Shown here: positions 1-64,000 of the stretch, piece after piece
Layout: every line of letters starts with the position of its first letter
Position numbering within the stretch: the stretch's first letter is position 1
Notes under the pieces: model-generated
What the model saw: the letters and a program-made list of their open reading frames with translations, nothing else
Databases searched by the model: none
What the model was told of the DNA's origin: nothing
Position numbers and translations under genes: made by a program
Source of the DNA: an uncultured Gemmatimonadales bacterium
GTDB taxonomy: Bacteria > Gemmatimonadota > Gemmatimonadetes > Gemmatimonadales > GWC2-71-9
NCBI GenBank assembly: GCA_963771275.1
Contig: CAVYSW010000003.1
Location: 736,001-800,000, forward strand
Direction of reading: 5' to 3'
DNA length: 64,000 nt

Positions 1-570
1 CCGCACCACCGCGGCCCGGCGCGGGTCACTCTCCCGGCACAGGTTGCAGCTCGATCCGATCGATACGTACAGGTGGTCGTCGCGGAACAGGATCGTCCGG
101 GTGAAGTGGTTGCCGCCCGTGGGGAGACCGTCGACCACGACCTCGACCCGCCGGCCGGGCGGCACGAGCCGGATCACCCGATGCTCCTCGGCGATATACA
201 GCGTGTCGCCCCGGAACGCGAGCCCGTGCGGACCGCGCAGGCCCTCGATCACGACCGTCGGCGCCTCGGCCCGGCCGTCCCCGTCGGTGTCCGTCAGGCG
301 CACCACCTTCCCCGGCCGCCGCAGCGACGCGTAGATCGCCCCGTCGGGACCCGCGGCCATGAACCGCACGTTGTCCAGATCCTCGGCGAACACCCCCACA
401 CGGAAGCCGCGCGGCACCGTCAGCGCGTGGCCACCCACCTGCTGGGTGACAGACGCCGAATCCGGTGCAGCGCGCTGTTGGGACCTGGCGTCGCCGCCGG
501 GACCACACGCGGGGAACGCCAAGAGCAGGAGCGGCAGGAGGGGGAGGGCAGAGAACACCGTCGGCCTCAA
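1..570 (-). CDS. PQQ-dependent glucose/sorbosone dehydrogenase family protein (N-terminal part; runs off window start)
   Basis: Not in the ORF track. Hand translation from TTG at 570 gives signal-like LRPTVFSALPLLPLLLLAFPAC, then LTVPRGFRVGVFAEDLDNVRFMAAGPDG...DTDGDGRAE...GLRGPHGLAF...GGNHFTRTI...LYVSIGSSCNLCRESDPRRAAVVR, typical of sorbosone dehydrogenases. Confidence 0.8.
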   Translation of the reverse strand, partial: MRPTVFSALPLLPLLLLAFPACGPGGDARSQQRAAPDSASVTQQVGGHALTVPRGFRVGVFAEDLDNVRFMAAGPDGAIYASLRRPGKVVRLTDTDGDGRAEAPTVVIEGLRGPHGLAFRGDTLYIAEEHRVIRLVPPGRRVEVVVDGLPTGGNHFTRTILFRDDHLYVSIGSSCNLCRESDPRRAAVVR

Positions 571-605
571 TCCCTGCCCCTCTCCCCCTCTGCCCCCTCT
601 CCCCC
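525..605. repeat. Dispersed purine/pyrimidine inverted element built on the AGCGGCAGG unit (copy 1)
   Basis: GCAGGAGCGGCAGGAGGGGGAGGGCAGAGA, a ~17-nt spacer, then CCCTGCCCCTCTCCCCCTCTGCCCC; same architecture as 17591-17687. Confidence 0.55.
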
Positions 606-607
606 GG

Positions 608-1696
608 TCAGTCAGCATAGATCCCCTCCACCGCACTCTCCGGCGCGGGCATTCTCGTGCGGCGGCTCTCGAGCGCCTGCTCGACCGCGTGATCCACCTC
701 CTCGCTCACCCGCCGCTCCACCTGCTCGATCCGTGTGGCGGCGATCCCCCGGCCCTTGAGCCACTCCTCGTACACGCCGATCGGGTCGCGCTTCCCCCAG
801 TAAACGAACAGGTCGGGCGGCAGCACGACCCGCGCTTCCTGCTCGTCGTGCGTGGCGTGCCCGCCCATGCGGAACGTCTCCGCATCGAGCAGCACCGGTC
901 CGTCTCCGGCCCGACAGCGCTCCGCGGCCATCCGGGTCGCGGCGTACGCATCCACCACGTTGTTGCCGTCGAACGACCACCCGGCGCAGCCGTACGCCGT
1001 GTGCAGCGCGCGGAAGGTCTCGGGCCGGTGATGGGCGGCCACCGGGGTGCCCAGCGCGACCTGGTTGTTCTGGATGATGAAGATCACCGGGAGCTGCTGC
1101 ACGGCGGCCAGGTTCACCGCCTCGTGGGTCGGCCCGGCGTTGACCGAGCCGTCGCCGATCCACGTCAGCACGACCCTGGCCTCGCGGCGGATCTTCGCGG
1201 CGAGGGCGATGCCGACCGCGACGGGTGGCATGTTGCCGATGTTGGAGATCGGCTGGAGCACGCGGTGCGCTAGGTCGCCGACGTGGCCGTCGCGGCCGCG
1301 CGAGGGCGTTTCCGCGGTGCCGAGGTAGCCGCACAGCATCGTGCTGACCGCCATGCCCATCTCGCAGCAGGCGCCGGCGTTGCGGATCATCGGCGCCACG
1401 ATGTCCAGCGCGCGGTCGAGCGCGTGCACCGGCCCGACGGTGGTCGCCTCCTCGCCGGTCCCCAGCCAAGCTTTGGAGATCACGCCCTGCCGCACCCAGC
1501 GCTTGAGCGCGATGTCGTGCAGCCGGGTCCGCACCATCCCCGCATAGAGGTCGAGCAGCTGCGGCTCGCCGAGCGCATCGACTACCGCGCGGCGCGCGGC
1601 ATCCGCCACCCAGGCGCGGCCGAACTGCTCGACCAGCACGGGGTCGGGAACCCAGTTCACGTATTCCGGGGGGTCGAACGCGGGGAAGCGTTGCAT
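608..1696 (-). CDS. Thiamine-pyrophosphate-dependent 2-oxoacid dehydrogenase E1 alpha subunit
   Basis: TPP-binding motif IGDGS...IIQNN, plus FRMGGHATHD and KRDPI; start taken at ATG 1696 (MQRFPAFDPP). Confidence 0.85.
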   Translation of the reverse strand: MQRFPAFDPPEYVNWVPDPVLVEQFGRAWVADAARRAVVDALGEPQLLDLYAGMVRTRLHDIALKRWVRQGVISKAWLGTGEEATTVGPVHALDRALDIVAPMIRNAGACCEMGMAVSTMLCGYLGTAETPSRGRDGHVGDLAHRVLQPISNIGNMPPVAVGIALAAKIRREARVVLTWIGDGSVNAGPTHEAVNLAAVQQLPVIFIIQNNQVALGTPVAAHHRPETFRALHTAYGCAGWSFDGNNVVDAYAATRMAAERCRAGDGPVLLDAETFRMGGHATHDEQEARVVLPPDLFVYWGKRDPIGVYEEWLKGRGIAATRIEQVERRVSEEVDHAVEQALESRRTRMPAPESAVEGIYAD

Positions 1697-1775
1697 GGGA
1701 TGGGACAATATTCCCGACCGCAAGCCGGGCGGCAAGTGAAGGTCTGGCGTCAAGCCTTCTCACGTCCCAGTTTGA

Positions 1776-4160
1776 ATGGCAATGCCGCTGAGCGAGTCCG
1801 ACACCCGAGCCAAGCTCATCGACCCCGCGCTCCATGCACGAGGCTGGACGGAGGACCTCATCCGCCGTGAAGAGACGGCGGGCCCCGTAGAGATCGTGAG
1901 CGGGCTGCCGCGGCGCCGGTCCCGAGGCAGGGTGGACTACACACTGCGGATCCGAGTCGGCGCAGAAACGCAGCCGCTCGCGGTCGCCCTGATCGAAGCC
2001 AAGGCCGAGGACCTCCCAGCCAACCACGGGCTCGAGCAGGGGAAGTTGTACGCGTCGGCCCGCCGGCTCAACGTGCCGTTCGTGTTCGCGTCCAACGGGC
2101 ACCAGTTCGTCGAGTACGACCACTTCACGGGACTCACGACTGCGCCGCGCAGCATCGTCGAGTTCCCGACGCCGGCGGACCTGCGGGCACGGTACGAGGG
2201 GGGCATGGGCTTCAGCCTCGAGGCGCCCGTCGCGCGGCCCCTCTTGATGCGCTACCCGGGCGGCGAGGCGATGCGCCGGTACTATCAGGATGCGGCGATC
2301 CGTGCCACACTGGAAAAACTGGCTCGCGGCGAGAAGCGAATCCTGCTCTCGCTCGCCACCGGCTCGGGCAAGACGTTCATCGCCGTACATCTCCTGAAAC
2401 GGATCGCCGATGCGGGGCAGCTCCGGCGGGCGCTGTTCGTGTGCGACCGGGACGAGTTGCGCGGCCAGGGGCTTCAGGCGTTCCAGAACGTGTTCGGGGC
2501 GGATGCGGCCCCGGTGTCCGGTGACAACCCGCAGAAGAACGCCCGCATCCTCATCGCCACCTATCAGACGCTCGACGTGGACAGCGACGGCGCGGACGCG
2601 AGCTTCCTGGTATCTCACTACCCCGAGAACTACTTCAGCCACATCGTGATCGACGAGTGCCACCGCTCAGCGTGGGGCAAGTGGTCGCTCGTGCTCACCC
2701 GGAACCCGCAGGCCGTGCAGATCGGCCTCACGGCCACGCCACGAACGCTCGAGATCACGGAGTACTCGCGGGAGGCCGAGACCGATCGTCGCTTGACGGC
2801 CGACAACCTGCGCCACTTTGGTGATCCCACGTACGAATACGACATGGCGCAGGGGATCGAAGACGGGTACCTCGCCGCCTGCGAGATCGTGCGACGGGAC
2901 ATCTTCCTCGATCGGAAACCCATGTCGGAGCGGGAGAGCGGAGTCGAGAAAGCCGATCTGTCGGGCAAGACCGTGGCGGACGCGCTGACCGGTGAGGTGG
3001 TGCCGGCCAAGCAAATCAGAGACCGCTACGATGCGCCCAGCTTCGAGGACAAGCTGCTCCTACCCGAGCGGGTGGGCGCGATGTGCCGGGACTTGTTCGA
3101 CCAGCTCCTGGCGACCGGCGGTCCCGAGCAGAAGACCATCGTGTTCTGCGCGCGGGACCGGCACGCCGATGACGTGGCAGCGGCACTCAACAACCTGTAT
3201 GCCGCGTGGTGTGAGCGGGAGGGGCGGCCCCGGGTCGAGCCGTACGCGTTCAAGTGCACGGCGGCCTCCGGCGGGGGTGACTTCCTGCCGGACCTGCGCG
3301 GCGCCACGCGGCGCTACTTCGTGGCGACTACCGTGGAGCTGCTGACCACGGGCGTGGACGTCCCCGCGGTACGGAACATCGTGTTCTTCAAGTACGTGGC
3401 GTCGCCGATCGCGTTCTATCAGATGGTGGGGCGCGGGACCCGGCTCCACCCGCCCACCGGGAAGCTGATGTTCCGGGTGTACGACTATACAGACGCGACC
3501 CGGCTGTTCGGCGAGGAGTTCCGCACCCGGTGGTCCCCGCCCCGGCCCGGGCCGGAGCCCCCGCCCCCGCCGCCGCCTGAGCGGGCCATCGTGGTGGAGG
3601 GATTCGACGTCCGGGTGAGCGCAGCCGGTGTGTACCTCGTGACCAGCGTGGACGGCCGCGCGGTGCCAGTGACGCTGGAGGAGTACAAGGAGCGTCTTGC
3701 CGCGCGGCTGGTGGCCGAGGCGGCGACCCTCGAGGAGTTCCGCACGCGGTGGATTGCGCCCGCCGAGCGGCGTGACCTGCTAGGGCGGCTACCGGACGGC
3801 GGGCGCTCGGCCGAGCTGGTGCGTCAGGTGGAGGACATGGCGGATTACGATCTCTACGACGTGCTGGCCGAGCTGGGCTACGGGTTGAACGCGCTCACCC
3901 GGCCACGGCGGGTCGAGGCGTTCGGGTACAAGCACGCCGCGTGGCTGCGCTCTCTGCCCGGCCCTGCCGCGAAGACGCTGCGTGCCCTGGCGTCGCAGTT
4001 CGCCGGCGGAAGTAGCGATCCTCCGGTACGTGGCACAGACCTACCTGTCGCTCACGGCCAAGGACCTGTGCGACGACGTGGTGTATCAGACTCCTCCCAT
4101 GAAACGTGCCAAGGTCGGGGAACGACTGGACATGGACAAGATGAAGCCGCGCAAGCCTGA
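1776..4160 (+). CDS. hsdR: Type I restriction enzyme R subunit (EcoEI-like) with aberrant C-terminus after ~4004
   Basis: N-terminal SESDTRAKLIDPAL; nuclease VDY...IEAK; Walker A LATGSGKT; DECH box; GLTATP; QMVGRGTR. The ~50 aa after ALASQFA look like out-of-frame read-through. Confidence 0.85.
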   Translation: MAMPLSESDTRAKLIDPALHARGWTEDLIRREETAGPVEIVSGLPRRRSRGRVDYTLRIRVGAETQPLAVALIEAKAEDLPANHGLEQGKLYASARRLNVPFVFASNGHQFVEYDHFTGLTTAPRSIVEFPTPADLRARYEGGMGFSLEAPVARPLLMRYPGGEAMRRYYQDAAIRATLEKLARGEKRILLSLATGSGKTFIAVHLLKRIADAGQLRRALFVCDRDELRGQGLQAFQNVFGADAAPVSGDNPQKNARILIATYQTLDVDSDGADASFLVSHYPENYFSHIVIDECHRSAWGKWSLVLTRNPQAVQIGLTATPRTLEITEYSREAETDRRLTADNLRHFGDPTYEYDMAQGIEDGYLAACEIVRRDIFLDRKPMSERESGVEKADLSGKTVADALTGEVVPAKQIRDRYDAPSFEDKLLLPERVGAMCRDLFDQLLATGGPEQKTIVFCARDRHADDVAAALNNLYAAWCEREGRPRVEPYAFKCTAASGGGDFLPDLRGATRRYFVATTVELLTTGVDVPAVRNIVFFKYVASPIAFYQMVGRGTRLHPPTGKLMFRVYDYTDATRLFGEEFRTRWSPPRPGPEPPPPPPPERAIVVEGFDVRVSAAGVYLVTSVDGRAVPVTLEEYKERLAARLVAEAATLEEFRTRWIAPAERRDLLGRLPDGGRSAELVRQVEDMADYDLYDVLAELGYGLNALTRPRRVEAFGYKHAAWLRSLPGPAAKTLRALASQFAGGSSDPPVRGTDLPVAHGQGPVRRRGVSDSSHETCQGRGTTGHGQDEAAQA

Positions 4161-4275
4161 CCCCTTGGGGTTCAATCTCGAGCGCATGCTCGCCGGCGAG
4201 GCCTCCGCGGAGGCGGGCCGCTATCAGCCATTGCGCGAGGCAATGGATGAGCTACGAGCTCGCCTTAACGCCTGA
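4000..4275 (+). pseudogene. 5'-truncated antitoxin, Panacea (DUF4065/SocA)-like C-terminal half
   Basis: SPAEVAILRYVAQTYLSLTAKDLCDDVVYQTPPM...GERLDM resembles the end of Panacea domains; tail GRYQPLREAMDELRARLNA overlaps the downstream toxin; no convincing start or RBS. Confidence 0.5.
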
Positions 4276-4531
4276 GGCGCGCGAGGACATTCACCAGCTC
4301 GTATCCTCCCTGCCTCCGCGCGTCCGCGAGGACGCGTTGCATGCCATCGAAACCGAGCTCGAGAAGCTCGCCCTGAACCCGGGGCTCGCGGTCCGGTCCA
4401 CGCTCGGCCGCCCGACCTTGCGATTTCGCTTCATCGTGGGCGGCGCCACCTACCACTGGGCCGCCACATTCGGCTACTCCCAGGATGAGCGGACGATCGT
4501 GATCACCCATGTCTTCCGGACTGCGCTCTGA
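4247..4531 (+). CDS. RelE/ParE-superfamily toxin
   Basis: 94 aa; MSYELALTPEAREDI start and ERTIVITHV end match the RelE/ParE fold pattern; overlaps the upstream antitoxin-like ORF. Confidence 0.6.
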   Translation: MSYELALTPEAREDIHQLVSSLPPRVREDALHAIETELEKLALNPGLAVRSTLGRPTLRFRFIVGGATYHWAATFGYSQDERTIVITHVFRTAL

Positions 4532-4564
4532 ACATGAGCCAACCACCCGACGCCGAAGGCGACC

Positions 4565-6097
4565 ATGACGGGTAAGGGTCGGCGCAAGGCCGGGAACCGG
4601 AAGCTCGTCACCCCCCAGTCCGTCAACGCGACCGTCAAGACGATCTGCGATATCATGCGCCGCTCAAACTGCGCCGGCGCGCTCCAGTACGTCCCGGAGC
4701 TGACGTGGATCCTGTTCCTCCGCATCCTGGACGAGCGTGAGGCGGCAGAGGCCGATCAGGCGCGCGCCGTCCGTGCCGAATTCCGGCCGTCCCTCGAAGC
4801 ACCCTACCGCTGGCGCGACTGGGCGGCCCCGGACGGCGCCAAGCGCCGGCAGTTGGCCGAGGGGGCGCTCGGAGGGTTGTACCGGTTCGTGAACGAAGAC
4901 CTCCTGCCGCACCTTCGGGGCCTGCGCGACCGACCCGGTGCCGGCCCGCGCCAGAAGATCATCGGCGAGATGATGTCGGGCGTGGAGCGGACACGGGTGG
5001 ACACCGAGCGGAACTTCTTGGACATCCTCGACAAGGTGAACGAGATCAGCGCCGAGGACGTGGACCCGACCCACGTCTTCGCGCTGTCTCAGGTGTACGA
5101 GGGCCTGCTGCTCAAGATGGGAGAGAAGAACAACGACGGGGGTCAGTTCTTCACGCCGCGTGAAGTGATCCGGGCCATGGTGCGGGTCGTGGACCCGAAG
5201 ACCGGCGAGACCGTCTACGACCCCGGGTGCGGCACGGGCGGCTTCCTCGCCCAGGCGTTCGAGCACATGGCGGGGCCGGACGGCGCGCGCATCACGTCAC
5301 CCGACGATCTCGAGACGCTGAAGCACCACACCTTCTACGGCCGCGAAAAGGACAACGCCGTCTATCCCATCGCGCTCGCCAATCTCGTCCTGCACGGCAT
5401 TGACGAGCCGCACGTCTGGCATGGCAACACGCTCACCGGCCAGGAGACCTACGGCGGTCTGTTCGAGGGGGCGCCACCGCTCTACGACGTGGTACTCATG
5501 AACCCGCCGTTCGGCGGCAAGGAGGGGAAGGATGCGCAGACGCGGTTTGCGTACAAGACGGGCGCCACCCAGGTGCTCTTCCTCCAGCACGTGATGGACA
5601 GTCTCAAGCCGGGCGGCCGCTGCGGGATCGTGCTGGACGAGGGCGTGCTGTTTCGCACCAACGAGATCGCTTTCGTCCAGACCAAGCGCAAGCTGCTCGA
5701 CGAGTTCGACCTCTGGTGCCTCGTCAGTCTCCCGGCCGGCGCGTTCGTGAACGCCGGCGCGGGCGTGAAGACCAACCTGCTGTTCTTCACCAGGGGTGGC
5801 CCAACGGAGCGGATCTGGTACTACGACCTGTCGGGCGTGAAAGTGGGGAAGAAGTCCCCCCTCACGCTGGCGCACTTTGAGGAGTTCTTCCGGCTGCTGC
5901 CGGAGCGGGGAGCAAGCGAGCGCAGCTGGACCGTCTCGCGCACCGAGGTGGAGGCCCGCGGCTACGACATCAAGGCCGTGAACCCCAACGCCCGGCCTGA
6001 CGCGGACACACGGACTCCGGAGGAACTACTCCAGATCATCGAGGACAAGGGGCGCGAGATCCAGCAGGCGCTCGCGGACCTTAGGCGAACCTTGTAG
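4565..6097 (+). CDS. hsdM: Type I restriction-modification N6-adenine methyltransferase M subunit
   Basis: GQFFTPREVI, SAM-binding motif YDPGCGTGGF, catalytic NPPF. Confidence 0.92.
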   Translation: MTGKGRRKAGNRKLVTPQSVNATVKTICDIMRRSNCAGALQYVPELTWILFLRILDEREAAEADQARAVRAEFRPSLEAPYRWRDWAAPDGAKRRQLAEGALGGLYRFVNEDLLPHLRGLRDRPGAGPRQKIIGEMMSGVERTRVDTERNFLDILDKVNEISAEDVDPTHVFALSQVYEGLLLKMGEKNNDGGQFFTPREVIRAMVRVVDPKTGETVYDPGCGTGGFLAQAFEHMAGPDGARITSPDDLETLKHHTFYGREKDNAVYPIALANLVLHGIDEPHVWHGNTLTGQETYGGLFEGAPPLYDVVLMNPPFGGKEGKDAQTRFAYKTGATQVLFLQHVMDSLKPGGRCGIVLDEGVLFRTNEIAFVQTKRKLLDEFDLWCLVSLPAGAFVNAGAGVKTNLLFFTRGGPTERIWYYDLSGVKVGKKSPLTLAHFEEFFRLLPERGASERSWTVSRTEVEARGYDIKAVNPNARPDADTRTPEELLQIIEDKGREIQQALADLRRTL

Positions 6098-6108
6098 CTG
6101 CCCTCCCC

Positions 6109-8166
6109 TCAGCCGACCGTCGGGAACTCGGCGATGCGGATCTTGGTGCAGCCGTAGGGCACCAGCGTGACGTCCTCGTCCGGCGCGCTGGACGACGCCG
6201 GGCTCCACGGCAGCGGACCGGTGGCCGGGCCGTACGGCTGCCACTCGGCGATGCGCCGCGCGCGGGCGCGCAGCACGACCGGAGCCGCGTCCGCCATCCA
6301 GGGCTGGTCGCCGACCGGCAGGCGCTCGAGCCCGAACGCGGTCTCGCCCGCCTCGAGGTCCTTTTCCAGCAGGCCGTAGTTCCACGGCTCGTCCGTCGTG
6401 ATCTCGTAGTCGGAGTACGGCGCTGTCCCGCCGACCGCCGTCCACCGCTCGCGCCGCCTGAGCGCGAACACCAGCGGGCCCCGCTCGATGCCGGCCGCCT
6501 GCTCGTGCCAGCGGGACACCCTGAGCGGCATCGGCAGGGTGAGCTCCACGCGGTCACCCGCGCGCCAGGCTCGCTCGAGGCGAAGCATGGTCCCGGGTGT
6601 CGGCGCCGCAAGCGGCTGGCCGTTCACGGCGACGGAGGCTCCAACGGCCCACGTGGGGACGCGCAGCTCGAGCGGGAAGGTCGTCTCGGCCGGACCGTCG
6701 TACACGAGCCGCACCGTCTCTTCGAACGGGTAGGTGGTCTCCTCGGTGAACCGCACCTCCACGCCGGGGCCCACGCGCGCCCGCACCGCGCACGGCCCGT
6801 AGACCAGCGCGGCGAGGCCGCCGTCGAGGGTCGCCATCCAGAGGTGCGCCACGAGCTTCGGCCAGCCCTGGTGGAGGTTGGCGGTGCAGCAGGGATACCC
6901 CGTGCGGAGCCCGACCATCGTGGCGTCGGCGTACGGGGTCGAGAAGCTGCGGTAGCCGCGGCTGCAGGCGATCTCGTTGGGCGACTGGTAGTAGTGCCGT
7001 CCCGCGAAGTGCGGGCTCAAGGCCGCCGGCAGGGCGTTGTACGCCACGCGCTCGATGCGATCGGCGTGGTCGACGCGCCCGGTGATGGGGAGCAACGTCT
7101 CCAGGCTGTGGAGGTACTCGACCACGGCGCAGGTCTCGATCCCGTGGGTCGGGTCGGTCCCATGGAGCATCTCGTCACCGGAGAACGTGCCCTGGACCTG
7201 CCCGTGGACGGTCATGAGGTGGCGGAGGCCGGCCTCGACCGCGTCGAGGTAGCGCGTCTCGCCCGACTGCGCGTACCACACGCCGGGCTGCTTCACCCCC
7301 ATGGCCGTGTTGACGCCGTGCCACGCGTCGTAGTTCCCCGTGAAGCGGCCGGTCCAGTCGACCGTCTGCCGGAACACCAGCTCGCCCAGGTCCAGCAGCC
7401 AGGCGTCACCGGTCCGGTTGTAGAGCCAGTGAATGGCGGCGAGGTTCTCGCCGCCCCGCTCGGCGCCCCAGAACGTGTAGTGGCCGAGCGGCTTCCCGGG
7501 CAGCTCGCGCAGCTGGAAGCGGAAGTAGTCGCGCAGCAGCTCGAGGACCCGGCTGTCACCGGTCACGTCGTGGTGCTGCGTGAGGACCTTGAGCATCACC
7601 ATACGGGGCCACCAGTCGGCGCCGGGCATCGGCCGCCGGCCGCCGCCCTGCGGCCGGTCCACGTCCGGCCCGAAGAACCCATCCGGCCGCCGACTGCCCA
7701 GCGCGGCCTCCGCCCAGCGGGTGCTCTTGGCCATCAGCTGCTCGTCCTCGACCAGCCAGGCAAGCGGCAGCAGCCCGTCCGCCCAGTACGGCCCGCGCTC
7801 CCACGCGTCGCCACCCCCACCGAGCCAACCATTTTCCGGGCCGACGTCGGCCCAGAGCGTGTCGAGCTGCCCGCTCATCCCGCGCGCCCAACCCTCGAGC
7901 TGTGCCCGCAGCCACCCGCCTGGCTTCACCGCACCCAGCGGCAGGGACGTGAAGCGCTGCGGCACGAGCGGACCGCGGTTGGTGACGTAGTGGCGAATGC
8001 GCGGCGGACCGGGTCGAGACGCCGGGGACGTCGACATGACGGAACGTGCCTCGCTGTTGGTTGGGAGTCCGGCGAGCGTGATCACGGCGCACGCCGTTCC
8101 TTCCACGAAGCGGCGGCGGGTAACGCGGGCCCGGGCGCGATCGGACCAGGCGGCTGGGGTGTCCAT
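6109..8166 (-). CDS. GH127-family beta-L-arabinofuranosidase-like glycoside hydrolase, Tat-exported
   Basis: Twin-arginine TRRRFVEG; LGAVKPGGWL, WERGPYW, HGVN, IETCAVVE, YPCCTANLHQGWPK, LVPYGCT. Confidence 0.85.
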   Translation of the reverse strand: MDTPAAWSDRARARVTRRRFVEGTACAVITLAGLPTNSEARSVMSTSPASRPGPPRIRHYVTNRGPLVPQRFTSLPLGAVKPGGWLRAQLEGWARGMSGQLDTLWADVGPENGWLGGGGDAWERGPYWADGLLPLAWLVEDEQLMAKSTRWAEAALGSRRPDGFFGPDVDRPQGGGRRPMPGADWWPRMVMLKVLTQHHDVTGDSRVLELLRDYFRFQLRELPGKPLGHYTFWGAERGGENLAAIHWLYNRTGDAWLLDLGELVFRQTVDWTGRFTGNYDAWHGVNTAMGVKQPGVWYAQSGETRYLDAVEAGLRHLMTVHGQVQGTFSGDEMLHGTDPTHGIETCAVVEYLHSLETLLPITGRVDHADRIERVAYNALPAALSPHFAGRHYYQSPNEIACSRGYRSFSTPYADATMVGLRTGYPCCTANLHQGWPKLVAHLWMATLDGGLAALVYGPCAVRARVGPGVEVRFTEETTYPFEETVRLVYDGPAETTFPLELRVPTWAVGASVAVNGQPLAAPTPGTMLRLERAWRAGDRVELTLPMPLRVSRWHEQAAGIERGPLVFALRRRERWTAVGGTAPYSDYEITTDEPWNYGLLEKDLEAGETAFGLERLPVGDQPWMADAAPVVLRARARRIAEWQPYGPATGPLPWSPASSSAPDEDVTLVPYGCTKIRIAEFPTVG

Positions 8167-8212
8167 CGCGGCTCCTCTGAGGGGACGCCGGTCTCGTGCT
8201 GTGGCGCGGCGG

Positions 8213-9249
<1,037 letters not shown>

Positions 9250-9253
<4 letters not shown>

Positions 9254-10734
9254 GTTTCCACCTGGTTCCGTCCGCTGCCTTTCGCACGGTACATGGCCGC
9301 GTCCGCGCCCGCGATCAGCGCGTCCACGGTTTCGATGCCCGGGGCGGGCAGCGTCGCGACGCCGATCGACGCCGTAACGTACAGCGGCTCATCCGTTTGC
9401 GCGAAGTTGTGCTGCGCGATCCGCTGACGGATCCGGTCGGCGACGACGACCGCGCCGTCGGACGCCGTCTCGGGCAGCGCGAGCACGAACTCGTCGCCCC
9501 CGTAGCGGGCCACGACGTCCACCGACCGTGCCTCGCGGCGCAACAACTCCCCGATCTGGCGCAGCACCGCGTCCCCCGCGAGGTGGCCACACCGATCGTT
9601 CACCGTCTTGAACGCGTCGAGGTCGACCAGCAGCACCGCCAGCGTCTGCTGGTACCGCTTCACCCGCTCGACTTCCCGCTCCAGCCAGTCGAACAGCGCC
9701 CGACGATTGAAGCAGGCGGTGAGCGGGTCGGTCCGCGCCAGCTCCTGAAACCGCTCGCGATCGGAGATCGCCGACTCGAGGTCGTAGGCCCGGTCGATCG
9801 CGTTGACGGCGGCGCCGATCACCGTGCCGGCGAACGCGACATCCGCTTCCTGGAGCGGCTGGTCGTCCTGGCTCGTCCGCAGGAAAAAGACGCCGCGCTG
9901 CTCCCGGCGCAACGAGAACGGAATCGCGATGGCGGAGCGGGTGACGATCTCCACGCCCTCACGATCCCATTCCGGGCGCACCTCGTCGTACAGCGGGTCG
10001 GTGAGCACGTCCCGGACCAGCACCGGCTGACCCGTTTCCAGGGCGCGACGGACCTCCGGGTACCGGCGCAGCTCGATCCGGAGATTGCGCAGCATCGGGT
10101 TGTCGAAGGCCGCCACGACCAGCCCGTACAGGTCACCGGCGTGGGCGATGATCATCGAGCATTTCGACAGGCCGAGCACCTTGGCCACGCGCCGCGCCAG
10201 GATGTGGTAGATCTCGTCGGGCTTGAGCGAGTCGGTGATCTCGTGCAGGATGTCGAGCATCTCGGCGCGCACGCGCGCCTCGCTCGTGCGCATCTCGGCT
10301 TCCTGCGCGTTGCGCCGGGCGTCGGCCCGCGCCGCCCGCAGCGTCCGGCTCGCCCGCAGCCGGGCATCCACGCGGGCGAGCAGCTCCCGGACGCGGAACG
10401 GCTTGGCGACGAAATCGTCGGCGCCGAGCCCGAGGGAGCGCTGCGTCGCCTCCTCCGGAGGCATCGACGAGATCATCAGCACCGGCAGCCCTTCCCAGGC
10501 CGGATCCGACCGGATCCGCTCGAGCAGCTCCAGTCCGTCCACCTTGGGCATCATGATGTCGAGCATCAGCAGGTCGGGGTGCTCGGCTTCGAGCACCTCG
10601 AGCAGACGCTCGCCACCTTCAACGGGGATGACCTCGTGGCCCTGCGCTCGCAGGATGTAGACCAGCGTCTTGAGCAGGGTCTGGTCGTCGTCCGCGACGA
10701 CGATCCTGGCTCCTTCCGGCGCGGCCGCCGTCAC
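9250..10734 (-). CDS. Receiver-GAF-GGDEF diguanylate cyclase
   Basis: REC domain (VADDD...LDIMMP...KPF), GAF-like middle, intact GGDEF with RxxD I-site (RSVD); GTG start overlaps the upstream stop (GTGA). Confidence 0.9.
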
Positions 10735-11717
10735 CGACCAGCCCGTTCCTCGAGCTGCGCGACGAACGCGGGGTCCACGTTCCCGCCGCTCACCACCAGC
10801 ACCGTGGGCCCGCGCGGCGTGAACGCCCGCGCGCGCAGCGCGGCGGTGGTGGCGGCGCCGGACGGCTCGACCAGCAGATCGAGTGCCCGCTTGAGCCACA
10901 CGGTGGCCTCGATGATCGCGTCATCGGACACCGTCACGGCCTCCACTTGGTCACGCACGTGGGCGAACGGAATCGGCCCGACGGACACCGGAAGCAGGCC
11001 GTCGGCGATGCTTTGCGTGCTCGCGAGGCGCACCACATGACCGGCCCGGAGCGCGGCCCCCATCGCCGCCGAGCCCTCCGGCTCCACCGCGATCACCCGA
11101 GCCGTCGGTACCAGCGCCTTGATGGCGATGGTGATGCCGGCAAGCAGCCCGCCACCTCCCACCTGCACCGCCACGTCGGCCACGCCCGGCAGGTCCTCCG
11201 CGATCTCCAGGCCGACCGTGCCCTGCCCCGCGATCACGTCCGGATGGTCGAACGGCGGGACCATGACGAGCCGCTGGGCGGTGATGATCTCCTCGGCCTT
11301 CGCCTTGCGCTGCTCGGAGGTGGTGCCCGCGAACACCACCTCGCCGCCCCACTTCCTCACGCCCTCGACCTTCTTGACCGGGGCATTCTCGGGCATGACG
11401 ACCACCGCCCGGAGCCCCAGGCGTCGGGCGGCATAGGCCAGCGCCTGACCGTGGTTTCCCGAGGAATAGGTGATGACGCCCCGGCGGCGGACCTCGAGCG
11501 GCAGCCGCCGCACGGCGGTCCACGCGCCGCGCAGCTTGAACGCCCCGGTGGGCTGCCGGCTCTCCAGCTTGAGATAGACCGGCGCGCCCGCCAGAGCCTC
11601 GAGCGCCTCGACGCGAACGAGTGGCGTGCGTTCCGCCACGCCCACGAGCCCGGCTGCGGCCTCGCGAATGGCGTCGAGCGTCACGCGGGCGGGTACGGCG
11701 GTCGCGCCAGCGGTCAT
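10731..11717 (-). CDS. PLP-dependent threonine/serine dehydratase (catalytic domain only)
   Basis: KLESRQPTGAFKLRGA, SSGNHGQA, VGGGGL, EPSGA, SGGN. Confidence 0.9.
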   Translation of the reverse strand: MTAGATAVPARVTLDAIREAAAGLVGVAERTPLVRVEALEALAGAPVYLKLESRQPTGAFKLRGAWTAVRRLPLEVRRRGVITYSSGNHGQALAYAARRLGLRAVVVMPENAPVKKVEGVRKWGGEVVFAGTTSEQRKAKAEEIITAQRLVMVPPFDHPDVIAGQGTVGLEIAEDLPGVADVAVQVGGGGLLAGITIAIKALVPTARVIAVEPEGSAAMGAALRAGHVVRLASTQSIADGLLPVSVGPIPFAHVRDQVEAVTVSDDAIIEATVWLKRALDLLVEPSGAATTAALRARAFTPRGPTVLVVSGGNVDPAFVAQLEERAGR

Positions 11718-11752
11718 CAGCTCGCCAATCTACCGATCATCCGGAGCCGCCG

Positions 11753-14287
<2,535 letters not shown>

Positions 14288-14356
14288 GCGTGTTCCTTCG
14301 CGATGCGGAAGAAGGGGCCCGGCGGACCCCTTGGAGGAGTCTACGAAACGTAGTCG

Positions 14357-14420
14357 GTGACGCCCTGTTTTTCAATGGCTTGCAGCCGACTACAAGCTCG
14401 TTGTTCGACAAGCAGCTTAC
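14357..14420. promoter_or_regulatory. Two tandem imperfect palindromes in the divergent gyrA/vapB intergenic region
   Basis: GTGACGCCCTG-N5-CAATGGCTTGC (14357-14383) and ACAAGCTCGTTG-N5-CAAGCAGCTTAC (14392-14420). Confidence 0.4.
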
Positions 14421-14506
14421 AGTCTCTGATCGGGCAGCCGTTTAATTCAGGCATGGAAGTGTGCCACATTAACGTTGAATCATATTTGGCCGCTCATCGA
14501 GAGTCA

Positions 14507-14812
14507 GTGACATGCCACGCAGATCCGCCGCGCCGGGTGCGGGAACCGATCCAGGTCTATCTCGACGTCGACGAGCGCGCCCTGCTCGATCGGGTCGCGG
14601 CGGAGACCGGTCTGTCCCGTGCGGAGATCCTGCGGCGCGGGCTGCGGCAGTTCGCCGCCGAGCAGGCTGGGGCCAAGAGTCCGATGCTCGAGTTCATGGA
14701 GTCGCTGGGCGATCTCGACCTCCCGTCCGATCTGTCCGAGCGGCACGACGACTACCTGGCCGAGATCTATGAGGCGGAGGCAAACAGGCGCGACCTCGAG
14801 AAGCCGCGGTGA
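14507..14812 (+). CDS. vapB: Ribbon-helix-helix (CopG-like) antitoxin; start uncertain
   Basis: IQVYLD...LDRVAAETGLSRAEILRRGL RHH pattern; DLSERHDDYL tail; GTGA overlap with the PIN gene. Confidence 0.75.
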   Translation: MTCHADPPRRVREPIQVYLDVDERALLDRVAAETGLSRAEILRRGLRQFAAEQAGAKSPMLEFMESLGDLDLPSDLSERHDDYLAEIYEAEANRRDLEKPR

Positions 14813-15237
14813 CTCAGCGCATCCTGCTCGACACGTCGGGCTGGGTTGCGGCGCTCAATCCGCGCGACCAGCACCACGTCATCGCCAGAGACTACTACCG
14901 GCGCGCCCTCGCCGAGCGCCAGACCTTCGTCACAACCAATCTCCTGCTCGCAGAGACGCATGCGCTGGTGGCCCGGCGGGTGGGGGAGGCCGCCGCGCTC
15001 GCCCTGCTGGATCACCTCCCGCGCGATCCGCTCCATGAGGTGGTCTGGAGCACCCCGGATCTCGAACGGGACGCCATCGACCGCTGGCTGCGCCCCCGTA
15101 TCGGTCAGGGTATCAGCTTGGCGGACGCAGTGAGCTTCGAGGTGATGCGCCGCGAAGGACTGCGCACTGCCTTCACGCTCGACCGGGACTTCGAGGTCGC
15201 GGGGTTCGAATGCATGCCGCGGGCGGGAGGAGCGTGA
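14809..15237 (+). CDS. vapC: PIN-domain toxin
   Basis: ILLDTSGW...DQHH...LLAE...SLADAVSF...AFTLDRDF acidic PIN motifs. Confidence 0.9.
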   Translation: MTQRILLDTSGWVAALNPRDQHHVIARDYYRRALAERQTFVTTNLLLAETHALVARRVGEAAALALLDHLPRDPLHEVVWSTPDLERDAIDRWLRPRIGQGISLADAVSFEVMRREGLRTAFTLDRDFEVAGFECMPRAGGA

Positions 15238-15379
15238 GGGGACGGGCCCGCCTTGGCCGACCACCCTCCGAGGGCGCCGAGCCCGAGCGTGTGGCTGCGC
15301 CGGTGGGGTCCTAGGAAGCCGCTGAGAGCGGCCACTCGGCAACGGACTGCCCGATGAGACGGGCGGCAAGATCCCGAGG

Positions 15380-16603
15380 TCAGCGGTTCCGGATCCTCCC
15401 CCGCACCACGGACGGCAGGTCCAGGGAGTCGAGCGCCAGCGCGTAGAGATGATCGCCGCGTACCACCATCACTCCCGAGATCGCGAAGTCGGTACGCGCC
15501 ATGCCGAGGTAGCGTCCCTCGGGATCGAACACGTCGAACGTCACACCCGCGGGGTTCCTCGCGCCCGCGGGCAGCGTCGGACGCACCCAGAGGTAGTCTC
15601 CGTCATCCACGTACAGCTGATTGACCGCCGGCTGCGTCTTGCCGAACCGGGACTCGTTGACATCCCCTCCCCACTCGCGAAACGGCTTCAGGCGATCGAC
15701 CTCGCGCGCGCGATCGGCGTCGGTGACGGGCACCGACTGGTACTTACGCTCCACGATCCGCACGGTATCCCCGTCGAACGCCTGGAACACGATGCGGTAC
15801 CGATCGGTGATTGCCGAGACCAGAAAGCTCCGCGGATCGATAGTCCACAGCAGGCGGGGGGCGAACGGCACGGCCATGCGAATGATGCTGGTTTCGATGC
15901 CCGAACGCCGGGTGGCTGCAAAGGTCGGGGTCTCGAACTCGGGAATCCGGACCGAGTCCATCACCTCCGCCGAGTCGCCCAGCTCGAGCAGGATCTCATG
16001 CCGGCCCTGGAAGACCCTGCGCTCAGGGCTCTCCACCGCCACGTCGAACACGGCGCCGACGTCGTAAAGGTGACCTTGGTGATCGAAGCCACCCCGCCAT
16101 CTGCCGGACGTCGCTGCTCCGGGTCTCCGGCGGATGGCGAGAAACGTCCCGGCCGTGTCCCACACGGAGTAGCGCGCGGCTTGCGGGTCGACCACCCAGA
16201 GGTGCCCGTCGGGAGCGAAGGCGATCCCGGTCGCGGCGAGTAGCTCTCCCGGCCCTCCACCCTTCCTCCCGAGGGTCCGGACATAGCGACCCAGGGTATC
16301 GAAGACCCGGATGTCCTGAGCCTGGCCATCCAAGACGTATATCCGTCCCGCGGCGTCGACCGCGAGGTCCCGCACCTGTCCGAACGTGTCCGGGCCCTCG
16401 CCGTCGGCGGCGCCGATCGAGAGGTCCCGCTCGATCCGCCAGGCCTGGTCCGGACGCCACCCGCCGGCCGCGGGATTTCGGACCACCACCACGCCGCTGG
16501 CCAGTGTATCCACGCTCCCCCGCCAAGTGCCGTCAGGAGCCCGCTCGCCCGAGCAGGCGGCCAGGAGCCCGGCGAATGCGAGGGCGGCAACGCTACGCGA
16601 CAC
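15380..16603 (-). CDS. 6-bladed beta-propeller (TolB/NHL-like) lipoprotein, paralogue 1
   Basis: Lipobox [29 protein letters not shown]-terminal DSLDLPSV. Confidence 0.8.
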
Positions 16604-17039
16604 GGATCGACGTGACGACGTCGTTCTTCCTGATCGCGTTTACCACGTCCTGACCCTTGGTGACCTGGCCGAAGATGGTGTGCTTGCCGTCGAGGTGCGG
16701 CTGCGGCGAGTGGCAGATGAAGAACTGGCTCCCGCCGGTGTCCTTCCCCGCGTGGGCCATCGAGAGCGTCCCCGCCACGTGCTTGTGCGTGTTGAGGTGG
16801 GTCTCGCACTTGATCTTGTAGCCCGGGCCGCCCGAGCCGGCGCGGCGGTCGTTCGGGTCCTTCGAATACGGGTCGCCCCCCTGGATCATGAAATTGTCGA
16901 TCACGCGGTGGAACCGGGTGCCGTCGTAGAACTCCGAGTTGGCGAGCTTCGCGAAGTTGGCGACGGTGCTGGGCACTTCCTTGTCGAACAGCTCGGCGAC
17001 GATGGTCCCGCGGCTGGTCTCGATCGTGGCGGTCTTCAT
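16593..17039 (-). CDS. Cyclophilin-type peptidyl-prolyl cis-trans isomerase
   Basis: [50 protein letters not shown]. Confidence 0.95.
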
Positions 17040-17151
17040 CAGGCGGCTTCCGGTTGGCGGTTGCTGCAAAGTAACCCGTCAAGGGACTTGCGGTTCCCCT
17101 GTCGCGCCGGCACTCTCCATCCCCTGCGTCCATCCCAGGAGACGTTACTCC

Positions 17152-17592
17152 ATGCCCGCTCGCCCGCTTCTGCTAACCACGATCCTCGCCGCCGCCTGCG
17201 CGACGACAGCTCCGCCGTCAGCCCGAGACCTGACCCCGGTGATCCAGACCATGCTCGACAGCTCGGCGGTCGCGTGGAACGCCGGGAACCTCGACGGGTT
17301 CATGTTCACCTACGCCCACGACTCGGCGACGGCGTTCATGACCCCGGGCGGCCCGGTCTATGGCTATGACGCGATCCGGGCGCGCTACGCGCCGCGGTTC
17401 GAGCCGGGCGGCGTGCGCGACTCCCTCACCTTCACCGACCTCGTCGTACGACCGCTCGACGCCGACTACGCGATCGCCACCGCGCGCTACGTGCTCAGCC
17501 GCGGCGACTCCGTGACGGCGACCGGGCCGTTCACCGTGGTGCTGCGGCGGCAGCGCGAGGGGTGGCGGATGATTCACGACCATACCACGTAG
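17152..17592 (+). CDS. NTF2-like/DUF4440 family lipoprotein
   Basis: LAAAC lipobox; AWNAGNLDGFM...GWRMIHDHT. Confidence 0.75.
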   Translation: MPARPLLLTTILAAACATTAPPSARDLTPVIQTMLDSSAVAWNAGNLDGFMFTYAHDSATAFMTPGGPVYGYDAIRARYAPRFEPGGVRDSLTFTDLVVRPLDADYAIATARYVLSRGDSVTATGPFTVVLRRQREGWRMIHDHTT

Positions 17593-17687
17593 GAGCGGCA
17601 GGGGGGGCAGGAGCGGCAGGAGGGGCGGGGGCAGAGATAAGGTATGGAACCGGGCACTAACCCCTGCCCCTCCCCCCTTCTGCCCCC
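17591..17687. repeat. Dispersed purine/pyrimidine inverted element built on the AGCGGCAGG unit (copy 2), between convergent genes
   Basis: GCAGGAGCGGCAGGAGGGGCGGGGGCAGAGA, spacer, CCCCTGCCCCTCCCCCCTTCTGCCCCC. Confidence 0.55.
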
Positions 17688-17688
17688 G

Positions 17689-18089
17689 TCACCGGCCGCG
17701 AATCGGCACGAGGGTGCGGCATCCGTACGCATCCGTCGCCGCCACAAGGGACACGCTCACACCCGCCGCCGCCGTGTCGTTGACCGGGAAGACTCGGCAC
17801 GTCTGGATCGGATACAAGGGCCCTCGCCATTCGGTACCGGTGAGCACCAGCAGCCCACCCGACCCGTCGGGGCGGGCATCGCGCACCACCGGATCGGAGC
17901 TGTCCGGCATCAGACCGGCGAGCGTGACGCGCGGGAACACCTCGCCGGTATCGCTGAACCACTGGAGCAGCGGGCGGCCGGGCCAGTCAAAGGGATCGCC
18001 CGGGGTAAGCACCAGCACGGCGTCCCGCCGAGGATCGAACCGGAAAATGCGCTCAAGTCTTCATGAACTACGGATGAAGTCCTACTCAT
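17689..18089 (-). CDS. Hypothetical protein, possibly frameshifted near 18055
   Basis: ATG at 18089 overlaps the upstream stop (MSRTSSVVHEDL); the longer coding-looking part (17689-18018) is in another frame. Confidence 0.3.
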
Positions 18090-19419
18090 GGCCCGCTCTA
18101 ATCTCTGCGCCTCTCCCCTGCGCCCCCGTTGCCCCCTCACCCCCCTTGAGGATCCTCGCCCGCACCACGAACGGCACCTCCAGCTCGTCCTGCGTCACGC
18201 CGTAGATCATCCCATTGCGGAAGACAGGTGTGGGATACTCGCTCAGCCGGAACGGCAGCCGCACACGGCCGAGGTAGCGGCCCTCGGGGTCCAGCACGTC
18301 GAACAGGCGGTCGCGGTCCTTCCGATCGCGCGTGGTAAGCTGCACCCAGAGGTGGCCGTCGTCGGCCAGGTAGAGCGAGCTGAGCGCCGGCTTGGTGCTC
18401 GGTATCCGCGAGCGATCTACCTTTCCGCCCTGGCTGGTGAACCACTTCAGGCCGGCAACCGCGCTGTCCACATCTTCGCTCGTCACGGGAATCGGCTCGA
18501 ACGCCATCTTCACCACCCGCAGCGTGTCGCCCGCGCGACCGAGCCGCAGCAGCTCGTAGGGACCGGTGAGCGCGGCCCAGAAGTCGCCCGCGCTGGTGAG
18601 CCGCCACTCCAGCGCCGGGCTGAAGGGGACTCCGCTGCGCATCCGGCCACCCTGCGCGGTGCGCAACTCGAAGAAGTTCTCGGCACCGGGGTAGCGAGGT
18701 GTGCGGATCGAGTCGATCGGCTTCAAGGTCGAGTCGTAGCGGACCAGCAGTAACTGGAAGTCGCTGGCCTGGAGGTCGGGCGTGTAATTGTAGAACACGC
18801 CGGCCGTGTCGAATCCGCCGGGCCAGGGCATGAACACGAACCCACCCAGCATGTAGTGGCTGCGGACGAACGTCCCGGCCGTGTCGATCACGGAGATGCG
18901 GTTATTCTGGGGATCGATCACCCGGAGGTTCCCGTCCGGCCCCCACGTCATCCCGATCGCCTCAGCGAACTCGCCCGGGCCGCCGCCCTTCCGCCCGATC
19001 GTCCGGACGTACCGTCCGTCGCGGTCGAAGACCCGCAGCTCCTGAGCCTGGCCCTCGAGCACCCAGATCCGCCCGTCGCGATCCACCTCAAGCGCATCGA
19101 CTTGGCCGAACAGGTCGGGGCCGGTGCCTTCGAGCGTACCGATGTGGAGATCCTCGCTGACCCGCCAGCTCGATGCCGAGTCCCAGACTCCCTGAGGCGG
19201 GTTGGTGACGACGATGGTGCCGCTGGGGAGCGTGTCGATGGTGCCCTGCCAGCGTCCCGTGGCCATGTGGGCGTCGGCGCAGGCGAGGAGCGCCAGGAGC
19301 GGCACAGGCAGCAGAGGCGGCAGATGGTGGTCGAGATTGGCAATCCAGCCGCGGACGATCGCTACCAGGTGCAGTATTCTGATGCCGCGATCGATCAGGC
19401 CTCGGTTATTCTCGGGCAT
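18082..19419 (-). CDS. 6-bladed beta-propeller lipoprotein, paralogue 2; start uncertain
   Basis: LLALLAC lipobox; [31 protein letters not shown]; clear paralogue of 15380-16603. Confidence 0.8.
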   Translation of the reverse strand: MPENNRGLIDRGIRILHLVAIVRGWIANLDHHLPPLLPVPLLALLACADAHMATGRWQGTIDTLPSGTIVVTNPPQGVWDSASSWRVSEDLHIGTLEGTGPDLFGQVDALEVDRDGRIWVLEGQAQELRVFDRDGRYVRTIGRKGGGPGEFAEAIGMTWGPDGNLRVIDPQNNRISVIDTAGTFVRSHYMLGGFVFMPWPGGFDTAGVFYNYTPDLQASDFQLLLVRYDSTLKPIDSIRTPRYPGAENFFELRTAQGGRMRSGVPFSPALEWRLTSAGDFWAALTGPYELLRLGRAGDTLRVVKMAFEPIPVTSEDVDSAVAGLKWFTSQGGKVDRSRIPSTKPALSSLYLADDGHLWVQLTTRDRKDRDRLFDVLDPEGRYLGRVRLPFRLSEYPTPVFRNGMIYGVTQDELEVPFVVRARILKGGEGATGAQGRGAEIRAGHE

Positions 19420-19513
19420 GCATGGTCACCGTCGACTGGTGGTTTGGCGGCAGTCGCAGACCCTGGTGCAGCGTAACAACTACTACACAGATCAGGCAAC
19501 CGCGCCCCACTTC

Positions 19514-20820
19514 TTACCGTGACCCCCGCAGGAGTGCAGTCGGCAATGGCGGTATCATCGTGGCGAGGAACACCGGGATCCCCAAAGTGTCCGGGACCAC
19601 GAACCACGCGATGGAATCGCGAACGATGTCGGGCAGGCGGGCGTGGGGCACGCTCAAGGAGCCGCGATACCCCGTGCGGGCGTGATACAGATATCGGCGA
19701 TCGCACTGTCCCCTCCCCAGCGCAACGCCCAGGCAGTCGAATCCGACCCCAGCACGACATCGATGTACCGAGGCATGTACGTGGCCCACTTGCCCTCGAA
19801 CAGTTGGCGCTGGGACACCCCGAGAAACGGCAGTTTCTCGTCCGGGTCCAGGGTATGTCGCCGCAACTCGCGCTCGCGTTCTGCGCGGTCGACCTTCCTC
19901 GGCGCGAGCTTGACGGCAAAAGACGAGTAGAGTGCAGCCGACTCACCGAAGAACCACACTCCATATCGGTCGTAGGAGATGGCGACCAGGAGCCCGCCGT
20001 TCCCATCCCAAGTTCTGCCGTGACTGTTGAGGTAGGGGCGCTGTGCCGGGTACCCCCTCATGTCCAGTCCCGCGAACTGTACCCAGCTGTTCCGTAGAGC
20101 CAGAACGGTCGTCCAGGTGCTAGAGTCATCCGGGACCACGCCTTCGACCGACAGCATGGTGCGGACATGGGGATCAGATGAGTTGACGTCCCCCTTCCCG
20201 CTCCGGCTCGCGAGCAATCTGTCGTACGCGCGCGCTAGATGCACGTCGTAGGTAGCGACAAGCGGTGTCCTATAGGTCTGGAGCGTCGCTAGGTACTTGC
20301 CGTTTCGAGCGTACCACTGGATTCCACGACTATCGGCTAGCGCGAAGCCCTCGGGGAATGCGGCCAGGCGATTCCTCGCAGTTCCCCTCATCGCAAGACC
20401 GACGAAGTTCAACTCACCGGGACCAGGACCCTCTCGACCGAACGTGAGCCGGGTGACGCCCAGCGTATCCATTACGATCACCCGGCTGAGCATCATGTCG
20501 AGAACCGCCAGCAATTCCTCCTCTGGATGCCAGTCGATCCCGCCGATGAGGCTGAGAGGCTCGGATGACCTGACGTGCCAACGAATGCGCAATGGCGCTG
20601 CCAAAGGCACGACATGCTCACCATCCTGCGCCAGCAGGCTCCGCTCGCACATCACCTGCTCATCGGCTGATCGAGGGTCGGTTACTCGCTGGGCGCGCCG
20701 CCCCTCCGCTTCGCTCCTGCAACCAGCCAGCGAGACGCCGAGGAGGGTGCATAGGGCCAGAAGCAACACGGCCCCATGTCCGATGGTTGCGCACGATCCG
20801 GCACATCGGGAGCTTGTCAC
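19514..20820 (-). CDS. Divergent 6-bladed beta-propeller lipoprotein, paralogue 3, frameshifted near 19690
   Basis: LAGC lipobox; FGREGPGPGEL; the C-terminal YHARTGYRGSL...DTLGIP lies in the 19514-19789 frame; visibly more A/T-rich than the flanks. Confidence 0.6.
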
Positions 20821-21009
20821 TAGCTCACGCTCCCAGCGTGCATCGGCGACGACGGGTCGATACGGCGCAGCCCCGACATAGTTCAAGGTGTTCTTGGTGC
20901 CGAACGACCATCACTATTGATCGATCCTTCGACAGTTGTCCCACGTCGAGCAGCCGAGTTGGAGGTGATCTGCCCATCGACAAGGGGGCGAAGTCGCCGC
21001 GTAGAGAAA

Positions 21010-21250
21010 TCGGGACTTGCAGTGCGTGGCGCAACCCGCGACTCATCTATCGTCTGACCAAACAGCTTCCGCCGGGCCGAGTTGCGTCGCTTCCTCGATA
21101 GCTCCATTGGCAGCCTGGCCGAGATCGACGCCATGATGGACACGCTCGGCACGCTCTACGATCTCGACGCGTCGCTATGCACTGAGATCGAGTCCACTCG
21201 CCGCACCGTCAACGCTGGCCTATTCGCGCTCCTGCGCGGCCGGGGGCGCG
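21010..21250 (+). pseudogene. Degenerate four-helix-bundle (23S rRNA IVS-type) protein
   Basis: AW...IYRLTKQLP is followed out of frame by ELRRFLDSSIGSLAEID; the family's central segment is absent. Confidence 0.5.
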
Positions 21251-21251
21251 G

Positions 21252-24200
21252 TCACGCGGGAGCGCCTGCCGCTCCGGCCGCGTCTGCCGCCCCTGCCGCT
21301 TCTGCCGCTCCGGCCGCTCCCGCCACCACCCCCGCGGCCACCCGCTCCCGCTCCGGCCCCCGCTCCAGCAGCGAGTAGATCGCCGGCGTCACGGTGAGCA
21401 CCAGCAGGGTCGAGCTCGACAGCCCGCCGATCAGCGACAGGCCCAGCGCATTCCAGATGTTCGAGTCCGCGTAGTCGCTGAAGAACACCAGCGGCAGCAG
21501 CCCGAAGATGGTGGTGAAGCTGGTCATCAGGATGGGTCGCACCCGTTCGATGGTTCCGCGAATGGTCGCCTCGCGGAGCGGGAGGCCGTACGAGCGGCGC
21601 AGCAGATTGATGTGGTCCACGAGGAGGATCGCGTTGTTCACCACGATGCCGCCCATCATGATCACGCCGATCACGGCTTCGCGGGTGAAGCTCGCGTCGG
21701 TGAAGTAGAAGATCAGGAACACGCCGATCAGCGCCATCGGGACGGTGAGCAGCACGCAGAGCGGCTGCCGCAGCGACTCGAACAGCGCCGCGGTCACCAT
21801 GAACACCAGCACGAGCGAGATGGCCAGCACGCCGTAGAGCTGCTTGGCTTCCTCCGTCGACCAGCGCCATTCCTGCTCGCCCTCGATGGTGTAGCCCTCG
21901 GGGAGCTGGGTCGCCGCGACCACCGCGTCGCGCACCCGGTCGCCCAGCTTGGTGGGGCCGCGGAACTCGTAGCTCACATAGCGCTGATACTGCTGGTTCT
22001 CCCGCTCGATGCGGCTCAGCACCTCCCGGTCGCCCACGGTCGCGACGTCGCCCAGGCGGACCCCCTGGCCGTCCGGCGTCTGGAGCAGCAGCTCGGGCAG
22101 CTCGTGGATGTCCATGTTCTCGTTGTTGGCGAGCTTGACGTCGAAGCGCAGCTCGTCGCCCGCGACCCGCACGTACCCCCGCCGTACGGTGCCCTGCACC
22201 GCCGAGGCGACCTGATAGACCACGTCTTCCGCGGTGAGCCCGTGCAGGCCCAGCCGCTGGCGGTCGATGGCCAGCACGAACTCGCTGGCCTTGTCGCTGG
22301 TGTACCAGCCCCCGGCCGAGTTTACGTCCACGTCCCGAATCCGCGAGAAGCGCTTGAGCCGTTGTCCCAGATCTTCGGCGATGTCCCGGACCGTCTCGTA
22401 GTTGTAGCCCAGGATCTTGATCGAGTAGTTGGGCGGACTGGCGCCGCCCCCGTAGAACGACGGCCCGTAGCCGTACACCCGCACCTCGGCCCCGCCGAAC
22501 AGGTTGCTGTAGGCCACCATCTGCTCCTTGATGGCCACCGGGATCTGGGTGTTTTCGAGGGAATCGGGGAACGTCACGCGGATGAAGGCGTACTGCGGCG
22601 CCACCTGGGTCACGTAGCGTTCGACCTCGGGGGTCTGTGCCAGCTTCTGCTCGAAGAAGCGGGCGAGCTCGTCGGTGCGCTCCAGCTCCTCGCCGCGCGG
22701 CAGATTGATCTGGATGCTGATGTAGGTATCCTGCCCGAACCACGACCGCCACAGCACCCCGCGCGTCACGTACTTGTTGAACACGTAGTACGACCCGCCG
22801 AGCCCCGCGAGCGCCAGGAGGATCGTGACCCACGGCCAGCGGAGGGTGAACCTGATCATCGTGGAGTAGACGCGGACGTAGATGGGGCGGGCGGGCGGGC
22901 CACCGGCGGCAGGAACGCTGGCCGCGGGAATGGTGCCACCGCCAGTCCGCCGTCCCGCACTTGCGCCGAGCGCCTTGGCCGCCAGCGCCGGAATGAACGT
23001 GAACGCCACGAACAGGCTCGCGAGCAGGCTCATCCCGACCACGATCGCGAGCGGGATGTAGTAGGCCCTGAGCTCACCCTGGAGGTACACGAACGGGATG
23101 AACACGATCACCGTGGTGAGCGTGGAAGCGAGCACCGCGAGCACGACCTCCTTGGCGCCTTCCTCGGCGGCGCCCACGACCCCGGTCGCCGTGCCCGCTC
23201 CGCGCTGGCCCGTCTGCCATTTTCGGTAGATGTTCTCCAGAACGACGATGGCGTTGTCGACGATCAAGCCGAATCCCATCGCCAGGCCCATCAGGGTCAG
23301 CACGTTGAGCGAGTAGCCGCCGAAGTAGATCAGGTTGAGCGTGATGAGGATCGAGAACGCGACCGTGGCGAACACGATGGCGGCGGAGCGGAACGACCGG
23401 AGGAACGCCAGCAGGATCACGAACACGACGGCCGCCGAGATGATGGCCCGCACGCGCAGGTCCTGAAGCTGCGTCTTGATGGCGTCGCTCTCGTCGGCAT
23501 CGAGCAGCACGCGCACGCCGGCCGGGTGGGTGGTCGAAAGCTCGGCCATCCTGCCCTTCACCCGGTCGGCGACGGCCACCGTGTTGACCCCCACCTCCTT
23601 GTGGATGGTGAACGCCACCGCCGGCATGCCGTCGATGCGGTAGAGGCTCTGGGGCTCCTCGTAGGTGTCATGCACGGTGGCCACGTCGCTCACGCGGACG
23701 ATGCGGCCGCGGTTGGTGAGCAGCGGCGCGCGCCGCACCTCATCCGGGGAGTCGGTGCGCTGCCGGATGGCCAGGGTCCGTTGGATGCCGTCCACCTCCA
23801 CCACGCCGGCGTCGGTCACGTACTCCAACTGCATGATCCGCTGCCAGATGACCCGGGGGAGGAGCCCCAGCGCGTTCACCTTGTCTTCGTCGAGCACGAT
23901 CTCGAGCACGCGCTCGCGGCCGCCGTACGCGTCGATGCCCGCGACGCCGTCGACTTGGAGCACTTCCGGGGTGACCTGCTCGTCGAGGTAGGCGCGCAGC
24001 GCTTCGAGCGTATAGGGACCGGTGAGGGTGTAGCGCAGGAATGGGCGCTGCTGCTGGCGGAACTCCTCGGGAACGTAGGGCGTGATGGTCGGCCCGATAA
24101 CGCCCTCGGGCAGATCCTCCTCGATCGCCGCGAGCCGCTCCGACAGCTCCAGGCGTGCGAAGTCCATGTCGGTGCCGCGCGCGAACTTGACCGTGATCTG

Positions 24201-24473
24201 CGCGCGGCCTGAACCCCGGACTTCGCTCGAGACGGACGAGATCTCGTCCACGCCTCGCACTTGCTGCACTGCGGCCTCGAGCGGCGCCGTGACGAACGCT
24301 TCCATCGTCTCGGGCGACGCCCGGCTCCAGTCGGCGGTCAGCGAAAGCTGGGGGAGCTCGGTGTTGGGCAACAGCTCGATGGGGATGCCGCGCCACGCCG
24401 CTACCCCCAGGAGGGCGACGGCGAAGTACGCCATCGAAACGGCGACGGGCCGGCGGATCGCGAGCCGGATCAC
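21252..24473 (-). CDS. RND efflux permease (AcrB/AcrD/AcrF family), subunit 2
   Basis: 1073 aa; IRRPVAV start, LIVDNAIVVLENI, FESLRQP, RVRPILMTS. Confidence 0.93.
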   Translation of the reverse strand: MIRLAIRRPVAVSMAYFAVALLGVAAWRGIPIELLPNTELPQLSLTADWSRASPETMEAFVTAPLEAAVQQVRGVDEISSVSSEVRGSGRAQITVKFARGTDMDFARLELSERLAAIEEDLPEGVIGPTITPYVPEEFRQQQRPFLRYTLTGPYTLEALRAYLDEQVTPEVLQVDGVAGIDAYGGRERVLEIVLDEDKVNALGLLPRVIWQRIMQLEYVTDAGVVEVDGIQRTLAIRQRTDSPDEVRRAPLLTNRGRIVRVSDVATVHDTYEEPQSLYRIDGMPAVAFTIHKEVGVNTVAVADRVKGRMAELSTTHPAGVRVLLDADESDAIKTQLQDLRVRAIISAAVVFVILLAFLRSFRSAAIVFATVAFSILITLNLIYFGGYSLNVLTLMGLAMGFGLIVDNAIVVLENIYRKWQTGQRGAGTATGVVGAAEEGAKEVVLAVLASTLTTVIVFIPFVYLQGELRAYYIPLAIVVGMSLLASLFVAFTFIPALAAKALGASAGRRTGGGTIPAASVPAAGGPPARPIYVRVYSTMIRFTLRWPWVTILLALAGLGGSYYVFNKYVTRGVLWRSWFGQDTYISIQINLPRGEELERTDELARFFEQKLAQTPEVERYVTQVAPQYAFIRVTFPDSLENTQIPVAIKEQMVAYSNLFGGAEVRVYGYGPSFYGGGASPPNYSIKILGYNYETVRDIAEDLGQRLKRFSRIRDVDVNSAGGWYTSDKASEFVLAIDRQRLGLHGLTAEDVVYQVASAVQGTVRRGYVRVAGDELRFDVKLANNENMDIHELPELLLQTPDGQGVRLGDVATVGDREVLSRIERENQQYQRYVSYEFRGPTKLGDRVRDAVVAATQLPEGYTIEGEQEWRWSTEEAKQLYGVLAISLVLVFMVTAALFESLRQPLCVLLTVPMALIGVFLIFYFTDASFTREAVIGVIMMGGIVVNNAILLVDHINLLRRSYGLPLREATIRGTIERVRPILMTSFTTIFGLLPLVFFSDYADSNIWNALGLSLIGGLSSSTLLVLTVTPAIYSLLERGPERERVAAGVVAGAAGAAEAAGAADAAGAAGAPA

Positions 24474-24500
24474 CGACGGCCGCTCCTGCCGCTCCTGCCG

Positions 24501-25757
24501 CTACTGCCGCCGCAATGCATACAGCCTCACATGCTCGACATCGAGCTCGTCGCGCCAGGTCCCGATGACGTAGTCACGGCCGATCTCCCGGACCGACAGG
24601 CCGGGCGGCGTCTCGACGGGGCCGAGCGCCAGCCCGTCCGGTCCGAACACGACCCAGTGGCGCCGCTCGTCACCCGGCCGGGCGACACCGCGCACCCAGA
24701 GGTCCCCCAGCGGGTCCGTCTTGAGGTCGTCGAACGCGGGGAACGTGCTGGGGAACGGAATGTCCTGGTACAGCCGCTCGGTGCTTTGGCGGGAGCCGGC
24801 ATCCGCACGCGCGAGCCGGTCCGCCTTGTGCCGCGCGATGTCGCCGCCGGTGACGGCGACCGGGGTCCACGCCAGGCGGATGATCTCCTCCGGCACGCCA
24901 CTCGCCGCGTACCGGGTGATCTCGTAGCGTGCGCTGTGTCCCGCGTAGAACCGGTGGCCCGCGATCACCACCAAGGTGTTCGTGCCGAACGGCAGGCTGC
25001 TGGCCATGGCGGAGTTGGTCCGACTCACGACGTACCACTCGGGTCCCGGGAACCGGCCAATCGAATCGCGCAGCGCGCCGGTCGAGTCGAACACGAGGAG
25101 CGGCATCGAGTCGCGCACGACCCGGGTCCCTTCGCCGCTTGGTCGAAACACGAAGCCGCGGTTGCACAGCCACGAGCCATCGGCAAAACGGCCAATGAGA
25201 AACGGCATCCCGGCCGGGAACTCCAGGGTGAAGGACCGGACGAACCGCCCCTCGGCGTCGAAGAGGGACACACGGCGGACGCTCCAGTCGTACGCGGCTA
25301 CCGTGTCGCCCGAGAGCGCGAGCACGCTTCCCAGTTGTTCGAACTCGCCCGGCCCGCCGCCCTTTCGACCGGCGGTCGTGAGATGCTCGCCCGTTGCGTC
25401 GAAGAACCGCAGCTCCTGGGAGCCGCCGTTCGCCACCACGATCCGGCCATCCGACAGGCGCACCGCGCCCCCGACCTGCGACAGCTGGTATGCCTCGTCG
25501 CCCTCGAGCACGCCGATGTCCACCCTCGGCTCGGCCTCCACGGTCCAGAGCGGCGGCGCGTTCGGGGCGAGCGCCGGATTCTCTACAATGCGAATCCCCG
25601 CCGAGTCCCGGATGACTGCCGCGGCCCCGCCCGCCTCCCCACCACAGCCGGATGCGAGAGAACAGAGAAGAGACGAGACGAGCAGGGCAGCGCTCACTCG
25701 CCGGTTCACTCGCTCCGTCTCTGCGCCACCTGCCGCTCCTGCGGTTGCGCTCATCAC
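24501..25757 (-). CDS. 6-bladed beta-propeller lipoprotein, paralogue 4, inside the RND operon
   Basis: LASGC lipobox; [33 protein letters not shown]. Confidence 0.82.
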   Translation of the reverse strand: MMSATAGAAGGAETERVNRRVSAALLVSSLLCSLASGCGGEAGGAAAVIRDSAGIRIVENPALAPNAPPLWTVEAEPRVDIGVLEGDEAYQLSQVGGAVRLSDGRIVVANGGSQELRFFDATGEHLTTAGRKGGGPGEFEQLGSVLALSGDTVAAYDWSVRRVSLFDAEGRFVRSFTLEFPAGMPFLIGRFADGSWLCNRGFVFRPSGEGTRVVRDSMPLLVFDSTGALRDSIGRFPGPEWYVVSRTNSAMASSLPFGTNTLVVIAGHRFYAGHSARYEITRYAASGVPEEIIRLAWTPVAVTGGDIARHKADRLARADAGSRQSTERLYQDIPFPSTFPAFDDLKTDPLGDLWVRGVARPGDERRHWVVFGPDGLALGPVETPPGLSVREIGRDYVIGTWRDELDVEHVRLYALRRQ

Positions 25758-28700
25758 GCACCCTCCGTCTTCGGCGCCATCCCCACGAGCCGGCGCAGTT
25801 TCTCCCGTCCCTGCTCGATCACCTCGTACGCCACCGGCACGACGATCAACGTCAGCGCGGTGGAGCTGCTGAGCCCACCGATCACGGCGAGCGCGAGCGG
25901 GGCGCGGAGATCGGCGCCGCGGCCGATGCCGAGCGCCATGGGCAGCAGGCCGAGCACCGTGGTGATCGTCGTCATCAGGATCGGACGCAGGCGCTGGCCC
26001 GCCGCCTCCTCGATCGCCGGCCGCAACGCGAGCCCCTCCGCGCGCCGGCGATTGATGTAGTCCACCATCACGATCGCGTTGTTCACGACGATGCCGACCA
26101 GGATCACGATGCCGATCAGGCTCATGGTGTTGAGCCCCCCCCCGCCGATCAGCAGCGCGGCCGAGGCGCCGACCGTGACCAGGGGCACGGACAGCATGAT
26201 GGTGAACGGGTGCACGAACGACTCGAACTGGGCTGCGAGGATCATGTAGACGAGCAGCAGCGCCATGCCGAACGCGAACGCGAGATCCCGGAAGCTCCGC
26301 GCGCGCTCCTCGCTGGCGCCCCCGATCTCGTAGCGCACGCCGTGCGGCGCCTGCTCGCCAGCCAGCGCCCGGCGGATATCGGTCACCGCCTGGTCCAGCC
26401 CGCCGTGCGCGACGTCCGCGAACACCTCCACGACGCGGCCCTGATCGCGGCGGCGCACCTCGGCGGGCCCCAGCACCTCATGGGTCACCACCAGCTCGCG
26501 CAGTGGCACGCCGTTGATCGACAGCGTCTGGAGCGTCTCCAGCGAGCGCCGCTCGCTCTCGGGCAGGCGGACCAGCACGGGCACCTTCTCGTCGAAATCC
26601 ACGTACTGGGTCGCGACCGCGCCGCGCATGTACTGCTCCACCGTCTGCGCGATGAGCGCCGGCTCGATCCCGTAGGCGGCCGCCTTGTCACGTGCGATCT
26701 CTACCCGGATCTCGGGCTGGCCTTCTTCGGCGCGGAGCCGCACGTTGCGCAGCGTCGACACACCCTGGAGCCGCCGCTCCACCTGGCGGGCGTAGCCCCA
26801 GATCGCGTCGAGATCCTCCCCGCGCACCCGCACGGAGATGTCCGCCTCCTCGCCGCCCAGCAGGCGGCCCAGCGCGGTCGCGGTCCCGGTTTCCACCGTG
26901 ATCGTCCCCGGCGGGAACTCGGCGAGGCTGGATGCAAGCCGGTCGAGCACGGGTGCCGTCTTGGCGCCTGCGGCGAGCGTCACCTCGATGCGCGCCGTGT
27001 TGAGCCCGCTCTCCTCTTCCTCCACTCCGGCCACGGCGCTCTGGCGGCCGACGCGGGTGAACACGGTCGCCACGTCCGGGTCGCCCCGCGCCGCCTGCTC
27101 GAGCCGGGTCGCGGCCGTGGTGGTCTCCTCGATCGGCGTCCCGCGCGCCAGCTCCAGCGCGATGGTGAACTCGCCCTGGTCCACCTTGGGGAGCACGGCC
27201 CGATCGAGCCGGAGCCCCAGCGCGAGCCCTACCAGCAGCAGCACGCCGGCGGCCGCCATCACGCGGCCGGGGACGCGCAGCGCGCCCGCAATCACCCCCG
27301 CGTACCACGCGGTGAACCGCGCGTAGTGGCGGTCGAACCACTGGAAGAGCGGGCTCGTGACGACGCGGTACACGGTGGGCACCCACCCGAACAGCGCGCC
27401 CGTCACCGCCCGCAGCACGCGCACCGGCAGCGTGGCGGGCCGCCGCTGGTCGCCCGCGGCCGACCAGCGCGCCGCCATCGCCGGCAGCGCGGTCACCGCC
27501 ACCAGGAGGCTCGCGAGCAGCGCGAACGTGACGGCGAGCGACAGGTCGCGGAACAGCTCGCCGGCCACGCCCTCGACGTAGATGATCGGTCCGAACACCG
27601 CGATCGTCGTGAGCGTCGACGCGGTGATCGCGTTGAGGACTTCATCCGTCCCACGGGCCGCGGCGTCCGGCTGCGACAGCCCCTTGCCGCGCAGGCGGAA
27701 GATGTTCTCCAGCACGACGATCGAGTTGTCCACCAGCATGCCCACGCCGAGCGCGAGCCCGCCCAGGCTCATGATGTTGAGCGAGACCTTGGCCAGGTCC
27801 ATCAGGGCGAACGTGGCGACCACCGAGACCGGAATCGAGAGCGAGATCGCCACCGGATAGCGGGCGTCGTGCAGGAACAGAAACAGCACGAGGAACGCGA
27901 GCAGCCCTCCGAAGATGAGCGACGAAACGACGTTGCCGATCGCCTCGCTGATGAACCCGGCCTGCGCGGTGGCGACGTCGAGGTGGGTGTCGGGGTACTG
28001 GGCCCGCACCTGGCGCAGCACCTTCTCGACCTCCTGGGTCACCCGCACGGTGTTGGCCCCGGCCTCCTTGAACAGCAGCAGGCCGACCGACTCCTGTCCG
28101 TTGTAGCGCGCCACCGACTCGCGCTCCTTGAAGCCGTCGTCCACGGCGGCGACGTCCTTGAGCAACACCAGCCCGCCGGCGCCGGTGCGTCGCTGTCCGA
28201 GCGGCACGGCGCCGATCTCGTCGACCGACTGGAACTCCCCCAGGGTGCGGAGCGCGTAGCGATAGCGGCCCCGCCGGATCGTGCCCCCCGGCGCGCTCTG
28301 GTTGGCGGCGTCGAGCGCCCGCACCACGTCGTCCACCGTGAAGCCGTAGGTGTCGAGCAGCCGGGGATTCACCTCGACGTGGATCTCGCGCTCCAGGCCG
28401 CCGGCCAGCGCCGCCTCGGCAATGCCGTCGATCTGCTCGAGCCGCCGCTTGAAGACGTTCTCCGCGAGATCCTTGAGCGCGGCCAGGTCCGTCGTGCCGG
28501 ACACTGAGAGCGCCATGATCGGATCGGCGGTGGGATCGGTGCGCAGCACGACGGGGCGGGTCGCGAGCTCGGGCAGCCCGTCGCGGATGTTGTCCAGCTG
28601 CTCGCGCACGTTGAGCGCCGCGAAGTCCATGTCGGTGCCCCACGTAAAGCGAATCGTGACCAGCGACACGCCCTCGCGCGACACGCTCTCGACGCGCTCG

Positions 28701-28930
28701 ACGCCCGGCACCCGGCCCGCCACCTGCTCGATCCGCTCCGTGACGAACCGCTCGACCTCCGCCGGCCCCACGTCCGGATAGCGGGTGTAGACGACGAGCC
28801 GCGGGTAGGCGATGGAGGGAAGCAGGTCGATCGGCAGCCGCACGTAAGACAGCACGCCAAGAAAGCCGACCGCGGCGACCAGCATCGCCACGGCCACCGG
28901 CCGGGCGACGGAGATGCGCGCGACGCTCAC
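25754..28930 (-). CDS. RND efflux permease (AcrB/AcrD/AcrF family), subunit 1
   Basis: 1058 aa; VARPVAV, MLVDNSIVVLENI, QFESFVHP, RLRPILMTT. Confidence 0.93.
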   Translation of the reverse strand: MSVARISVARPVAVAMLVAAVGFLGVLSYVRLPIDLLPSIAYPRLVVYTRYPDVGPAEVERFVTERIEQVAGRVPGVERVESVSREGVSLVTIRFTWGTDMDFAALNVREQLDNIRDGLPELATRPVVLRTDPTADPIMALSVSGTTDLAALKDLAENVFKRRLEQIDGIAEAALAGGLEREIHVEVNPRLLDTYGFTVDDVVRALDAANQSAPGGTIRRGRYRYALRTLGEFQSVDEIGAVPLGQRRTGAGGLVLLKDVAAVDDGFKERESVARYNGQESVGLLLFKEAGANTVRVTQEVEKVLRQVRAQYPDTHLDVATAQAGFISEAIGNVVSSLIFGGLLAFLVLFLFLHDARYPVAISLSIPVSVVATFALMDLAKVSLNIMSLGGLALGVGMLVDNSIVVLENIFRLRGKGLSQPDAAARGTDEVLNAITASTLTTIAVFGPIIYVEGVAGELFRDLSLAVTFALLASLLVAVTALPAMAARWSAAGDQRRPATLPVRVLRAVTGALFGWVPTVYRVVTSPLFQWFDRHYARFTAWYAGVIAGALRVPGRVMAAAGVLLLVGLALGLRLDRAVLPKVDQGEFTIALELARGTPIEETTTAATRLEQAARGDPDVATVFTRVGRQSAVAGVEEEESGLNTARIEVTLAAGAKTAPVLDRLASSLAEFPPGTITVETGTATALGRLLGGEEADISVRVRGEDLDAIWGYARQVERRLQGVSTLRNVRLRAEEGQPEIRVEIARDKAAAYGIEPALIAQTVEQYMRGAVATQYVDFDEKVPVLVRLPESERRSLETLQTLSINGVPLRELVVTHEVLGPAEVRRRDQGRVVEVFADVAHGGLDQAVTDIRRALAGEQAPHGVRYEIGGASEERARSFRDLAFAFGMALLLVYMILAAQFESFVHPFTIMLSVPLVTVGASAALLIGGGGLNTMSLIGIVILVGIVVNNAIVMVDYINRRRAEGLALRPAIEEAAGQRLRPILMTTITTVLGLLPMALGIGRGADLRAPLALAVIGGLSSSTALTLIVVPVAYEVIEQGREKLRRLVGMAPKTEGA

Positions 28931-30297
28931 GGCCGCACGGGCCGGCCGGCCCGCTCCTCCAGCGCCACGACGGCTTCCGCGAACGCGTAGCGCGCGTTGG
29001 TGAGCTGGCGTTCCTCCTGCGAAGCGCGGTCGATCAGGATCTGGAGGTTGGCGAACGAGATCGCGCCGATGGCGTAGCGCTCGCGCGCCAGCCGCAACCG
29101 CTCGGAGCTGTAGCCCGAGGCGCGCTGCGCCAGGCTCAAGGCCTGGTAGGCGTTCTGCACGTCGATCACCGCCGAGCGGATGTCCTGCTCCAGCCCCAGC
29201 TGCCCAGCGCGGAGCGACTCATCCGCGTTCCGCGCGTCGGCGTCGGCCGCGGCCACCTGGGCCGAGGTCTGAAACCCTGTGAACAGGGGGAGGTTCACGC
29301 TCAGGCTGAAGCTGAAGGACCGGTCCCGCGGGTTGAGCTTGAAGAACGCGCTGTAGGCGTCGTCGTTCGTGAAGCGCTGGAACGACGCGCCGAGCTGGAC
29401 CGTCGGCCAGCGCCCGCCGCTGGCAACGGACGCCCGGAGGTGCGCCGCGTCGGCCGACGCCGCGAGGCGCTGAATCTGGGGGTGGTCCGTGAGCGCGAGC
29501 GCGACGAGCGAATCCGGGCGCAGCGCCGCCGGGTCCCACGCGGGCGGCAGCTCCCCCACGACCGCGAACTCGATCGGCTCCGTAAGGCCCAGCTGCTCAC
29601 GCAGCGAGACGACCGCCTTCTGGGCGTCGCCTCGCGTCCGGGCGAGCTGCAGCTCCGCGTTGGCGACGTCCGCCTCGGCGCCGAGCACATCTTCCCGGTT
29701 GGCTGCCGCCACGCGAAACAGGCGCTCGGTATTGTCACGCTGTTCCTGGGACGATGCGAGCAGGCGCTCTTCCAGCACGATCAGCTGGCTGGTACGCAGG
29801 GCTTCGTAGAAGCGGCGCGTCGTCTCTGCATCCACCTGGCTCCGCGTCGCCCAGCGGGTCGCGTCAGCCGCATCCTGGTTGGCGCGGGCGGCCCGCAGCG
29901 TCTTGAAGTTGCGCAGGCCGTCGAACAGAGTGAGCCCAGCCGAGAGGCTCTGGCTGGCGCTGCTACCCTTGTAGCTGATTACCGTGTCCCGGCCGAGGGG
30001 TTGGCCGAAGATGTCCAGCGCGGTCACACGCCGCGAGTCGTTGCCGGAAAATGACATCCGCGCGTCGAGCGACGGCATGAACGCGCCCCAGCCGGCGCGC
30101 ACCTGCGCCCCTTGGGCCCGGTAGGTGTTCACGGCCTGCAGGTACTGCGGGTTCCGCTCCCGCGCGATCGCGATCGCGTCGTCCAGGGTGAGGCGCGCCG
30201 GAACGGCCGTGCGCGCCTGGGCCGCCACTGGCGGCGCGAACCCTGCCGCCCCTGCCGCCCCTGCCACCACTGCCACCACTGCCGCCGCGATCCTCAT
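28927..30297 (-). CDS. TolC-family outer membrane factor
   Basis: Signal peptide; LTLDDAIAIARERNP, LTLFDG, LPLFTG, ERYAIG repeats; ATGA overlap with the MFP stop. Confidence 0.9.
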   Translation of the reverse strand: MRIAAAVVAVVAGAAGAAGFAPPVAAQARTAVPARLTLDDAIAIARERNPQYLQAVNTYRAQGAQVRAGWGAFMPSLDARMSFSGNDSRRVTALDIFGQPLGRDTVISYKGSSASQSLSAGLTLFDGLRNFKTLRAARANQDAADATRWATRSQVDAETTRRFYEALRTSQLIVLEERLLASSQEQRDNTERLFRVAAANREDVLGAEADVANAELQLARTRGDAQKAVVSLREQLGLTEPIEFAVVGELPPAWDPAALRPDSLVALALTDHPQIQRLAASADAAHLRASVASGGRWPTVQLGASFQRFTNDDAYSAFFKLNPRDRSFSFSLSVNLPLFTGFQTSAQVAAADADARNADESLRAGQLGLEQDIRSAVIDVQNAYQALSLAQRASGYSSERLRLARERYAIGAISFANLQILIDRASQEERQLTNARYAFAEAVVALEERAGRPVRP

Positions 30298-31484
30298 CTC
30301 GGCCTCCCGCCGGCGGCCTGGACGTTCTCGACCAGCCGGACCCGGGCATCGTGGATCAGCGTGTAGTGTCCGTCGGTGAGCACGATCTCGCCGGGCTGGA
30401 CCATCTCGGTCTCCGGGTTCGCGACGATCTCGACCAGCGAGTCGTTGGCGAGCCCGGTCGTCACGTAGCGCCACTTGGCGAGTCCGGTGGTCGCCCCCTC
30501 ACCGTCGCCCTGGAACACGAACAACATCGTCCGCCGGTCGCGCTCCAACACCGCGGCGCGCGGCACGAGAATTCGGTTGGGGAACTTCCGGGCTTCGAGC
30601 GCCACCCGCGCGTACATGCCCGGCAGGATGCGGCTCTCCGAGTTGGGAATGGTGACGGTCACGTTCGCGGTGCGGGTGTCCTGCGCCACCACGGGGTTGA
30701 TGGTCTCGATGCGCCCGGCGAACTCCTCGCCGGGGAACGCGGCAAACGAGACGAACGCACGCCGTCCGGCCGCGAGCAATCCGACTTCGCTCTCAAGCAC
30801 CTGCACCACGACCCGAATGGGGTTCAGATCCACCACGGTCGCCAGCTCGTCCCCCACCCGCACCGTCTGGCCCGGCATCACCTTGACCGACGCGGCGCGG
30901 CCCGCAAACGGCGCCGTCACCCGGGTGCGCTGCAGCTGGAGGTCGGCCTCGCGCACGCTGACTTCGGCTTCGGCGAGGCCGCTCTTGGCCCGCGCCACCC
31001 GCGCCCGCTCGACGCGCACCGCCGAGTCGGCGATCTGGTCGTCGAACAAGGTGAGCTCACGGAACGAGGCCTGCGTCCGGGCGAGGTTCGCCTCCGCCCG
31101 CGCGAGCCCCAGCGCGTACTCCGTCGTGTCGATCACGACGAGCAGCTGCCCCGCCACCACCCGGTCGTTGTCGCGCACCGTCACGTCCATCACCCGGCCG
31201 GCGACCTGGGCCAGGATGCGCGAGTCGCGCTGAGCGGCCGCCTGGGCCGCCGCTGACACGGAGATGACCAGCGTGTCCCGCTCGACCTTGGCCCCCTCCA
31301 CCGGGATCGCGACATCCGTCGAGAAGGTCTCGGTCGCCGAGACATCCGGACGGCGGGACGTGCTGTCGGTGGTGGAGCCGTCGCCGGACGCCTTGCCGGC
31401 GAACAGCCAGAAGTAGGCGCCCGTGCCGGCGGCGAGCACGACGAGGCCGCCGGCGGCGGAGAGCAGGAGTCGAGTACGTGTCAT
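30294..31484 (-). CDS. RND periplasmic adaptor (membrane fusion protein)
   Basis: N-terminal TM; lipoyl halves VAGRV...GQLLV and VTAPFAG...GQTV; ILPGMYA. Confidence 0.92.
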   Translation of the reverse strand: MTRTRLLLSAAGGLVVLAAGTGAYFWLFAGKASGDGSTTDSTSRRPDVSATETFSTDVAIPVEGAKVERDTLVISVSAAAQAAAQRDSRILAQVAGRVMDVTVRDNDRVVAGQLLVVIDTTEYALGLARAEANLARTQASFRELTLFDDQIADSAVRVERARVARAKSGLAEAEVSVREADLQLQRTRVTAPFAGRAASVKVMPGQTVRVGDELATVVDLNPIRVVVQVLESEVGLLAAGRRAFVSFAAFPGEEFAGRIETINPVVAQDTRTANVTVTIPNSESRILPGMYARVALEARKFPNRILVPRAAVLERDRRTMLFVFQGDGEGATTGLAKWRYVTTGLANDSLVEIVANPETEMVQPGEIVLTDGHYTLIHDARVRLVENVQAAGGRPR

Positions 31485-31630
31485 GGTCAACGCCGCGTGG
31501 GAGCCCAGGTCGGAGCAACGGGAAAGCAACGAATCGATGTAATGTGCCCGGCCGCCCCGCGAATGTCACGCCTGCGGAGCGGCTGGGCTACAGATGCACG
31601 ATGTGCCCTAACGGGTTGCAGGGCGGCGCG

Positions 31631-32692
31631 TCACCGCGCCGAGCGGCCTGGCTCGAGCCGGAAGACCCTGATCCCGTCCATGGTGAGCCGGTAGAACCGC
31701 CCGCGGTGAATCACGCCGCGGCCCCCAGCCAGTTGGGGGTCGGTCCCGGACGCCCAACGCAGCGACCGACTGTGATAGGTCCTGGCGTCCACCAACAGGC
31801 CGAACACGCCGTCTATCGCGGGAAAGAGCAGGAGCAAGCGGTCGTCGTCCGTCGCGGAGAACGACGTGATCTTCGGGAGCGCGTTTCGTCCGGAGCCGCC
31901 AAAATCGCGCTCGACCAGCGCGGCGCGCTTAGTCAGTCCCTCGAGCACCGCGTCCGGCAGGCGCCGGGCCGTGAGCCGTCGGCCGTCGGGGCTGAACTTC
32001 ACGAGAGCCCCGAGGTGAGGGTCGTAGACGTGCACCAGTCCGCCATCCGTCACGGCTAGGTCGACCTCCCCGCCGGGCAGGCGCGGGGCCGACAGGACAG
32101 CGTCCGGGTACAGGTCCCAAGGGCGCTCGGCGAACGGTCGCGCGATCCCGTCACGATCGATGGCCAGCAGGTAGTTGCGCTGGTCGTAGGCGCTGACGTA
32201 GAGCGTCCCGTCCGGTCCGTACGCGACCTGGGTGAAGCCGTTGGGCAGCAGGACGTTGCGGCGGAACCTGCCTTCCGCCCCGAACACCGAGATCCTCCCG
32301 TTGTTCACCTCCGTGACGGCGTACTCACCTTGCCAGACCGCCAGCCCGTAGATGCCACGAAGCTCTCCGGGGCCGGAGCCCGGCCGGCCGATGAACTGGA
32401 TCGGGTGAAACGCCGAGTCGAAGACCACGAGCCGCGAGTTCGCAACCTCCAGTACGAGCATTCGATCGTCCTGGAACCGCACATCTATCGCGCGCGCGAA
32501 TCCCCCGCCGTCAGGTTCGGGGGAGATCGGCCGCTCAAGCGCGACCTCGTGGGCAATGAGCGGCCTCGGGTCTGAATCGGCCTCAGGAATCGTGACAGCG
32601 GATGTACCACGCGAGCAGGCAACGAGGAGCGCCGCCGCGGAGACGCGGGCCGCGATTCGGAGACTGGATGGCAGCGAATGACGACGTACCAT
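31631..32692 (-). CDS. 6-bladed beta-propeller lipoprotein, paralogue 5, directly downstream of the small secreted protein
   Basis: RBS GAGAGGA; LLVAC lipobox; IGRPGSGPGEL. Confidence 0.78.
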   Translation of the reverse strand: MVRRHSLPSSLRIAARVSAAALLVACSRGTSAVTIPEADSDPRPLIAHEVALERPISPEPDGGGFARAIDVRFQDDRMLVLEVANSRLVVFDSAFHPIQFIGRPGSGPGELRGIYGLAVWQGEYAVTEVNNGRISVFGAEGRFRRNVLLPNGFTQVAYGPDGTLYVSAYDQRNYLLAIDRDGIARPFAERPWDLYPDAVLSAPRLPGGEVDLAVTDGGLVHVYDPHLGALVKFSPDGRRLTARRLPDAVLEGLTKRAALVERDFGGSGRNALPKITSFSATDDDRLLLLFPAIDGVFGLLVDARTYHSRSLRWASGTDPQLAGGRGVIHRGRFYRLTMDGIRVFRLEPGRSAR

Positions 32693-32722
32693 GTGATCCT
32701 CTCGACACGATTGGTTGGCAGC

Positions 32723-32760
32723 GGGAGCGGGCCCGCCGCGCGACTCGGCGGACCCGTCCC
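32723..32760 (-). terminator. Strong GC stem-loop without U-tract (partial terminator or mRNA stabiliser)
   Basis: On the + strand GGGAGCGGGCCCGCCG / loop CGCGACT / CGGCGGACCCGTCCC, about 20 nt after the stop of 32782-33108. Confidence 0.6.
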
Positions 32761-32781
32761 GGTTTCAGCATCTGTGGACCT

Positions 32782-33108
32782 TCAACGGATGACTCTGCCG
32801 GTGCGGCAGTCCACTTTGACGACCTCCTGGGTCACCTGGTTCTGGTAGTAGCCCACGTGGAACTGCTCCGAGGTGGTGCCTGTCACGCTGGCGTTGATGC
32901 CGCACGAGCCGCCTCCCGCCCCGAGCGTCCCGCTGGTCGTCTCGGTCACCAGCGACTGGGATTGTAGCTGGTACGGTTGGCCGGTCTGCCCGCCGACCGC
33001 GTCTGCCGGGCAGTCGCTCGGGTCCGCCAGGAGCGGGCCACCGCTCAGTGCGAAGAGTGCAATCAGAAACGTGCACGTCCTGATGAAGGTTCCGGTCTTC
33101 TTCAGCAT
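32782..33108 (-). CDS. Small Sec-secreted Ser/Thr/Gly-rich Cys-containing protein (candidate exported peptide/toxin)
   Basis: Strong RBS GGAGGG before ATG; signal peptide MLKK...FLIALFALSGGPLLA|D; 80-aa mature part with 3 Cys; lacks the Arg/Pro bias of GC shadow ORFs. Confidence 0.8.
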   Translation of the reverse strand: MLKKTGTFIRTCTFLIALFALSGGPLLADPSDCPADAVGGQTGQPYQLQSQSLVTETTSGTLGAGGGSCGINASVTGTTSEQFHVGYYQNQVTQEVVKVDCRTGRVIR

Positions 33109-33300
33109 CTATCCCTCCACGCGCCTTGAGCCGGCGCGAACAAGTGGTTCGAACCCGGCCGCGATCGTCGGGCCGGGGAGATACGATCGGGCCATCCGCC
33201 CGCACGGCCATAGGCGAAACGCGGCGGCCGGTGTCGTTTTCACGCCAAGCGAGCGGGCCTGCGACCTTCGGGGCGTCGGGTGCATCTTTCACCGGTGGGT

Positions 33301-33357
33301 TGGCCAATAGCCGATAGCCGACAGCGGTTTCGGTTTCACTCTTCACTTTTCACTCCA
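33301..33357 (+). repeat. Heptamer arrays (TRGCCGA)n plus (TTTCACT)n upstream of paralogue 6
   Basis: tggccaa tagccga tagccga cagcggt ... ttcact cttcact tttcact. Confidence 0.65.
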
Positions 33358-33365
33358 TTCCCACA

Positions 33366-34499
33366 ATGCGCTCACTCCTGACCACTCTCCTCGTCGCGGC
33401 GCTCAGTGCGGACGCCGCCGCGCAGACCCGACCGATCCCGCTCGGCAAGCCGGATGCAACGTTCCCGGAGCCGGTGAGCTCGCCCGTGGGATTCCGCGCC
33501 CTGAGCGACGGCCGCCTGCTCGTGGCCGACAACATCGAGTCGACCGTGTCGCTGCTCGACTTCCGGACCGGCCAGGCGACGGCCGTCGGCCGGCAGGGCG
33601 AAGGCCCAGGGGAGTTCGGCATGCCGGGGGCGCTCTATGCCGGCGCCGCCGACACCACGTACATGATGGACATGGGGAACCGGCGCCTGCTGGTGATCAC
33701 CGCGGACGGCACGATTAGCAGCAGCACGGTTCCCCTGTTCCATCAATCCGGCTGGCCGATCCTCCCCCGCGGCGTCGACGCCAAGGGACGGATCTATTTC
33801 GATCTGGGCGGCATCGCCATGCCGGGACTGAACGAGATGGTCACGTCCGGCCGGGCCCCGCTGATCCGCTGGGATCGCGCCGCCGGCCAAATGGACACCC
33901 TCGCCTACGTCCAGTTCCCGCCGCAGCCGGCGGCGGGGCCGGGACAGGTCCGCGTCTCGATCGGCGGTGGCGCCTACCAGCCGCGCGACGACTGGGCGGT
34001 GCAGCCGGACGGCCGGGTCGGGCTCGCGCGGGCGACGGCGTACCATGTCGAGTGGTACGGCACCGGAGCACCGGTGATCGGACCGCACGTCGACTACACG
34101 CCCGTCAAGATCGGCAGCGCGGAGAAGAACGCCTGGGCGGATCAGGCGGCGGCGCGCGGCCTCGCGGTCGAGATCGTGAACGGCCAGCGGCGCACGACTC
34201 GGCTCCCCCGCCCGAACGTCGATCAGCAGCAATGGCCCGAGGTGATGCCCCCGTTCACGGGCTCGCGAGCCGTCCTCGCCGCGCCGAGCGGGGAGCTGTG
34301 GGTCCGGCGGGCACAGCCCGCGGGCAGCAAGACGACCGTCTACGACGTGTTCGACGCCGCCGGCCGCCTCGCGCGGCAAGCCTCGCTGGACGGGGACCGC
34401 ACCGTGTTGGGCTTTGGGCCGGGAGCGGTATACGTGGCGCGGAGCGACGAAGACGATCTGATGTGGATCGAGCGGTATCGTTGGCCGGTTAGCCGTTAG
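33366..34499 (+). CDS. Secreted 6-bladed beta-propeller protein, paralogue 6
   Basis: Signal peptide ...AAAQ; VGRQGEGPGEF; YDVFDAAG; DEDDLMWIERYR. Confidence 0.8.
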   Translation: MRSLLTTLLVAALSADAAAQTRPIPLGKPDATFPEPVSSPVGFRALSDGRLLVADNIESTVSLLDFRTGQATAVGRQGEGPGEFGMPGALYAGAADTTYMMDMGNRRLLVITADGTISSSTVPLFHQSGWPILPRGVDAKGRIYFDLGGIAMPGLNEMVTSGRAPLIRWDRAAGQMDTLAYVQFPPQPAAGPGQVRVSIGGGAYQPRDDWAVQPDGRVGLARATAYHVEWYGTGAPVIGPHVDYTPVKIGSAEKNAWADQAAARGLAVEIVNGQRRTTRLPRPNVDQQQWPEVMPPFTGSRAVLAAPSGELWVRRAQPAGSKTTVYDVFDAAGRLARQASLDGDRTVLGFGPGAVYVARSDEDDLMWIERYRWPVSR

Positions 34500-34556
34500 C
34501 CGTTGGCCGTTGGCCGACGGTCGTTCCTTTTCACTTTTCACTTTTCACATTCACTC
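34489..34556 (+). repeat. Heptamer arrays (TTRGCCG)x4 plus (TTTTCAC)x3 upstream of paralogue 7
   Basis: ttagccg ttagccg ttggccg ttggccg ... ttttcac ttttcac ttttcac attcac. Confidence 0.75.
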
Positions 34557-34558
34557 AT

Positions 34559-35713
34559 ATGCGCACGATCCTGACCCCCCTCCTCCTGGCTGCGGCCGCT
34601 TCGTCGGTCTCGGCCCAGTCCGCCCCCACCGTCACGCTCTCGCGGAGCGACGCCCGGTTCGCCGAGCCGTTCAGCAGCCTCGTGGGAATCCGCGAGCTCG
34701 CCGACGGTCGCCTCGTCGTCTCGGACCGACTCGAGCAATCGGTGTCCGTGCTTGATTTCCGCACGGGCACGATGACGCCGCTCGGGCGCCAGGGCCAGGG
34801 TCCCGGCGAGTACACGATGCCGGGGGCGCTGTTCGCCTTTCCGGGCGACTCCACCATGCTGCTCGACCTGGGCAACATGCGCGGGATCATCGTGACCCCG
34901 GGCGGGACTATGGGGAAGACTATCGATCTCCAGAGCCCCGAGGGCCTGCCACTCATCCCGCGGGCCGCGGATGGCCGAGGTCGCCTGTACGCGCAGCCGG
35001 CGCTCATGCTGCGGGGGAACACGACGACCTCCGGGCCGGACTCGACGCCGCTGCTTCGCCTCACGCCGGCGACCAAGATGATCGACACGGTGGCGTGGCT
35101 CGCCAACTCGGGCATCGCGGGCGGTGGCGGCGCTTTTTCGTCTCGCAGCGGTGGAAGTGGAGGCGGCGGCCCCCGGAACATCAGCTTGCGCGCGCGCCCC
35201 TACTCGCCGGACGACGGCTGGGCCGTGACGCCCGACGGACGGATCGCCGTCGCGCGCGCGACCGGCTACCACGTCGAGTGGCTGGCGCCCGGCGGCCGGC
35301 GCACTTCAGGTCCGGCGCTCCCCTATGAGCCCGTGAAGATCGGCAAGGCGGAGAAGGAACAATGGGCCGACCAGCGGGCGAAGGGCAGCGTCATGATCAT
35401 GCGCACGCCCCAGGGCTCGCAGACGATGCGGGCGCCCAAGCCCAACATCGACGAGCAGGACTGGCCGGAGACCAAGCCGCCGTTCGAGGCGCAGGGCGTG
35501 CTCGCCACGCCCGAAGGCGAGATCTGGATCCGCGTCTCGCAGCCCGCGAATGCCAAAGCGGTGGTGTTCGACGTCGTGGACGCGTCAGGCCGGCTCGTGA
35601 AGCACGTCAGGTTGCCGGACGGACGGCGTCTCGTGGGCTTCGGCAAGGGCACGCTCTACGCCGTCCAGACGGACGCCGACGATCTGGAGTGGCTGGAGCG
35701 GTATCGCCGATAG
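34559..35713 (+). CDS. Secreted 6-bladed beta-propeller protein, paralogue 7 (tandem duplicate of paralogue 6)
   Basis: Signal peptide ...VSAQ; LGRQGQGPGEY; DADDLEWLERYR; colinear similarity to 33366-34499. Confidence 0.8.
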   Translation: MRTILTPLLLAAAASSVSAQSAPTVTLSRSDARFAEPFSSLVGIRELADGRLVVSDRLEQSVSVLDFRTGTMTPLGRQGQGPGEYTMPGALFAFPGDSTMLLDLGNMRGIIVTPGGTMGKTIDLQSPEGLPLIPRAADGRGRLYAQPALMLRGNTTTSGPDSTPLLRLTPATKMIDTVAWLANSGIAGGGGAFSSRSGGSGGGGPRNISLRARPYSPDDGWAVTPDGRIAVARATGYHVEWLAPGGRRTSGPALPYEPVKIGKAEKEQWADQRAKGSVMIMRTPQGSQTMRAPKPNIDEQDWPETKPPFEAQGVLATPEGEIWIRVSQPANAKAVVFDVVDASGRLVKHVRLPDGRRLVGFGKGTLYAVQTDADDLEWLERYRR

Positions 35714-35814
35714 CCGATGGCCGATAGCCGATGGCCGATGGCGCCATGACACATCGTGCTCCATGGCCGTCCATCCCTATCCCGATCGTATCGGCTATCG
35801 GCCATCGGCTATCG
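35708..35814. repeat. Perfect 25-bp inverted repeat built from TRGCCGA heptamers
   Basis: CGATAGCCGATGGCCGATAGCCGAT (35708-35732) and its exact reverse complement at 35790-35814. Confidence 0.85.
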
Positions 35815-35883
35815 CAGTTGCAACATTTCACGCCTCTCATGCGTCTAATCAAGTGAGGTCCGGAACACACGGGAGGCGCTGAG

Positions 35884-36120
35884 ATGGTCGTGCATGCTGC
35901 GGGACGCGGGATTCGGTTGCCGCGATTCTTGCCCGCCACGCGCCCCGTGCGTCCCGATCGCCGGCGGGTACCGCGGAACGATTTCATCCTGCGGGACTCC
36001 GTCGGGATCCTGCTCGGCGTCGTGACGGGTGTGCGGGGTGGCCTGCGGTTCGGCCCTCTGGCCCCGACGCTGTACCTCAGGCGGGTGACCTCGCTGCCGG
36101 GTGAACGACCCGTGATGTGA
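35884..36120 (+). CDS. Small hypothetical protein
   Basis: GGGAGG RBS upstream of ATG; fills an otherwise empty gap; no recognisable motif. Confidence 0.35.
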   Translation: MVVHAAGRGIRLPRFLPATRPVRPDRRRVPRNDFILRDSVGILLGVVTGVRGGLRFGPLAPTLYLRRVTSLPGERPVM

Positions 36121-36203
36121 TAGATCGAGCGCTGATGGCCGAGAGCCGATGCCGTCCGGATCGCGATAGCGCGACATTGCAAGGTCGCCCTCTCACGTAA
36201 CGT

Positions 36204-36240
36204 TCGGCCATCGGCGATCGGCCATCGGCCATTCGGCCCA
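36204..36240. repeat. Heptamer array (TCGGCCA)n at the end of a convergent gene
   Basis: tcggcca tcggcga tcggcca tcggcca ttcggccca. Confidence 0.65.
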
Positions 36241-37878
36241 TCAGAACCGCCAGGCCCCGCTCACCGTCACGAACCGGTACTGGTAGTTCCCCACGTCGGA
36301 CGCGAACAGCGCCATGCCGAGGGTGGAGTAGCCACCCACGACCGCGATCTCGCGTTCCGGCCCCACCGCATAGCGCAGCTCACCTTGAAGGCGCACGGCG
36401 GCACCAAAGCTGCCGCCGCCGATCTTCTGGAGTCCCGGCGCGACTTCCACCGCCGGGATGATCATATGGAACGCCCGCTGCCAGCGCGCAGGGGCCTCGA
36501 TCAGCACGTAGAGATCGGGATCGAAGTACCCGTCGCTCAGGTCCTTCTGGAACCCGAAGACCCGCGCCGCGGCGCCCACGGTGAAGTCGCGCACGATCCG
36601 CCGGCTCACGGCCGCCGCCCCGGCCGTCCGGTCGTTCGCCTCGCTGCCCGCGAACCGCGCCAGCGAGAAGGCGCCGTTCAAGGTCCACCCTCCCGGCGGC
36701 GCCGCGCGGAGGTCGAGAGCGAGCTGCCGGACCGTGACGCGATTCTGCACCAGCGGCGCCGTGCCGTCGATCGGGTCGTGCGTAAACGAGACGGTACCGA
36801 TGACCGGCTCGCGGGCGGGGCTCGACACCCGAAGCATGTAGCGCGTCACGGCGTCGGCCCCCGCGACGTCCGACGCGCTGGCACCCAGCCCCGCGCTGAA
36901 CCCCCACCCGGGCTCCGCCTGGGTCCAGACCTCCAGCAATCCCCCGTAGGCCTGGCGCGACAGCGGGGCGGCGCCGCCCAGCGACAACCAGCGGTAGTAG
37001 CCGCCGGCGCGGAGCTCCACGCGCGGGCCCGGTCGCCACGCCGAGCGCGCCGCCAGCGTGCTGATCCCGTTGCCGTCGTTGTCCGACTCGTAGCCGAAGC
37101 TCGACGCCGTGCGCGGGCGCAGGGCGAGCTCGGCCAGCCGGCGCTCGGTGCGCAGGTCCGGGTCGTTGGGCGCCGCCGGCGCCGCGCGACGGATGACGGC
37201 GAGCGCCGCCGCGTCGCGCCCCTCCCAGCGGAGCGTCTGCGCCAGCCCGATCGCCGCGGTGGTGAACGTCGAGTCGCGCGCCAGCAGCAGGCGCCAGCGA
37301 CGCTCGGCGTCCTTGAGGTGCCCCTGCCAGCCCCGCACGCGCGCCAGGCCCGCGAGCGCGTCCACATCCGTCGTGTCCTCCGCGAGGAGGCTGTCGTACA
37401 GCGCCGTCGCCTCACGGTACCGGCCCGACCAGGAGAGAAACAGCGCGCGTGCTTCCAGCGCCGGGGCGTACCGGGGCGCCCGCGCCAGCACCTCGTCCAG
37501 ATCGCGGAGCGCCTCGGGCAGGTGGCCCTGCCACGCGCGCACGCGCGCCCGGCCCACCGCCGCCTCCAGGTTGCCGGGCGCGATCCTGAGCAACCGATCG
37601 AACAGCCGCAGGCTCTGCTCGTACCGCCCCGCCCACCCCGCCATCAGGCCAAGGCGCTCCAGGGCCACCATGTCACCCGAGTCGGTGGCAAGACGCCGGC
37701 TGTAGAGCGTCCACGCGGACTGGGTGTCGCCGCGGTCCCAGGCGCGATCCGCGTCGTCCTGCGCGCGCGCCGGCCGCCCGGGTAGCAGCAGCGCGAGCAG
37801 GATGAGGCCGGGCCACACGATGTACCGAGCGCGGCGCCGCGCCGCGCCGGTCGGACGTGGTGTTGCGCCGCCCCTCAC
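36241..37878 (-). CDS. TPR-repeat protein with C-terminal outer-membrane beta-barrel
   Basis: Signal ...PARA|Q; repeated LARVRGWQG/LSWSGRY-type TPRs; alternating beta-strands, GYFDP motif, terminal WRF; GTGA overlap with the upstream gene. Confidence 0.7.
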   Translation of the reverse strand: MRGGATPRPTGAARRRARYIVWPGLILLALLLPGRPARAQDDADRAWDRGDTQSAWTLYSRRLATDSGDMVALERLGLMAGWAGRYEQSLRLFDRLLRIAPGNLEAAVGRARVRAWQGHLPEALRDLDEVLARAPRYAPALEARALFLSWSGRYREATALYDSLLAEDTTDVDALAGLARVRGWQGHLKDAERRWRLLLARDSTFTTAAIGLAQTLRWEGRDAAALAVIRRAAPAAPNDPDLRTERRLAELALRPRTASSFGYESDNDGNGISTLAARSAWRPGPRVELRAGGYYRWLSLGGAAPLSRQAYGGLLEVWTQAEPGWGFSAGLGASASDVAGADAVTRYMLRVSSPAREPVIGTVSFTHDPIDGTAPLVQNRVTVRQLALDLRAAPPGGWTLNGAFSLARFAGSEANDRTAGAAAVSRRIVRDFTVGAAARVFGFQKDLSDGYFDPDLYVLIEAPARWQRAFHMIIPAVEVAPGLQKIGGGSFGAAVRLQGELRYAVGPEREIAVVGGYSTLGMALFASDVGNYQYRFVTVSGAWRF

Positions 37879-38927
37879 TGCGGGATCTCCACCACGATTT
37901 TCCCCATGTGGTCGCCACCCGCGAGGCGCTCGAACGCGCCGATCGCGTCCGTCAACGAGAAGACCGAATCCACCAGCGGCCGTAGCGCGCCCCTGCCGAG
38001 CAGTACCACAATCGCGCGGTACTCCGCCGCGTTGCCCATGGTGGACCCGAGCAGATTCCACTGATACCAGAACATCCGCCGCAGATCGACCGCCACCGCG
38101 GGGCCCGTCGTGGCGCCGCAAGTGACGAGTCGCCCCCGGCGCGCGAGCATGCGAAGCGACTGCTCCCACGTCGCCGCGCCGACGCTGTCCACGATCACGT
38201 CCACACCGCGCCGTTCGGTGAGGCGCCGCACCTCTCCCGGCACGTCCACCCTGGCGTGGTTCAGCGTCACGTCGGCGCCGAGCGCGCGCGCCCGCTCGAG
38301 CTTGGCATCGCTCGACGAGGTCACGATCGCGAAGGCGCCCATCAGCTTGGCGATCTGGAGCGCCGCGCCGGAGACGCCGCCGCCGATCCCCCAGATGAAA
38401 ACGGTCTCGCCGGGCAAGAGCTTGGCCCGGGTCACGAGCATGCGCCAGGCGGTGAGGGTGACGAGCGAGTAGGCCGCGGCGTCGACGAACGTGACGGGGC
38501 CGGGCGCCGTGCGCTGCGGGATCGGCAGCACGTTCTGCTCGGGGACGACGATGTAGTCGGCGAGCGTGCCGTTGAGGTGCTCGCCGAGCAGCCGGTACTC
38601 CGGGCACAGCGAATGCTCGCCGGCGAGGCACGTGTCGCAGCGATAACAGGGAATCCCGGGATTGAGCATCACCGCGTCGCCGGGCGCGAGCCGGGTGACG
38701 TCCCGGCCGACCGCCTCCACCACGCCCGCCCCGTCGCCGCCCAGAATGTGCGGGAATTCGAGCGCGAGGCCCGGCAGCCCCCGGACGGTCCAGAGATCGA
38801 GGTGATTGAGCGCGGCCGCCTTGAGCCGCACGAGCACGTCGCCACCCCGCTGGATCGCCGGAGCGGGTCGGTCGGCGATCGCGAGCTGGGAGAAATCGCC
38901 GTGCCCGCGGAGCACCAGCGCTTTCAT
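37875..38927 (-). CDS. Zinc-binding MDR-family dehydrogenase / quinone oxidoreductase
   Basis: ALNHLD, PHILGGDGAG, structural Zn CYRCDTC...C, GIGGGVS, GKIVV. Confidence 0.9.
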   Translation of the reverse strand: MKALVLRGHGDFSQLAIADRPAPAIQRGGDVLVRLKAAALNHLDLWTVRGLPGLALEFPHILGGDGAGVVEAVGRDVTRLAPGDAVMLNPGIPCYRCDTCLAGEHSLCPEYRLLGEHLNGTLADYIVVPEQNVLPIPQRTAPGPVTFVDAAAYSLVTLTAWRMLVTRAKLLPGETVFIWGIGGGVSGAALQIAKLMGAFAIVTSSSDAKLERARALGADVTLNHARVDVPGEVRRLTERRGVDVIVDSVGAATWEQSLRMLARRGRLVTCGATTGPAVAVDLRRMFWYQWNLLGSTMGNAAEYRAIVVLLGRGALRPLVDSVFSLTDAIGAFERLAGGDHMGKIVVEIPQ

Positions 38928-38959
38928 GAGACCGGAGCCATGTCGCCGGGGACGGAGGC

Positions 38960-41197
38960 CTAGGGGTGGACCGGAAGGCGGAACGCCGGGCGCGACTGCT
39001 GCTCTGTCTCGCTCCGGGCGATGGCGATCGGCGGGCGGCCGTCGAGCGGGAACGCGACGAGCCGCGTCACCAGGCCGCCGCCCGTCCCGAAGGCGCTCAC
39101 CTCGAGCGCCAGCACGTCTCCTCCTCCGGAGATCGCGAAGTCCGTCACCGCGAGCTCCACCGGCGTGAGGACGACCGGCTCGCCGCCCGCCGCGGGCTGG
39201 CGCATGACCAGCGAGGCGATCCGTCCGCCTTCCCCGCGCTCCTGCAGGTAGGCGAGGTCGCCGTTCGGGAACCACGCCGCGCGCGTCTCCTTGAGCCGCG
39301 AGGCGTGCGCCCGCCGCGGATTGCCGCCGTCGGCATCCATCACGTAGATCTGATAATTGCCATCCCGCGTCGACGTGAACGCAATCGACCGTCCGTCGGG
39401 TGAGGGGGCCGGCTCGACGCTGGTGGCGTCGCCCGCCGTCAGCTGTCTCGGGGCGGACCCATCCGCATGCACGATCCAGATCTGGGAGCGCCCGCCGCCC
39501 GCCGGCGGCGCCGAATACGTGATCGCCCGGCCGTCGCGCGTGAAGCGCGGCGTGAGCTCCGTTTCCGGCGTGCTGGTGAGCCGGCGCGGGCCGGAGCCGT
39601 CCGCGTTCGCGACGTACAGGTCGAAGTGCCCGTCGGGATTGGCCACGTAGACGATGCTCGCGCCGTCGGGCGAGAACGACCCGTTGGTCTCGGTCGCCGG
39701 ATCGCGGGTCACCTGGCGCAGCCGCTCGGGCGCCTCGGGATCCACCGTCCACAGGTCGGCCGAGCCGCCGCGCGTGGACGTGAACAGCAGCCGTCCCTGG
39801 ACGAACACCACGGCCGTATCCGCCCGGCCCCACGGGGCGGCCACCACGATGTCCGCGCGACCGACACCCACGGCGGTCACGGTCCCCGCTTGGGTGACCT
39901 GCGCGACATCCGGGGCGAGGGACGCCCACGTGACGCCGGCGGCCGGCCCGAGGCTTTGTCCGGCATCGTCGACGAAATTCACGCTGAGCGGTAGCGTGTC
40001 GCCGACGCCGAGCCCGCCGCGATCCGGCGCGAGCGCCAGCCCTCCGGCCACGACGTTGATCTCCCAGCGAAGCTCCGGGCCGGGGGGCGCGCTGGCCACC
40101 ACAAGCTGGGTGCGCCCGACCGCAAGTCCCGTGAGCGTTCCGCTGGTGCGATCGAAGCCCGCGATCGTGGTATCCCGCACCGACCAGAACAGCGGCGCCT
40201 CGGGCACGGGAGTCGTGTCGGCCGCCAGGGCCCGCGCGGTGAAGCGCCGCGAGCCACTGACCGGCAACGTCACGATCGTGTCCGCCGGCGTCACCCCGAG
40301 CATGACGACGGGTCGGTGCACCGCCACCTGCAGCTCGCCCGTGCGACCGAGCCCCTCGGCCGTGATCACGGCGCTGCCCGGCGCGACCGCGCGCGCGACG
40401 CCGAGTGGCGTGACCCGCACGACCGACTCGTCGCTCGAGCGCCAGGTGAACGCCGTGTTGGACAACGCGCGGTTCCCCTGGGTCGGCACCACCACCGCGA
40501 TCGCGTGCTCCGTGCCCGGAGAGAGCGCCAGCATCGAGACCGCGAACCAGAACGGCACCGCCGCCACCTCGACGGAGGCGCGCGTCGCGAGCCCGGAGCC
40601 GGCGCGGAGCTCGATCACGCCGCTGCCCTCGCCCAGTCCAACCACGACGCCGGCGTCGTTCACGCTCACTACCGAGGGGGTGAGCGAGCTCCAGGTTACG
40701 GTGACGGGACTCGCCGCGCTCCCGTCCTCACGCAGGAACGCCACGTGCAGCTGGCGGGACTCGGCCGGCAGCAGCTGGACGTTGGCGGGCTCGATGCGCA
40801 GCACGGCGGGCGGGATCGCCGGGGGGGCCGGCTGGGGCGGCGGCGCGACCGGGGTCGCGGCTTCCACGTGCACTACCATGGACTCGGACTTGCCGGCCAC
40901 GCGCGCCGTCACCTGCGCCGCTCCCGGCCCGACGCCGATCAACGTCGCCAGATCGGACTGATCCTCGTCCGTCTCGACGCGCACGATGGTCGAGTCGTCG
41001 CTCGCCCACGCGAACTTCTGCTCGAGCAGAATGGCCCCGCTCGCGTCGTACGCCGTGGCGTAGACCTGCAAGCGCCCGCCCACTTTGACGTCGGCCCGGC
41101 GATGCGACAACTGCACGCTCGCCACTTGCGATGCCGCCGTGGACGCGGCACCGACCAGCAGCAGGACGGCAAGAGGCACGAATCGGCAGCGGACCAT
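38960..41197 (-). CDS. Secreted Ig-like (Big_2) repeat protein with C-terminal TolB-like (PD40) propeller
   Basis: Repeated W-x-S-x-D/T...V...G-x-V Ig units; FTSTRGG, FSPDG, PSPDGRSIAFTSTRDG. Confidence 0.8.
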   Translation of the reverse strand: MVRCRFVPLAVLLLVGAASTAASQVASVQLSHRRADVKVGGRLQVYATAYDASGAILLEQKFAWASDDSTIVRVETDEDQSDLATLIGVGPGAAQVTARVAGKSESMVVHVEAATPVAPPPQPAPPAIPPAVLRIEPANVQLLPAESRQLHVAFLREDGSAASPVTVTWSSLTPSVVSVNDAGVVVGLGEGSGVIELRAGSGLATRASVEVAAVPFWFAVSMLALSPGTEHAIAVVVPTQGNRALSNTAFTWRSSDESVVRVTPLGVARAVAPGSAVITAEGLGRTGELQVAVHRPVVMLGVTPADTIVTLPVSGSRRFTARALAADTTPVPEAPLFWSVRDTTIAGFDRTSGTLTGLAVGRTQLVVASAPPGPELRWEINVVAGGLALAPDRGGLGVGDTLPLSVNFVDDAGQSLGPAAGVTWASLAPDVAQVTQAGTVTAVGVGRADIVVAAPWGRADTAVVFVQGRLLFTSTRGGSADLWTVDPEAPERLRQVTRDPATETNGSFSPDGASIVYVANPDGHFDLYVANADGSGPRRLTSTPETELTPRFTRDGRAITYSAPPAGGGRSQIWIVHADGSAPRQLTAGDATSVEPAPSPDGRSIAFTSTRDGNYQIYVMDADGGNPRRAHASRLKETRAAWFPNGDLAYLQERGEGGRIASLVMRQPAAGGEPVVLTPVELAVTDFAISGGGDVLALEVSAFGTGGGLVTRLVAFPLDGRPPIAIARSETEQQSRPAFRLPVHP

Positions 41198-41399
41198 GTG
41201 CTCCCCGAGGCCCCGCCGGAGGGGGCCTAACTTCAAACGACATCTAGAGATACGTCGCGAACGTAGGCCCAGGATGCACCCCTGTCAAGCCGATTCGTCA
41301 CGGCCGGCGGCTCCGGCACTGGCGGCCGGCCACTTGCGAAGGCCCGAACGGGCCGCACACCTTTGGCGGCGATTCTCACGCGTCCCAACCGGAGGGAAG

Positions 41400-41759
41400 A
41401 TGCCCACCAGCGACCAGAGCATGACCGGGATCGGCGGCCCCGGCATGTGGGACCCGATGTCGATTCCGCCGGCCGTCAAGCCCGAGCCCGCCGAGCCGCC
41501 GATCTGGTCCGAGGCCTTACCGGCGCCTCCGGCGCCCGTTCCTGCGCCGCCGGCCCCGGCCGCGGCCGCGAAGAAGCCCGCCAAGCGGGCGGCCAAGCCC
41601 AAGAAGAAGGCGGCGCCGAAGAAGAAGGCGGCCAAGAGCGTCGCGAAGCGGAAGCCGGCCAAGAAGAAGGCGGTGAAGAAGGCCGCAAAGAAGAAGCCGG
41701 CGAAGAAGGCCGCCGCGCGGCGACCGGCGAAGCAGCGCCCCAAGGCGCGAAAGCGCTAG
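41400..41759 (+). CDS. Lys/Ala-rich histone H1-like protein
   Basis: GGAGGG RBS; Pro-rich linker followed by KKPAKRAAKPKKKAAPKKKAAK repeats. Confidence 0.7.
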   Translation: MPTSDQSMTGIGGPGMWDPMSIPPAVKPEPAEPPIWSEALPAPPAPVPAPPAPAAAAKKPAKRAAKPKKKAAPKKKAAKSVAKRKPAKKKAVKKAAKKKPAKKAAARRPAKQRPKARKR

Positions 41760-41788
41760 CCGCACCCGTTTTCCGGCGTTATCCTGGG

Positions 41789-41820
41789 GGGGCGGTCGTG
41801 TGTGCGGCCGCCCCTTCGTG
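41789..41820 (+). terminator. Putative intrinsic terminator
   Basis: GGGGCGGTCG-tgtgtg-CGGCCGCCCC followed by TTCGTGTT, after the H1-like gene. Confidence 0.4.
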
Positions 41821-41856
41821 TTGACGTTCGACCTTTCGCGATCCGCCGAGGCGCGC

Positions 41857-43218
41857 ATGCTCCGCCGACCTGCCTGGCCGCCGCTGGTACTGCTTGGCGC
41901 CTTCCTGGTGACCGGTTGCCCGCAGCCCGGCAAGGGCAAGACCGCGTACGTCGGGGCGACGCTGATCGAGGGGACCGGCGCGCGGGCGGTGCCCAACGCG
42001 GTGATCCTGGTAAGCGACGGCCACGTGGAGGCGGTGGGCGGCGCGGACGAGGTTCCGGTGCCGCGCGGCACCAAGGTGCAGCACCTCGAGGGCCGCTGGA
42101 TCATCCCCGGGCTGATCGACGGGCATGCCCACGCGGAGCGCTGGACGCTCGGCCCGTATCTCTCCTACGGCGTCACCACGATTCGCGACATGGGTGGCGT
42201 GCAGGACAGTGTGGTCTTCTTGCGGGAGGACGTGCGGAACGGCACGGTGGACGGGCCCCGGTTGTACATCTCCGGCGCCATGATCGACGGCGCGCCCCCG
42301 ACCTGGCCCTCCGCAACGGCGGTGCGAACGCCAATGGACGCCCGCCGGGCGGTCGGCAACCGCGTGCTGATCGATGCGACGCAGATCAAGGTCTACACCA
42401 AGCTCACGCGCCCGCTGCTCGAGGCGGTGCTGGACGAGGCCAAGGCGTTGGCGACTCCGGTCGCGGCCCACCTGGGAAAGGTGGACGCGCTCACCGCCGC
42501 GCGCCTGGGGGTCCGCTCGCTCGAGCACATGAGCGGCGTCGTCGAGGCCACCGTGCCCGATCCGGCACCGCTGTTCGCCGCGCACGACGAGTTCTTCAGA
42601 GGATGGAACCTGGAGGAGGAGAGCTGGGCCCGGCTCGACTCGGCTTCACTCGATCGCACGGCCCGCGCCCTGGCGGCGACCGGTGTGGCGATCGTGCCCA
42701 CGCTGGTGTTGCACGAGGCGTGGGGGCACCTCAACGACCAAGCCTACGCCGCGTCGCTCGATCTCAGCGGTGTGCCCCAGGCCATGCGCGACGCGTGGAA
42801 CGTGCCCGACCTGATCAGACGCGCCGGCCTGCGCGACCAGGATTTCCCGGCGCTGCAGCGGTCGCGGCCCAACCAGGACCTGTTCGTGCGCCTGTTCCGG
42901 CGGGCCGGAGGCCGCGTCGTGGCCGGCAGTGACAGTCCCAACCAGCTGCTGCCCCCGGGCGCGTCGCTCCATCGCGAGCTTCGCCTCCTCGTCGCCGCCG
43001 GGCTGAGCCCCGAGCAGGCGCTGCTCGCGGCGACGCGCGACGCGGCGCGGCTGCTCGGCGCGGACAGCATCGGGGTGATCAGGGCGGGCGGCGTGGCCGA
43101 TTTCGTCGTCCTTGGCGCGGATCCGCTCACCGATATCGCCAACATCGATCAGGTAGAGCGCGTAGTTGCATACGGATTCCAGTACGATCCCAAGCAGCTG
43201 AGGAGCGGCGGCAAATAG
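41857..43218 (+). CDS. Amidohydrolase family lipoprotein
   Basis: VTGC lipobox; IPGLIDGHAH, YGVTTIRDMG, AGSDS, ADFVVLGADPL. Confidence 0.88.
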   Translation: MLRRPAWPPLVLLGAFLVTGCPQPGKGKTAYVGATLIEGTGARAVPNAVILVSDGHVEAVGGADEVPVPRGTKVQHLEGRWIIPGLIDGHAHAERWTLGPYLSYGVTTIRDMGGVQDSVVFLREDVRNGTVDGPRLYISGAMIDGAPPTWPSATAVRTPMDARRAVGNRVLIDATQIKVYTKLTRPLLEAVLDEAKALATPVAAHLGKVDALTAARLGVRSLEHMSGVVEATVPDPAPLFAAHDEFFRGWNLEEESWARLDSASLDRTARALAATGVAIVPTLVLHEAWGHLNDQAYAASLDLSGVPQAMRDAWNVPDLIRRAGLRDQDFPALQRSRPNQDLFVRLFRRAGGRVVAGSDSPNQLLPPGASLHRELRLLVAAGLSPEQALLAATRDAARLLGADSIGVIRAGGVADFVVLGADPLTDIANIDQVERVVAYGFQYDPKQLRSGGK

Positions 43219-43241
43219 GCGTAGTGGCAGGGAACTCAGCC

Positions 43242-44090
43242 ATGACGACGGGGACGGCACCGCGCTACGCGGAACAGCTCGAGCGGGCAGCGGAGTTCTT
43301 CCGCGAGCGCGACTCGTACGAAGGGGTGCTGGCACGCCGCGTGTTCGGCGAGCCCACGTCCTATGACCGCGAGCTGGCGGACCATCTGATCCGCGAGCGG
43401 CGGCGGCGGAGCCGGATGGACGGCAGCATCGCGGGGAGCCTCGTGCTCACCGCCCGCGCCCTGTGGGAGATCATGGAGCTGGGGGCCGACCGCGAGCATG
43501 CGGGCGTCGTGCGGCTGTCGGGCTACCTGCTGTCCCAGCAGGATCTCCCGGGGCGCTGGAGCGACGACGGGATGGCGGGGGACGGCTTCTTCTCCCCGGG
43601 CCCACGCGGCCGGCCGATCGCGCCCCTGGTGCTGCGGTCCGGCACGGTATTCGAGCATGAGATGGACGCCCGCTTCGTCGCCAGCTGTCTCGCGATGCGG
43701 GGCGTGCTCCGGGCCGGGCACGAGGGTCGCGCGCCGGTGCGCTCGCACCTCGAGCGGCTGCTGCGCCTCAAGCTCAACGATCCGCGGCTCGCGTTCGTCG
43801 TGCTCGGGGCCGTCGGCGTGGCGCCCCCCTCCTACCTCCCCCATGTCGACCCCCTGCTGGATGAGACCGCGCGCGGGCAGCGGCCGGACGGCACGTGGCC
43901 GGGTGTCACCGTGTTCCACGCGGTGGACCTGCTGATGAGCGTGCCGAACGCGCAGGCGCGCTCGCTCGTGACCCGTGCCGCCCCCCACATCGCCGGCCTG
44001 CAGACGGCGTCGGGCGCATTCGACCCGACCGACAACCAGGCGCTGGCCCTGATCGCCGTGCGGGCGCTGGAGGTAGCGCGAGGCGGGTAG
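43242..44090 (+). CDS. Hypothetical alpha/alpha-toroid protein with prenyltransferase/squalene-cyclase-like QxxxGxW repeats
   Basis: QQDLPGRW, QRPDGTW, QTASGAF. Confidence 0.55.
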   Translation: MTTGTAPRYAEQLERAAEFFRERDSYEGVLARRVFGEPTSYDRELADHLIRERRRRSRMDGSIAGSLVLTARALWEIMELGADREHAGVVRLSGYLLSQQDLPGRWSDDGMAGDGFFSPGPRGRPIAPLVLRSGTVFEHEMDARFVASCLAMRGVLRAGHEGRAPVRSHLERLLRLKLNDPRLAFVVLGAVGVAPPSYLPHVDPLLDETARGQRPDGTWPGVTVFHAVDLLMSVPNAQARSLVTRAAPHIAGLQTASGAFDPTDNQALALIAVRALEVARGG

Positions 44091-44138
44091 CGGGGCGCGG
44101 GCAGCTGGCAGCGTGTAGCGTGTGGCGTGTGGCGGGGG
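44083..44138 (+). repeat. Degenerate heptamer array (GCGKGTR-like) x8
   Basis: gcgggta gcggggc gcgggca gctggca gcgtgta gcgtgtg gcgtgtg gcggggg. Confidence 0.55.
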
Positions 44139-44296
44139 CTTCGCACCCCGTCATGTGTGGTGACCCCGCGGCGGGCTTGCGCGGGGTTTGTGCGTTCGGC
44201 CGGGAGGCGGTACGTTGGACTTCCGGCGGGTCGCGTGCATGACCTCGACGGACTCGACGTCGGAGGTATCATCCTCGTGGAGACAGAGGACGCGCC

Positions 44297-44950
44297 GTGA
44301 GCGAAGGTCGCCCCGCCCGAACACGACCGCAGTCAGTCGGCGAGGAGATCGCCAACAGCGTGAGCCACGGGACCGGCTTGCTGGCGGCGCTCGTCGTGGC
44401 ACCCTTCCTCGTCATCGGAGCCGCGCGACGGGGGAGCGCCGCCACGGTCGTCGGCGCGAGCGTCTTCGCCGCGACCGTCGTCGTCCTGTACCTGTCGTCC
44501 ACGCTGTATCACGCGCTGCCCCAGGCCGGGGCAAAGCGCGTGTTCCGCGTGCTCGACCACGGCGCCATCTTCCTGCTCATCGCCGGCACCTACACGCCCT
44601 TCACACTCGGCCCGCTCGCCGGCCCGTGGGGCTGGACGCTGCTCGGCCTCATCTGGGGCCTCGCGACGCTGGGTATCGTGCTGACCACGGTGAGTGGTCT
44701 CCGGTATCCGAAGCTCTCGACGGCCGTGTATGTCGGGATGGGATGGCTCGTGGTGATCGCGCTCCGCCCCCTGTGGCTGCACGTGCCCCTGGCGGGTCTG
44801 CTCTGGCTCCTGGCCGGGGGGATCGCGTACACCGCGGGGGTCGCGTTCTACGCCGCCAGGCGGATGCGCTACGGCCATTTCGTCTGGCACCTGTCGGTGC
44901 TCGCGGGCACCTGCTGCCACTGCATAGCGGTGCTCCGCTACGCGGGCTGA
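44297..44950 (+). CDS. Hemolysin III / PAQR-family membrane protein
   Basis: EEIANSVSHG, SSTLYH, LDHGAIFLLIAGTYTP, HFVWHL. Confidence 0.92.
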   Translation: MSEGRPARTRPQSVGEEIANSVSHGTGLLAALVVAPFLVIGAARRGSAATVVGASVFAATVVVLYLSSTLYHALPQAGAKRVFRVLDHGAIFLLIAGTYTPFTLGPLAGPWGWTLLGLIWGLATLGIVLTTVSGLRYPKLSTAVYVGMGWLVVIALRPLWLHVPLAGLLWLLAGGIAYTAGVAFYAARRMRYGHFVWHLSVLAGTCCHCIAVLRYAG

Positions 44951-44981
44951 CGAGCGATCGCGTCAGGGGCCTGCGGGACTC

Positions 44982-45143
44982 ATGTCCAAGCTCTTTGCGG
45001 TGGTCGGAGCCACGATCGGGGGTGCCGTGGGGTGGTGGGTCGGCGCACGCGTGGGGACCATGACGGCCTTCTGCCTGTCCGTGCTGGGAACTGCGGCAGG
45101 GGTCTACGTCGGGCGCCGGCTCGCGGCCTCGCTCGCGCCGTAG
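44982..45143 (+). CDS. 53-aa glycine-rich two-helix membrane protein
   Basis: Below the ORF-track cut-off; hand translation MSKLFAVVGATIGGAVGWWVGARVGTMTAFCLSVLGTAAGVYVGRRLAASLAP*. Confidence 0.7.
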   Translation: MSKLFAVVGATIGGAVGWWVGARVGTMTAFCLSVLGTAAGVYVGRRLAASLAP

Positions 45144-45348
45144 GGACAGCCCACTCGGCGCCATCCCGATGCGTGAAGTGGATCGGTGCGGAGGCTCCCG
45201 GTCCATCTGACCACGATTGCCGTCCGGTGTTCGCCGCGGCGGCGGCCTCCCGTTCCGCATCGACCTGTGTGGACTCTGCGTGCTCTATGGTAGACGATCG
45301 CCGATGGGTCATCGTGCCCGGGTCGGCAGCTGGTCTGGAGGGCTCCCC

Positions 45349-45918
45349 ATGTCTGAATTCAGCAATCCGATGTCCGCCGCAGCCAACGACGCGCAGGGCT
45401 ACACCCGGGCGGTGCTCGCTCTGTTGGGCAAGCAGGACCCGCTGGCGGTGCTCCGCGCCACCACGGACCGGCTGAGGCAGGCGGTCGCCGGCCACTCGCG
45501 GGACGAGCTGCGGCGCCCCGAACGGCCCGGCAAGTGGTCGGCGGTCGACGTGGTGCAGCACCTCGCCGACTCGGAGCTGGTGTGGGCATATCGCATCCGC
45601 CTCATCGTGGCGGACGATCGGCCGGTGATCACCGGCTACGATCAGGATCGCTGGGCCACGGCGCTCGCCTATCGAACAGTCGAGGTCGCCGATGCGCTCG
45701 AGCAGTTCGACGTGTTGCGCCGCGCGAACCTCCGCCTGCTCGCGGGGTTGCCGCCTGCGGCCCTGGCCCGGGTGGGACTGCACAGCGAGCGCGGCGAGGA
45801 GCGGCTCGATCACATGACGAAGCTCTACGCCGGCCACGACCTCGTGCATCTGCGACAGCTGGCGCGCATCTTCAGCGGTGTGCGGGAGGACCACAGCGAT
45901 CTACCGGAGGCTGGATGA
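45349..45918 (+). CDS. DinB/YfiT-like protein
   Basis: GGAGG RBS; GKWSAVDVVQHLADSE, YDQDRWA, YAGHDLVHLRQL. Confidence 0.85.
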   Translation: MSEFSNPMSAAANDAQGYTRAVLALLGKQDPLAVLRATTDRLRQAVAGHSRDELRRPERPGKWSAVDVVQHLADSELVWAYRIRLIVADDRPVITGYDQDRWATALAYRTVEVADALEQFDVLRRANLRLLAGLPPAALARVGLHSERGEERLDHMTKLYAGHDLVHLRQLARIFSGVREDHSDLPEAG

Positions 45919-46418
45919 CGACCGTGACCTGGCTGCGCCGCGTGGTGCGGCGCGATCTCACGACCCTCGCGGCCCAGCTCGAGGCGTACCCCGACGAGCG
46001 CGACCTGTGGCGGGCCGTTCCGGGCATCGCCAATCCGGGCGGCGCGCTGGTGCTGCACCTCGCGGGCAACGTCCGCCATTTCATCGGGGCGCAGCTGGGC
46101 GGGACGGGCTACGTGCGCGACCGGGACGCGGAGTTCAGCCGCCGCGACGTGTCGCGCGCCGAGCTCCGCGACCTGGTCGCCGCGGCCCGCGCCGAGGTCG
46201 ACACGACGCTGGCCCGGCTCGACGACGGCGCGCTGGATCGGCCCTACCCGCTCGCGGTCGGGGGCGTTTCCCTGTCCGCCGGCCAGTTCCTCATCCACCT
46301 GGCAACCCACCTTGCCTACCACCTGGGGCAGCTGGACTATCACCGGCGGGTGGTGACGGGGGGCGGGAGCGTCGCCGGCATGCAGGCGACGAGCGCCCTG
46401 GCGCCCGAGAGCCCATGA
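45915..46418 (+). CDS. DinB-superfamily (DUF1572-like) protein
   Basis: LHLAGNVRHFIG...YVRDRDAEF...HLAYHLGQ; ATGA overlap with the upstream gene. Confidence 0.82.
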   Translation: MTTVTWLRRVVRRDLTTLAAQLEAYPDERDLWRAVPGIANPGGALVLHLAGNVRHFIGAQLGGTGYVRDRDAEFSRRDVSRAELRDLVAAARAEVDTTLARLDDGALDRPYPLAVGGVSLSAGQFLIHLATHLAYHLGQLDYHRRVVTGGGSVAGMQATSALAPESP

Positions 46419-46557
46419 CGCGCGCCTGCGCCGGGATGATGGCGATCTACGCGCCGGACGCGCGCGAGATGTTGCCCGGCATGCCCGCCGCGGGAACCAT
46501 AGCCGGCAAGGCCGATCGCGGGCCGGACCGCGCGGACGCGTACCACGTGTGGGGCTC

Positions 46558-46983
46558 ATGATGCAGCGCGACTACATCCTCCGCATGATCGAACAGGCCG
46601 CCACGGTCTTGCGGGTGCTGCTGAATCGTATGCTCAAGCGCGAGGTCGACCCGGCGGACCTCCAGCAAGGCCTGCGGCAGGCGGCCGCGCTCGGCGGGCT
46701 CGACATCGACCTGCTCCGATTCGGCGACGCCGACACGGTGCTCCTCATGGTGTCGCCCGGCGGCGAGCCCGAGCCCAGCCGCGCATGGGTCGCCGCCGAG
46801 TCCCTGTTTCTCGATGCCGTCGCCGCCCAGCTCGACCACCGACCCGACGACGCCATCGCGAGCTTCGCCAAGGCGCGATTGCTGTTCGGCCTCGTCGGCG
46901 CTGCCGCCGTGCTGCCGGGCGGTTTTCCCGAGGCGGGCGAGCGGATCCGCGAGATCGACGCGTACCTGGCCGATCTGGCGTGA
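46558..46983 (+). CDS. Hypothetical protein (DUF6483-like)
   Basis: N-terminal QRDYILRMIEQ motif. Confidence 0.55.
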   Translation: MMQRDYILRMIEQAATVLRVLLNRMLKREVDPADLQQGLRQAAALGGLDIDLLRFGDADTVLLMVSPGGEPEPSRAWVAAESLFLDAVAAQLDHRPDDAIASFAKARLLFGLVGAAAVLPGGFPEAGERIREIDAYLADLA

Positions 46984-47053
46984 GCGGCGAGCCTCTCTAT
47001 CTTCTCTCTGCTCCTTGCTCCTTTCCGCCCTCTTCCTGGCCCGAGGTCCGCCC

Positions 47054-50000
47054 ATGCGCCTGGCCCTGCTGCTGATCCCGCTGCTCGCCGCTCCCGCCGC
47101 CGCTCAGCGATCCGACTCGACCCGCCGGCCGCCGCCCGAGCCGCTGCGGTTCCGCTACGTCGGGCCGGAGAGCGCCGGCCGCATGGCGGCAGTGGCCGGC
47201 ATTCCCGGCGATCCCTCGACGTACTACGCGGGCGCCGCGTCGGGTGGGGTGTGGAAGACCACCGACAGTGGCCGCACGTTCACGCCGGTGTTCGACGGCC
47301 AGCCCGTGCAGGCGATCGGCGCGCTGGCGGTGGCGCCGTCGGATCCCAAGATCGTGTGGGCGGGCACCGGTGAGGCGTGGGCGATCCGCGACGCCGACGT
47401 GATGGGCGACGGGATCTACAAGTCGACGGACGCGGGCGCCACGTGGACCAACATGGGGCTCGCGGAGACGGGCCGCATCGGTCGGATTCTCGTGCACCCC
47501 ACGAATCCCGACATCGTGTTCGCCTGCGCGCTGGGCCGCGCCACGGGGCCGCAGCAGGCGCGGGGCGTCTACCGGACCGCTGACGGCGGCCGCAGCTGGA
47601 GCCGCGTGCTGTTCGTCGACCCGAACACGGGGTGCTCCGGGCTGGCGATGGACGCCAACGATCCCAGCGTGTTGTTCGCCGGCATGTGGGAAGTCGTGAT
47701 GCACACGTGGGCGATGTTCAGCGGCGGTCCGGGAAGCGCGATCTACGCCTCGCGAGACGGCGGGACCACCTGGAAGAAGGTGGTCCACCCTGGCCTCCCC
47801 AAGTCGCCCGTCGGGAAGATCGACGTCGCGATCGCGCCGTCGGACTCGCGGCGCGTCTACGCGCTGATCCAGACGGCGAATCAGGGATCGCTGTGGCGCT
47901 CCGACGACGGGGGGAGCGCCTGGCGCGTGGTGAGCTGGGATCGCTCGCTGATCGGGCGGGCCGGCTACTACATCCGCCTCGCCGTGAACCCGAAAACGCC
48001 GGACGAGGTGATGGTCGCGAACTCGAGCTTCCATCGCTCGACCGACGGCGGCCTCACCTTCCCGCTGACCGGTGGCTGCGGCGACTGCCATGACATCTGG
48101 ATCGATCCCACCAACCCGGACCGCTGGGTGATCACCGACGACCCCGGCATGAGCATCACGACCGATCACGCGGCGAGCTACACGCGGATCACGCTGCCGA
48201 TCGGGCAGATGTACCACGTGGCCGTGGACACGCGCGTGCCGTACTGGATCTACAGCAACCGCCAGGACGACGGCACGATGCGCGGCCCGTCCAACGCGCC
48301 GGTCCAGCCGGCGAACGTCCCCTCGTATCGCTCGGGCGGCGGGCGGCGGGGGTTCGGCGGGGGCGGGGGCGGCGGGGGCGCTGCGAGCGCGTGGGAAGGC
48401 CCGCTTGGCGGGTGCGAGTCCGGGTTCACGATTCCCGATCCCACCGACTCCGACGTCGTCTGGGCGACGTGCTACGGCAACACCGTGAGCCGCTACGACG
48501 CACGGCTCGGTCGCGCCCGCTCGGTGAGCCCATGGATCCACACGCTCGATTCGCCGCCGGACAAGGTCAAGTACCGCTGCCACTGGACGCCGCCGCTCGC
48601 GATCGACCCGTTCGATCACGAGACGGTCTACTACGGCTGCCAGGTGATCTTCAAGACGTCGAACGGCGGCCAGAGCTGGAGCGTCATCAGCCCCGATCTC
48701 TCCACCAACGATCCCGCCCGGATCGCGTTCTCGGGCGGCATCATCGGCGACAACCTCGGCCAGTTCTACGGCGAGGTCGTGTTTGCGATTGCCCCCTCCC
48801 CCATCCGGCGCGGGCTCGTCTGGGCCGGGACGAACGACGGCCAGATCTGGTACACCCCGGACGGCGGGACCCGCTGGACCAACGTGACCGAGAACGTCAC
48901 CGGCATGATGCCCTGGGGCACGATCCGGCGGATCGAGCCCTCGGTGTTCGACGCCGCCACGGCGTACGTCGCGGTGGACTATCACATGATGGATAACCGC
49001 GAGCCGTTCATCTACAAGACGACCGACCTCGGTCGGACGTGGACGCAGGTCCGTGGCGACCTGCCGTCGGGCCACCCGCTCGACTACGTGATGGCGCTGG
49101 CCGAGAACCCGAACCGGAAGGGCATGCTGTTCGCCGGGACGGGCCACGGCTTCTACTACACGCTCGACGACGGCGCCCATTGGACCGCGTTCGGCACCGG
49201 GCTGCCGGCGGCGCCGGTGACGTGGGTCGTCGTCGAGCCGACGTTCCACGACGTGATCGTCTCGACCTACGGCCGCGGCCTCTGGGTGCTGCGCGACGTG
49301 ACGCCGCTCGAGCTGGCGGACCGGCCCGAGGCGTCCGGCTCGCTGGTGCTCTACCCGCCCACCCCGGGCTATCGGCAGGGGCGGAGCGGGTACGCCGACG
49401 TCAGCTTCACCGTGGCGGCCGCGCCGGCCGATTCCGTACGGGTGGAGGTGCTGGACGCGGCGGGTGGTGTCATCCGCACGTTCAAGACGGTCGCGCGCCA
49501 GGGCCGCAATCGCGTGACGTGGGATCTGCGCTACGACGGACCGAGCCAGGTGGAGCTGCGCACGACGCCGCCCGACAACCCGCACATCTGGGACGAGCCA
49601 CGATTCAAGGACAAGACGACCCGCCCGATCGTCCACTGGGGCATCCAGAGCCCGCAGCGGGCCGGCCCGCTCGCCGCGCCGGGCGCGTACGCGGTGCGGA
49701 TCACGGCGAACGGCAGCTCGCAAACCCAGTCGTTCCGCGTGGTGCGCGCATCGGCCCTTCCCTCGTCGGACACCGACCTGGCGGCGTCTACCGCCATGCA
49801 GGTCCGGATCCGTGACGACATGAACGCCGCGGTGGACCTGATCAACCGGTTGGAGGTGATGCGGCGCCAGATCGAGGACCAGCGCAAGGCAAACGGCGGG
49901 AACGCCCGGCTGGCGCGGTCGCTCGGGGAGCTCGACCAGAAGATGATGGACGTCGAGCTGCGCCTGCTGTCGCGCACCGAGATGCACAGTGACGACAAGT

Positions 50001-50248
50001 GGTACGTCGAGCCATACCGGGTCTACCTCAACCTCGTCTGGCTCGCAGGCGACGTGGGAACCGGCGCCAGTGACCTGGCGGGCGGCGCCGACTACCGGCC
50101 GACCGACGCGGCGGTCGCCGCGCTCACGATGCTCGAGCAGGAGCTGGTGGCGGCACAGGCGGCGTTCACGCAGCTGGTGCAGCGGGACGTCGCGGCGTTC
50201 AACAGAACGATGGCCGGCAAACTGCCGGCGATCACGGATCAGCCCTGA
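47054..50248 (+). CDS. Secreted VPS10/sortilin-like BNR-repeat glycosyl hydrolase family protein
   Basis: Signal peptide; FRYVGP..AGR, GGVWKTTDSG, many SxDGGxTW Asp-boxes, coiled-coil C-terminus. Confidence 0.85.
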   Translation: MRLALLLIPLLAAPAAAQRSDSTRRPPPEPLRFRYVGPESAGRMAAVAGIPGDPSTYYAGAASGGVWKTTDSGRTFTPVFDGQPVQAIGALAVAPSDPKIVWAGTGEAWAIRDADVMGDGIYKSTDAGATWTNMGLAETGRIGRILVHPTNPDIVFACALGRATGPQQARGVYRTADGGRSWSRVLFVDPNTGCSGLAMDANDPSVLFAGMWEVVMHTWAMFSGGPGSAIYASRDGGTTWKKVVHPGLPKSPVGKIDVAIAPSDSRRVYALIQTANQGSLWRSDDGGSAWRVVSWDRSLIGRAGYYIRLAVNPKTPDEVMVANSSFHRSTDGGLTFPLTGGCGDCHDIWIDPTNPDRWVITDDPGMSITTDHAASYTRITLPIGQMYHVAVDTRVPYWIYSNRQDDGTMRGPSNAPVQPANVPSYRSGGGRRGFGGGGGGGGAASAWEGPLGGCESGFTIPDPTDSDVVWATCYGNTVSRYDARLGRARSVSPWIHTLDSPPDKVKYRCHWTPPLAIDPFDHETVYYGCQVIFKTSNGGQSWSVISPDLSTNDPARIAFSGGIIGDNLGQFYGEVVFAIAPSPIRRGLVWAGTNDGQIWYTPDGGTRWTNVTENVTGMMPWGTIRRIEPSVFDAATAYVAVDYHMMDNREPFIYKTTDLGRTWTQVRGDLPSGHPLDYVMALAENPNRKGMLFAGTGHGFYYTLDDGAHWTAFGTGLPAAPVTWVVVEPTFHDVIVSTYGRGLWVLRDVTPLELADRPEASGSLVLYPPTPGYRQGRSGYADVSFTVAAAPADSVRVEVLDAAGGVIRTFKTVARQGRNRVTWDLRYDGPSQVELRTTPPDNPHIWDEPRFKDKTTRPIVHWGIQSPQRAGPLAAPGAYAVRITANGSSQTQSFRVVRASALPSSDTDLAASTAMQVRIRDDMNAAVDLINRLEVMRRQIEDQRKANGGNARLARSLGELDQKMMDVELRLLSRTEMHSDDKWYVEPYRVYLNLVWLAGDVGTGASDLAGGADYRPTDAAVAALTMLEQELVAAQAAFTQLVQRDVAAFNRTMAGKLPAITDQP

Positions 50249-50456
50249 CGCCGCCCTGCGGCTCGAATCGCTGTGGAAACGCGATCGCCGGCGGCGGTGT
50301 GACGCCGCGCGACTTCCCGGGTATCTACCGGTAGGTAGTCATGGCGCGACGGTACCCTTCATCGTCGGCGGGCTCGGTCGCCGTGTGTTCCAGAGTGCAT
50401 CGCCCGGGCGCGCGAGCGAGCCGGTGACCGAGTTACCCGCGTCGGGAGATCAGGTC

Positions 50457-51134
50457 ATGCGATCCAGTTTCCCCGTGCTCGCACTCGCCCTCGTCGCATG
50501 CAACAGCGAGGCGCCGACGGGTTCCACCGGGGCAGCCAGGCTACGCGTCGTGAATACGCTGCCGAGCGTGCCGGCGGTCGACGTCCTGGTGGCCGGTCAG
50601 GTCGTCATCGCGAACCTGTCGTTTGGGTCCGCGAGCGCGGTCACGGCCGTGCCGGAGGGCACGCAGCTCGTGGCATTCCGGCCGAGCGGCGGCAGCGCCG
50701 GGCCGGGCACGGCGCTCCTGCTCCCCCCCGACGATACGACCACCATCCTGACGGTGGACTCGTCCACCATCATCAACCCCTGGGTCCTGAGCGACAGCAA
50801 CGCGACGGTCCCGGCCGGCCGGACGAAGCTCCGCGCGGTGCACTTCGCGGAAGCCGCCCCCGGCCTCCTCGTGTGGCGCACGCAGCCCGACTGGGGGACG
50901 TTCATCACGATCCAGTTCCCGTTCCCCTACCGCACGGCCACGCCCTATGTCGAGAGCGATCCGGGCAACTGGCAATTGCTCGTCTCCACCGAAGCCTACG
51001 TCGGCGGTCAGCCCGTCGTGTCGGACACGCTGGCCCTTTCCGACGTGATCGCCGTGCCCGCGGGGGAGTCCCGGACGGTCATTCTGATGGACGACGGGAG
51101 CGGCGGTGTGAGGCTGGTGGTGATCGGGCCTTGA
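50457..51134 (+). CDS. DUF4397-like lipoprotein
   Basis: LVAC lipobox; ARLRVVN...PAVDV and KLRAVHF repeated domains. Confidence 0.7.
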   Translation: MRSSFPVLALALVACNSEAPTGSTGAARLRVVNTLPSVPAVDVLVAGQVVIANLSFGSASAVTAVPEGTQLVAFRPSGGSAGPGTALLLPPDDTTTILTVDSSTIINPWVLSDSNATVPAGRTKLRAVHFAEAAPGLLVWRTQPDWGTFITIQFPFPYRTATPYVESDPGNWQLLVSTEAYVGGQPVVSDTLALSDVIAVPAGESRTVILMDDGSGGVRLVVIGP

Positions 51135-51196
51135 GGGCGCAGCGCCTGGCTCGACAACCTCAAGGGCCGGCTCGAAGCCGGCGGGACGGCTCGGTC

Positions 51197-52165
51197 ATGA
51201 CACAGCTCTCGCGCCGCAGCTTCGTGAGCGGCTCCGCTTCCTGCGCCGCGCATCTCGTCCTCGTCGCCGCGGTGACCCCGCGGGCGCTGCGCCGCCTGTG
51301 GGCGCAGGCCCAGCAGGAGGGGTCGGTGGTGGCCCGCGAGCCGTTCGGCTATCTCGAGCGAGTCACGGACGGCATCTGGGCGCTGATCTCGACACCGTTG
51401 AACGGCGACCGCACCACGGTGGCCAACGGCGGCATCGTGGCGGGCCGTGACGGCGTGCTGGCGATCGAGGGACTGTACCAGCCGCAGGGGGCGGCGTGGC
51501 TGGCCGGCAAGGCGCGGGAGCTGACCGGCCGCTGGCCCACGCACGTGGCCATCACGCACTACCACGCCGACCACGCCAACGGTGTCGCGGGCTACTTCAC
51601 CGACCAGGCGCGGCCAGCCGTCCGCGCGACCGGGACGACGCGCGACCTGGTGCTGGAGCGGAACCAGCCCGCCGACGAGCCGCGCACCGCGGCCTTCCAG
51701 GGCGCCGCGCTGCTGTCCGCCACCGATGCCACCGTGCTCGATCTGGGCGGCCGGGTCGTGCGGGTGATCCCGCGCAGCGGGCACACCGCGAGCGACGTCT
51801 CGCTCGAGATCGACGACCCGAGCGTCGTGTTCTGCGGCGACCTGTTCTGGAACGCGATGTTCCCGAACTACGTGGACGCGATGCCGACCGTGCTGGCCGC
51901 GTCGGCGCGAGCGCTGCGCCGCGCGCGGGAGACCGTCTACATCCCCGGGCACGGCGCCGTGGGTCGCGCGCCGGAGTACGATCGCTACACGGCCATGCTC
52001 GACGAGGTGGAACGGGCGGCCCGGCGCGCCCACGGCCAGGGGCTCAGCGCCGCGCAGGCGGGCGAGGCGTTCACGCTCCCGCCGTCGCTCGGGGAGTGGG
52101 CATTGTTCAACAAGGCGTTCTTCCAGCGCGCGTTCGAGGCATGGTACCGGGAGCTGAGCGGGTAG
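51197..52165 (+). CDS. Tat-exported metallo-beta-lactamase-fold hydrolase
   Basis: SRRSFV Tat motif; THYHADH, GHT, GDL, IPGHG. Confidence 0.85.
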   Translation: MTQLSRRSFVSGSASCAAHLVLVAAVTPRALRRLWAQAQQEGSVVAREPFGYLERVTDGIWALISTPLNGDRTTVANGGIVAGRDGVLAIEGLYQPQGAAWLAGKARELTGRWPTHVAITHYHADHANGVAGYFTDQARPAVRATGTTRDLVLERNQPADEPRTAAFQGAALLSATDATVLDLGGRVVRVIPRSGHTASDVSLEIDDPSVVFCGDLFWNAMFPNYVDAMPTVLAASARALRRARETVYIPGHGAVGRAPEYDRYTAMLDEVERAARRAHGQGLSAAQAGEAFTLPPSLGEWALFNKAFFQRAFEAWYRELSG

Positions 52166-52199
52166 CGCGGCGGGGCGCCGACACCGCCGAGGGGGGCTG

Positions 52200-52955
52200 A
52201 TGTCCTGGGGCCGCTCGAGGTCACGCTCCCGCGTGCGCCCCGTGATCGCCGCCGCGCTGCTGCTGGCCGTGACATTCGCCTGCGGCGACCCGCATCCGGC
52301 CGGGAGCACCGTGCGCGTGCTCTTCGTCGGGAACAGTCTCACCGTTGCCAACGATCTCCCGGGTCTCGTCGGGGCGCTGGCGGAAGCCGGCGGCGCGGTC
52401 ACGATCACGACCCGCGACGTGAGCCAGGGGGGCTACTCGCTTGAGGACCACTGGGCGACGCCCGCGTCGCGCGACGCGCTCGCCCAAGGCGGCTGGGACG
52501 TGGTGGTGCTGCAGCAGGGCCCGTCGGCGCTGCCCGAGAGCCAGGTGGACCTGGCCCAGTGGGCCGGCACCTGGGCGGACGCGATCCGCGCGGAGGGGGG
52601 GACACCGGCTCTCTCCATGGTGTGGCCCGAGCGCGCACGCCTCAGCGCGTTCGACTCGGTGAGCACGTCCTATCGGAACGCGGCTCAGCAGGCCACCGCG
52701 CAGCTCTACCCCGTGGGCGACGCCTGGCAGGCCGCGTGGCGGCGCGACCCGACGCTCGCGCTCTACGGACCCGACGACTTCCATCCCAGCCTGATGGGAA
52801 GCTACCTCGCGGCGCTCGTCATCTACCGCGGGATCACCGGCCGCGATCCCCCGTCGCTGGACATCGGCATTCCGGCGCAGTTCGAGTCGACCCTTCAGGC
52901 CGCGGCACGCGACGTGGCGGCCGCCACCGCCCCGCCGGCATCGGCGAGGTACTGA
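52200..52955 (+). CDS. SGNH/GDSL-like hydrolase lipoprotein
   Basis: RVLFVGNSLT, WDVVVLQQ, DDFHPS. Confidence 0.78.
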   Translation: MSWGRSRSRSRVRPVIAAALLLAVTFACGDPHPAGSTVRVLFVGNSLTVANDLPGLVGALAEAGGAVTITTRDVSQGGYSLEDHWATPASRDALAQGGWDVVVLQQGPSALPESQVDLAQWAGTWADAIRAEGGTPALSMVWPERARLSAFDSVSTSYRNAAQQATAQLYPVGDAWQAAWRRDPTLALYGPDDFHPSLMGSYLAALVIYRGITGRDPPSLDIGIPAQFESTLQAAARDVAAATAPPASARY

Positions 52956-53040
52956 GCCCATTCCACAGGCGTCGCTCACCCGGACTTGTCCGAATCCCCC
53001 GGGCCCCACACCTTAGACCACCTTCCCCGAGGATCACGCG

Positions 53041-53436
53041 ATGGCTCATCCCGACCCCGACCCCATTCTCGCGCCGCTCAAGGGCGCGGAGCACCGCGAA
53101 GCTGGCGGTGTCGAGCTCGATATCGCCCACGTCGGGGCGGGGCGCCTCAAGCGCGCGGTCTATCCTCCGGGGTTCCGCTGGTCGATCGACATGAAGCCGC
53201 TGGTGGGCACCGACCTCTGCATGCATGCGCACGTGGGCTTCCTGGCGCGCGGGCGGATCGGGATACGCTACCGCGACGGCTGCACGAAGGAGTTCACGGC
53301 GCCTCAGGTGGTGGCCATCGAGCCGGGGCATGACGGCTGGGTCGTGGGCGACGAGCAGGCGGTGCTGATCGAGTTCGACTTCGCGGGCGACACGGCGCGC
53401 CGGTTCGGGATGGCCGAGGAGCACCGTCACGCCTGA
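53041..53436 (+). CDS. Cupin-domain protein
   Basis: PGFRWS...C..AHVG...IEPGHDGWVVGDE. Confidence 0.78.
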   Translation: MAHPDPDPILAPLKGAEHREAGGVELDIAHVGAGRLKRAVYPPGFRWSIDMKPLVGTDLCMHAHVGFLARGRIGIRYRDGCTKEFTAPQVVAIEPGHDGWVVGDEQAVLIEFDFAGDTARRFGMAEEHRHA

Positions 53437-53442
53437 GCGACC

Positions 53443-55772
53443 TCACCGCCCCGGTCTGCCGCCCGCGTCTCTCGGCCGCATCTCGTACTCGCGTGGCGGC
53501 TCGGCGCCGAGCAGGTAGCGCACGAAGTAGTCCCAGCGGCGCCGCACCATGTACGGCTCGCCGCCGAATCCGTGGCGGCGGTTGGGCAGCGCCAGCAGGT
53601 CGAAGTCCTTGTTGGCCGCGATCAGCGAGTCGACCACCACCAGCGTGTTGTACGGCGGCACGTTGTTGTCCATCGTGCCGTAGGCAAGCAGCAGCCTGCC
53701 CTTGAGGCTCCTGGCCACGTTCTGGTTGGCCTGATTGTCGTAGTTGGTGGTGCCGTCGGGGTTGCGCACCAGCAGCCCCTGCCACTTCTCGCCCCAATCG
53801 TCCTCGTAGATGCGGTTGTCGTGGTTGCCGGCTTCCGAAATGCCGACCTTGAAGAAGTCCGGGTAGCGGAACATCGCGTCGGCGGCGGCGTACCCGCCGC
53901 CCGAATGCCCGTAGATCCCCGCGCGATCGAGGTCGATCCAGCGGTACCGCGCCGCCAGCTGGCGCATGCCGGCGACCTGATCCGGCAGCCCGTTGTCGCC
54001 CATGGCGCCGTAGTACGCGGCGTGGAACGCCTGGGACCGCATCGGCGTCCCCATCGCGTCGATCTCCACCACGACGAAGCCCAGCTCCGCCAGCGCCTGC
54101 GCGTCGCCGCGCGCCGCCGAGAAGCTCCGGCCTCCCGACGCTCCCGGTCTGCGGGCCCGGGATAGATGTGGTTGACGATCGGGTACTTCGCGGCGGAATC
54201 GAGGCGGGTAGGCACGAACATCAGCCCGTAGAGATCCGTCTTCCCGTCCCGCGCCGTCACCGTGATCGGCACCGGGGGCTTCCAGCCGGTGGCGAGCAGA
54301 CTCGCGATGTCGGCCTGCTCGAGCGTGGCGAGCGTCTTGCCCGTCGCATCACGCAGCAGCGACACCGGCGCCGTGGTGGGCGTGGAGTAGACGTCCACGA
54401 AGTAGCGGCCCGACGGCGACAGCGTGACTTCGTGGTCGGCCGCCTCCGGCGTGAGGAGCGTGAGACCGGTACCGTCGAACCGCACGCTGTAGAACCGCCG
54501 GAAGTACGGATCGCCCGGCTCGCGGCCCGCGCCGGTAAACCAGAGGGTGCGCTGGGCGTCGTCCACCCGCAGCACCTGGAGCACGTTCCACGCGCCGCTC
54601 GTGACCGGGTGCTTCAGCCGCCCCGTCGCGAGATCGTAGAGGTACAGGTGCCCCCAGTCGGAGCGCTCCGAGAACCACAGCAGCTCGTTCGTGCCAAACA
54701 GCGCGTGCCAGTTGACGCGGTTGAACCCCGACTCGAAGAACGTCGGGGTCGTCTCCTCCAGCACGTCGCGCACCGCGCCGGTCGCGGGATCCGCGACCCG
54801 CACCTGCTCGCGCTGGTGATCCCGCGACGTCGACACGAAGATCAACTGTGAGCCGTCGGGGCTCCACTCGACGTCCGCCCAGTCGCCGCCACGGCACGCG
54901 ATATGGTCGCACAGGCTCGAGCGGTGCTGATCGGGCGGCATCTGGAGCCGGACGACCCGTGGCCCGTCCAGCTCGATGATCACCCGCTCGATCATCGAGA
55001 CGATGCTGTCCCCGGGGAGCGGGTACTTCCATTGCTCGAGCACGGGATGGCCCACCCGCGTTTGCACCACGTACATCTCCCCCACCCCGCGCTGGTCCTG
55101 CTGGAACGTCGCAATCCGCTTCGCGTCGGGAGACCACAGCAGGATCGGCCGGTCGCTCCTGACCCAGCCGGCGTTGTCGGTCGCATAGCCGAAGTCCGCG
55201 ACGCCGTCGGTCGTGAGCGGCGTCTCCGTGCCGGAAGCCGCGTCGCGAATCCACAGGTTGTTGTCGCGGATGAACGCCGCCTTGGTGCTGTCGGGTGACA
55301 CCACCGCGGTGCGTGGCGCGCGCGCGCGCCGCCCCGTCTCCGCCGCGCACCGGGCCCCGCGCGCGTCGCACGTCCAGCGGCGGCCCGCGGCGTCGAACAC
55401 GATCGCGCGGCGGTCCGCCGAAAACGCGAACTGCGTGAACGGCAGGTGGAACGGATCGTACGTCGTGTCGGACGCCCGCGAGAGCGCCGCGGCCAGCGCG
55501 ACGTGGTCGAAGGCGCGCGCCCGGGTCCGCCGTCCCGGATCGACCATGACGAACTCGTTGCCTTCCGGAATCGCGTTGCGGTACCAGAACCGGTCGCCCG
55601 CGAGCCAGGTGGGGCGCACGGCCCCGCGGTAGACCAGCGGCGTCGTGTTGTATCCCATGAACCGCTCGGCCCGGGCGTAGTCGTCGGCCGTGAGCGCGCG
55701 CGGGGCGGGCTGCTGCGCGGCGACGGAGTGGACGGCGGCGAAGGCCGCGAGCAGTATCGCACGGTATCGCAT
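53443..55772 (-). CDS. S9B dipeptidyl-peptidase IV family peptidase, frameshifted near 54130-54158
   Basis: DPP IV N-terminal propeller up to IYPGP; catalytic part GIYGHSGGG, DNNV, RHG in a second frame; two apparent extra bases in CCC/GGG runs. Confidence 0.85.
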
Positions 55773-55943
55773 CGTGACCTGCGTGGTGAGGGGGTGCCTG
55801 ATCGGGACCGCGTCAAAGTATGCCGGCGCGCGCAACACCCGGCAACCGCCGCGGGCTCCCTCCCTTGCCCTCCGCCTGTACCCCGCTGCAGGTTCCCCCG
55901 GCCACCAGCCCGGACGCGCCTGGCGTACACCGAGAGAACTCAC

Positions 55944-57035
55944 ATGCGGACGCTGCTCACGCTGCTCGCGATCCCGTCACTTGTCACGGCCTGCAGTGCC
56001 GGACCCGAGGGATTGGGCGACGCCGGGGAGGCCCGCGTCGCCGCGTTGCTGGGCGACTACACGGGCGGCGACCGCCCCGGCGCGTGCCTGCTGGCGCGCC
56101 GTGGGGGCGCGGTCGTCTACCAGCGCTGCTTCGGGTTGGCCGAGCTGGAGACGGGCCGGGCGGCGACGCCCGAGACCAACTTCCGGCTGGCCTCGCTCAC
56201 CAAGCAGTTCACCGCCACGGCCGTGCTCCGGCTCGTGCAGAACGGCGCGCTGACGACGACGACCACGCTGCGCGAGGTATTCCCCGACTTCCCGCCCTAC
56301 GGCACCGCGATCACGCTGCACCACCTCATGACGCACACGTCCGGGCTGATCGATTACGAGGATCTGCTGGGGGCGGACACCACGGAGCAGATCATGGATG
56401 CCGGCGTGCTTGCCTTGATGATCGCCCAGGACTCCACCTACTTCCCGCCGGGCAGCGCGTTCCGCTACAGCAACTCGGCCTACGCGGTGCTGGCGCAGGT
56501 CGTCGAGCGGCGGAGCGGGATGCCGTTCGCGCGCTACCTCGAAACGACGATCTTCGATCCGCTCGGCATGACGAACACCGTGGCGCACGAAGCCGGCGTC
56601 ACCACCGTGGCGCACCGCGCGTACGGCTACTCCCGTCTGGCCGACGGGACGTGGGCCCGCACCGACCAGAGCCCCACCAGCGCGGTGCTGGGTGACGGGG
56701 GGATCTACTCGTCGCTCACGGACCTGAGCCGCTGGCTGGCGGTCATGGAGGGCCGCGCGCGGCTGCTCGATCCGGCGATCGCGGCGCGCGCCGTCGAGGA
56801 GGCGCGGCTCAACGACGGGGCGGGGGCGGGCTACGGGTATGGGTGGTTCCTCGACGAGTACCGCGGCCACCGACGATACCGGCACGAGGGCAGCACCATC
56901 GGGTTCCGTAACGCCGTCCAACGGCTGCCCGACGTCGACCTGACGGTGCTGTTGCTCTCCAATCGCAACGGGATCGACTCGACGCTGGCGGACGCGCTGG
57001 TGGACGTGTTGCTGGAGCGCTACCGGGGGTCCTGA
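55944..57035 (+). CDS. Serine hydrolase (class C beta-lactamase / D-Ala carboxypeptidase-like) lipoprotein
   Basis: FRLASLTKQF (SxxK), LMTHTSG, FRYSN, HEG. Confidence 0.88.
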   Translation: MRTLLTLLAIPSLVTACSAGPEGLGDAGEARVAALLGDYTGGDRPGACLLARRGGAVVYQRCFGLAELETGRAATPETNFRLASLTKQFTATAVLRLVQNGALTTTTTLREVFPDFPPYGTAITLHHLMTHTSGLIDYEDLLGADTTEQIMDAGVLALMIAQDSTYFPPGSAFRYSNSAYAVLAQVVERRSGMPFARYLETTIFDPLGMTNTVAHEAGVTTVAHRAYGYSRLADGTWARTDQSPTSAVLGDGGIYSSLTDLSRWLAVMEGRARLLDPAIAARAVEEARLNDGAGAGYGYGWFLDEYRGHRRYRHEGSTIGFRNAVQRLPDVDLTVLLLSNRNGIDSTLADALVDVLLERYRGS

Positions 57036-57216
57036 TCGCCTCCGGGGACGCGCCGCCCCGCGCGGGGCATTGCCGACAATTTCACCCCCTGTTTCGCCCC
57101 CGACGCGGCCCGTAGCTTTGGGAGGGCCGCGATTCGAGATTGCTATCACGGTTTCGCGGCAGGGTGGCGTCATCTCCCGGGACCGGGGGGGCCGCCCCAG
57201 TCCCAGGCGGGGAACG

Positions 57217-58722
57217 ATGCAGATCATCTGCGTGTCGCGCGGGTCGCTGTCGCGCGGGAAGGAGCTCGCGCAGCTCCTCGCCGCGAAGCTGGACTTCGCG
57301 CTGCTCAGCCGTGAGGACCTGACCGAGGCGGCCATCAAGGAGGGCATCCAGGTCGGGAAGCTCGAGACCAGCATGATGAAACCGGGCCGGTTCACCGAGC
57401 GCCTGGCCCGCGAGCGGGATCATTTCCTCGCCTTCTGCACCGCCTACCTCTGCGACAAGATCCGGGACGCGCCGCTGGTCTACCACGGCCGGACCGGGCA
57501 TCTCCTGCTCCGCGGGGTCGGCAACGTGCTCCGCATCCGCGTGGTGGCCGACGAGGAGTATCGCATCCAGGCGGCGATGCGGAACCTGGGCGTCGATCGG
57601 GAAAAGGCTCGCCGCTACCTGACCGAGGTCGAGACCGACCGGCGCAACTGGGTGCGCTTCATGTACGCCGTCTCGTGGGAGGACGCGCTGCAGTACGACG
57701 TGACGGTGAACGTCGAGCAGATGCACGTCGCGAACGCCGCCTCCGCGCTCGTGAGCATGGCGCAGCTCCCGGACTTTCAGATGACCCCCGCGTCCCGGCG
57801 GGCGCTGGACGAGCTTTACCTCTGCGCCAAGGCGCGCCTGCTGCTGGCCCGCGACGAGCACACGTTCCGGGCCGGCTTCTCGGTGAAGATCCACGACGGA
57901 GTGCTGACGGTCACCTACCTCCCGAAGGACGTGGAGGTGGCCGACGACGTCGCCCGGGTACTGGGGCCGCTGGAGGGGGTCCGGGAGATCCGCTCCACCA
58001 TGGCGACCACGAACATCCTCTGGGTCCAGGAGGCGTTCGATCCGCGCTCGGAGACGTTCGACGAGGTGGTGGAGATCGCGCGGAAGTGGAATGCGGCGGT
58101 CGAGCTGGTGCGCTACGCCGTCGGCGGCGCGACCGGGGAGCCCGCACCGGGCGCCGGGCCGGCGGCAGCCGCCCAGCGCACCGCCGAGGCGGGCATCGAA
58201 GACGACGTGGAGGAGGACGTCCCCGACCAGGGCGGTCTCAAGGCCACGCTCGACGAGCTGGCGAAGGTCGGGAGATCCGGCGGAGGACGCAGCGTCTCCG
58301 GCGAGCGCGCGCACCTGCTGGCGTCCTGCTGCAACTCCGTGCCGTACTCGTTGGTCGTGGTGGGGAACCTGTTTCTCGACAAGGGGCGGGCCGCCAAGGT
58401 CCGGCTGACCCGTGAGCTCCAGGACTCGATCGGCAGTCGCATGCGGATTCCCGTCGTGACGGCCGACGAGCTGCGGGCTCACTACCTGTTCGGCCGGCGG
58501 GATCTGGTCCGGCTCGTCGGATTCCTCGCGTTGGTCGCGGCGCTCTACGTGGTCGTGTTCGCCAACCAGGCGCAGGTTCTGGAGTTCCTGTCGATCGGAC
58601 TCACGGGACGGCCGCTCGCCAAGGCGCTCGTGGCCGCCGCGGTGTTCCTCCTGAGCCCGATCATCGCGATCTCCTACGGCACCGTGGCGCGCTCGGTGAT
58701 GAAGCTGATCAAGATGGAATGA
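57217..58722 (+). CDS. Cytidylate-kinase-like family protein with C-terminal extension and two TM helices
   Basis: IICVSRGSLSRGKELA, VYHGR, LRIRVVA, YDVTVN; hydrophobic C-terminal helices. Confidence 0.75.
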   Translation: MQIICVSRGSLSRGKELAQLLAAKLDFALLSREDLTEAAIKEGIQVGKLETSMMKPGRFTERLARERDHFLAFCTAYLCDKIRDAPLVYHGRTGHLLLRGVGNVLRIRVVADEEYRIQAAMRNLGVDREKARRYLTEVETDRRNWVRFMYAVSWEDALQYDVTVNVEQMHVANAASALVSMAQLPDFQMTPASRRALDELYLCAKARLLLARDEHTFRAGFSVKIHDGVLTVTYLPKDVEVADDVARVLGPLEGVREIRSTMATTNILWVQEAFDPRSETFDEVVEIARKWNAAVELVRYAVGGATGEPAPGAGPAAAAQRTAEAGIEDDVEEDVPDQGGLKATLDELAKVGRSGGGRSVSGERAHLLASCCNSVPYSLVVVGNLFLDKGRAAKVRLTRELQDSIGSRMRIPVVTADELRAHYLFGRRDLVRLVGFLALVAALYVVVFANQAQVLEFLSIGLTGRPLAKALVAAAVFLLSPIIAISYGTVARSVMKLIKME

Positions 58723-58750
58723 CCGCCCGCGCGGGGCGAAAGAGGACGGC

Positions 58751-59848
58751 ATGATGGACCCGGTTCTGCTGCACCAGCACTTCGTCAACATCGACATGTT
58801 CGAAGCGTTGCAGGTCGTCGTCCTCGGGCTGATCGGCGGCACGCTGTCGGGCTTCATCGGCAGCGGCGGTGCGTTCTTCATGACGCCGGGCATGATGAAT
58901 CTCGGCGTGCCCGGCGTGGTGGCGGTCGGCAGCAACATCACGCACAAGTTCGGGAAGGCCATGATCGGCTCGCGGAAGCACAGCGAGCTGGGCAACGTGG
59001 ATAAACGCCTGGGGGCGTTTCTCATCGTGACGTCGTTCATCGGCATCGAGATCGCCGTCTGGATCAACAGCAAGCTGTTCGAGGGGGCGGACGGGCACGG
59101 CATGGGCGGCAGCGCGGCGGCCGACCTCTACATCAGCATGGTGTTCATGTGCATCCTCTCGGTGGTCGCGATCTCGATGCTGCGGGACGCGTTGCGCTCG
59201 GGCAGCCTGCAGGGCGAGGTGGGGCCGTCGATGCGGATCGCCCGCTTCCTCGCGAGCCTGCACCTGCCGCCGTATGTCTCCTTCCCGGTCGCCGACGTGC
59301 GCGTCTCACTCTGGATCCTCATGCTGGTCGGGTTGGCGACGGGCTACCTCGCGGGCACCATCGGCGTCGGGGGGTTCATCGGCGTGCCCTCGATGATCTA
59401 CGTGTTCGGCGTGCCCACGGCGGTGGCGGCCGGCACGGAGCTCTATCTGGCCGTGTTCATGGGCGGCTGGGGCGCGCTCAACTACGCCTTCCAGGGGTTC
59501 GTGGACATCCGGCTGACCATGCTGCTGTACCTGGGATCGCTCGTGGGCATCTACGTCGGCGTGTACGGCACGAAGGTCGTGAAGGAGATCGTCATCCGGA
59601 TCGTGACAGGCGTCATCATCCTGCTGTGCGTCGTGAGCCGCGCCGTGGCCGTGCCCGCCTATCTGCGGCAGCTCGGCTGGCTCGACACGGACCCGGCCTG
59701 GGACGTGTACTACAACACCGCCAGCAAGGTGATGCTGTTCGTCGCGGGGATCGCGGGATGCCTGATCATCTTCTACCACGTGATCCGGTCGTACCGGCAG
59801 CGACTTCGCCTGCAGCATCAGCTCACCGAAGCGCGGGCGGCGGCGTGA
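58751..59848 (+). CDS. TauE/SafE (TSUP) family sulfite/organosulfur exporter
   Basis: GGTLSGFIGSGGAF and GTIGVGGFIGVP repeats; AAGTEL; multiple TMs. Confidence 0.88.
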   Translation: MMDPVLLHQHFVNIDMFEALQVVVLGLIGGTLSGFIGSGGAFFMTPGMMNLGVPGVVAVGSNITHKFGKAMIGSRKHSELGNVDKRLGAFLIVTSFIGIEIAVWINSKLFEGADGHGMGGSAAADLYISMVFMCILSVVAISMLRDALRSGSLQGEVGPSMRIARFLASLHLPPYVSFPVADVRVSLWILMLVGLATGYLAGTIGVGGFIGVPSMIYVFGVPTAVAAGTELYLAVFMGGWGALNYAFQGFVDIRLTMLLYLGSLVGIYVGVYGTKVVKEIVIRIVTGVIILLCVVSRAVAVPAYLRQLGWLDTDPAWDVYYNTASKVMLFVAGIAGCLIIFYHVIRSYRQRLRLQHQLTEARAAA

Positions 59849-59864
59849 GCAGAGAGGAGGGCGC

Positions 59865-60470
59865 ATGGGAGGCGTGAAGAAGAAGATCGAGGACTGGATG
59901 GTCAGGGTCTCGTTCGCGGAGGCGGACGCGGCCGACGAGGGGTTCGCGGTCACGGGGATGGAAGTGGACAGAAAGACCAGGCTCGCGCTGGATCGCGTCA
60001 AGATCGTGCGGAGCGAACGGACGGCAGGCGGGCAGACGGGGGACACCATGGCAGGCGCGGATGAGGAGACCGGCGAAGCCGGCGGCGGGGCGCTGAGCGT
60101 ACTGATCCTCGACGACGAGCCGATCGTGGGGAAGCGGCTGCGCCCACAGCTGGAGAAGGCGGGATTCGAGGTCGAGTGCTTCGAGTCCCCCACCGAGGCC
60201 CTGGCCCGCATCGAGCAGAAGGAGTTCGACATCGTGGTCACGGACCTGCGGATGGAGGGGATGGACGGCATCCAGATCCTCGAGCACATCATGGAACACT
60301 GCAAGCGGACTCGGGTGATCCTCATCACCGGCTACGCCACGGTGGAGGTGGCCCGCGAGGCCCTGGTGAAGGGCGCCTTCGACTTCATCGCGAAGCCGTT
60401 CAAGCCCAAGGATCTGCGCGCCGTGGTCAGCAAGGCCGCACTCTCGCTCGGGCACAAGGCGGTTCTCTAG
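59865..60470 (+). CDS. Single receiver-domain response regulator with a 60-aa N-terminal extension
   Basis: GAGGAGG RBS; ILDDE, VTDLRM, ITGY, KPF; alternative start at 60048. Confidence 0.82.
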   Translation: MGGVKKKIEDWMVRVSFAEADAADEGFAVTGMEVDRKTRLALDRVKIVRSERTAGGQTGDTMAGADEETGEAGGGALSVLILDDEPIVGKRLRPQLEKAGFEVECFESPTEALARIEQKEFDIVVTDLRMEGMDGIQILEHIMEHCKRTRVILITGYATVEVAREALVKGAFDFIAKPFKPKDLRAVVSKAALSLGHKAVL

Positions 60471-60475
60471 GCCGC

Positions 60476-61984
60476 TTGCCGCCGGCCACGGAGGGGAACG
60501 ACTCGACGCTGGGCGCGGTCGCCGAGGAGGCCCAGCGCGCGCTGCGCGCGCGGCCCTCCCTTTCGATCCGCAACCGGCTGACCGTCGGCTTCCTGCTGTG
60601 GTTCGCCTTGAGCCTCGGCATCACGCTGGTCTCGATCCTCCTGATCGGCCGCATCGAGACCAAGCTGCAGATCGTCGGGGCCGTCGACCGCTACACCTTC
60701 GAGATCCAGCAGGCCCGCCGCTTCGAGAAGAACTACTTCCTGTACCACACCAATCTGTTCGACGCCCTGGAGCAGGTGCGCGCCGCCCAGGCCATCCTCG
60801 AGCGGGAGAGCAGCAGCATGGCCGCGGTGATCGGCCAGGCGTCGGTGGACTCGATGCGGGTCCGGGTGCGCCGCTACGAGGAGCTGCTCGCGCAGCTCCA
60901 GCCGCTCGATCCGCTCACGGAGGCCGCCCGGATCGGCGAGATCGAGGCGGGCCTCCGGCGCTATGGAGCCGAGATGGTGGAGGTGGCCGAGGATCTGGCC
61001 ACCAAGGAACGGCACTCCGTGGATGCGATGCTGCGGATGTCGCAGCGTATCGCGGTGGCGTTTCTCGTCGTGCTGCTGCTCCTGATCATCCGGCTGGCCG
61101 CGTTCATCGCCCGGCAGATGCTCGCGCCACTCAACCGCATCATGCTCGCCACGCGCCGCATCGCGGAGGGGAACCTGACCCCCATCACGCCCAAGCGGCG
61201 ATACCGCGACGAGTTTTCGGAGCTGGCGCTGGCCATCAACTACATGATGCACGAGCTGGTGCGGCGCCAGGAGCTCCTCGTGCACACCCATAAGCTCAAG
61301 GCGATCGGCACCCTCACCGCCGGCGTGGCGCACGAGCTGAACAACCCGATCAACAACATCATGCTGACGGCCGCCGCGCTGCAGGAGGACTACGCGGAGC
61401 TCCCCGACGCGGAGCGGCTCGACATGGTGCGCGACATGGTGAGCGAGTCGGAGCGGGCCCGCGACATCGTGCGGAACCTGCTCGACTTCGCACGCCAGAG
61501 CGAGGTCGAGCTGACGCCGCTCGATGTCGAAGAGATCATCGGCGACACGCTGCAGCTGGCCGCCAACCACGTCAAGCTCGCCAAGGTGAAGGTACGGGGC
61601 GAGGTGGAAGAGAACTTGCCATCCGTCCACGGCGACCGGCATCAGTTGACGCAGGTGTTCCTCAACCTCGTGCTCAACGCGCTCGATGCCATGCCCGGCG
61701 GCGGGACACTGACCATCGCCGTGGCGAAGGCGGACGATCGGAACTTCATGGACATCGCGTTCAGCGACACCGGCGTGGGGATCCCCAAGCAATACCTGGG
61801 CAGCATCTTCGATCCGTTCTTCAGCTCGAAGAAGAACGCCAAAGGTACCGGCCTCGGCCTCAGCGTCTCCCTCGGCATCATCAACCAGCACGGCGGCACG
61901 ATTCGCGTGGCGAGCGAGGTGGGGAAAGGCACGACGTTCACGGTCTCCCTGCCGATCGCGCGCGTCCCGGCCGCGATTCCGTAG
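60476..61984 (+). CDS. HAMP-domain sensor histidine kinase (NtrB-like)
   Basis: Two TMs, HAMP, GVAHELNNP H-box, QVFLNLVLNA, DTGVGI, FDPFF, GTGLGL; start uncertain (TTG 60476). Confidence 0.9.
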   Translation: MPPATEGNDSTLGAVAEEAQRALRARPSLSIRNRLTVGFLLWFALSLGITLVSILLIGRIETKLQIVGAVDRYTFEIQQARRFEKNYFLYHTNLFDALEQVRAAQAILERESSSMAAVIGQASVDSMRVRVRRYEELLAQLQPLDPLTEAARIGEIEAGLRRYGAEMVEVAEDLATKERHSVDAMLRMSQRIAVAFLVVLLLLIIRLAAFIARQMLAPLNRIMLATRRIAEGNLTPITPKRRYRDEFSELALAINYMMHELVRRQELLVHTHKLKAIGTLTAGVAHELNNPINNIMLTAAALQEDYAELPDAERLDMVRDMVSESERARDIVRNLLDFARQSEVELTPLDVEEIIGDTLQLAANHVKLAKVKVRGEVEENLPSVHGDRHQLTQVFLNLVLNALDAMPGGGTLTIAVAKADDRNFMDIAFSDTGVGIPKQYLGSIFDPFFSSKKNAKGTGLGLSVSLGIINQHGGTIRVASEVGKGTTFTVSLPIARVPAAIP

Positions 61985-62169
61985 CGCCGTCCCTCCGGCA
62001 CGCCGCGCCGCCTTGCCCCGGCAACCGGCTCCCGACAGCTTGGAGGACCCGGCGCGCAACCTGCAACGCGCGTTCGCCATCATCCTGCCGTGTATGGCCG
62101 CACACATGTGGGTTCACGGTCTGGCGCGACAAGGGACGGCGGGACGTGAGACCGGGAGGCGGCGGCGGC

Positions 62170-62462
62170 GTGAAACGGGTGTTGGTCGTCTGCACCGAGA
62201 ACGCCAACCGCCGCCGGATGGCGGAGGCGTTCGCCCGCATCCACGGCCGGGGCACGCTCGAGGCGGTGAGCGCCGGGTCCAGACCATCCGGGAAGATCAA
62301 TCCGCGCGCGGTCGCGGCAATGCGCGAGCGGGGCTACGACTTGTCGGGACACGCAACCAGGGGGCTCGGCGAAATCGGTTCCCGGCCCGTGGGACCATGT
62401 CATCACCCTGGGCTGCGGGGATGCCTGCCCATGGGTACCGGCCACCTACCGCGAGGATTGGA
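62170..62462 (+). pseudogene. arsC: Arsenate reductase (LMW-PTP type), frameshifted and truncated
   Basis: KRVLVVCTENANRRRMAEAF...SAGSRPSG..NP; DHVITLGCGDACP...REDW continues in another frame; the DP-containing C-terminus is missing. Confidence 0.7.
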
Positions 62463-62603
62463 CCTCCGCGGAGGCGCCGGCTTGCGGTGAGCGCCTGCCA
62501 CGGGGACTACGACCGCTCGCCGTTCGACGCGTCGACGAGCCCGTTCTTCATCTGCGAGCTCGTGCGCGGCGCCACGGCCCTCGACGCCTAGGGGGTATCC
62601 GCC

Positions 62604-63146
62604 ATGTCATCGAGTCTCGCAGCCCTGCTGGTCCTTCTTGCGGCGTTCGCCCTCGTCGCCACGGTGATTCTCGCCCTGCGGTACAACGACCTGCAGCGGA
62701 GCTTCACGGAGCGGCTCGAGCGCGACATCGCGACGTGGCGGCAGCATGAGCTCGCTGGCGCGCGGCAGCAGCTGGAGGCCCTGATCCGGCGGGAGGCGGC
62801 AGTCTCACTCGAGCAGTGGAAAGCCGAGCACACGGAGGCCGTGCGCCGCGACGCGATCCAGCGCAGCCAGGCGGTCACCGTCGGCAAGGTCTTCGAGCAG
62901 CTGGTGCCCTACCTGCCGGATTTTCGCTACAGCCCGAAGGACGCGCGGTTCCTCGGCACGCCGGTGGACTTCGTGGTGTTCGACGGCCTCGGTGAGGACC
63001 GCTGCGATCGGGTGGTCTTCATCGAGGTGAAGACCGGGGCGTCGTCCCTGAGCACGCGCGAGCGGCGGGTGCGGGACGCGATCGATGCCGGGCGCGTGAT
63101 CTGGCAGGAGCTGCGCCTGCCGGACGCCCACGTCGCGGACGGGTAG
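62604..63146 (+). CDS. Holliday-junction-resolvase-like PD-(D/E)xK endonuclease with N-terminal TM
   Basis: GKVFEQLVP, DARFLGTPVDFVVFDG, FIEVKTG. Confidence 0.82.
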   Translation: MSSSLAALLVLLAAFALVATVILALRYNDLQRSFTERLERDIATWRQHELAGARQQLEALIRREAAVSLEQWKAEHTEAVRRDAIQRSQAVTVGKVFEQLVPYLPDFRYSPKDARFLGTPVDFVVFDGLGEDRCDRVVFIEVKTGASSLSTRERRVRDAIDAGRVIWQELRLPDAHVADG

Positions 63147-63178
63147 GTGTTTCGGCACGCCGCCCGCGCGACAGACCG

Positions 63179-64000
63179 CTATCGCGCCCGGAGCGTCACC
63201 CGCAGCAGCTCGCTCGGCCGCCACAGGCGCATGCGCGGTCCCCACGTGCCGGCGCCGCGCGACACGATGACCGGCATGCCGTCCACGTCATAGCGCCCCC
63301 CCATCAGCGGGTACCTGCCGCGCACGAAGTAGCCGAACGGCCAGATCTGCCCGCCATGGGTGTGCGCGGCAAGCATGAGCCCGACTCCGGCTCGCGCCGC
63401 GACGCCGGCCTCCCACGGGGTGTGGGAGAGCAAGATGGTCGCACCGGCCGGCCGATCGGCGAGCGCGCGCATCACGGGATCACCCTGGCCGCGATCGCGC
63501 CGCGCCGTGAGGTCCTCCACGCCGGCGAGGACGAGCCCGGGGCGGACCTCCGCCCAGCGGTCGCGCAGGACCTGAAAGCCGGCGTCTTCGAGCAGCCGCA
63601 CGCTCGAATCCAGACCCGCGTAGACCTCGTGATTGCCGGTGACCGCCCACACGCCCAGCGGTGCGGACAGCCTGCGGAACACCGGGAGGAGGTTGTCGGC
63701 GCCGCCATCATTGGCGTCGCCCTCCATCACGTCGCCCAGCACCACGACCAGGTCCGGCTCGAGCGCCTCGACCTGGGCGACCCGCGCCGCAAGCCATCGA
63801 GCGCCCACCCACCGGCCCAGGTGAAAATCCGACACCGCGACGAGCACGGTCCCGTCCAGCTCGGCCGGCAGGCCGGCCAGGCGCTCCTCGTAGCTCCGCA
63901 CCACCGGCGGGCGCACGCCCTGCAGCACCGCCACGGCGCTCAGCGCGCCACTCGCGAGCAGTGCCCACGCCCGGAGCCGCGGCACCAGCCGGCGGAAGAC
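63179..64000 (-). CDS. Calcineurin-like metallophosphoesterase (YkuE-like), 5' end outside window
   Basis: SDFHLG, LGD, TGNHE, LLSH, HTHGGQ, VSRGAG. Confidence 0.88.
   Translation of the reverse strand, partial: VFRRLVPRLRAWALLASGALSAVAVLQGVRPPVVRSYEERLAGLPAELDGTVLVAVSDFHLGRWVGARWLAARVAQVEALEPDLVVVLGDVMEGDANDGGADNLLPVFRRLSAPLGVWAVTGNHEVYAGLDSSVRLLEDAGFQVLRDRWAEVRPGLVLAGVEDLTARRDRGQGDPVMRALADRPAGATILLSHTPWEAGVAARAGVGLMLAAHTHGGQIWPFGYFVRGRYPLMGGRYDVDGMPVIVSRGAGTWGPRMRLWRPSELLRVTLRAR

What the first reader, a model, noticed from the sequence alone, without database searches (positions are those of the whole stretch)
21252..33108. Candidate new system: small Sec-secreted peptide, beta-propeller lipoproteins and a two-permease RND exporter
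Seen: one minus-strand run reads small secreted protein (108 aa), stem-loop, propeller lipoprotein, MFP, TolC, RND1, propeller lipoprotein, RND2. MFP/TolC/RND1/propeller are joined by 4-nt start/stop overlaps. No modifying enzyme, C39-peptidase ABC transporter or local regulator is present. Known: RND-MFP-TolC pumps capture substrates from the periplasm, and bacteriocin loci pair a small precursor with an immunity gene and an exporter. Inference: a two-step secretion route (Sec to the periplasm, then RND/TolC across the outer membrane) for a folded mini-protein, with propellers acting as chaperone, loader or immunity factor. From memory, this recalls the uncharacterised small secreted protein (NVEALA-type) plus TolB-like propeller neighbourhoods of Bacteroidota; I could not verify that here.
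Basis: partly seen in the sequence, partly recalled or inferred. Interest (0 to 1): 0.88.

Follow-up and report, generated by a model that had tools for sequence, protein, structure and literature searches.

The report
Hairpin mini-protein and propeller partner cassette
The tight unit here is a small secreted hairpin-shaped protein of an unnamed family plus its own propeller-shaped partner lipoprotein, a pair that behaves like a bacterial weapon and its antidote; the efflux pump beside it may export the small protein, but it usually occurs without the pair.

Summary
The gene order, 4-nt overlaps and stem-loop are real, but this is two modules, not one dedicated system.

(1) Cassette. The 108-aa ORF belongs to an unnamed Gemmatimonadota family: signal peptide, two-cysteine cap, hypervariable amphipathic beta-hairpin. 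In 47 genome loci, all 38 full-length copies lie beside one monophyletic clade of six-bladed propeller lipoproteins (33 directly upstream). 11 of 51 such propellers are orphans, a toxin-immunity-like asymmetry. Complex prediction gives weak support only.

(2) Pump. An old two-permease RND-MFP-TolC operon with a non-canonical proton relay. It carries the small gene in 4 of 76 pump loci, and only 5 of 47 cassette loci have pump genes nearby. Generic propellers do track it within the window's order (27 of 32 loci, against about 4% background). All 35 genomes with the partner propeller encode it somewhere, one in pieces.

Best reading: a secreted membrane-active mini-protein with a cognate immunity or chaperone lipoprotein. 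Export through this pump (Sec then TolC, as for enterotoxin STII via MacAB) is plausible, about 35-40%, but not shown. Not NVEALA family. No function was tested.

The parts
33120..33138 (-). Invariant 6-bp leader hairpin directly 5' of the GGAG ribosome-binding site of the small gene
   Evidence: Stem identical in 10 of 10 close homologues; no covariation, so the structure is not proven
32782..33108 (-). Small secreted hairpin protein, 108 aa: signal 1-28, mature 80 aa (8.3 kDa, pI 4.65); C33-C101 cap, hairpin strands 45-64 and 73-90, extra C69 in close kin
   Evidence: no family hit
32722..32761 (-). GC-rich stem-loop without U-tract between small gene and propeller-1; probable mRNA-stabilising or attenuating element (inferred)
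   Evidence: hairpin at this position in 14 of 14 spacers
31631..32692 (-). Propeller-1: six-bladed NHL/DUF5128-like lipoprotein (lipobox Cys26), dedicated partner clade of the small protein
   Evidence: AF2 pLDDT 89.5; best match NHL domain Z 24.5, rmsd 3.2 over 261 residues; clade 17 of 17, SH-like 97; Cys26 nearly invariant
30294..31484 (-). Periplasmic adaptor (MFP); ATG at 31484 likelier than TTG at 31529
   Evidence: TIGR01730 above cut-off
28927..30297 (-). TolC-family outer-membrane channel
   Evidence: PF02321
25754..28930 (-). RND permease 1; TM4 has Asp-Asn; this copy lacks the TM10 Asp and Lys that most orthologues keep
24501..25757 (-). Propeller-2: DUF5128-like lipoprotein of a general multi-copy group, optional inside the pump operon
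   Evidence: inside the operon in 9 of 50 close loci; related copies elsewhere in the genome
21252..24473 (-). RND permease 2 (about 30% identical to permease 1); TM4 Asp-Asn, no TM10 Lys

Best explanation
Two modules lie side by side.

Module A (small gene, hairpin RNA, propeller-1) is a self-contained cassette of toxin-immunity type. The small protein crosses the inner membrane by Sec (inferred from the signal peptide). It closes a C33-C101 disulfide that staples a small beta cap (inferred from invariance and the model). It displays a long, variable amphipathic beta-hairpin that most likely inserts into a rival cell's membrane and oligomerises into a pore (inferred; about 50%). Propeller-1 is a membrane-anchored partner that binds the mini-protein, probably at the cap, and keeps it harmless or unassembled in the producer (pairing shown genomically; binding weakly predicted; immunity inferred).

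Module B is an old heteromeric RND-MFP-TolC pump that collects cargo from the periplasm. Within the window's order it keeps changing propeller genes around it. The cassette sits at the pump's 5' end in two genera of the window's family and, with a decayed pump copy, once in another family. The pump is a plausible exit for the mini-protein (about 35-40%), in cis or in trans, but it is not dedicated to it.
For: Pairing: in 47 genome loci, 33 of 38 full-length small ORFs are directly followed by a propeller-1-clade gene; the other 5 follow one within about 0.6 kb. 10 of 10 metagenome loci agree (partly redundant). In 26 pump-free loci from 9 genera, these two are the only families shared by more than two genera within 5 kb. 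The partners form one clade among 44 propellers.

Asymmetry: 11 of 51 partner genes have no small gene upstream, 3 are tandem extras, and small-gene remnants or IS elements lie upstream of several. Orphan immunity genes are typical of toxin systems (established knowledge, recalled).

Fast change: against G001, mature protein 59% and propeller-1 51%, versus MFP 70% and RNDs 75-78%. In genus g101, hairpin 0.41, cap 0.62, propeller 0.65 mean identity.

Hairpin: 21-42 residues, 60% Thr/Gly/Val/Ser, hydrophobic alternation above shuffled in 34 of 40 (mean z 1.7); short variants have Phe/Gly tips.

Complex prediction, weak support: 0.49 against best control 0.02. The mark was reached by 116 of 157 solved and 2 of 215 mismatched pairs, but at 0.60 or under by only 18 of the 157 and by both mismatches. 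Runs agree in at least 59% of contacts; partner pLDDT at least 66.

Pump mostly separate.
Against: No killing, pore or immunity was tested. No fold or sequence link to a known pore-former was obtained. Strand alternation fits any amphipathic hairpin. Mature proteins are mostly acidic (pI under 6 in 35 of 40), unlike cationic membrane-lytic peptides, so a receptor would be needed. One divergent member (L175) has almost no hairpin and could not span a membrane. The model is modest (pLDDT 70, pTM 0.50, hairpin tip under 50). Propeller-2 diverges as fast as propeller-1 (55% vs 51%), so speed alone does not mark immunity. The small-propeller distance correlation (rho 0.72 overall, 0.58 within g101) is expected from shared ancestry. 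All 35 genomes with the partner propeller encode the pump, so obligatory export in trans is not excluded.
Confidence: 0.42

Rival explanations
1. One reading: a two-step secretion system. The RND pair, MFP and TolC are the obligatory exporter of small disulfide-bonded proteins, and each propeller is a cargo-specific loader; cassettes elsewhere use the pump in trans.
For: The cassette abuts the MFP gene in the window, G001, G002, G109 and G405, and in 6 of 6 metagenome contigs long enough to tell. In G173 (another family) it precedes a decayed MFP that is 86-90% identical to MFPs of that genus. 34 of 35 partner-positive genomes have the close pump; the last has it in three pieces. In the six families where the close pump is rare (20 of 283 genomes, counted by hand), both cassette genomes have it adjacent. 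Propellers lie inside or within 1.5 kb in 15 of 17 close and 12 of 15 complete distant loci of the window's order, against 4.3% of random blocks and 0 of 8 other RND loci in G000. One RND2-propeller fusion exists. Unrelated Cys-rich secreted ORFs lie at 5 pump loci. The proton relay is non-canonical. STII precedent (PMC5985334).
Against: Small gene in 4 of 76 pump loci; pump genes in 5 of 47 cassette loci. Propellers lie near only 6 of 33 pump loci outside the order. The pump is in 86 of 100 f6+f7 genomes anyway, so co-occurrence says little there. TolC is in only 2 of 15 complete distant loci. G362 keeps an intact cassette beside a broken RND2 (assembly error possible). An 8-kDa folded cargo through an RND porter domain has no precedent that I found.
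Confidence: 0.25
2. The small protein is a structural subunit of the producer's own envelope: hairpins assemble into a surface beta-fibre or a small outer-membrane barrel, with propeller-1 as nucleator, anchor or chaperone.
For: An isolated 20-residue-per-strand hairpin must pack on something. The conserved 3' RNA hairpin suggests excess small-gene message. Second, short-hairpin paralogues in 5 loci could be minor subunits.
Against: Patchy presence (24 of 401 genomes), frequent decay and orphan propellers suit a dispensable conflict module. No dedicated outer-membrane assembly gene among shared neighbours.
Confidence: 0.15
3. The small protein is a strain-specific signal or identity tag, and propeller-1 is its receptor or sink.
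For: A conserved cap with a hypervariable display loop, a cognate lipoprotein partner, and an acidic rather than cationic mature part.
Against: No regulator or kinase is shared among 26 pump-free loci. The propeller has no signalling domain. The variable part keeps a membrane-like alternation.
Confidence: 0.1
4. The neighbourhood is chance: a periplasm-retained protein pair with a housekeeping role has landed in a propeller-rich region next to an ordinary multidrug pump.
For: Eight propeller genes lie within 20 kb of the window and about 23 in the genome. Cassettes elsewhere sit by recF-gyrB-like or recN-like genes (names read from the sequences).
Against: Same-strand position directly before the MFP gene in two families; the propeller-pump link is far above background within the order.
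Confidence: 0.08

Closest known systems
E. coli heat-stable enterotoxin STII exported by MacAB-TolC (PMC5985334, PMC8277102; passages read)
   Same: A small signal-peptide protein crosses by Sec, gains disulfides in the periplasm and leaves through a tripartite TolC pump. This is the route proposed here.
   Different: There the motor is an ABC transporter, not an RND heteromer; the passages read name no dedicated propeller partner; export here is untested.
MdtABC-TolC two-permease RND pump (PMC4462101; passages read)
   Same: Two different permeases in one operon with one adaptor; MdtB is the best PDB match of both permeases (E 1.7e-100 and 7.1e-74); unequal subunits.
   Different: Far below the MdtB/MdtC family cut-offs (391-394 bits vs 1584/1774 for RND1). 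TM4 Asp-Asn instead of Asp-Asp, no TM10 Lys at the usual place. Separate from this genome's own Asp-Asp RNDs in the tree.
Bacteriocin/toxin-immunity gene pairs with lipoprotein immunity, and beta-pore-forming toxin stems (recalled)
   Same: Secreted variable protein followed by a cognate lipoprotein; orphan partner genes; Thr/Ser/Gly/Val-rich amphipathic hairpin.
   Different: No sequence or fold match obtained; about 80 residues, much smaller than aerolysin-type toxins; acidic; partner is an NHL-type propeller.
NVEALA protein plus TolB-like/6-bladed propeller neighbourhoods of Bacteroidota (recalled; no paper found)
   Same: Small signal-peptide ORFs beside DUF5128-type propellers; DUF5128 rings in the Bacteroides thetaiotaomicron control genome.
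   Different: No NVEALA motif or Pfam hit in 40 members; no TolB-like hit in 22 partners. I could not examine Bacteroidota loci.
DUF1302/DUF1329/COG4447-propeller/HAE3-RND modules (named in earlier finding e1-4944210; not read further)
   Same: An RND gene travelling with a beta-propeller gene.
   Different: The permeases here are AcrB-like with MFP and TolC, not HAE3 (57.5 and 34.4 bits vs cut-off 351.9).

Membership tests
NVEALA proteins (Pfam) | NVEALA motif or profile match after the N-terminal hydrophobic segment | tested here: not met
   0 of 40 members hit at E<=0.05; motif absent from the alignment
DUF5128 / NHL six-bladed propellers | Profile match | tested here: inconclusive
   Propeller-1 22.4 bits vs cut-off 22.9; propeller-2 25.5 bits, above it; 7 of 22 partners hit at E<=0.001
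DUF5128 / NHL six-bladed propellers | Six-bladed NHL-like fold | tested here: met
   Propeller-1 model pLDDT 89.5; Z 24.5, rmsd 3.2, 261 aligned to an NHL domain
TolB-like 6-blade propeller (Pfam) | Profile match | tested here: not met
   0 of 22 partners at E<=0.001
RND-MFP-TolC tripartite pump | AcrB-family permease, adaptor and outer-membrane factor in one operon | tested here: met
RND-MFP-TolC tripartite pump | Canonical proton relay (two TM4 Asp, TM10 Lys; AcrB residues recalled) | tested here: not met
   TM4 Asp-Asn in 46 of 47 RND1 and 48 of 48 RND2 of the close clade; most RND1 carry a shifted TM10 Asp and Lys that the window's copy lacks
MdtBC | Equivalog score for MdtB or MdtC | tested here: not met
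MdtBC | Works as a heterotrimer | not testable with these tools
   Needs purification
Double-glycine bacteriocin / type I secretion | C39-peptidase ABC transporter and double-glycine leader instead of a Sec signal | tested here: not met
   No such transporter among scanned or shared neighbours; leader is a hydrophobic signal ending in Ala
Toxin-immunity pair | Strict adjacency to a cognate partner, with orphan partners | tested here: met
   38 of 38 beside a partner; 11 of 51 partners orphan
Toxin-immunity pair | Direct binding | tested here: inconclusive
   Weak support, 0.49 vs 0.02; 116 of 157 solved and 2 of 215 mismatched pairs reach the mark, 18 of 157 and both mismatches at 0.60 or under
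Toxin-immunity pair | Killing and protection | not testable with these tools
   Needs assays
Beta-pore-forming proteins | Amphipathic hairpin long enough to span a membrane | tested here: inconclusive
   21-42 residues, alternating in 34 of 40; nearly absent in one member
Beta-pore-forming proteins | Fold homology to a known pore-former | tested here: inconclusive
   Best Z 4.2, to SH3/Tudor-like barrels, on a modest model
STII-type two-step export | Export from the periplasm depends on the pump | not testable with these tools
   Genomic linkage mixed

The most novel reading that the evidence does not exclude
The RND pair is a protein-exporting motor: a heteromer with a rearranged proton relay that takes folded, disulfide-stapled mini-proteins from interchangeable propeller lipoprotein adaptors and ejects them through TolC. 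The cargo here is an approximately 80-residue beta-barrel pore-former, and the many DUF5128-type propellers of Gemmatimonadota form a library of cargo-specific chaperones and immunity factors for unrelated small peptides.
Probability: 0.2. Interest if true: 0.9.

Novelty: new variant of a known kind. Interest (0 to 1): 0.68.

Why it matters
Neither the small-protein family nor the partner clade has a Pfam family of its own or a paper that my ten searches found; sources that name members call them hypothetical. The pair gives a first concrete, testable partner for a DUF5128-type propeller, a family present in dozens of copies in these genomes. If the hairpin forms pores, it would be a very small beta-pore-former with a swappable membrane segment, and a candidate weapon of an almost uncultured phylum, including Ca. 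Palauibacter. If the pump exports it, RND transporters would join MacB-type ABC transporters as motors of two-step protein secretion.

Tried and rejected
No match for the small protein: Pfam and NCBIfam; ESM Atlas with two members; Foldseek against PDB and viral models, no E<=0.001; VIA-align best Z 4.2; PDB sequence profile best E 0.67; viral contigs; plasmids, searched with RND2 and propeller-1. These blanks do not prove a new fold.

The idea that the small protein is a detached propeller blade got no support (hhalign probability 1.7%). Two long hits of the representative search (P0030, P0033) were dropped as repeat artefacts. The Lentisphaeraceae hit covers 37 residues and was ignored.

No sigma-70 promoter or U-tract terminator was found in 30800-33600. 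A leader model matched only the window and close kin. No RNA holder was listed. Profile A5 found no small gene in four incomplete congeners and G007 (0 of 5, 73-91% complete).

My notes said 36 of 36 small genes precede a partner and that 7 metagenome contigs reach the MFP. The wider profile gives 33 of 38 directly followed and a recount gives 6; the report uses the corrected figures.

A random-window background from other genomes could not be fetched, so the propeller background comes from G000 alone. It is likely higher in f6/f7, where first-look candidates number about 70-310 against about 30-100 in f1.

Paper searches: NVEALA 0 papers and DUF5128 0; searches listed nothing on this system (listings only); two searches were for background. 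Passages read: PMC7159879 (other propeller systems, not relevant), PMC10469786 (no mention of propellers, bacteriocins or toxins in the main text), PMC8277102, PMC5985334, PMC4462101. No supplements were opened; those of Gemmatimonadota genome papers could list these genes. Bacteroidota loci were not examined.
Full report
Observation. The run is as described: small ORF 32782-33108, propeller-1 31631-32692, MFP, TolC, RND1, propeller-2 24501-25757 and RND2, all on the minus strand, with three 4-nt overlaps. Family scans confirm the pump parts and give DUF5128/NHL for the propellers; the small ORF matches nothing. The window is G000:C3:736001-800000. Named relatives are Gemmatimonadales and Ca. 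Palauibacter records, so the organism is placed in Gemmatimonadota by inference. The genome holds about 23 propeller ORFs, eight of them in this part of the window, so adjacency needed controls.

The small protein. It has 18 close homologues; a wider profile finds 98 clusters. Across 40 diverse members only C33, G86, Y88 and C101 are invariant. AlphaFold gives a signal helix, a small beta cap and a long hairpin (45-64, 73-90) at pLDDT 70, with no convincing fold match. The hairpin is 21-42 residues long, 60% Thr/Gly/Val/Ser, and alternates hydrophobic and polar residues more than shuffles in 34 of 40 members. Within genus g101 it averages 0.41 identity against 0.62 for the cap. Mature proteins are mostly acidic (35 of 40). 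A GC stem-loop without U-tract follows the stop codon in 14 of 14 spacers folded; these 14 were chosen for having a clear spacer.

The partner. A profile search of 401 genomes of the phylum found the small gene in 24; a profile of the downstream propellers found 35. I fetched wide loci for the matches. In 47 genome loci, 33 of 38 full-length small ORFs are directly followed by a propeller-1-clade gene and the other 5 follow one. Of 51 partner genes or fragments, 37 have a small gene or remnant upstream, 3 are tandem extras and 11 are orphans, two of them behind IS elements. Seventeen partners form one clade among 44 propellers (FastTree, SH-like 97). In 26 pump-free loci of 9 genera no other family is shared by more than two genera within 5 kb. 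Propeller-1 models as an NHL-type six-bladed propeller with a helical insert. Complex prediction gave weak support: 0.49 against 0.02 for the best of 3 controls. That mark was reached by 116 of 157 solved and 2 of 215 mismatched pairs, but at 0.60 or under by only 18 of the 157 and by both mismatches; contacts agreed in at least 59%, partner pLDDT at least 66.

The pump. RND2 matches 181 of 401 genomes at E<=1e-140, in a close clade (47% identity or more, about 119 genomes by hand count) and a distant one (about 35%). RND1 and RND2 each form their own clade spanning both, so the pair is old. I examined 50 close and 26 distant loci. The small gene is in 4 and 0 of them; two of the four were fetched through the small gene. 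A propeller lies inside or within 1.5 kb in 15 of 17 close loci of the window's order, 6 of 33 outside it, and 12 of 15 complete distant loci (15 of all 26). The background in G000 is 4.3% of random blocks and 0 of 8 other RND loci. Propeller-2 sits between the permeases in only 9 of 50. The permeases have Asp-Asn in TM4 and no Lys at the usual TM10 place; most RND1 carry a shifted Asp and Lys, which the window's copy lacks, and distant RND2 lacks the TM4 Asp. Unequal subunits recall MdtBC (PMC4462101, passages), but the family cut-offs are not met.

Cassette and pump together. Pump genes occur in 5 of 47 cassette loci: G001, G002, G109, G405 (small gene frameshifted) and G173, where a decayed MFP is 86-90% identical to those of its own genus. 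Six of six long enough metagenome contigs continue into the MFP, but they are close kin and partly redundant. Congener G004 lacks the cassette at this site. All 35 partner-positive genomes encode the close pump, G362 in pieces, but so do 86 of 100 genomes of the two richest families. Unrelated Cys-rich secreted ORFs precede propellers at 5 pump loci (crude detection, 25 loci screened, no matched control). The data therefore reject a pump dedicated to this protein and leave open a shared exit route.

Mechanism. Shown: the cassette, the dedicated partner clade, orphan partners, the variable amphipathic hairpin, and the pump's independence. Inferred: Sec export and disulfide formation; binding of the cap by propeller-1; membrane insertion and oligomerisation in a rival cell, with the lipoprotein as immunity factor or anti-assembly chaperone (0.42 overall). 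Its route has a precedent in STII, which goes Sec, DsbA, MacAB-TolC (PMC5985334 and PMC8277102, passages), but I found none for an RND motor. Structural-subunit, signal and chance readings get 0.15, 0.10 and 0.08. Against the favoured reading stand the acidic charge, one nearly hairpin-less member and the lack of any homology to known pore-formers.

Novelty. Searches for NVEALA and DUF5128 returned no paper, and six other searches listed none on this system; most subscription journals are not covered. Earlier findings of this scan held no look-alike by place or sequence; the word search returned other systems. NVEALA and TolB-like membership failed, although the analogy with Bacteroidota neighbourhoods is untested. 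I rate this a new variant of a known kind, an undescribed secreted-protein and partner-lipoprotein pair attached here to an unusual RND heteromer, with interest 0.68. The bolder reading, an RND-driven mini-protein secretion system with propeller adaptors, has probability 0.2 and interest 0.9.

Noticed in passing
L008:13315-17847 (+): RND2 is fused in frame to a propeller domain (1,510 aa) through a basic, hydrophobic linker ending in a lipobox-like Cys; one case only, so a sequence error is possible. It resembles the internal-lipoprotein-signal fusion of earlier finding e1-1092411.
   Followed up: partly
L018:569-829 (-), L186:13908-14033 (-), L189:4775-5236 (+), L198:13252-13581 (+), L113:4700-4882 (+): Mutually unrelated small signal-peptide, Cys-rich ORFs upstream of propellers near this pump family; no Pfam hit.
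   Followed up: partly
window 25754-28930, RND1 residues about 946-957: The window's RND1 has lost the TM10 Asp and Lys kept by at least 39 of 47 close orthologues, congeners included; distant-clade RND2 lacks the TM4 Asp in 25 of 26.
   Followed up: partly
L079, L082, L083, L084, L163 (downstream of the partner propeller): A second small-family gene with a shorter Phe/Gly-rich hairpin follows the propeller, giving small-propeller-small; possibly a two-component system.
   Followed up: partly
window 21058-21240 (+): C-terminal remnant of a four-helix-bundle (23S rRNA IVP) gene at the RND2 3' end; the 101-aa homologue in L003 hits PF05635.
   Followed up: yes
window 15380-20886 (-) and 33366-35713 (+): Five more propeller genes; 19654-20886 has low GC3 (0.72) and no Pfam hit and looks degenerate or recently acquired. 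The divergent pair at 33366-35713 has a homologue upstream of the pump in many loci.
   Followed up: partly
window 33110-33260 (-): Conserved spaced motifs in the divergent promoter region of 9 of 9 close homologues; possibly promoter or regulator sites.
   Followed up: partly
G362:C1:367948-376164: Both permeases of the close-clade pump are in pieces, RND2 with a gap of about 1.8 kb, while the cassette is intact elsewhere in this genome.
   Followed up: no
G000:C3:1801442-1808597 and C3:848019-852597: Propeller genes alternate with small toxin-antitoxin-like or nucleotidyltransferase-like gene pairs and IS elements (read from sequence, not scanned).
   Followed up: no

Follow-up and report, generated by a model that had tools for sequence, protein, structure and literature searches.

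A conserved mini-protein gene coupled to an NHL-type propeller lipoprotein gene in Gemmatimonadota, and its possible role as an envelope partner

The mini-protein gene and its surroundings

The window, that is, the whole 64,000-nt stretch of Gemmatimonadales DNA analysed here, carries on its minus strand a short gene at the head of a same-strand string, in which it is followed by propA, encoding a propeller lipoprotein, and then by genes for an RND adaptor, a TolC-like factor, an RND permease, another propeller, and a second RND permease. The relevant features are as follows:

34559..35713, plus strand: propC, second divergent paralogous propeller, recognized by family search and synteny in close loci
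33366..34499, plus strand: propB, divergent paralogous propeller bearing a signal peptide, with weak NHL/DUF5128 matches
33113..33118, minus strand: Shine-Dalgarno-like GGAGGG, 4 nt 5' of the ATG, read from the sequence
32782..33108, minus strand: gene for a putatively exported small protein of 108 aa, stop codon included (ORF list, homologues, dN/dS, GC3)
33025..33108, minus strand: predicted Sec-type signal peptide, codons 1–28, with K3, K4 and R10 in the n-region, an h-region, and Ala28 at position -1
32839..32976, minus strand: predicted long beta-hairpin, codons 45–90 (AF2 strands 45–63 and 74–90), with a Gly-rich tip containing Cys69
32722..32761, minus strand: GC-rich stem-loop with a 16-bp upper stem, in the spacer between the small gene and propA
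31631..32692, minus strand: propA, predicted six-bladed NHL-type beta-propeller lipoprotein (lipobox LLVAC, Cys26), the putative downstream partner
30294..31529, minus strand: RND membrane-fusion (adaptor) protein (Pfam HlyD_D23, 3.8e-29; TIGR01730, 181.6 bits)
28927..30474, minus strand: TolC-like outer-membrane factor (Pfam OEP, 4.5e-50; TIGR01844, 135 bits, below cut-off)
25754..28930, minus strand: RND permease of the same gene string (Pfam ACR_tran, 2e-238; no NCBIfam model at cut-off)

The preliminary description of this locus, made from the letters alone, had quoted an ORF and a protein sequence that correspond exactly to the 108-aa minus-strand ORF at 32782..33108. GGAGG-like motifs also lie upstream of most homologues of this gene, and its GC3 is 0.86. 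We found 18 close homologues with 56–78% identity, including a 67-aa fragment, and the family alignment, with about 30 more distant relatives, comprises 52 sequences; the ORF is thus conserved among homologues, a point on which the preliminary description had made its reading depend. An HMM search without length limits, run on 1.84 billion representatives, gave a list of 19 proteins, 15 of which are small relatives of 81–125 aa. The long matches (P0030, P0031, P0034 and P0036) were considered as fused forms and rejected, being repetitive Thr/Ser/Gly-rich proteins, and no mini-protein-propeller fusion was seen in this search. The median dN/dS of the small gene across 10 close DNA copies was 0.35, at a dS of about 1.1, which is near saturation. 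Because of the homologues at this level of identity, the relatives in the HMM search, and the dN/dS, the small gene is a real, conserved gene, beyond what chance would produce.

The spacer between the small gene and propA measures 89 nt in the window. Folding of the minus-strand RNA of positions 32680–32800 gave -52.6 kcal/mol (z -2.33), with 4 of 200 shuffled sequences folding equally well, and a pattern scan of positions 31400–33500 detected neither promoters nor terminators, T-tract terminators included. Downstream, the TolC-like ORF and the adaptor gene share 181 nt, so the true start of the former is probably further downstream. The order of the string is kept in all 7 of the close loci, among 12, that extend far enough, and also in locus L058. 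On the other side of the small gene, propB is found upstream in 8 of the 12 close loci, the remaining 4 having less than 420 bp of upstream sequence.

Export signal, cysteines and predicted fold of the mini-protein

The N-terminus of the mini-protein contains K3, K4 and R10 followed by a hydrophobic stretch at residues 13–27, AF2 places a helix at residues 3–21 in this signal region, and Ala28, just ahead of the mature end, is kept in 90% or more of the 52 sequences. On a rule-based reading, these N-terminal features and the conservation of Ala28 fit the cleavage (PLLA|D) and the 80-aa mature protein proposed in the preliminary description, and we infer that the mini-protein is exported by a Sec-type route and is about 80 aa long when mature. 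Judged from its sequence, the mature protein is net acidic.

Of the three cysteines that had been singled out, the terminal pair, C33 and C101, is invariant across the family (52/52 aligned members), whereas the third, C69 at the hairpin tip, is a trait of the close subfamily (21/21) that is unconserved in distant members. C33 and C101 most likely form a disulfide. The only other invariant residues in the family are G86 and Y88, with L48 and T55 near-invariant, and all of these positions fall within the base of the predicted structure.

AF2 modelling from a 19-sequence alignment yielded a mean pLDDT of 72 and a pTM of 0.48, with strands at residues 36–38, 45–63, 74–90 and 96–100, and a tip (residues 65–70) at pLDDT below 50. 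The two long strands around a Gly-rich turn that had been read from the sequence are hence predicted, with moderate confidence and at about 18 residues each, and the model (pLDDT 72) is indeed that of a long hairpin. The alternating hydrophobic residues noticed earlier are likewise visible in the sequence, with L62/A64 and I71/A73/V75 set against Gly, Ser, Thr and Asn; this amphipathic, Ser/Thr-rich pattern with apolar alternation is present in the window protein and stricter in distant members. In the fold that we propose, the C33–C101 disulfide would link the short strands at the two termini and thereby close a small four-stranded sheet, from which a two-stranded Gly/Ser/Thr-rich ribbon, variable in length and sequence among lineages, would project.

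The ribbon is where the family varies. The segment between T55 and G86 ranges from 19 to 40 residues across the 52 members (median 29), with the 19-residue form in 8 of them; it differs in length even inside one genus, and in the variant at L061 the hairpin is almost absent, so that no membrane-spanning hairpin length is conserved family-wide. The dN/dS is 0.61 for the distal hairpin versus 0.23 for the base, and constraint along the protein is weakest in the distal hairpin. Its variable length and faster evolution argue against a fixed membrane-spanning stem. Within the close subfamily, E56 and E81 are conserved, both on the nominally hydrophobic face of the hairpin, and the distant members P0024–P0026 have hydrophobic, Trp-containing tips.

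Searches of Pfam, NCBIfam, PADLOC and PHROGs assigned the mini-protein to no family. In Pfam, the window protein produced only a chance RRM match at E <= 1, and the 52 family members matched no family consistently and no toxin family at E <= 0.05. A sequence profile search of the PDB gave no matches at E <= 10, the ESM Atlas gave no usable match, and Foldseek against the PDB, queried with the model at pLDDT 72, found nothing at E <= 0.001. With the same model, the top score of VIA-align over 48,161 chains was Z 5.0, for small Tudor/KOW/SH3-like barrels, a score below the best Z of 7–8 typical for models with no true match; there were no pore formers among the best 50 matches. The AF2 base of the mini-protein superimposes on the CarD N-domain (4l5g_A; Z 5.0, rmsd 2.4 A over 51 residues), and EF-P domain I (6s8z/5wxk) scores Z 4.2–4.5, but the likeness to these barrels with a protruding hairpin is one of shape only, and CarD and EF-P, unlike the mini-protein, are cytoplasmic binders of nucleic acid or the ribosome and have no disulfides. 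By these comparisons of sequence and model, the mini-protein is outside every described family, and the literature matches retrieved contained nothing on it.

Coupling of the mini-protein gene to propA

propA scores 22.8 bits against the Pfam NHL model (cut-off 20) and 22.4 bits against DUF5128, just below the cut-off of 22.9. AF2 models it with six blades of four strands each (pLDDT 90.6), Foldseek matches it to the NHL domains of TRIM2, Lin41 and Brat at E of about 1e-13, with PDB 4raa also listed, and the fold matches include the peptidyl-hydroxyglycine lyase 3fvz and virginiamycin B lyase. As far as profiles and modelling can tell, propA is an NHL-type six-bladed propeller, and its lipobox, with Cys26 invariant in 32 of 32 aligned propA partners of the mini-protein, predicts a lipid-anchored lipoprotein.

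DUF5128-type propeller lipoproteins are strongly expanded in Gemmatimonadota, with 20 paralogues in the window's genome. propA has six blades in common with DUF5128 (PF17170)/NHL propellers such as Bacteroides fragilis BF0058 (4raa), and a GxGPGE-type motif in common with its paralogues. It nonetheless forms its own subfamily, as the only one of the 20 to match the subfamily profile over its full length, at 414 bits, versus at most 65 bits for the other 19, and it is the only one with a credible gene for an exported, cysteine-containing mini-protein directly upstream. The invariant residues of propA (G105, G107–E110 and R133) lie in a stretch that is also matched by paralogues without a small partner. 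To our knowledge, DUF5128 has no known function, and the literature matches listed in our search do not mention DUF5128, PF17170 or BF3164.

In each of the 38 places examined, which lie in Gemmatimonadota genomes or on metagenome contigs with the same gene order as the window, the small gene is directly followed by a propeller of the propA subfamily. Part of this adjacency is inherited among related genomes, so that these loci are not independent. This count covers 12 of 12 close loci and 27 of 27 loci (26 distinct places in 23 genomes) from a sample of 401 genomes of the phylum. The metagenome loci were collected with the narrow alignment A3 and are therefore all close relatives. In the 35 loci where it was measured, the gap between the two genes was between -28 and +83 bp in every case. 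Across 16 wider regions, the propeller is the sole neighbour in common, and the propeller at 31631–32692, which the preliminary description had included as an optional addition to assays, is rather the one invariant neighbour of the family.

With the first profile, the small gene was detected in 24 of the 401 genomes, in 4 of 12 families, and never in a genome without propA. The propA subfamily is present in 36 genomes, including all 24 of these. Among the remaining 12, a richer profile revealed a clear upstream small gene in 5 (E 9e-30 to 6e-18) and degenerate copies in 1, and in 6 no small gene was detected in the stretch of about 0.8–1.1 kb upstream, showing that the propeller can exist alone. 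Adjacent tandem copies of propA occur in G273, G325 and G392, and extra copies in G354, G199, G249 and G063.

The surroundings of the pair differ widely. In distant loci its neighbours are gyrB, recF, peptidases and similar genes, and at L047 and L048 it adjoins gyrB/recF, with the same layout at L050 and L055, across two families. RND components are absent from the vicinity in 14 of the 16 wider regions from other genomes, being found only at L058, which belongs to the window's family, and at L044, where the adaptor is kept and integrase fragments flank the pair. A gene for a DsbA-like thioredoxin directly follows the propeller at L053, the only such case among 13 distant loci scanned, and there is no thioredoxin-like gene beside the window's copy. 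As a side observation, translations suggest transposase-like ORFs directly 5' of the lone propellers L064 and L065.

A proposed envelope partnership and its alternatives

We predicted the complex of the mature mini-protein with mature propA, supplying both partners as alignments, with seeds as the only difference between runs. The ipSAE was 0.43 (runs: 0.36, 0.43 and 0.49), compared to 0.01 for the best of three controls, with a contact agreement of at least 47% and partner pLDDT of at least 67, which the tool rates as weak support. Among 157 solved complexes, 116 attain the tool's mark, as do 2 of 215 mismatches, and scores at that mark but no higher than 0.60 belong to only 18 of the 157 solved complexes and to both mismatches; user-supplied alignments such as ours are outside this calibration. 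The pass counts only because the prior from gene pairing, co-occurrence and propA specificity is high, and the prediction does not define an interface. The mirror-tree correlation of the two proteins (Spearman 0.75) is expected from shared ancestry alone and was not used as evidence. We saw no convincing sign that hairpin length covaries with the lengths of propeller loops: the strongest rho among 7 loops, -0.56 for a loop of 4–8 residues, is uncorrected and confounded by ancestry, and was likewise not counted.

Taking pairing, co-occurrence, propA specificity, predicted localisation, the pattern of constraint and the complex prediction together, we consider there to be about an even chance that the mini-protein is an envelope partner dedicated to propA, the lipid-anchored NHL-type propeller encoded 89 nt downstream. 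Both proteins would be made off one transcript, and the soluble mini-protein, once exported, would bind propA and thereby be held at the membrane. We infer that this binding is physical and that the conserved base is likely the docking part, which would leave the variable ribbon free and exposed. The pair would constitute a self-contained two-gene module, heading an RND efflux operon here and lying beside unrelated housekeeping genes elsewhere. A comparable arrangement is TolB-Pal, in which a six-bladed propeller of the periplasm binds a small envelope lipoprotein whose gene lies next to its own. The likeness lies in a propeller and a small envelope protein that are encoded side by side and, as we propose here, form a complex at the membrane. 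However, the roles are reversed, the propeller being the lipoprotein and the small protein soluble in our case, and we detected no homology to TolB-Pal and no Tol genes near the pair. The partner reading leaves the actual function of the complex unexplained.

The preliminary description had taken the mini-protein for a tiny oligomeric beta-barrel toxin or bacteriocin, or else a fibre or amyloid subunit. Its picture of an exported, cysteine-bracketed protein with an amphipathic Ser/Thr/Gly hairpin holds, but neither function gained support. In aerolysin/ETX-MTX2-type toxins, the insertion hairpin is amphipathic and Ser/Thr-rich, with small hydrophobic residues alternating on one face; the mini-protein shares the amphipathic Ser/Thr hairpin and, in some distant members, a hydrophobic aromatic tip. 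In contrast to these toxins, it has only 80 aa when mature, with no receptor-binding or cap domains, its hairpin is unconserved in length (19–40 residues between the anchors) and, in the close subfamily, bears two Glu on the apolar face, and a propeller lipoprotein accompanies it in every case. The sequence searches matched it to no such toxin, neither in Pfam nor in the PDB, and Foldseek, with the model at pLDDT 72, gave no match at E <= 0.001. A role as an autonomous pore former is unlikely, as is the mini-toxin reading in general, and the mini-protein looks more like a partner of propA than like a stand-alone pore-forming toxin. A version that accounts for the propeller is a toxin-immunity pair, in which the mini-protein oligomerises through its hairpin into a beta-barrel pore and the propeller provides periplasmic immunity or holds the toxin before release. 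The gene order, toxin first and lipoprotein second, with tight or overlapping junctions, would suit such a pair, as would a small gene that never occurs without the propeller alongside propellers that occur alone or in tandem, the patchy spread (24/401 genomes, 4/12 families), the integrase fragments and transposase-like ORFs near some copies, the variable, faster-evolving distal hairpin, and strands resembling those of membrane-inserting hairpins, with Trp tips in P0024–P0026. Yet neither toxin nor immunity families show similarity, pore formers are not prominent in the fold searches, the protein has a Sec signal only, with no outer-membrane release system linked to it in the distant loci, and its stable position beside gyrB/recF in two families is more suggestive of vertical descent than of a mobile weapon. 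Furthermore, the ribbon of the 19-residue members is too short to cross a membrane, the mature protein is acidic overall, and the immunity protein would be four times the size of the toxin. We therefore hold a toxin-immunity pair to be rather improbable, and regard as quite improbable the broader proposal of a Sec-exported 80-residue protomer that self-assembles into a membrane beta-barrel, serving in toxin-immunity or as an outer-membrane channel, with the propeller holding, aiming or neutralising it. If this were so, no smaller beta-barrel pore former would be known, and the mini-protein would provide a minimal model of beta-barrel pore assembly.

The same gene-pairing evidence would be produced by a propeller that acts transiently on the mini-protein as an enzyme or chaperone (folding, modification or hand-over), with no stable complex. 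NHL propellers include enzymes, two lyases are among the fold matches of propA, the DsbA-like gene follows the propeller at L053, and the nearest weak fold neighbours of the mini-protein include barrels whose hairpin tip is enzymatically modified (EF-P/EarP, Z 4.2–4.5). However, we found no catalytic motif, the propeller invariants fall in the stretch matched by partnerless paralogues, the thioredoxin-like gene is confined to a single distant locus, and the hairpin tip, the natural site of modification, is unconserved, leaving this reading rather improbable. An accessory role for the RND pump, in substrate delivery or as a channel plug, is suggested by the position of the small gene at the head of the uninterrupted RND string, by the retention of that order in the close loci and L058 and of the adaptor in L044, and by the extra tip cysteine of the close subfamily. 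CusF, a small periplasmic beta-barrel metallochaperone, is encoded within RND operons of the cusCFBA type, and the mini-protein resembles it, in the window's lineage, as a small exported beta-protein encoded inside an RND efflux operon. It differs in lacking a CusF Pfam match and conserved Met, His or Trp ligands, and the RND linkage is missing from most of the family. The permeases best match generic multidrug models, none at a curated cut-off. As its invariants are limited to C33, G86, Y88 and C101, with no conserved Met or His metal ligands, and 14 of 16 regions lack RND genes, a CusF-like chaperone was rejected and an RND accessory role in general is very unlikely. A self-assembling fibre or amyloid subunit would be in keeping with Gly/Ser/Thr/Gln/Asn-rich strands and the strict side-chain alternation of some members, for example the 19-residue forms. 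It was rejected as barely credible: the protein lacks internal repeats, its neighbourhood contains no curli- or Fap-like gene set, what the family conserves is a compact base closed by the putative disulfide, and the reading leaves the propeller out of account. Finally, the light subunit of TTQ/CTQ amine dehydrogenases carries a cofactor made from a Trp pair or Cys-Trp and many disulfides, with maturation genes nearby. A TTQ light subunit of a propeller-type amine dehydrogenase was rejected, the family having no invariant Trp and only two invariant cysteines, and no maturation genes of this kind were found in the neighbourhoods of the pair.

The coupling of the mini-protein to propA is absent from the databases searched and from the literature matches retrieved. 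By new we mean an orphan family and a module with no known counterpart, not a demonstrated new mechanism. A dedicated small partner of propA would provide a concrete handle, namely a two-protein complex to co-express, solve and delete, and could give the whole expanded family of DUF5128-type propellers its first function.

Separately, the 20 propeller paralogues of the window's genome include one further, less convincing candidate for a mini-protein/propeller pair.

The small gene and its propeller partner

The 108-aa sequence quoted in the preliminary description is the translation of an ORF that is a real gene, followed by a gene for a propeller lipoprotein:

32782-33108, minus strand: small gene, ORF of 108 aa encoding the mini-protein
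31631-32692, minus strand: propA, encoding a propeller lipoprotein with lipobox LLVAC and NHL/DUF5128 profile hits

The ATG of the small gene lies 4 nt downstream of a GGAGGG motif; the genome is high in GC, and the GC3 of the gene is 0.86. A word-indexed search returned 18 homologues with 56-78% identity, of about 107-120 aa bar one fragment, and a profile search of 1.84 billion representatives, at any protein length, listed 19 proteins, 15 of them mini-protein relatives of 81-125 aa; these two sets bear out the conservation of the ORF on which the preliminary description had made its proposal depend. The other four, long repetitive Thr/Ser/Gly-rich proteins, were judged compositional matches and not relatives. 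The median dN/dS of the small gene is 0.35 (ten close DNA copies, with dS of about 1.1, near saturation). Nothing relevant to the family was among the literature matches listed. In one genome of the window's own family (G380:C5:91862-92169; loci L020/L041), the match to the small gene is split into two neighbouring stretches (profile positions 9-47 and 46-105), each in its own open frame (51 and 173 aa), suggesting a frameshift or assembly error; the propeller gene beside it is intact.

A propA-like gene is found immediately 3' of the small gene at every locus examined: in 12 of 12 close loci on public contigs and in all 27 loci (at 26 places in 23 genomes) found across 401 sampled genomes of the phylum. 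The metagenome loci are close relatives only, and the genomes are related rather than independent samples. The gap between the two genes is -28 to +83 bp in 35/35 loci, and 89 nt in the window. Every partner propeller carries the lipobox Cys (invariant in 32/32). When 16 wider regions were compared, only the propeller recurred as a neighbour in all; the remaining genes are unrelated, with gyrB and recF present in two families, a sigma-54 activator in a further one, and peptidases and other genes elsewhere. Of the 401 genomes, 36 have a member of the propA subfamily, among them all 24 that carry the small gene, and no genome in this sample has the small gene without propA. Among the remaining 12 propA genomes, a richer profile revealed a clear small gene directly upstream in five and degenerate copies in one; six had no small gene in the stretch examined, and in two of these the ORFs beside the propeller look transposase-like by translation alone.

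The AF2 model of propA is confident and six-bladed (pLDDT 90.6), with NHL domains as best fold matches (E ~1e-13). The window's genome encodes 20 propeller paralogues, among which propA is the only one to match the subfamily profile over its full length (414 bits vs at most 65 for the others) and the only one preceded by a convincing gene for an exported Cys mini-protein.

Anatomy of the mini-protein and the pore-forming proposal

The N-terminus of the mini-protein comprises K3, K4 and R10, then a hydrophobic stretch, then Ala28 immediately ahead of the mature end; an alignment of 52 members has this Ala in 90% or more of them. By rule, this would be a Sec signal cleaved after PLLA to leave 80 residues, in agreement with the preliminary description. 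C33, G86, Y88 and C101 are the sole invariant residues across the 52 members, with L48 and T55 nearly so. The three cysteines remarked on earlier differ in standing: the terminal pair, C33 and C101, is invariant family-wide, whereas the invariance of C69, at the hairpin tip, is confined to the close subfamily (21/21). AlphaFold2 (19 sequences, pLDDT 72) predicted a signal helix followed by strands 36-38, 45-63, 74-90 and 96-100, forming a small sheet from which two of the strands extend as a long ribbon with a low-confidence Gly-rich tip (65-70), and therefore confirmed the long hairpin (strands 45-63 and 74-90) previously read from sequence.

The proposal that this hairpin forms a minimal beta-pore-forming toxin fared less well. 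The hairpin does show amphipathic alternation, and in three distant members its tip is hydrophobic and contains Trp, but sequence searches found no link to any beta-pore-forming toxin, and Foldseek with the mini-protein model gave no match at E <= 0.001. The best hits of an exhaustive VIA search (Z 5.0, below the tool's stated noise) were Tudor/KOW/SH3-like mini-barrels, including CarD and EF-P domain I. Several features argue against a pore-forming stem. The segment between the family anchors T55 and G86 spans 19-40 residues (median 29), with 19- and 28-residue forms inside one genus, and the hairpin is all but gone in one variant; constraint is weakest in the distal hairpin (dN/dS 0.61 vs 0.23 for the base); two Glu on the apolar face are conserved in the close subfamily; and the mature protein is net acidic. 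Judging from these sequences, a function dependent on a membrane-spanning stem could hardly be family-wide. The hairpin variant that appears most like membrane insertion is that of the distant metagenome proteins P0024, P0025 and P0026, in which poly-Thr strands flank the Trp tip (e.g. ...SLIWGLITL...). Genome G063 has degenerate family members (L061:351-851, plus strand; L062:1094-1585, minus strand) upstream of genes of the propA type; one of these members retains both Cys and the base motifs with almost no hairpin.

Predicted binding and alternative roles

On the most likely reading, to which we give roughly even chances, the mini-protein is exported, stapled by a C33-C101 disulfide, and bound through its conserved base to the propeller lipoprotein, with which it would share a transcript, leaving the variable ribbon exposed. 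Complex prediction with the mature forms of both proteins, each supplied as an alignment, gave an ipSAE of 0.43 (runs 0.36, 0.43, 0.49) vs 0.01 for the best of three controls, with contact agreement of at least 47% and partner pLDDT of at least 67. In the calibration set, 116 of 157 solved complexes reached the mark, as did 2 of 215 mismatches; at scores of 0.60 or below, just 18 of the 157 complexes did so, along with both mismatches. The output named no interface. The prediction lends weak support to binding, and carries weight only given the strong genomic prior.

A toxin-immunity pair would account for a small gene that is never orphan, propellers that occur in tandem and alone, a patchy distribution and a variable hairpin; however, the pair is stably located beside gyrB, an export route is lacking, short-hairpin members exist and the mini-protein's charge is acidic, and we regard this role as unlikely. 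It is likewise improbable that the propeller is an enzyme or chaperone with the mini-protein as its substrate. In the window, an RND adaptor, a TolC-like factor and a permease follow the pair, but these genes recur only in close loci, at L058 and partly at L044; an RND accessory role is very improbable. A fibre subunit, the other option raised in the preliminary description, has scarcely any likelihood in our estimation.

Neighbouring genes and further observations

A strong GC-rich stem-loop in the spacer between the small gene and propA (32722-32761, minus strand; fold of 32680-32800, -52.6 kcal/mol, z -2.33) has no T tract, and could be a partial terminator or stabiliser setting the ratio of the two products. 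In family f4, the sigma-54 activator gene is directly upstream of the pair (L051:6408-7646, plus strand; L053:8654-9841, minus strand), and at L053 the propeller gene is immediately followed by one for a DsbA-like thioredoxin (L053:6175-6864, minus strand), which makes L053 the one locus of 13 with a redoxin gene by the pair.

The 18-36 kb part of the window contains five propeller paralogues, and propeller genes are interleaved with efflux genes in this lineage: between two RND permease genes (within 21252-28930, minus strand) is a DUF5128-type propeller gene (24501-25757, minus strand) whose ends touch or overlap both. Two further ORFs were noted:

36241-38631, minus strand: TPR protein, 796 aa, C-terminal half ending ...GAWRF
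19654-20886, minus strand: 410-aa ORF upstream of another propeller gene (18082-19419)

The C-terminal half of the TPR protein is possibly an outer-membrane barrel; its homologues give weak BCSC_C and PgaA-like matches, and in those close loci whose sequence extends that far, the gene is conserved ahead of the cassette. The 410-aa ORF had no Pfam or NCBIfam match. Elsewhere in the window's genome (G000:C3, ~955200-955715, plus strand), a 164-aa ORF that contains several Cys and has an N-terminus like that of a lipoprotein stops 15 nt short of a different propeller lipoprotein gene (C3:955730), and the two may be a second, unrelated mini-protein/propeller pair.
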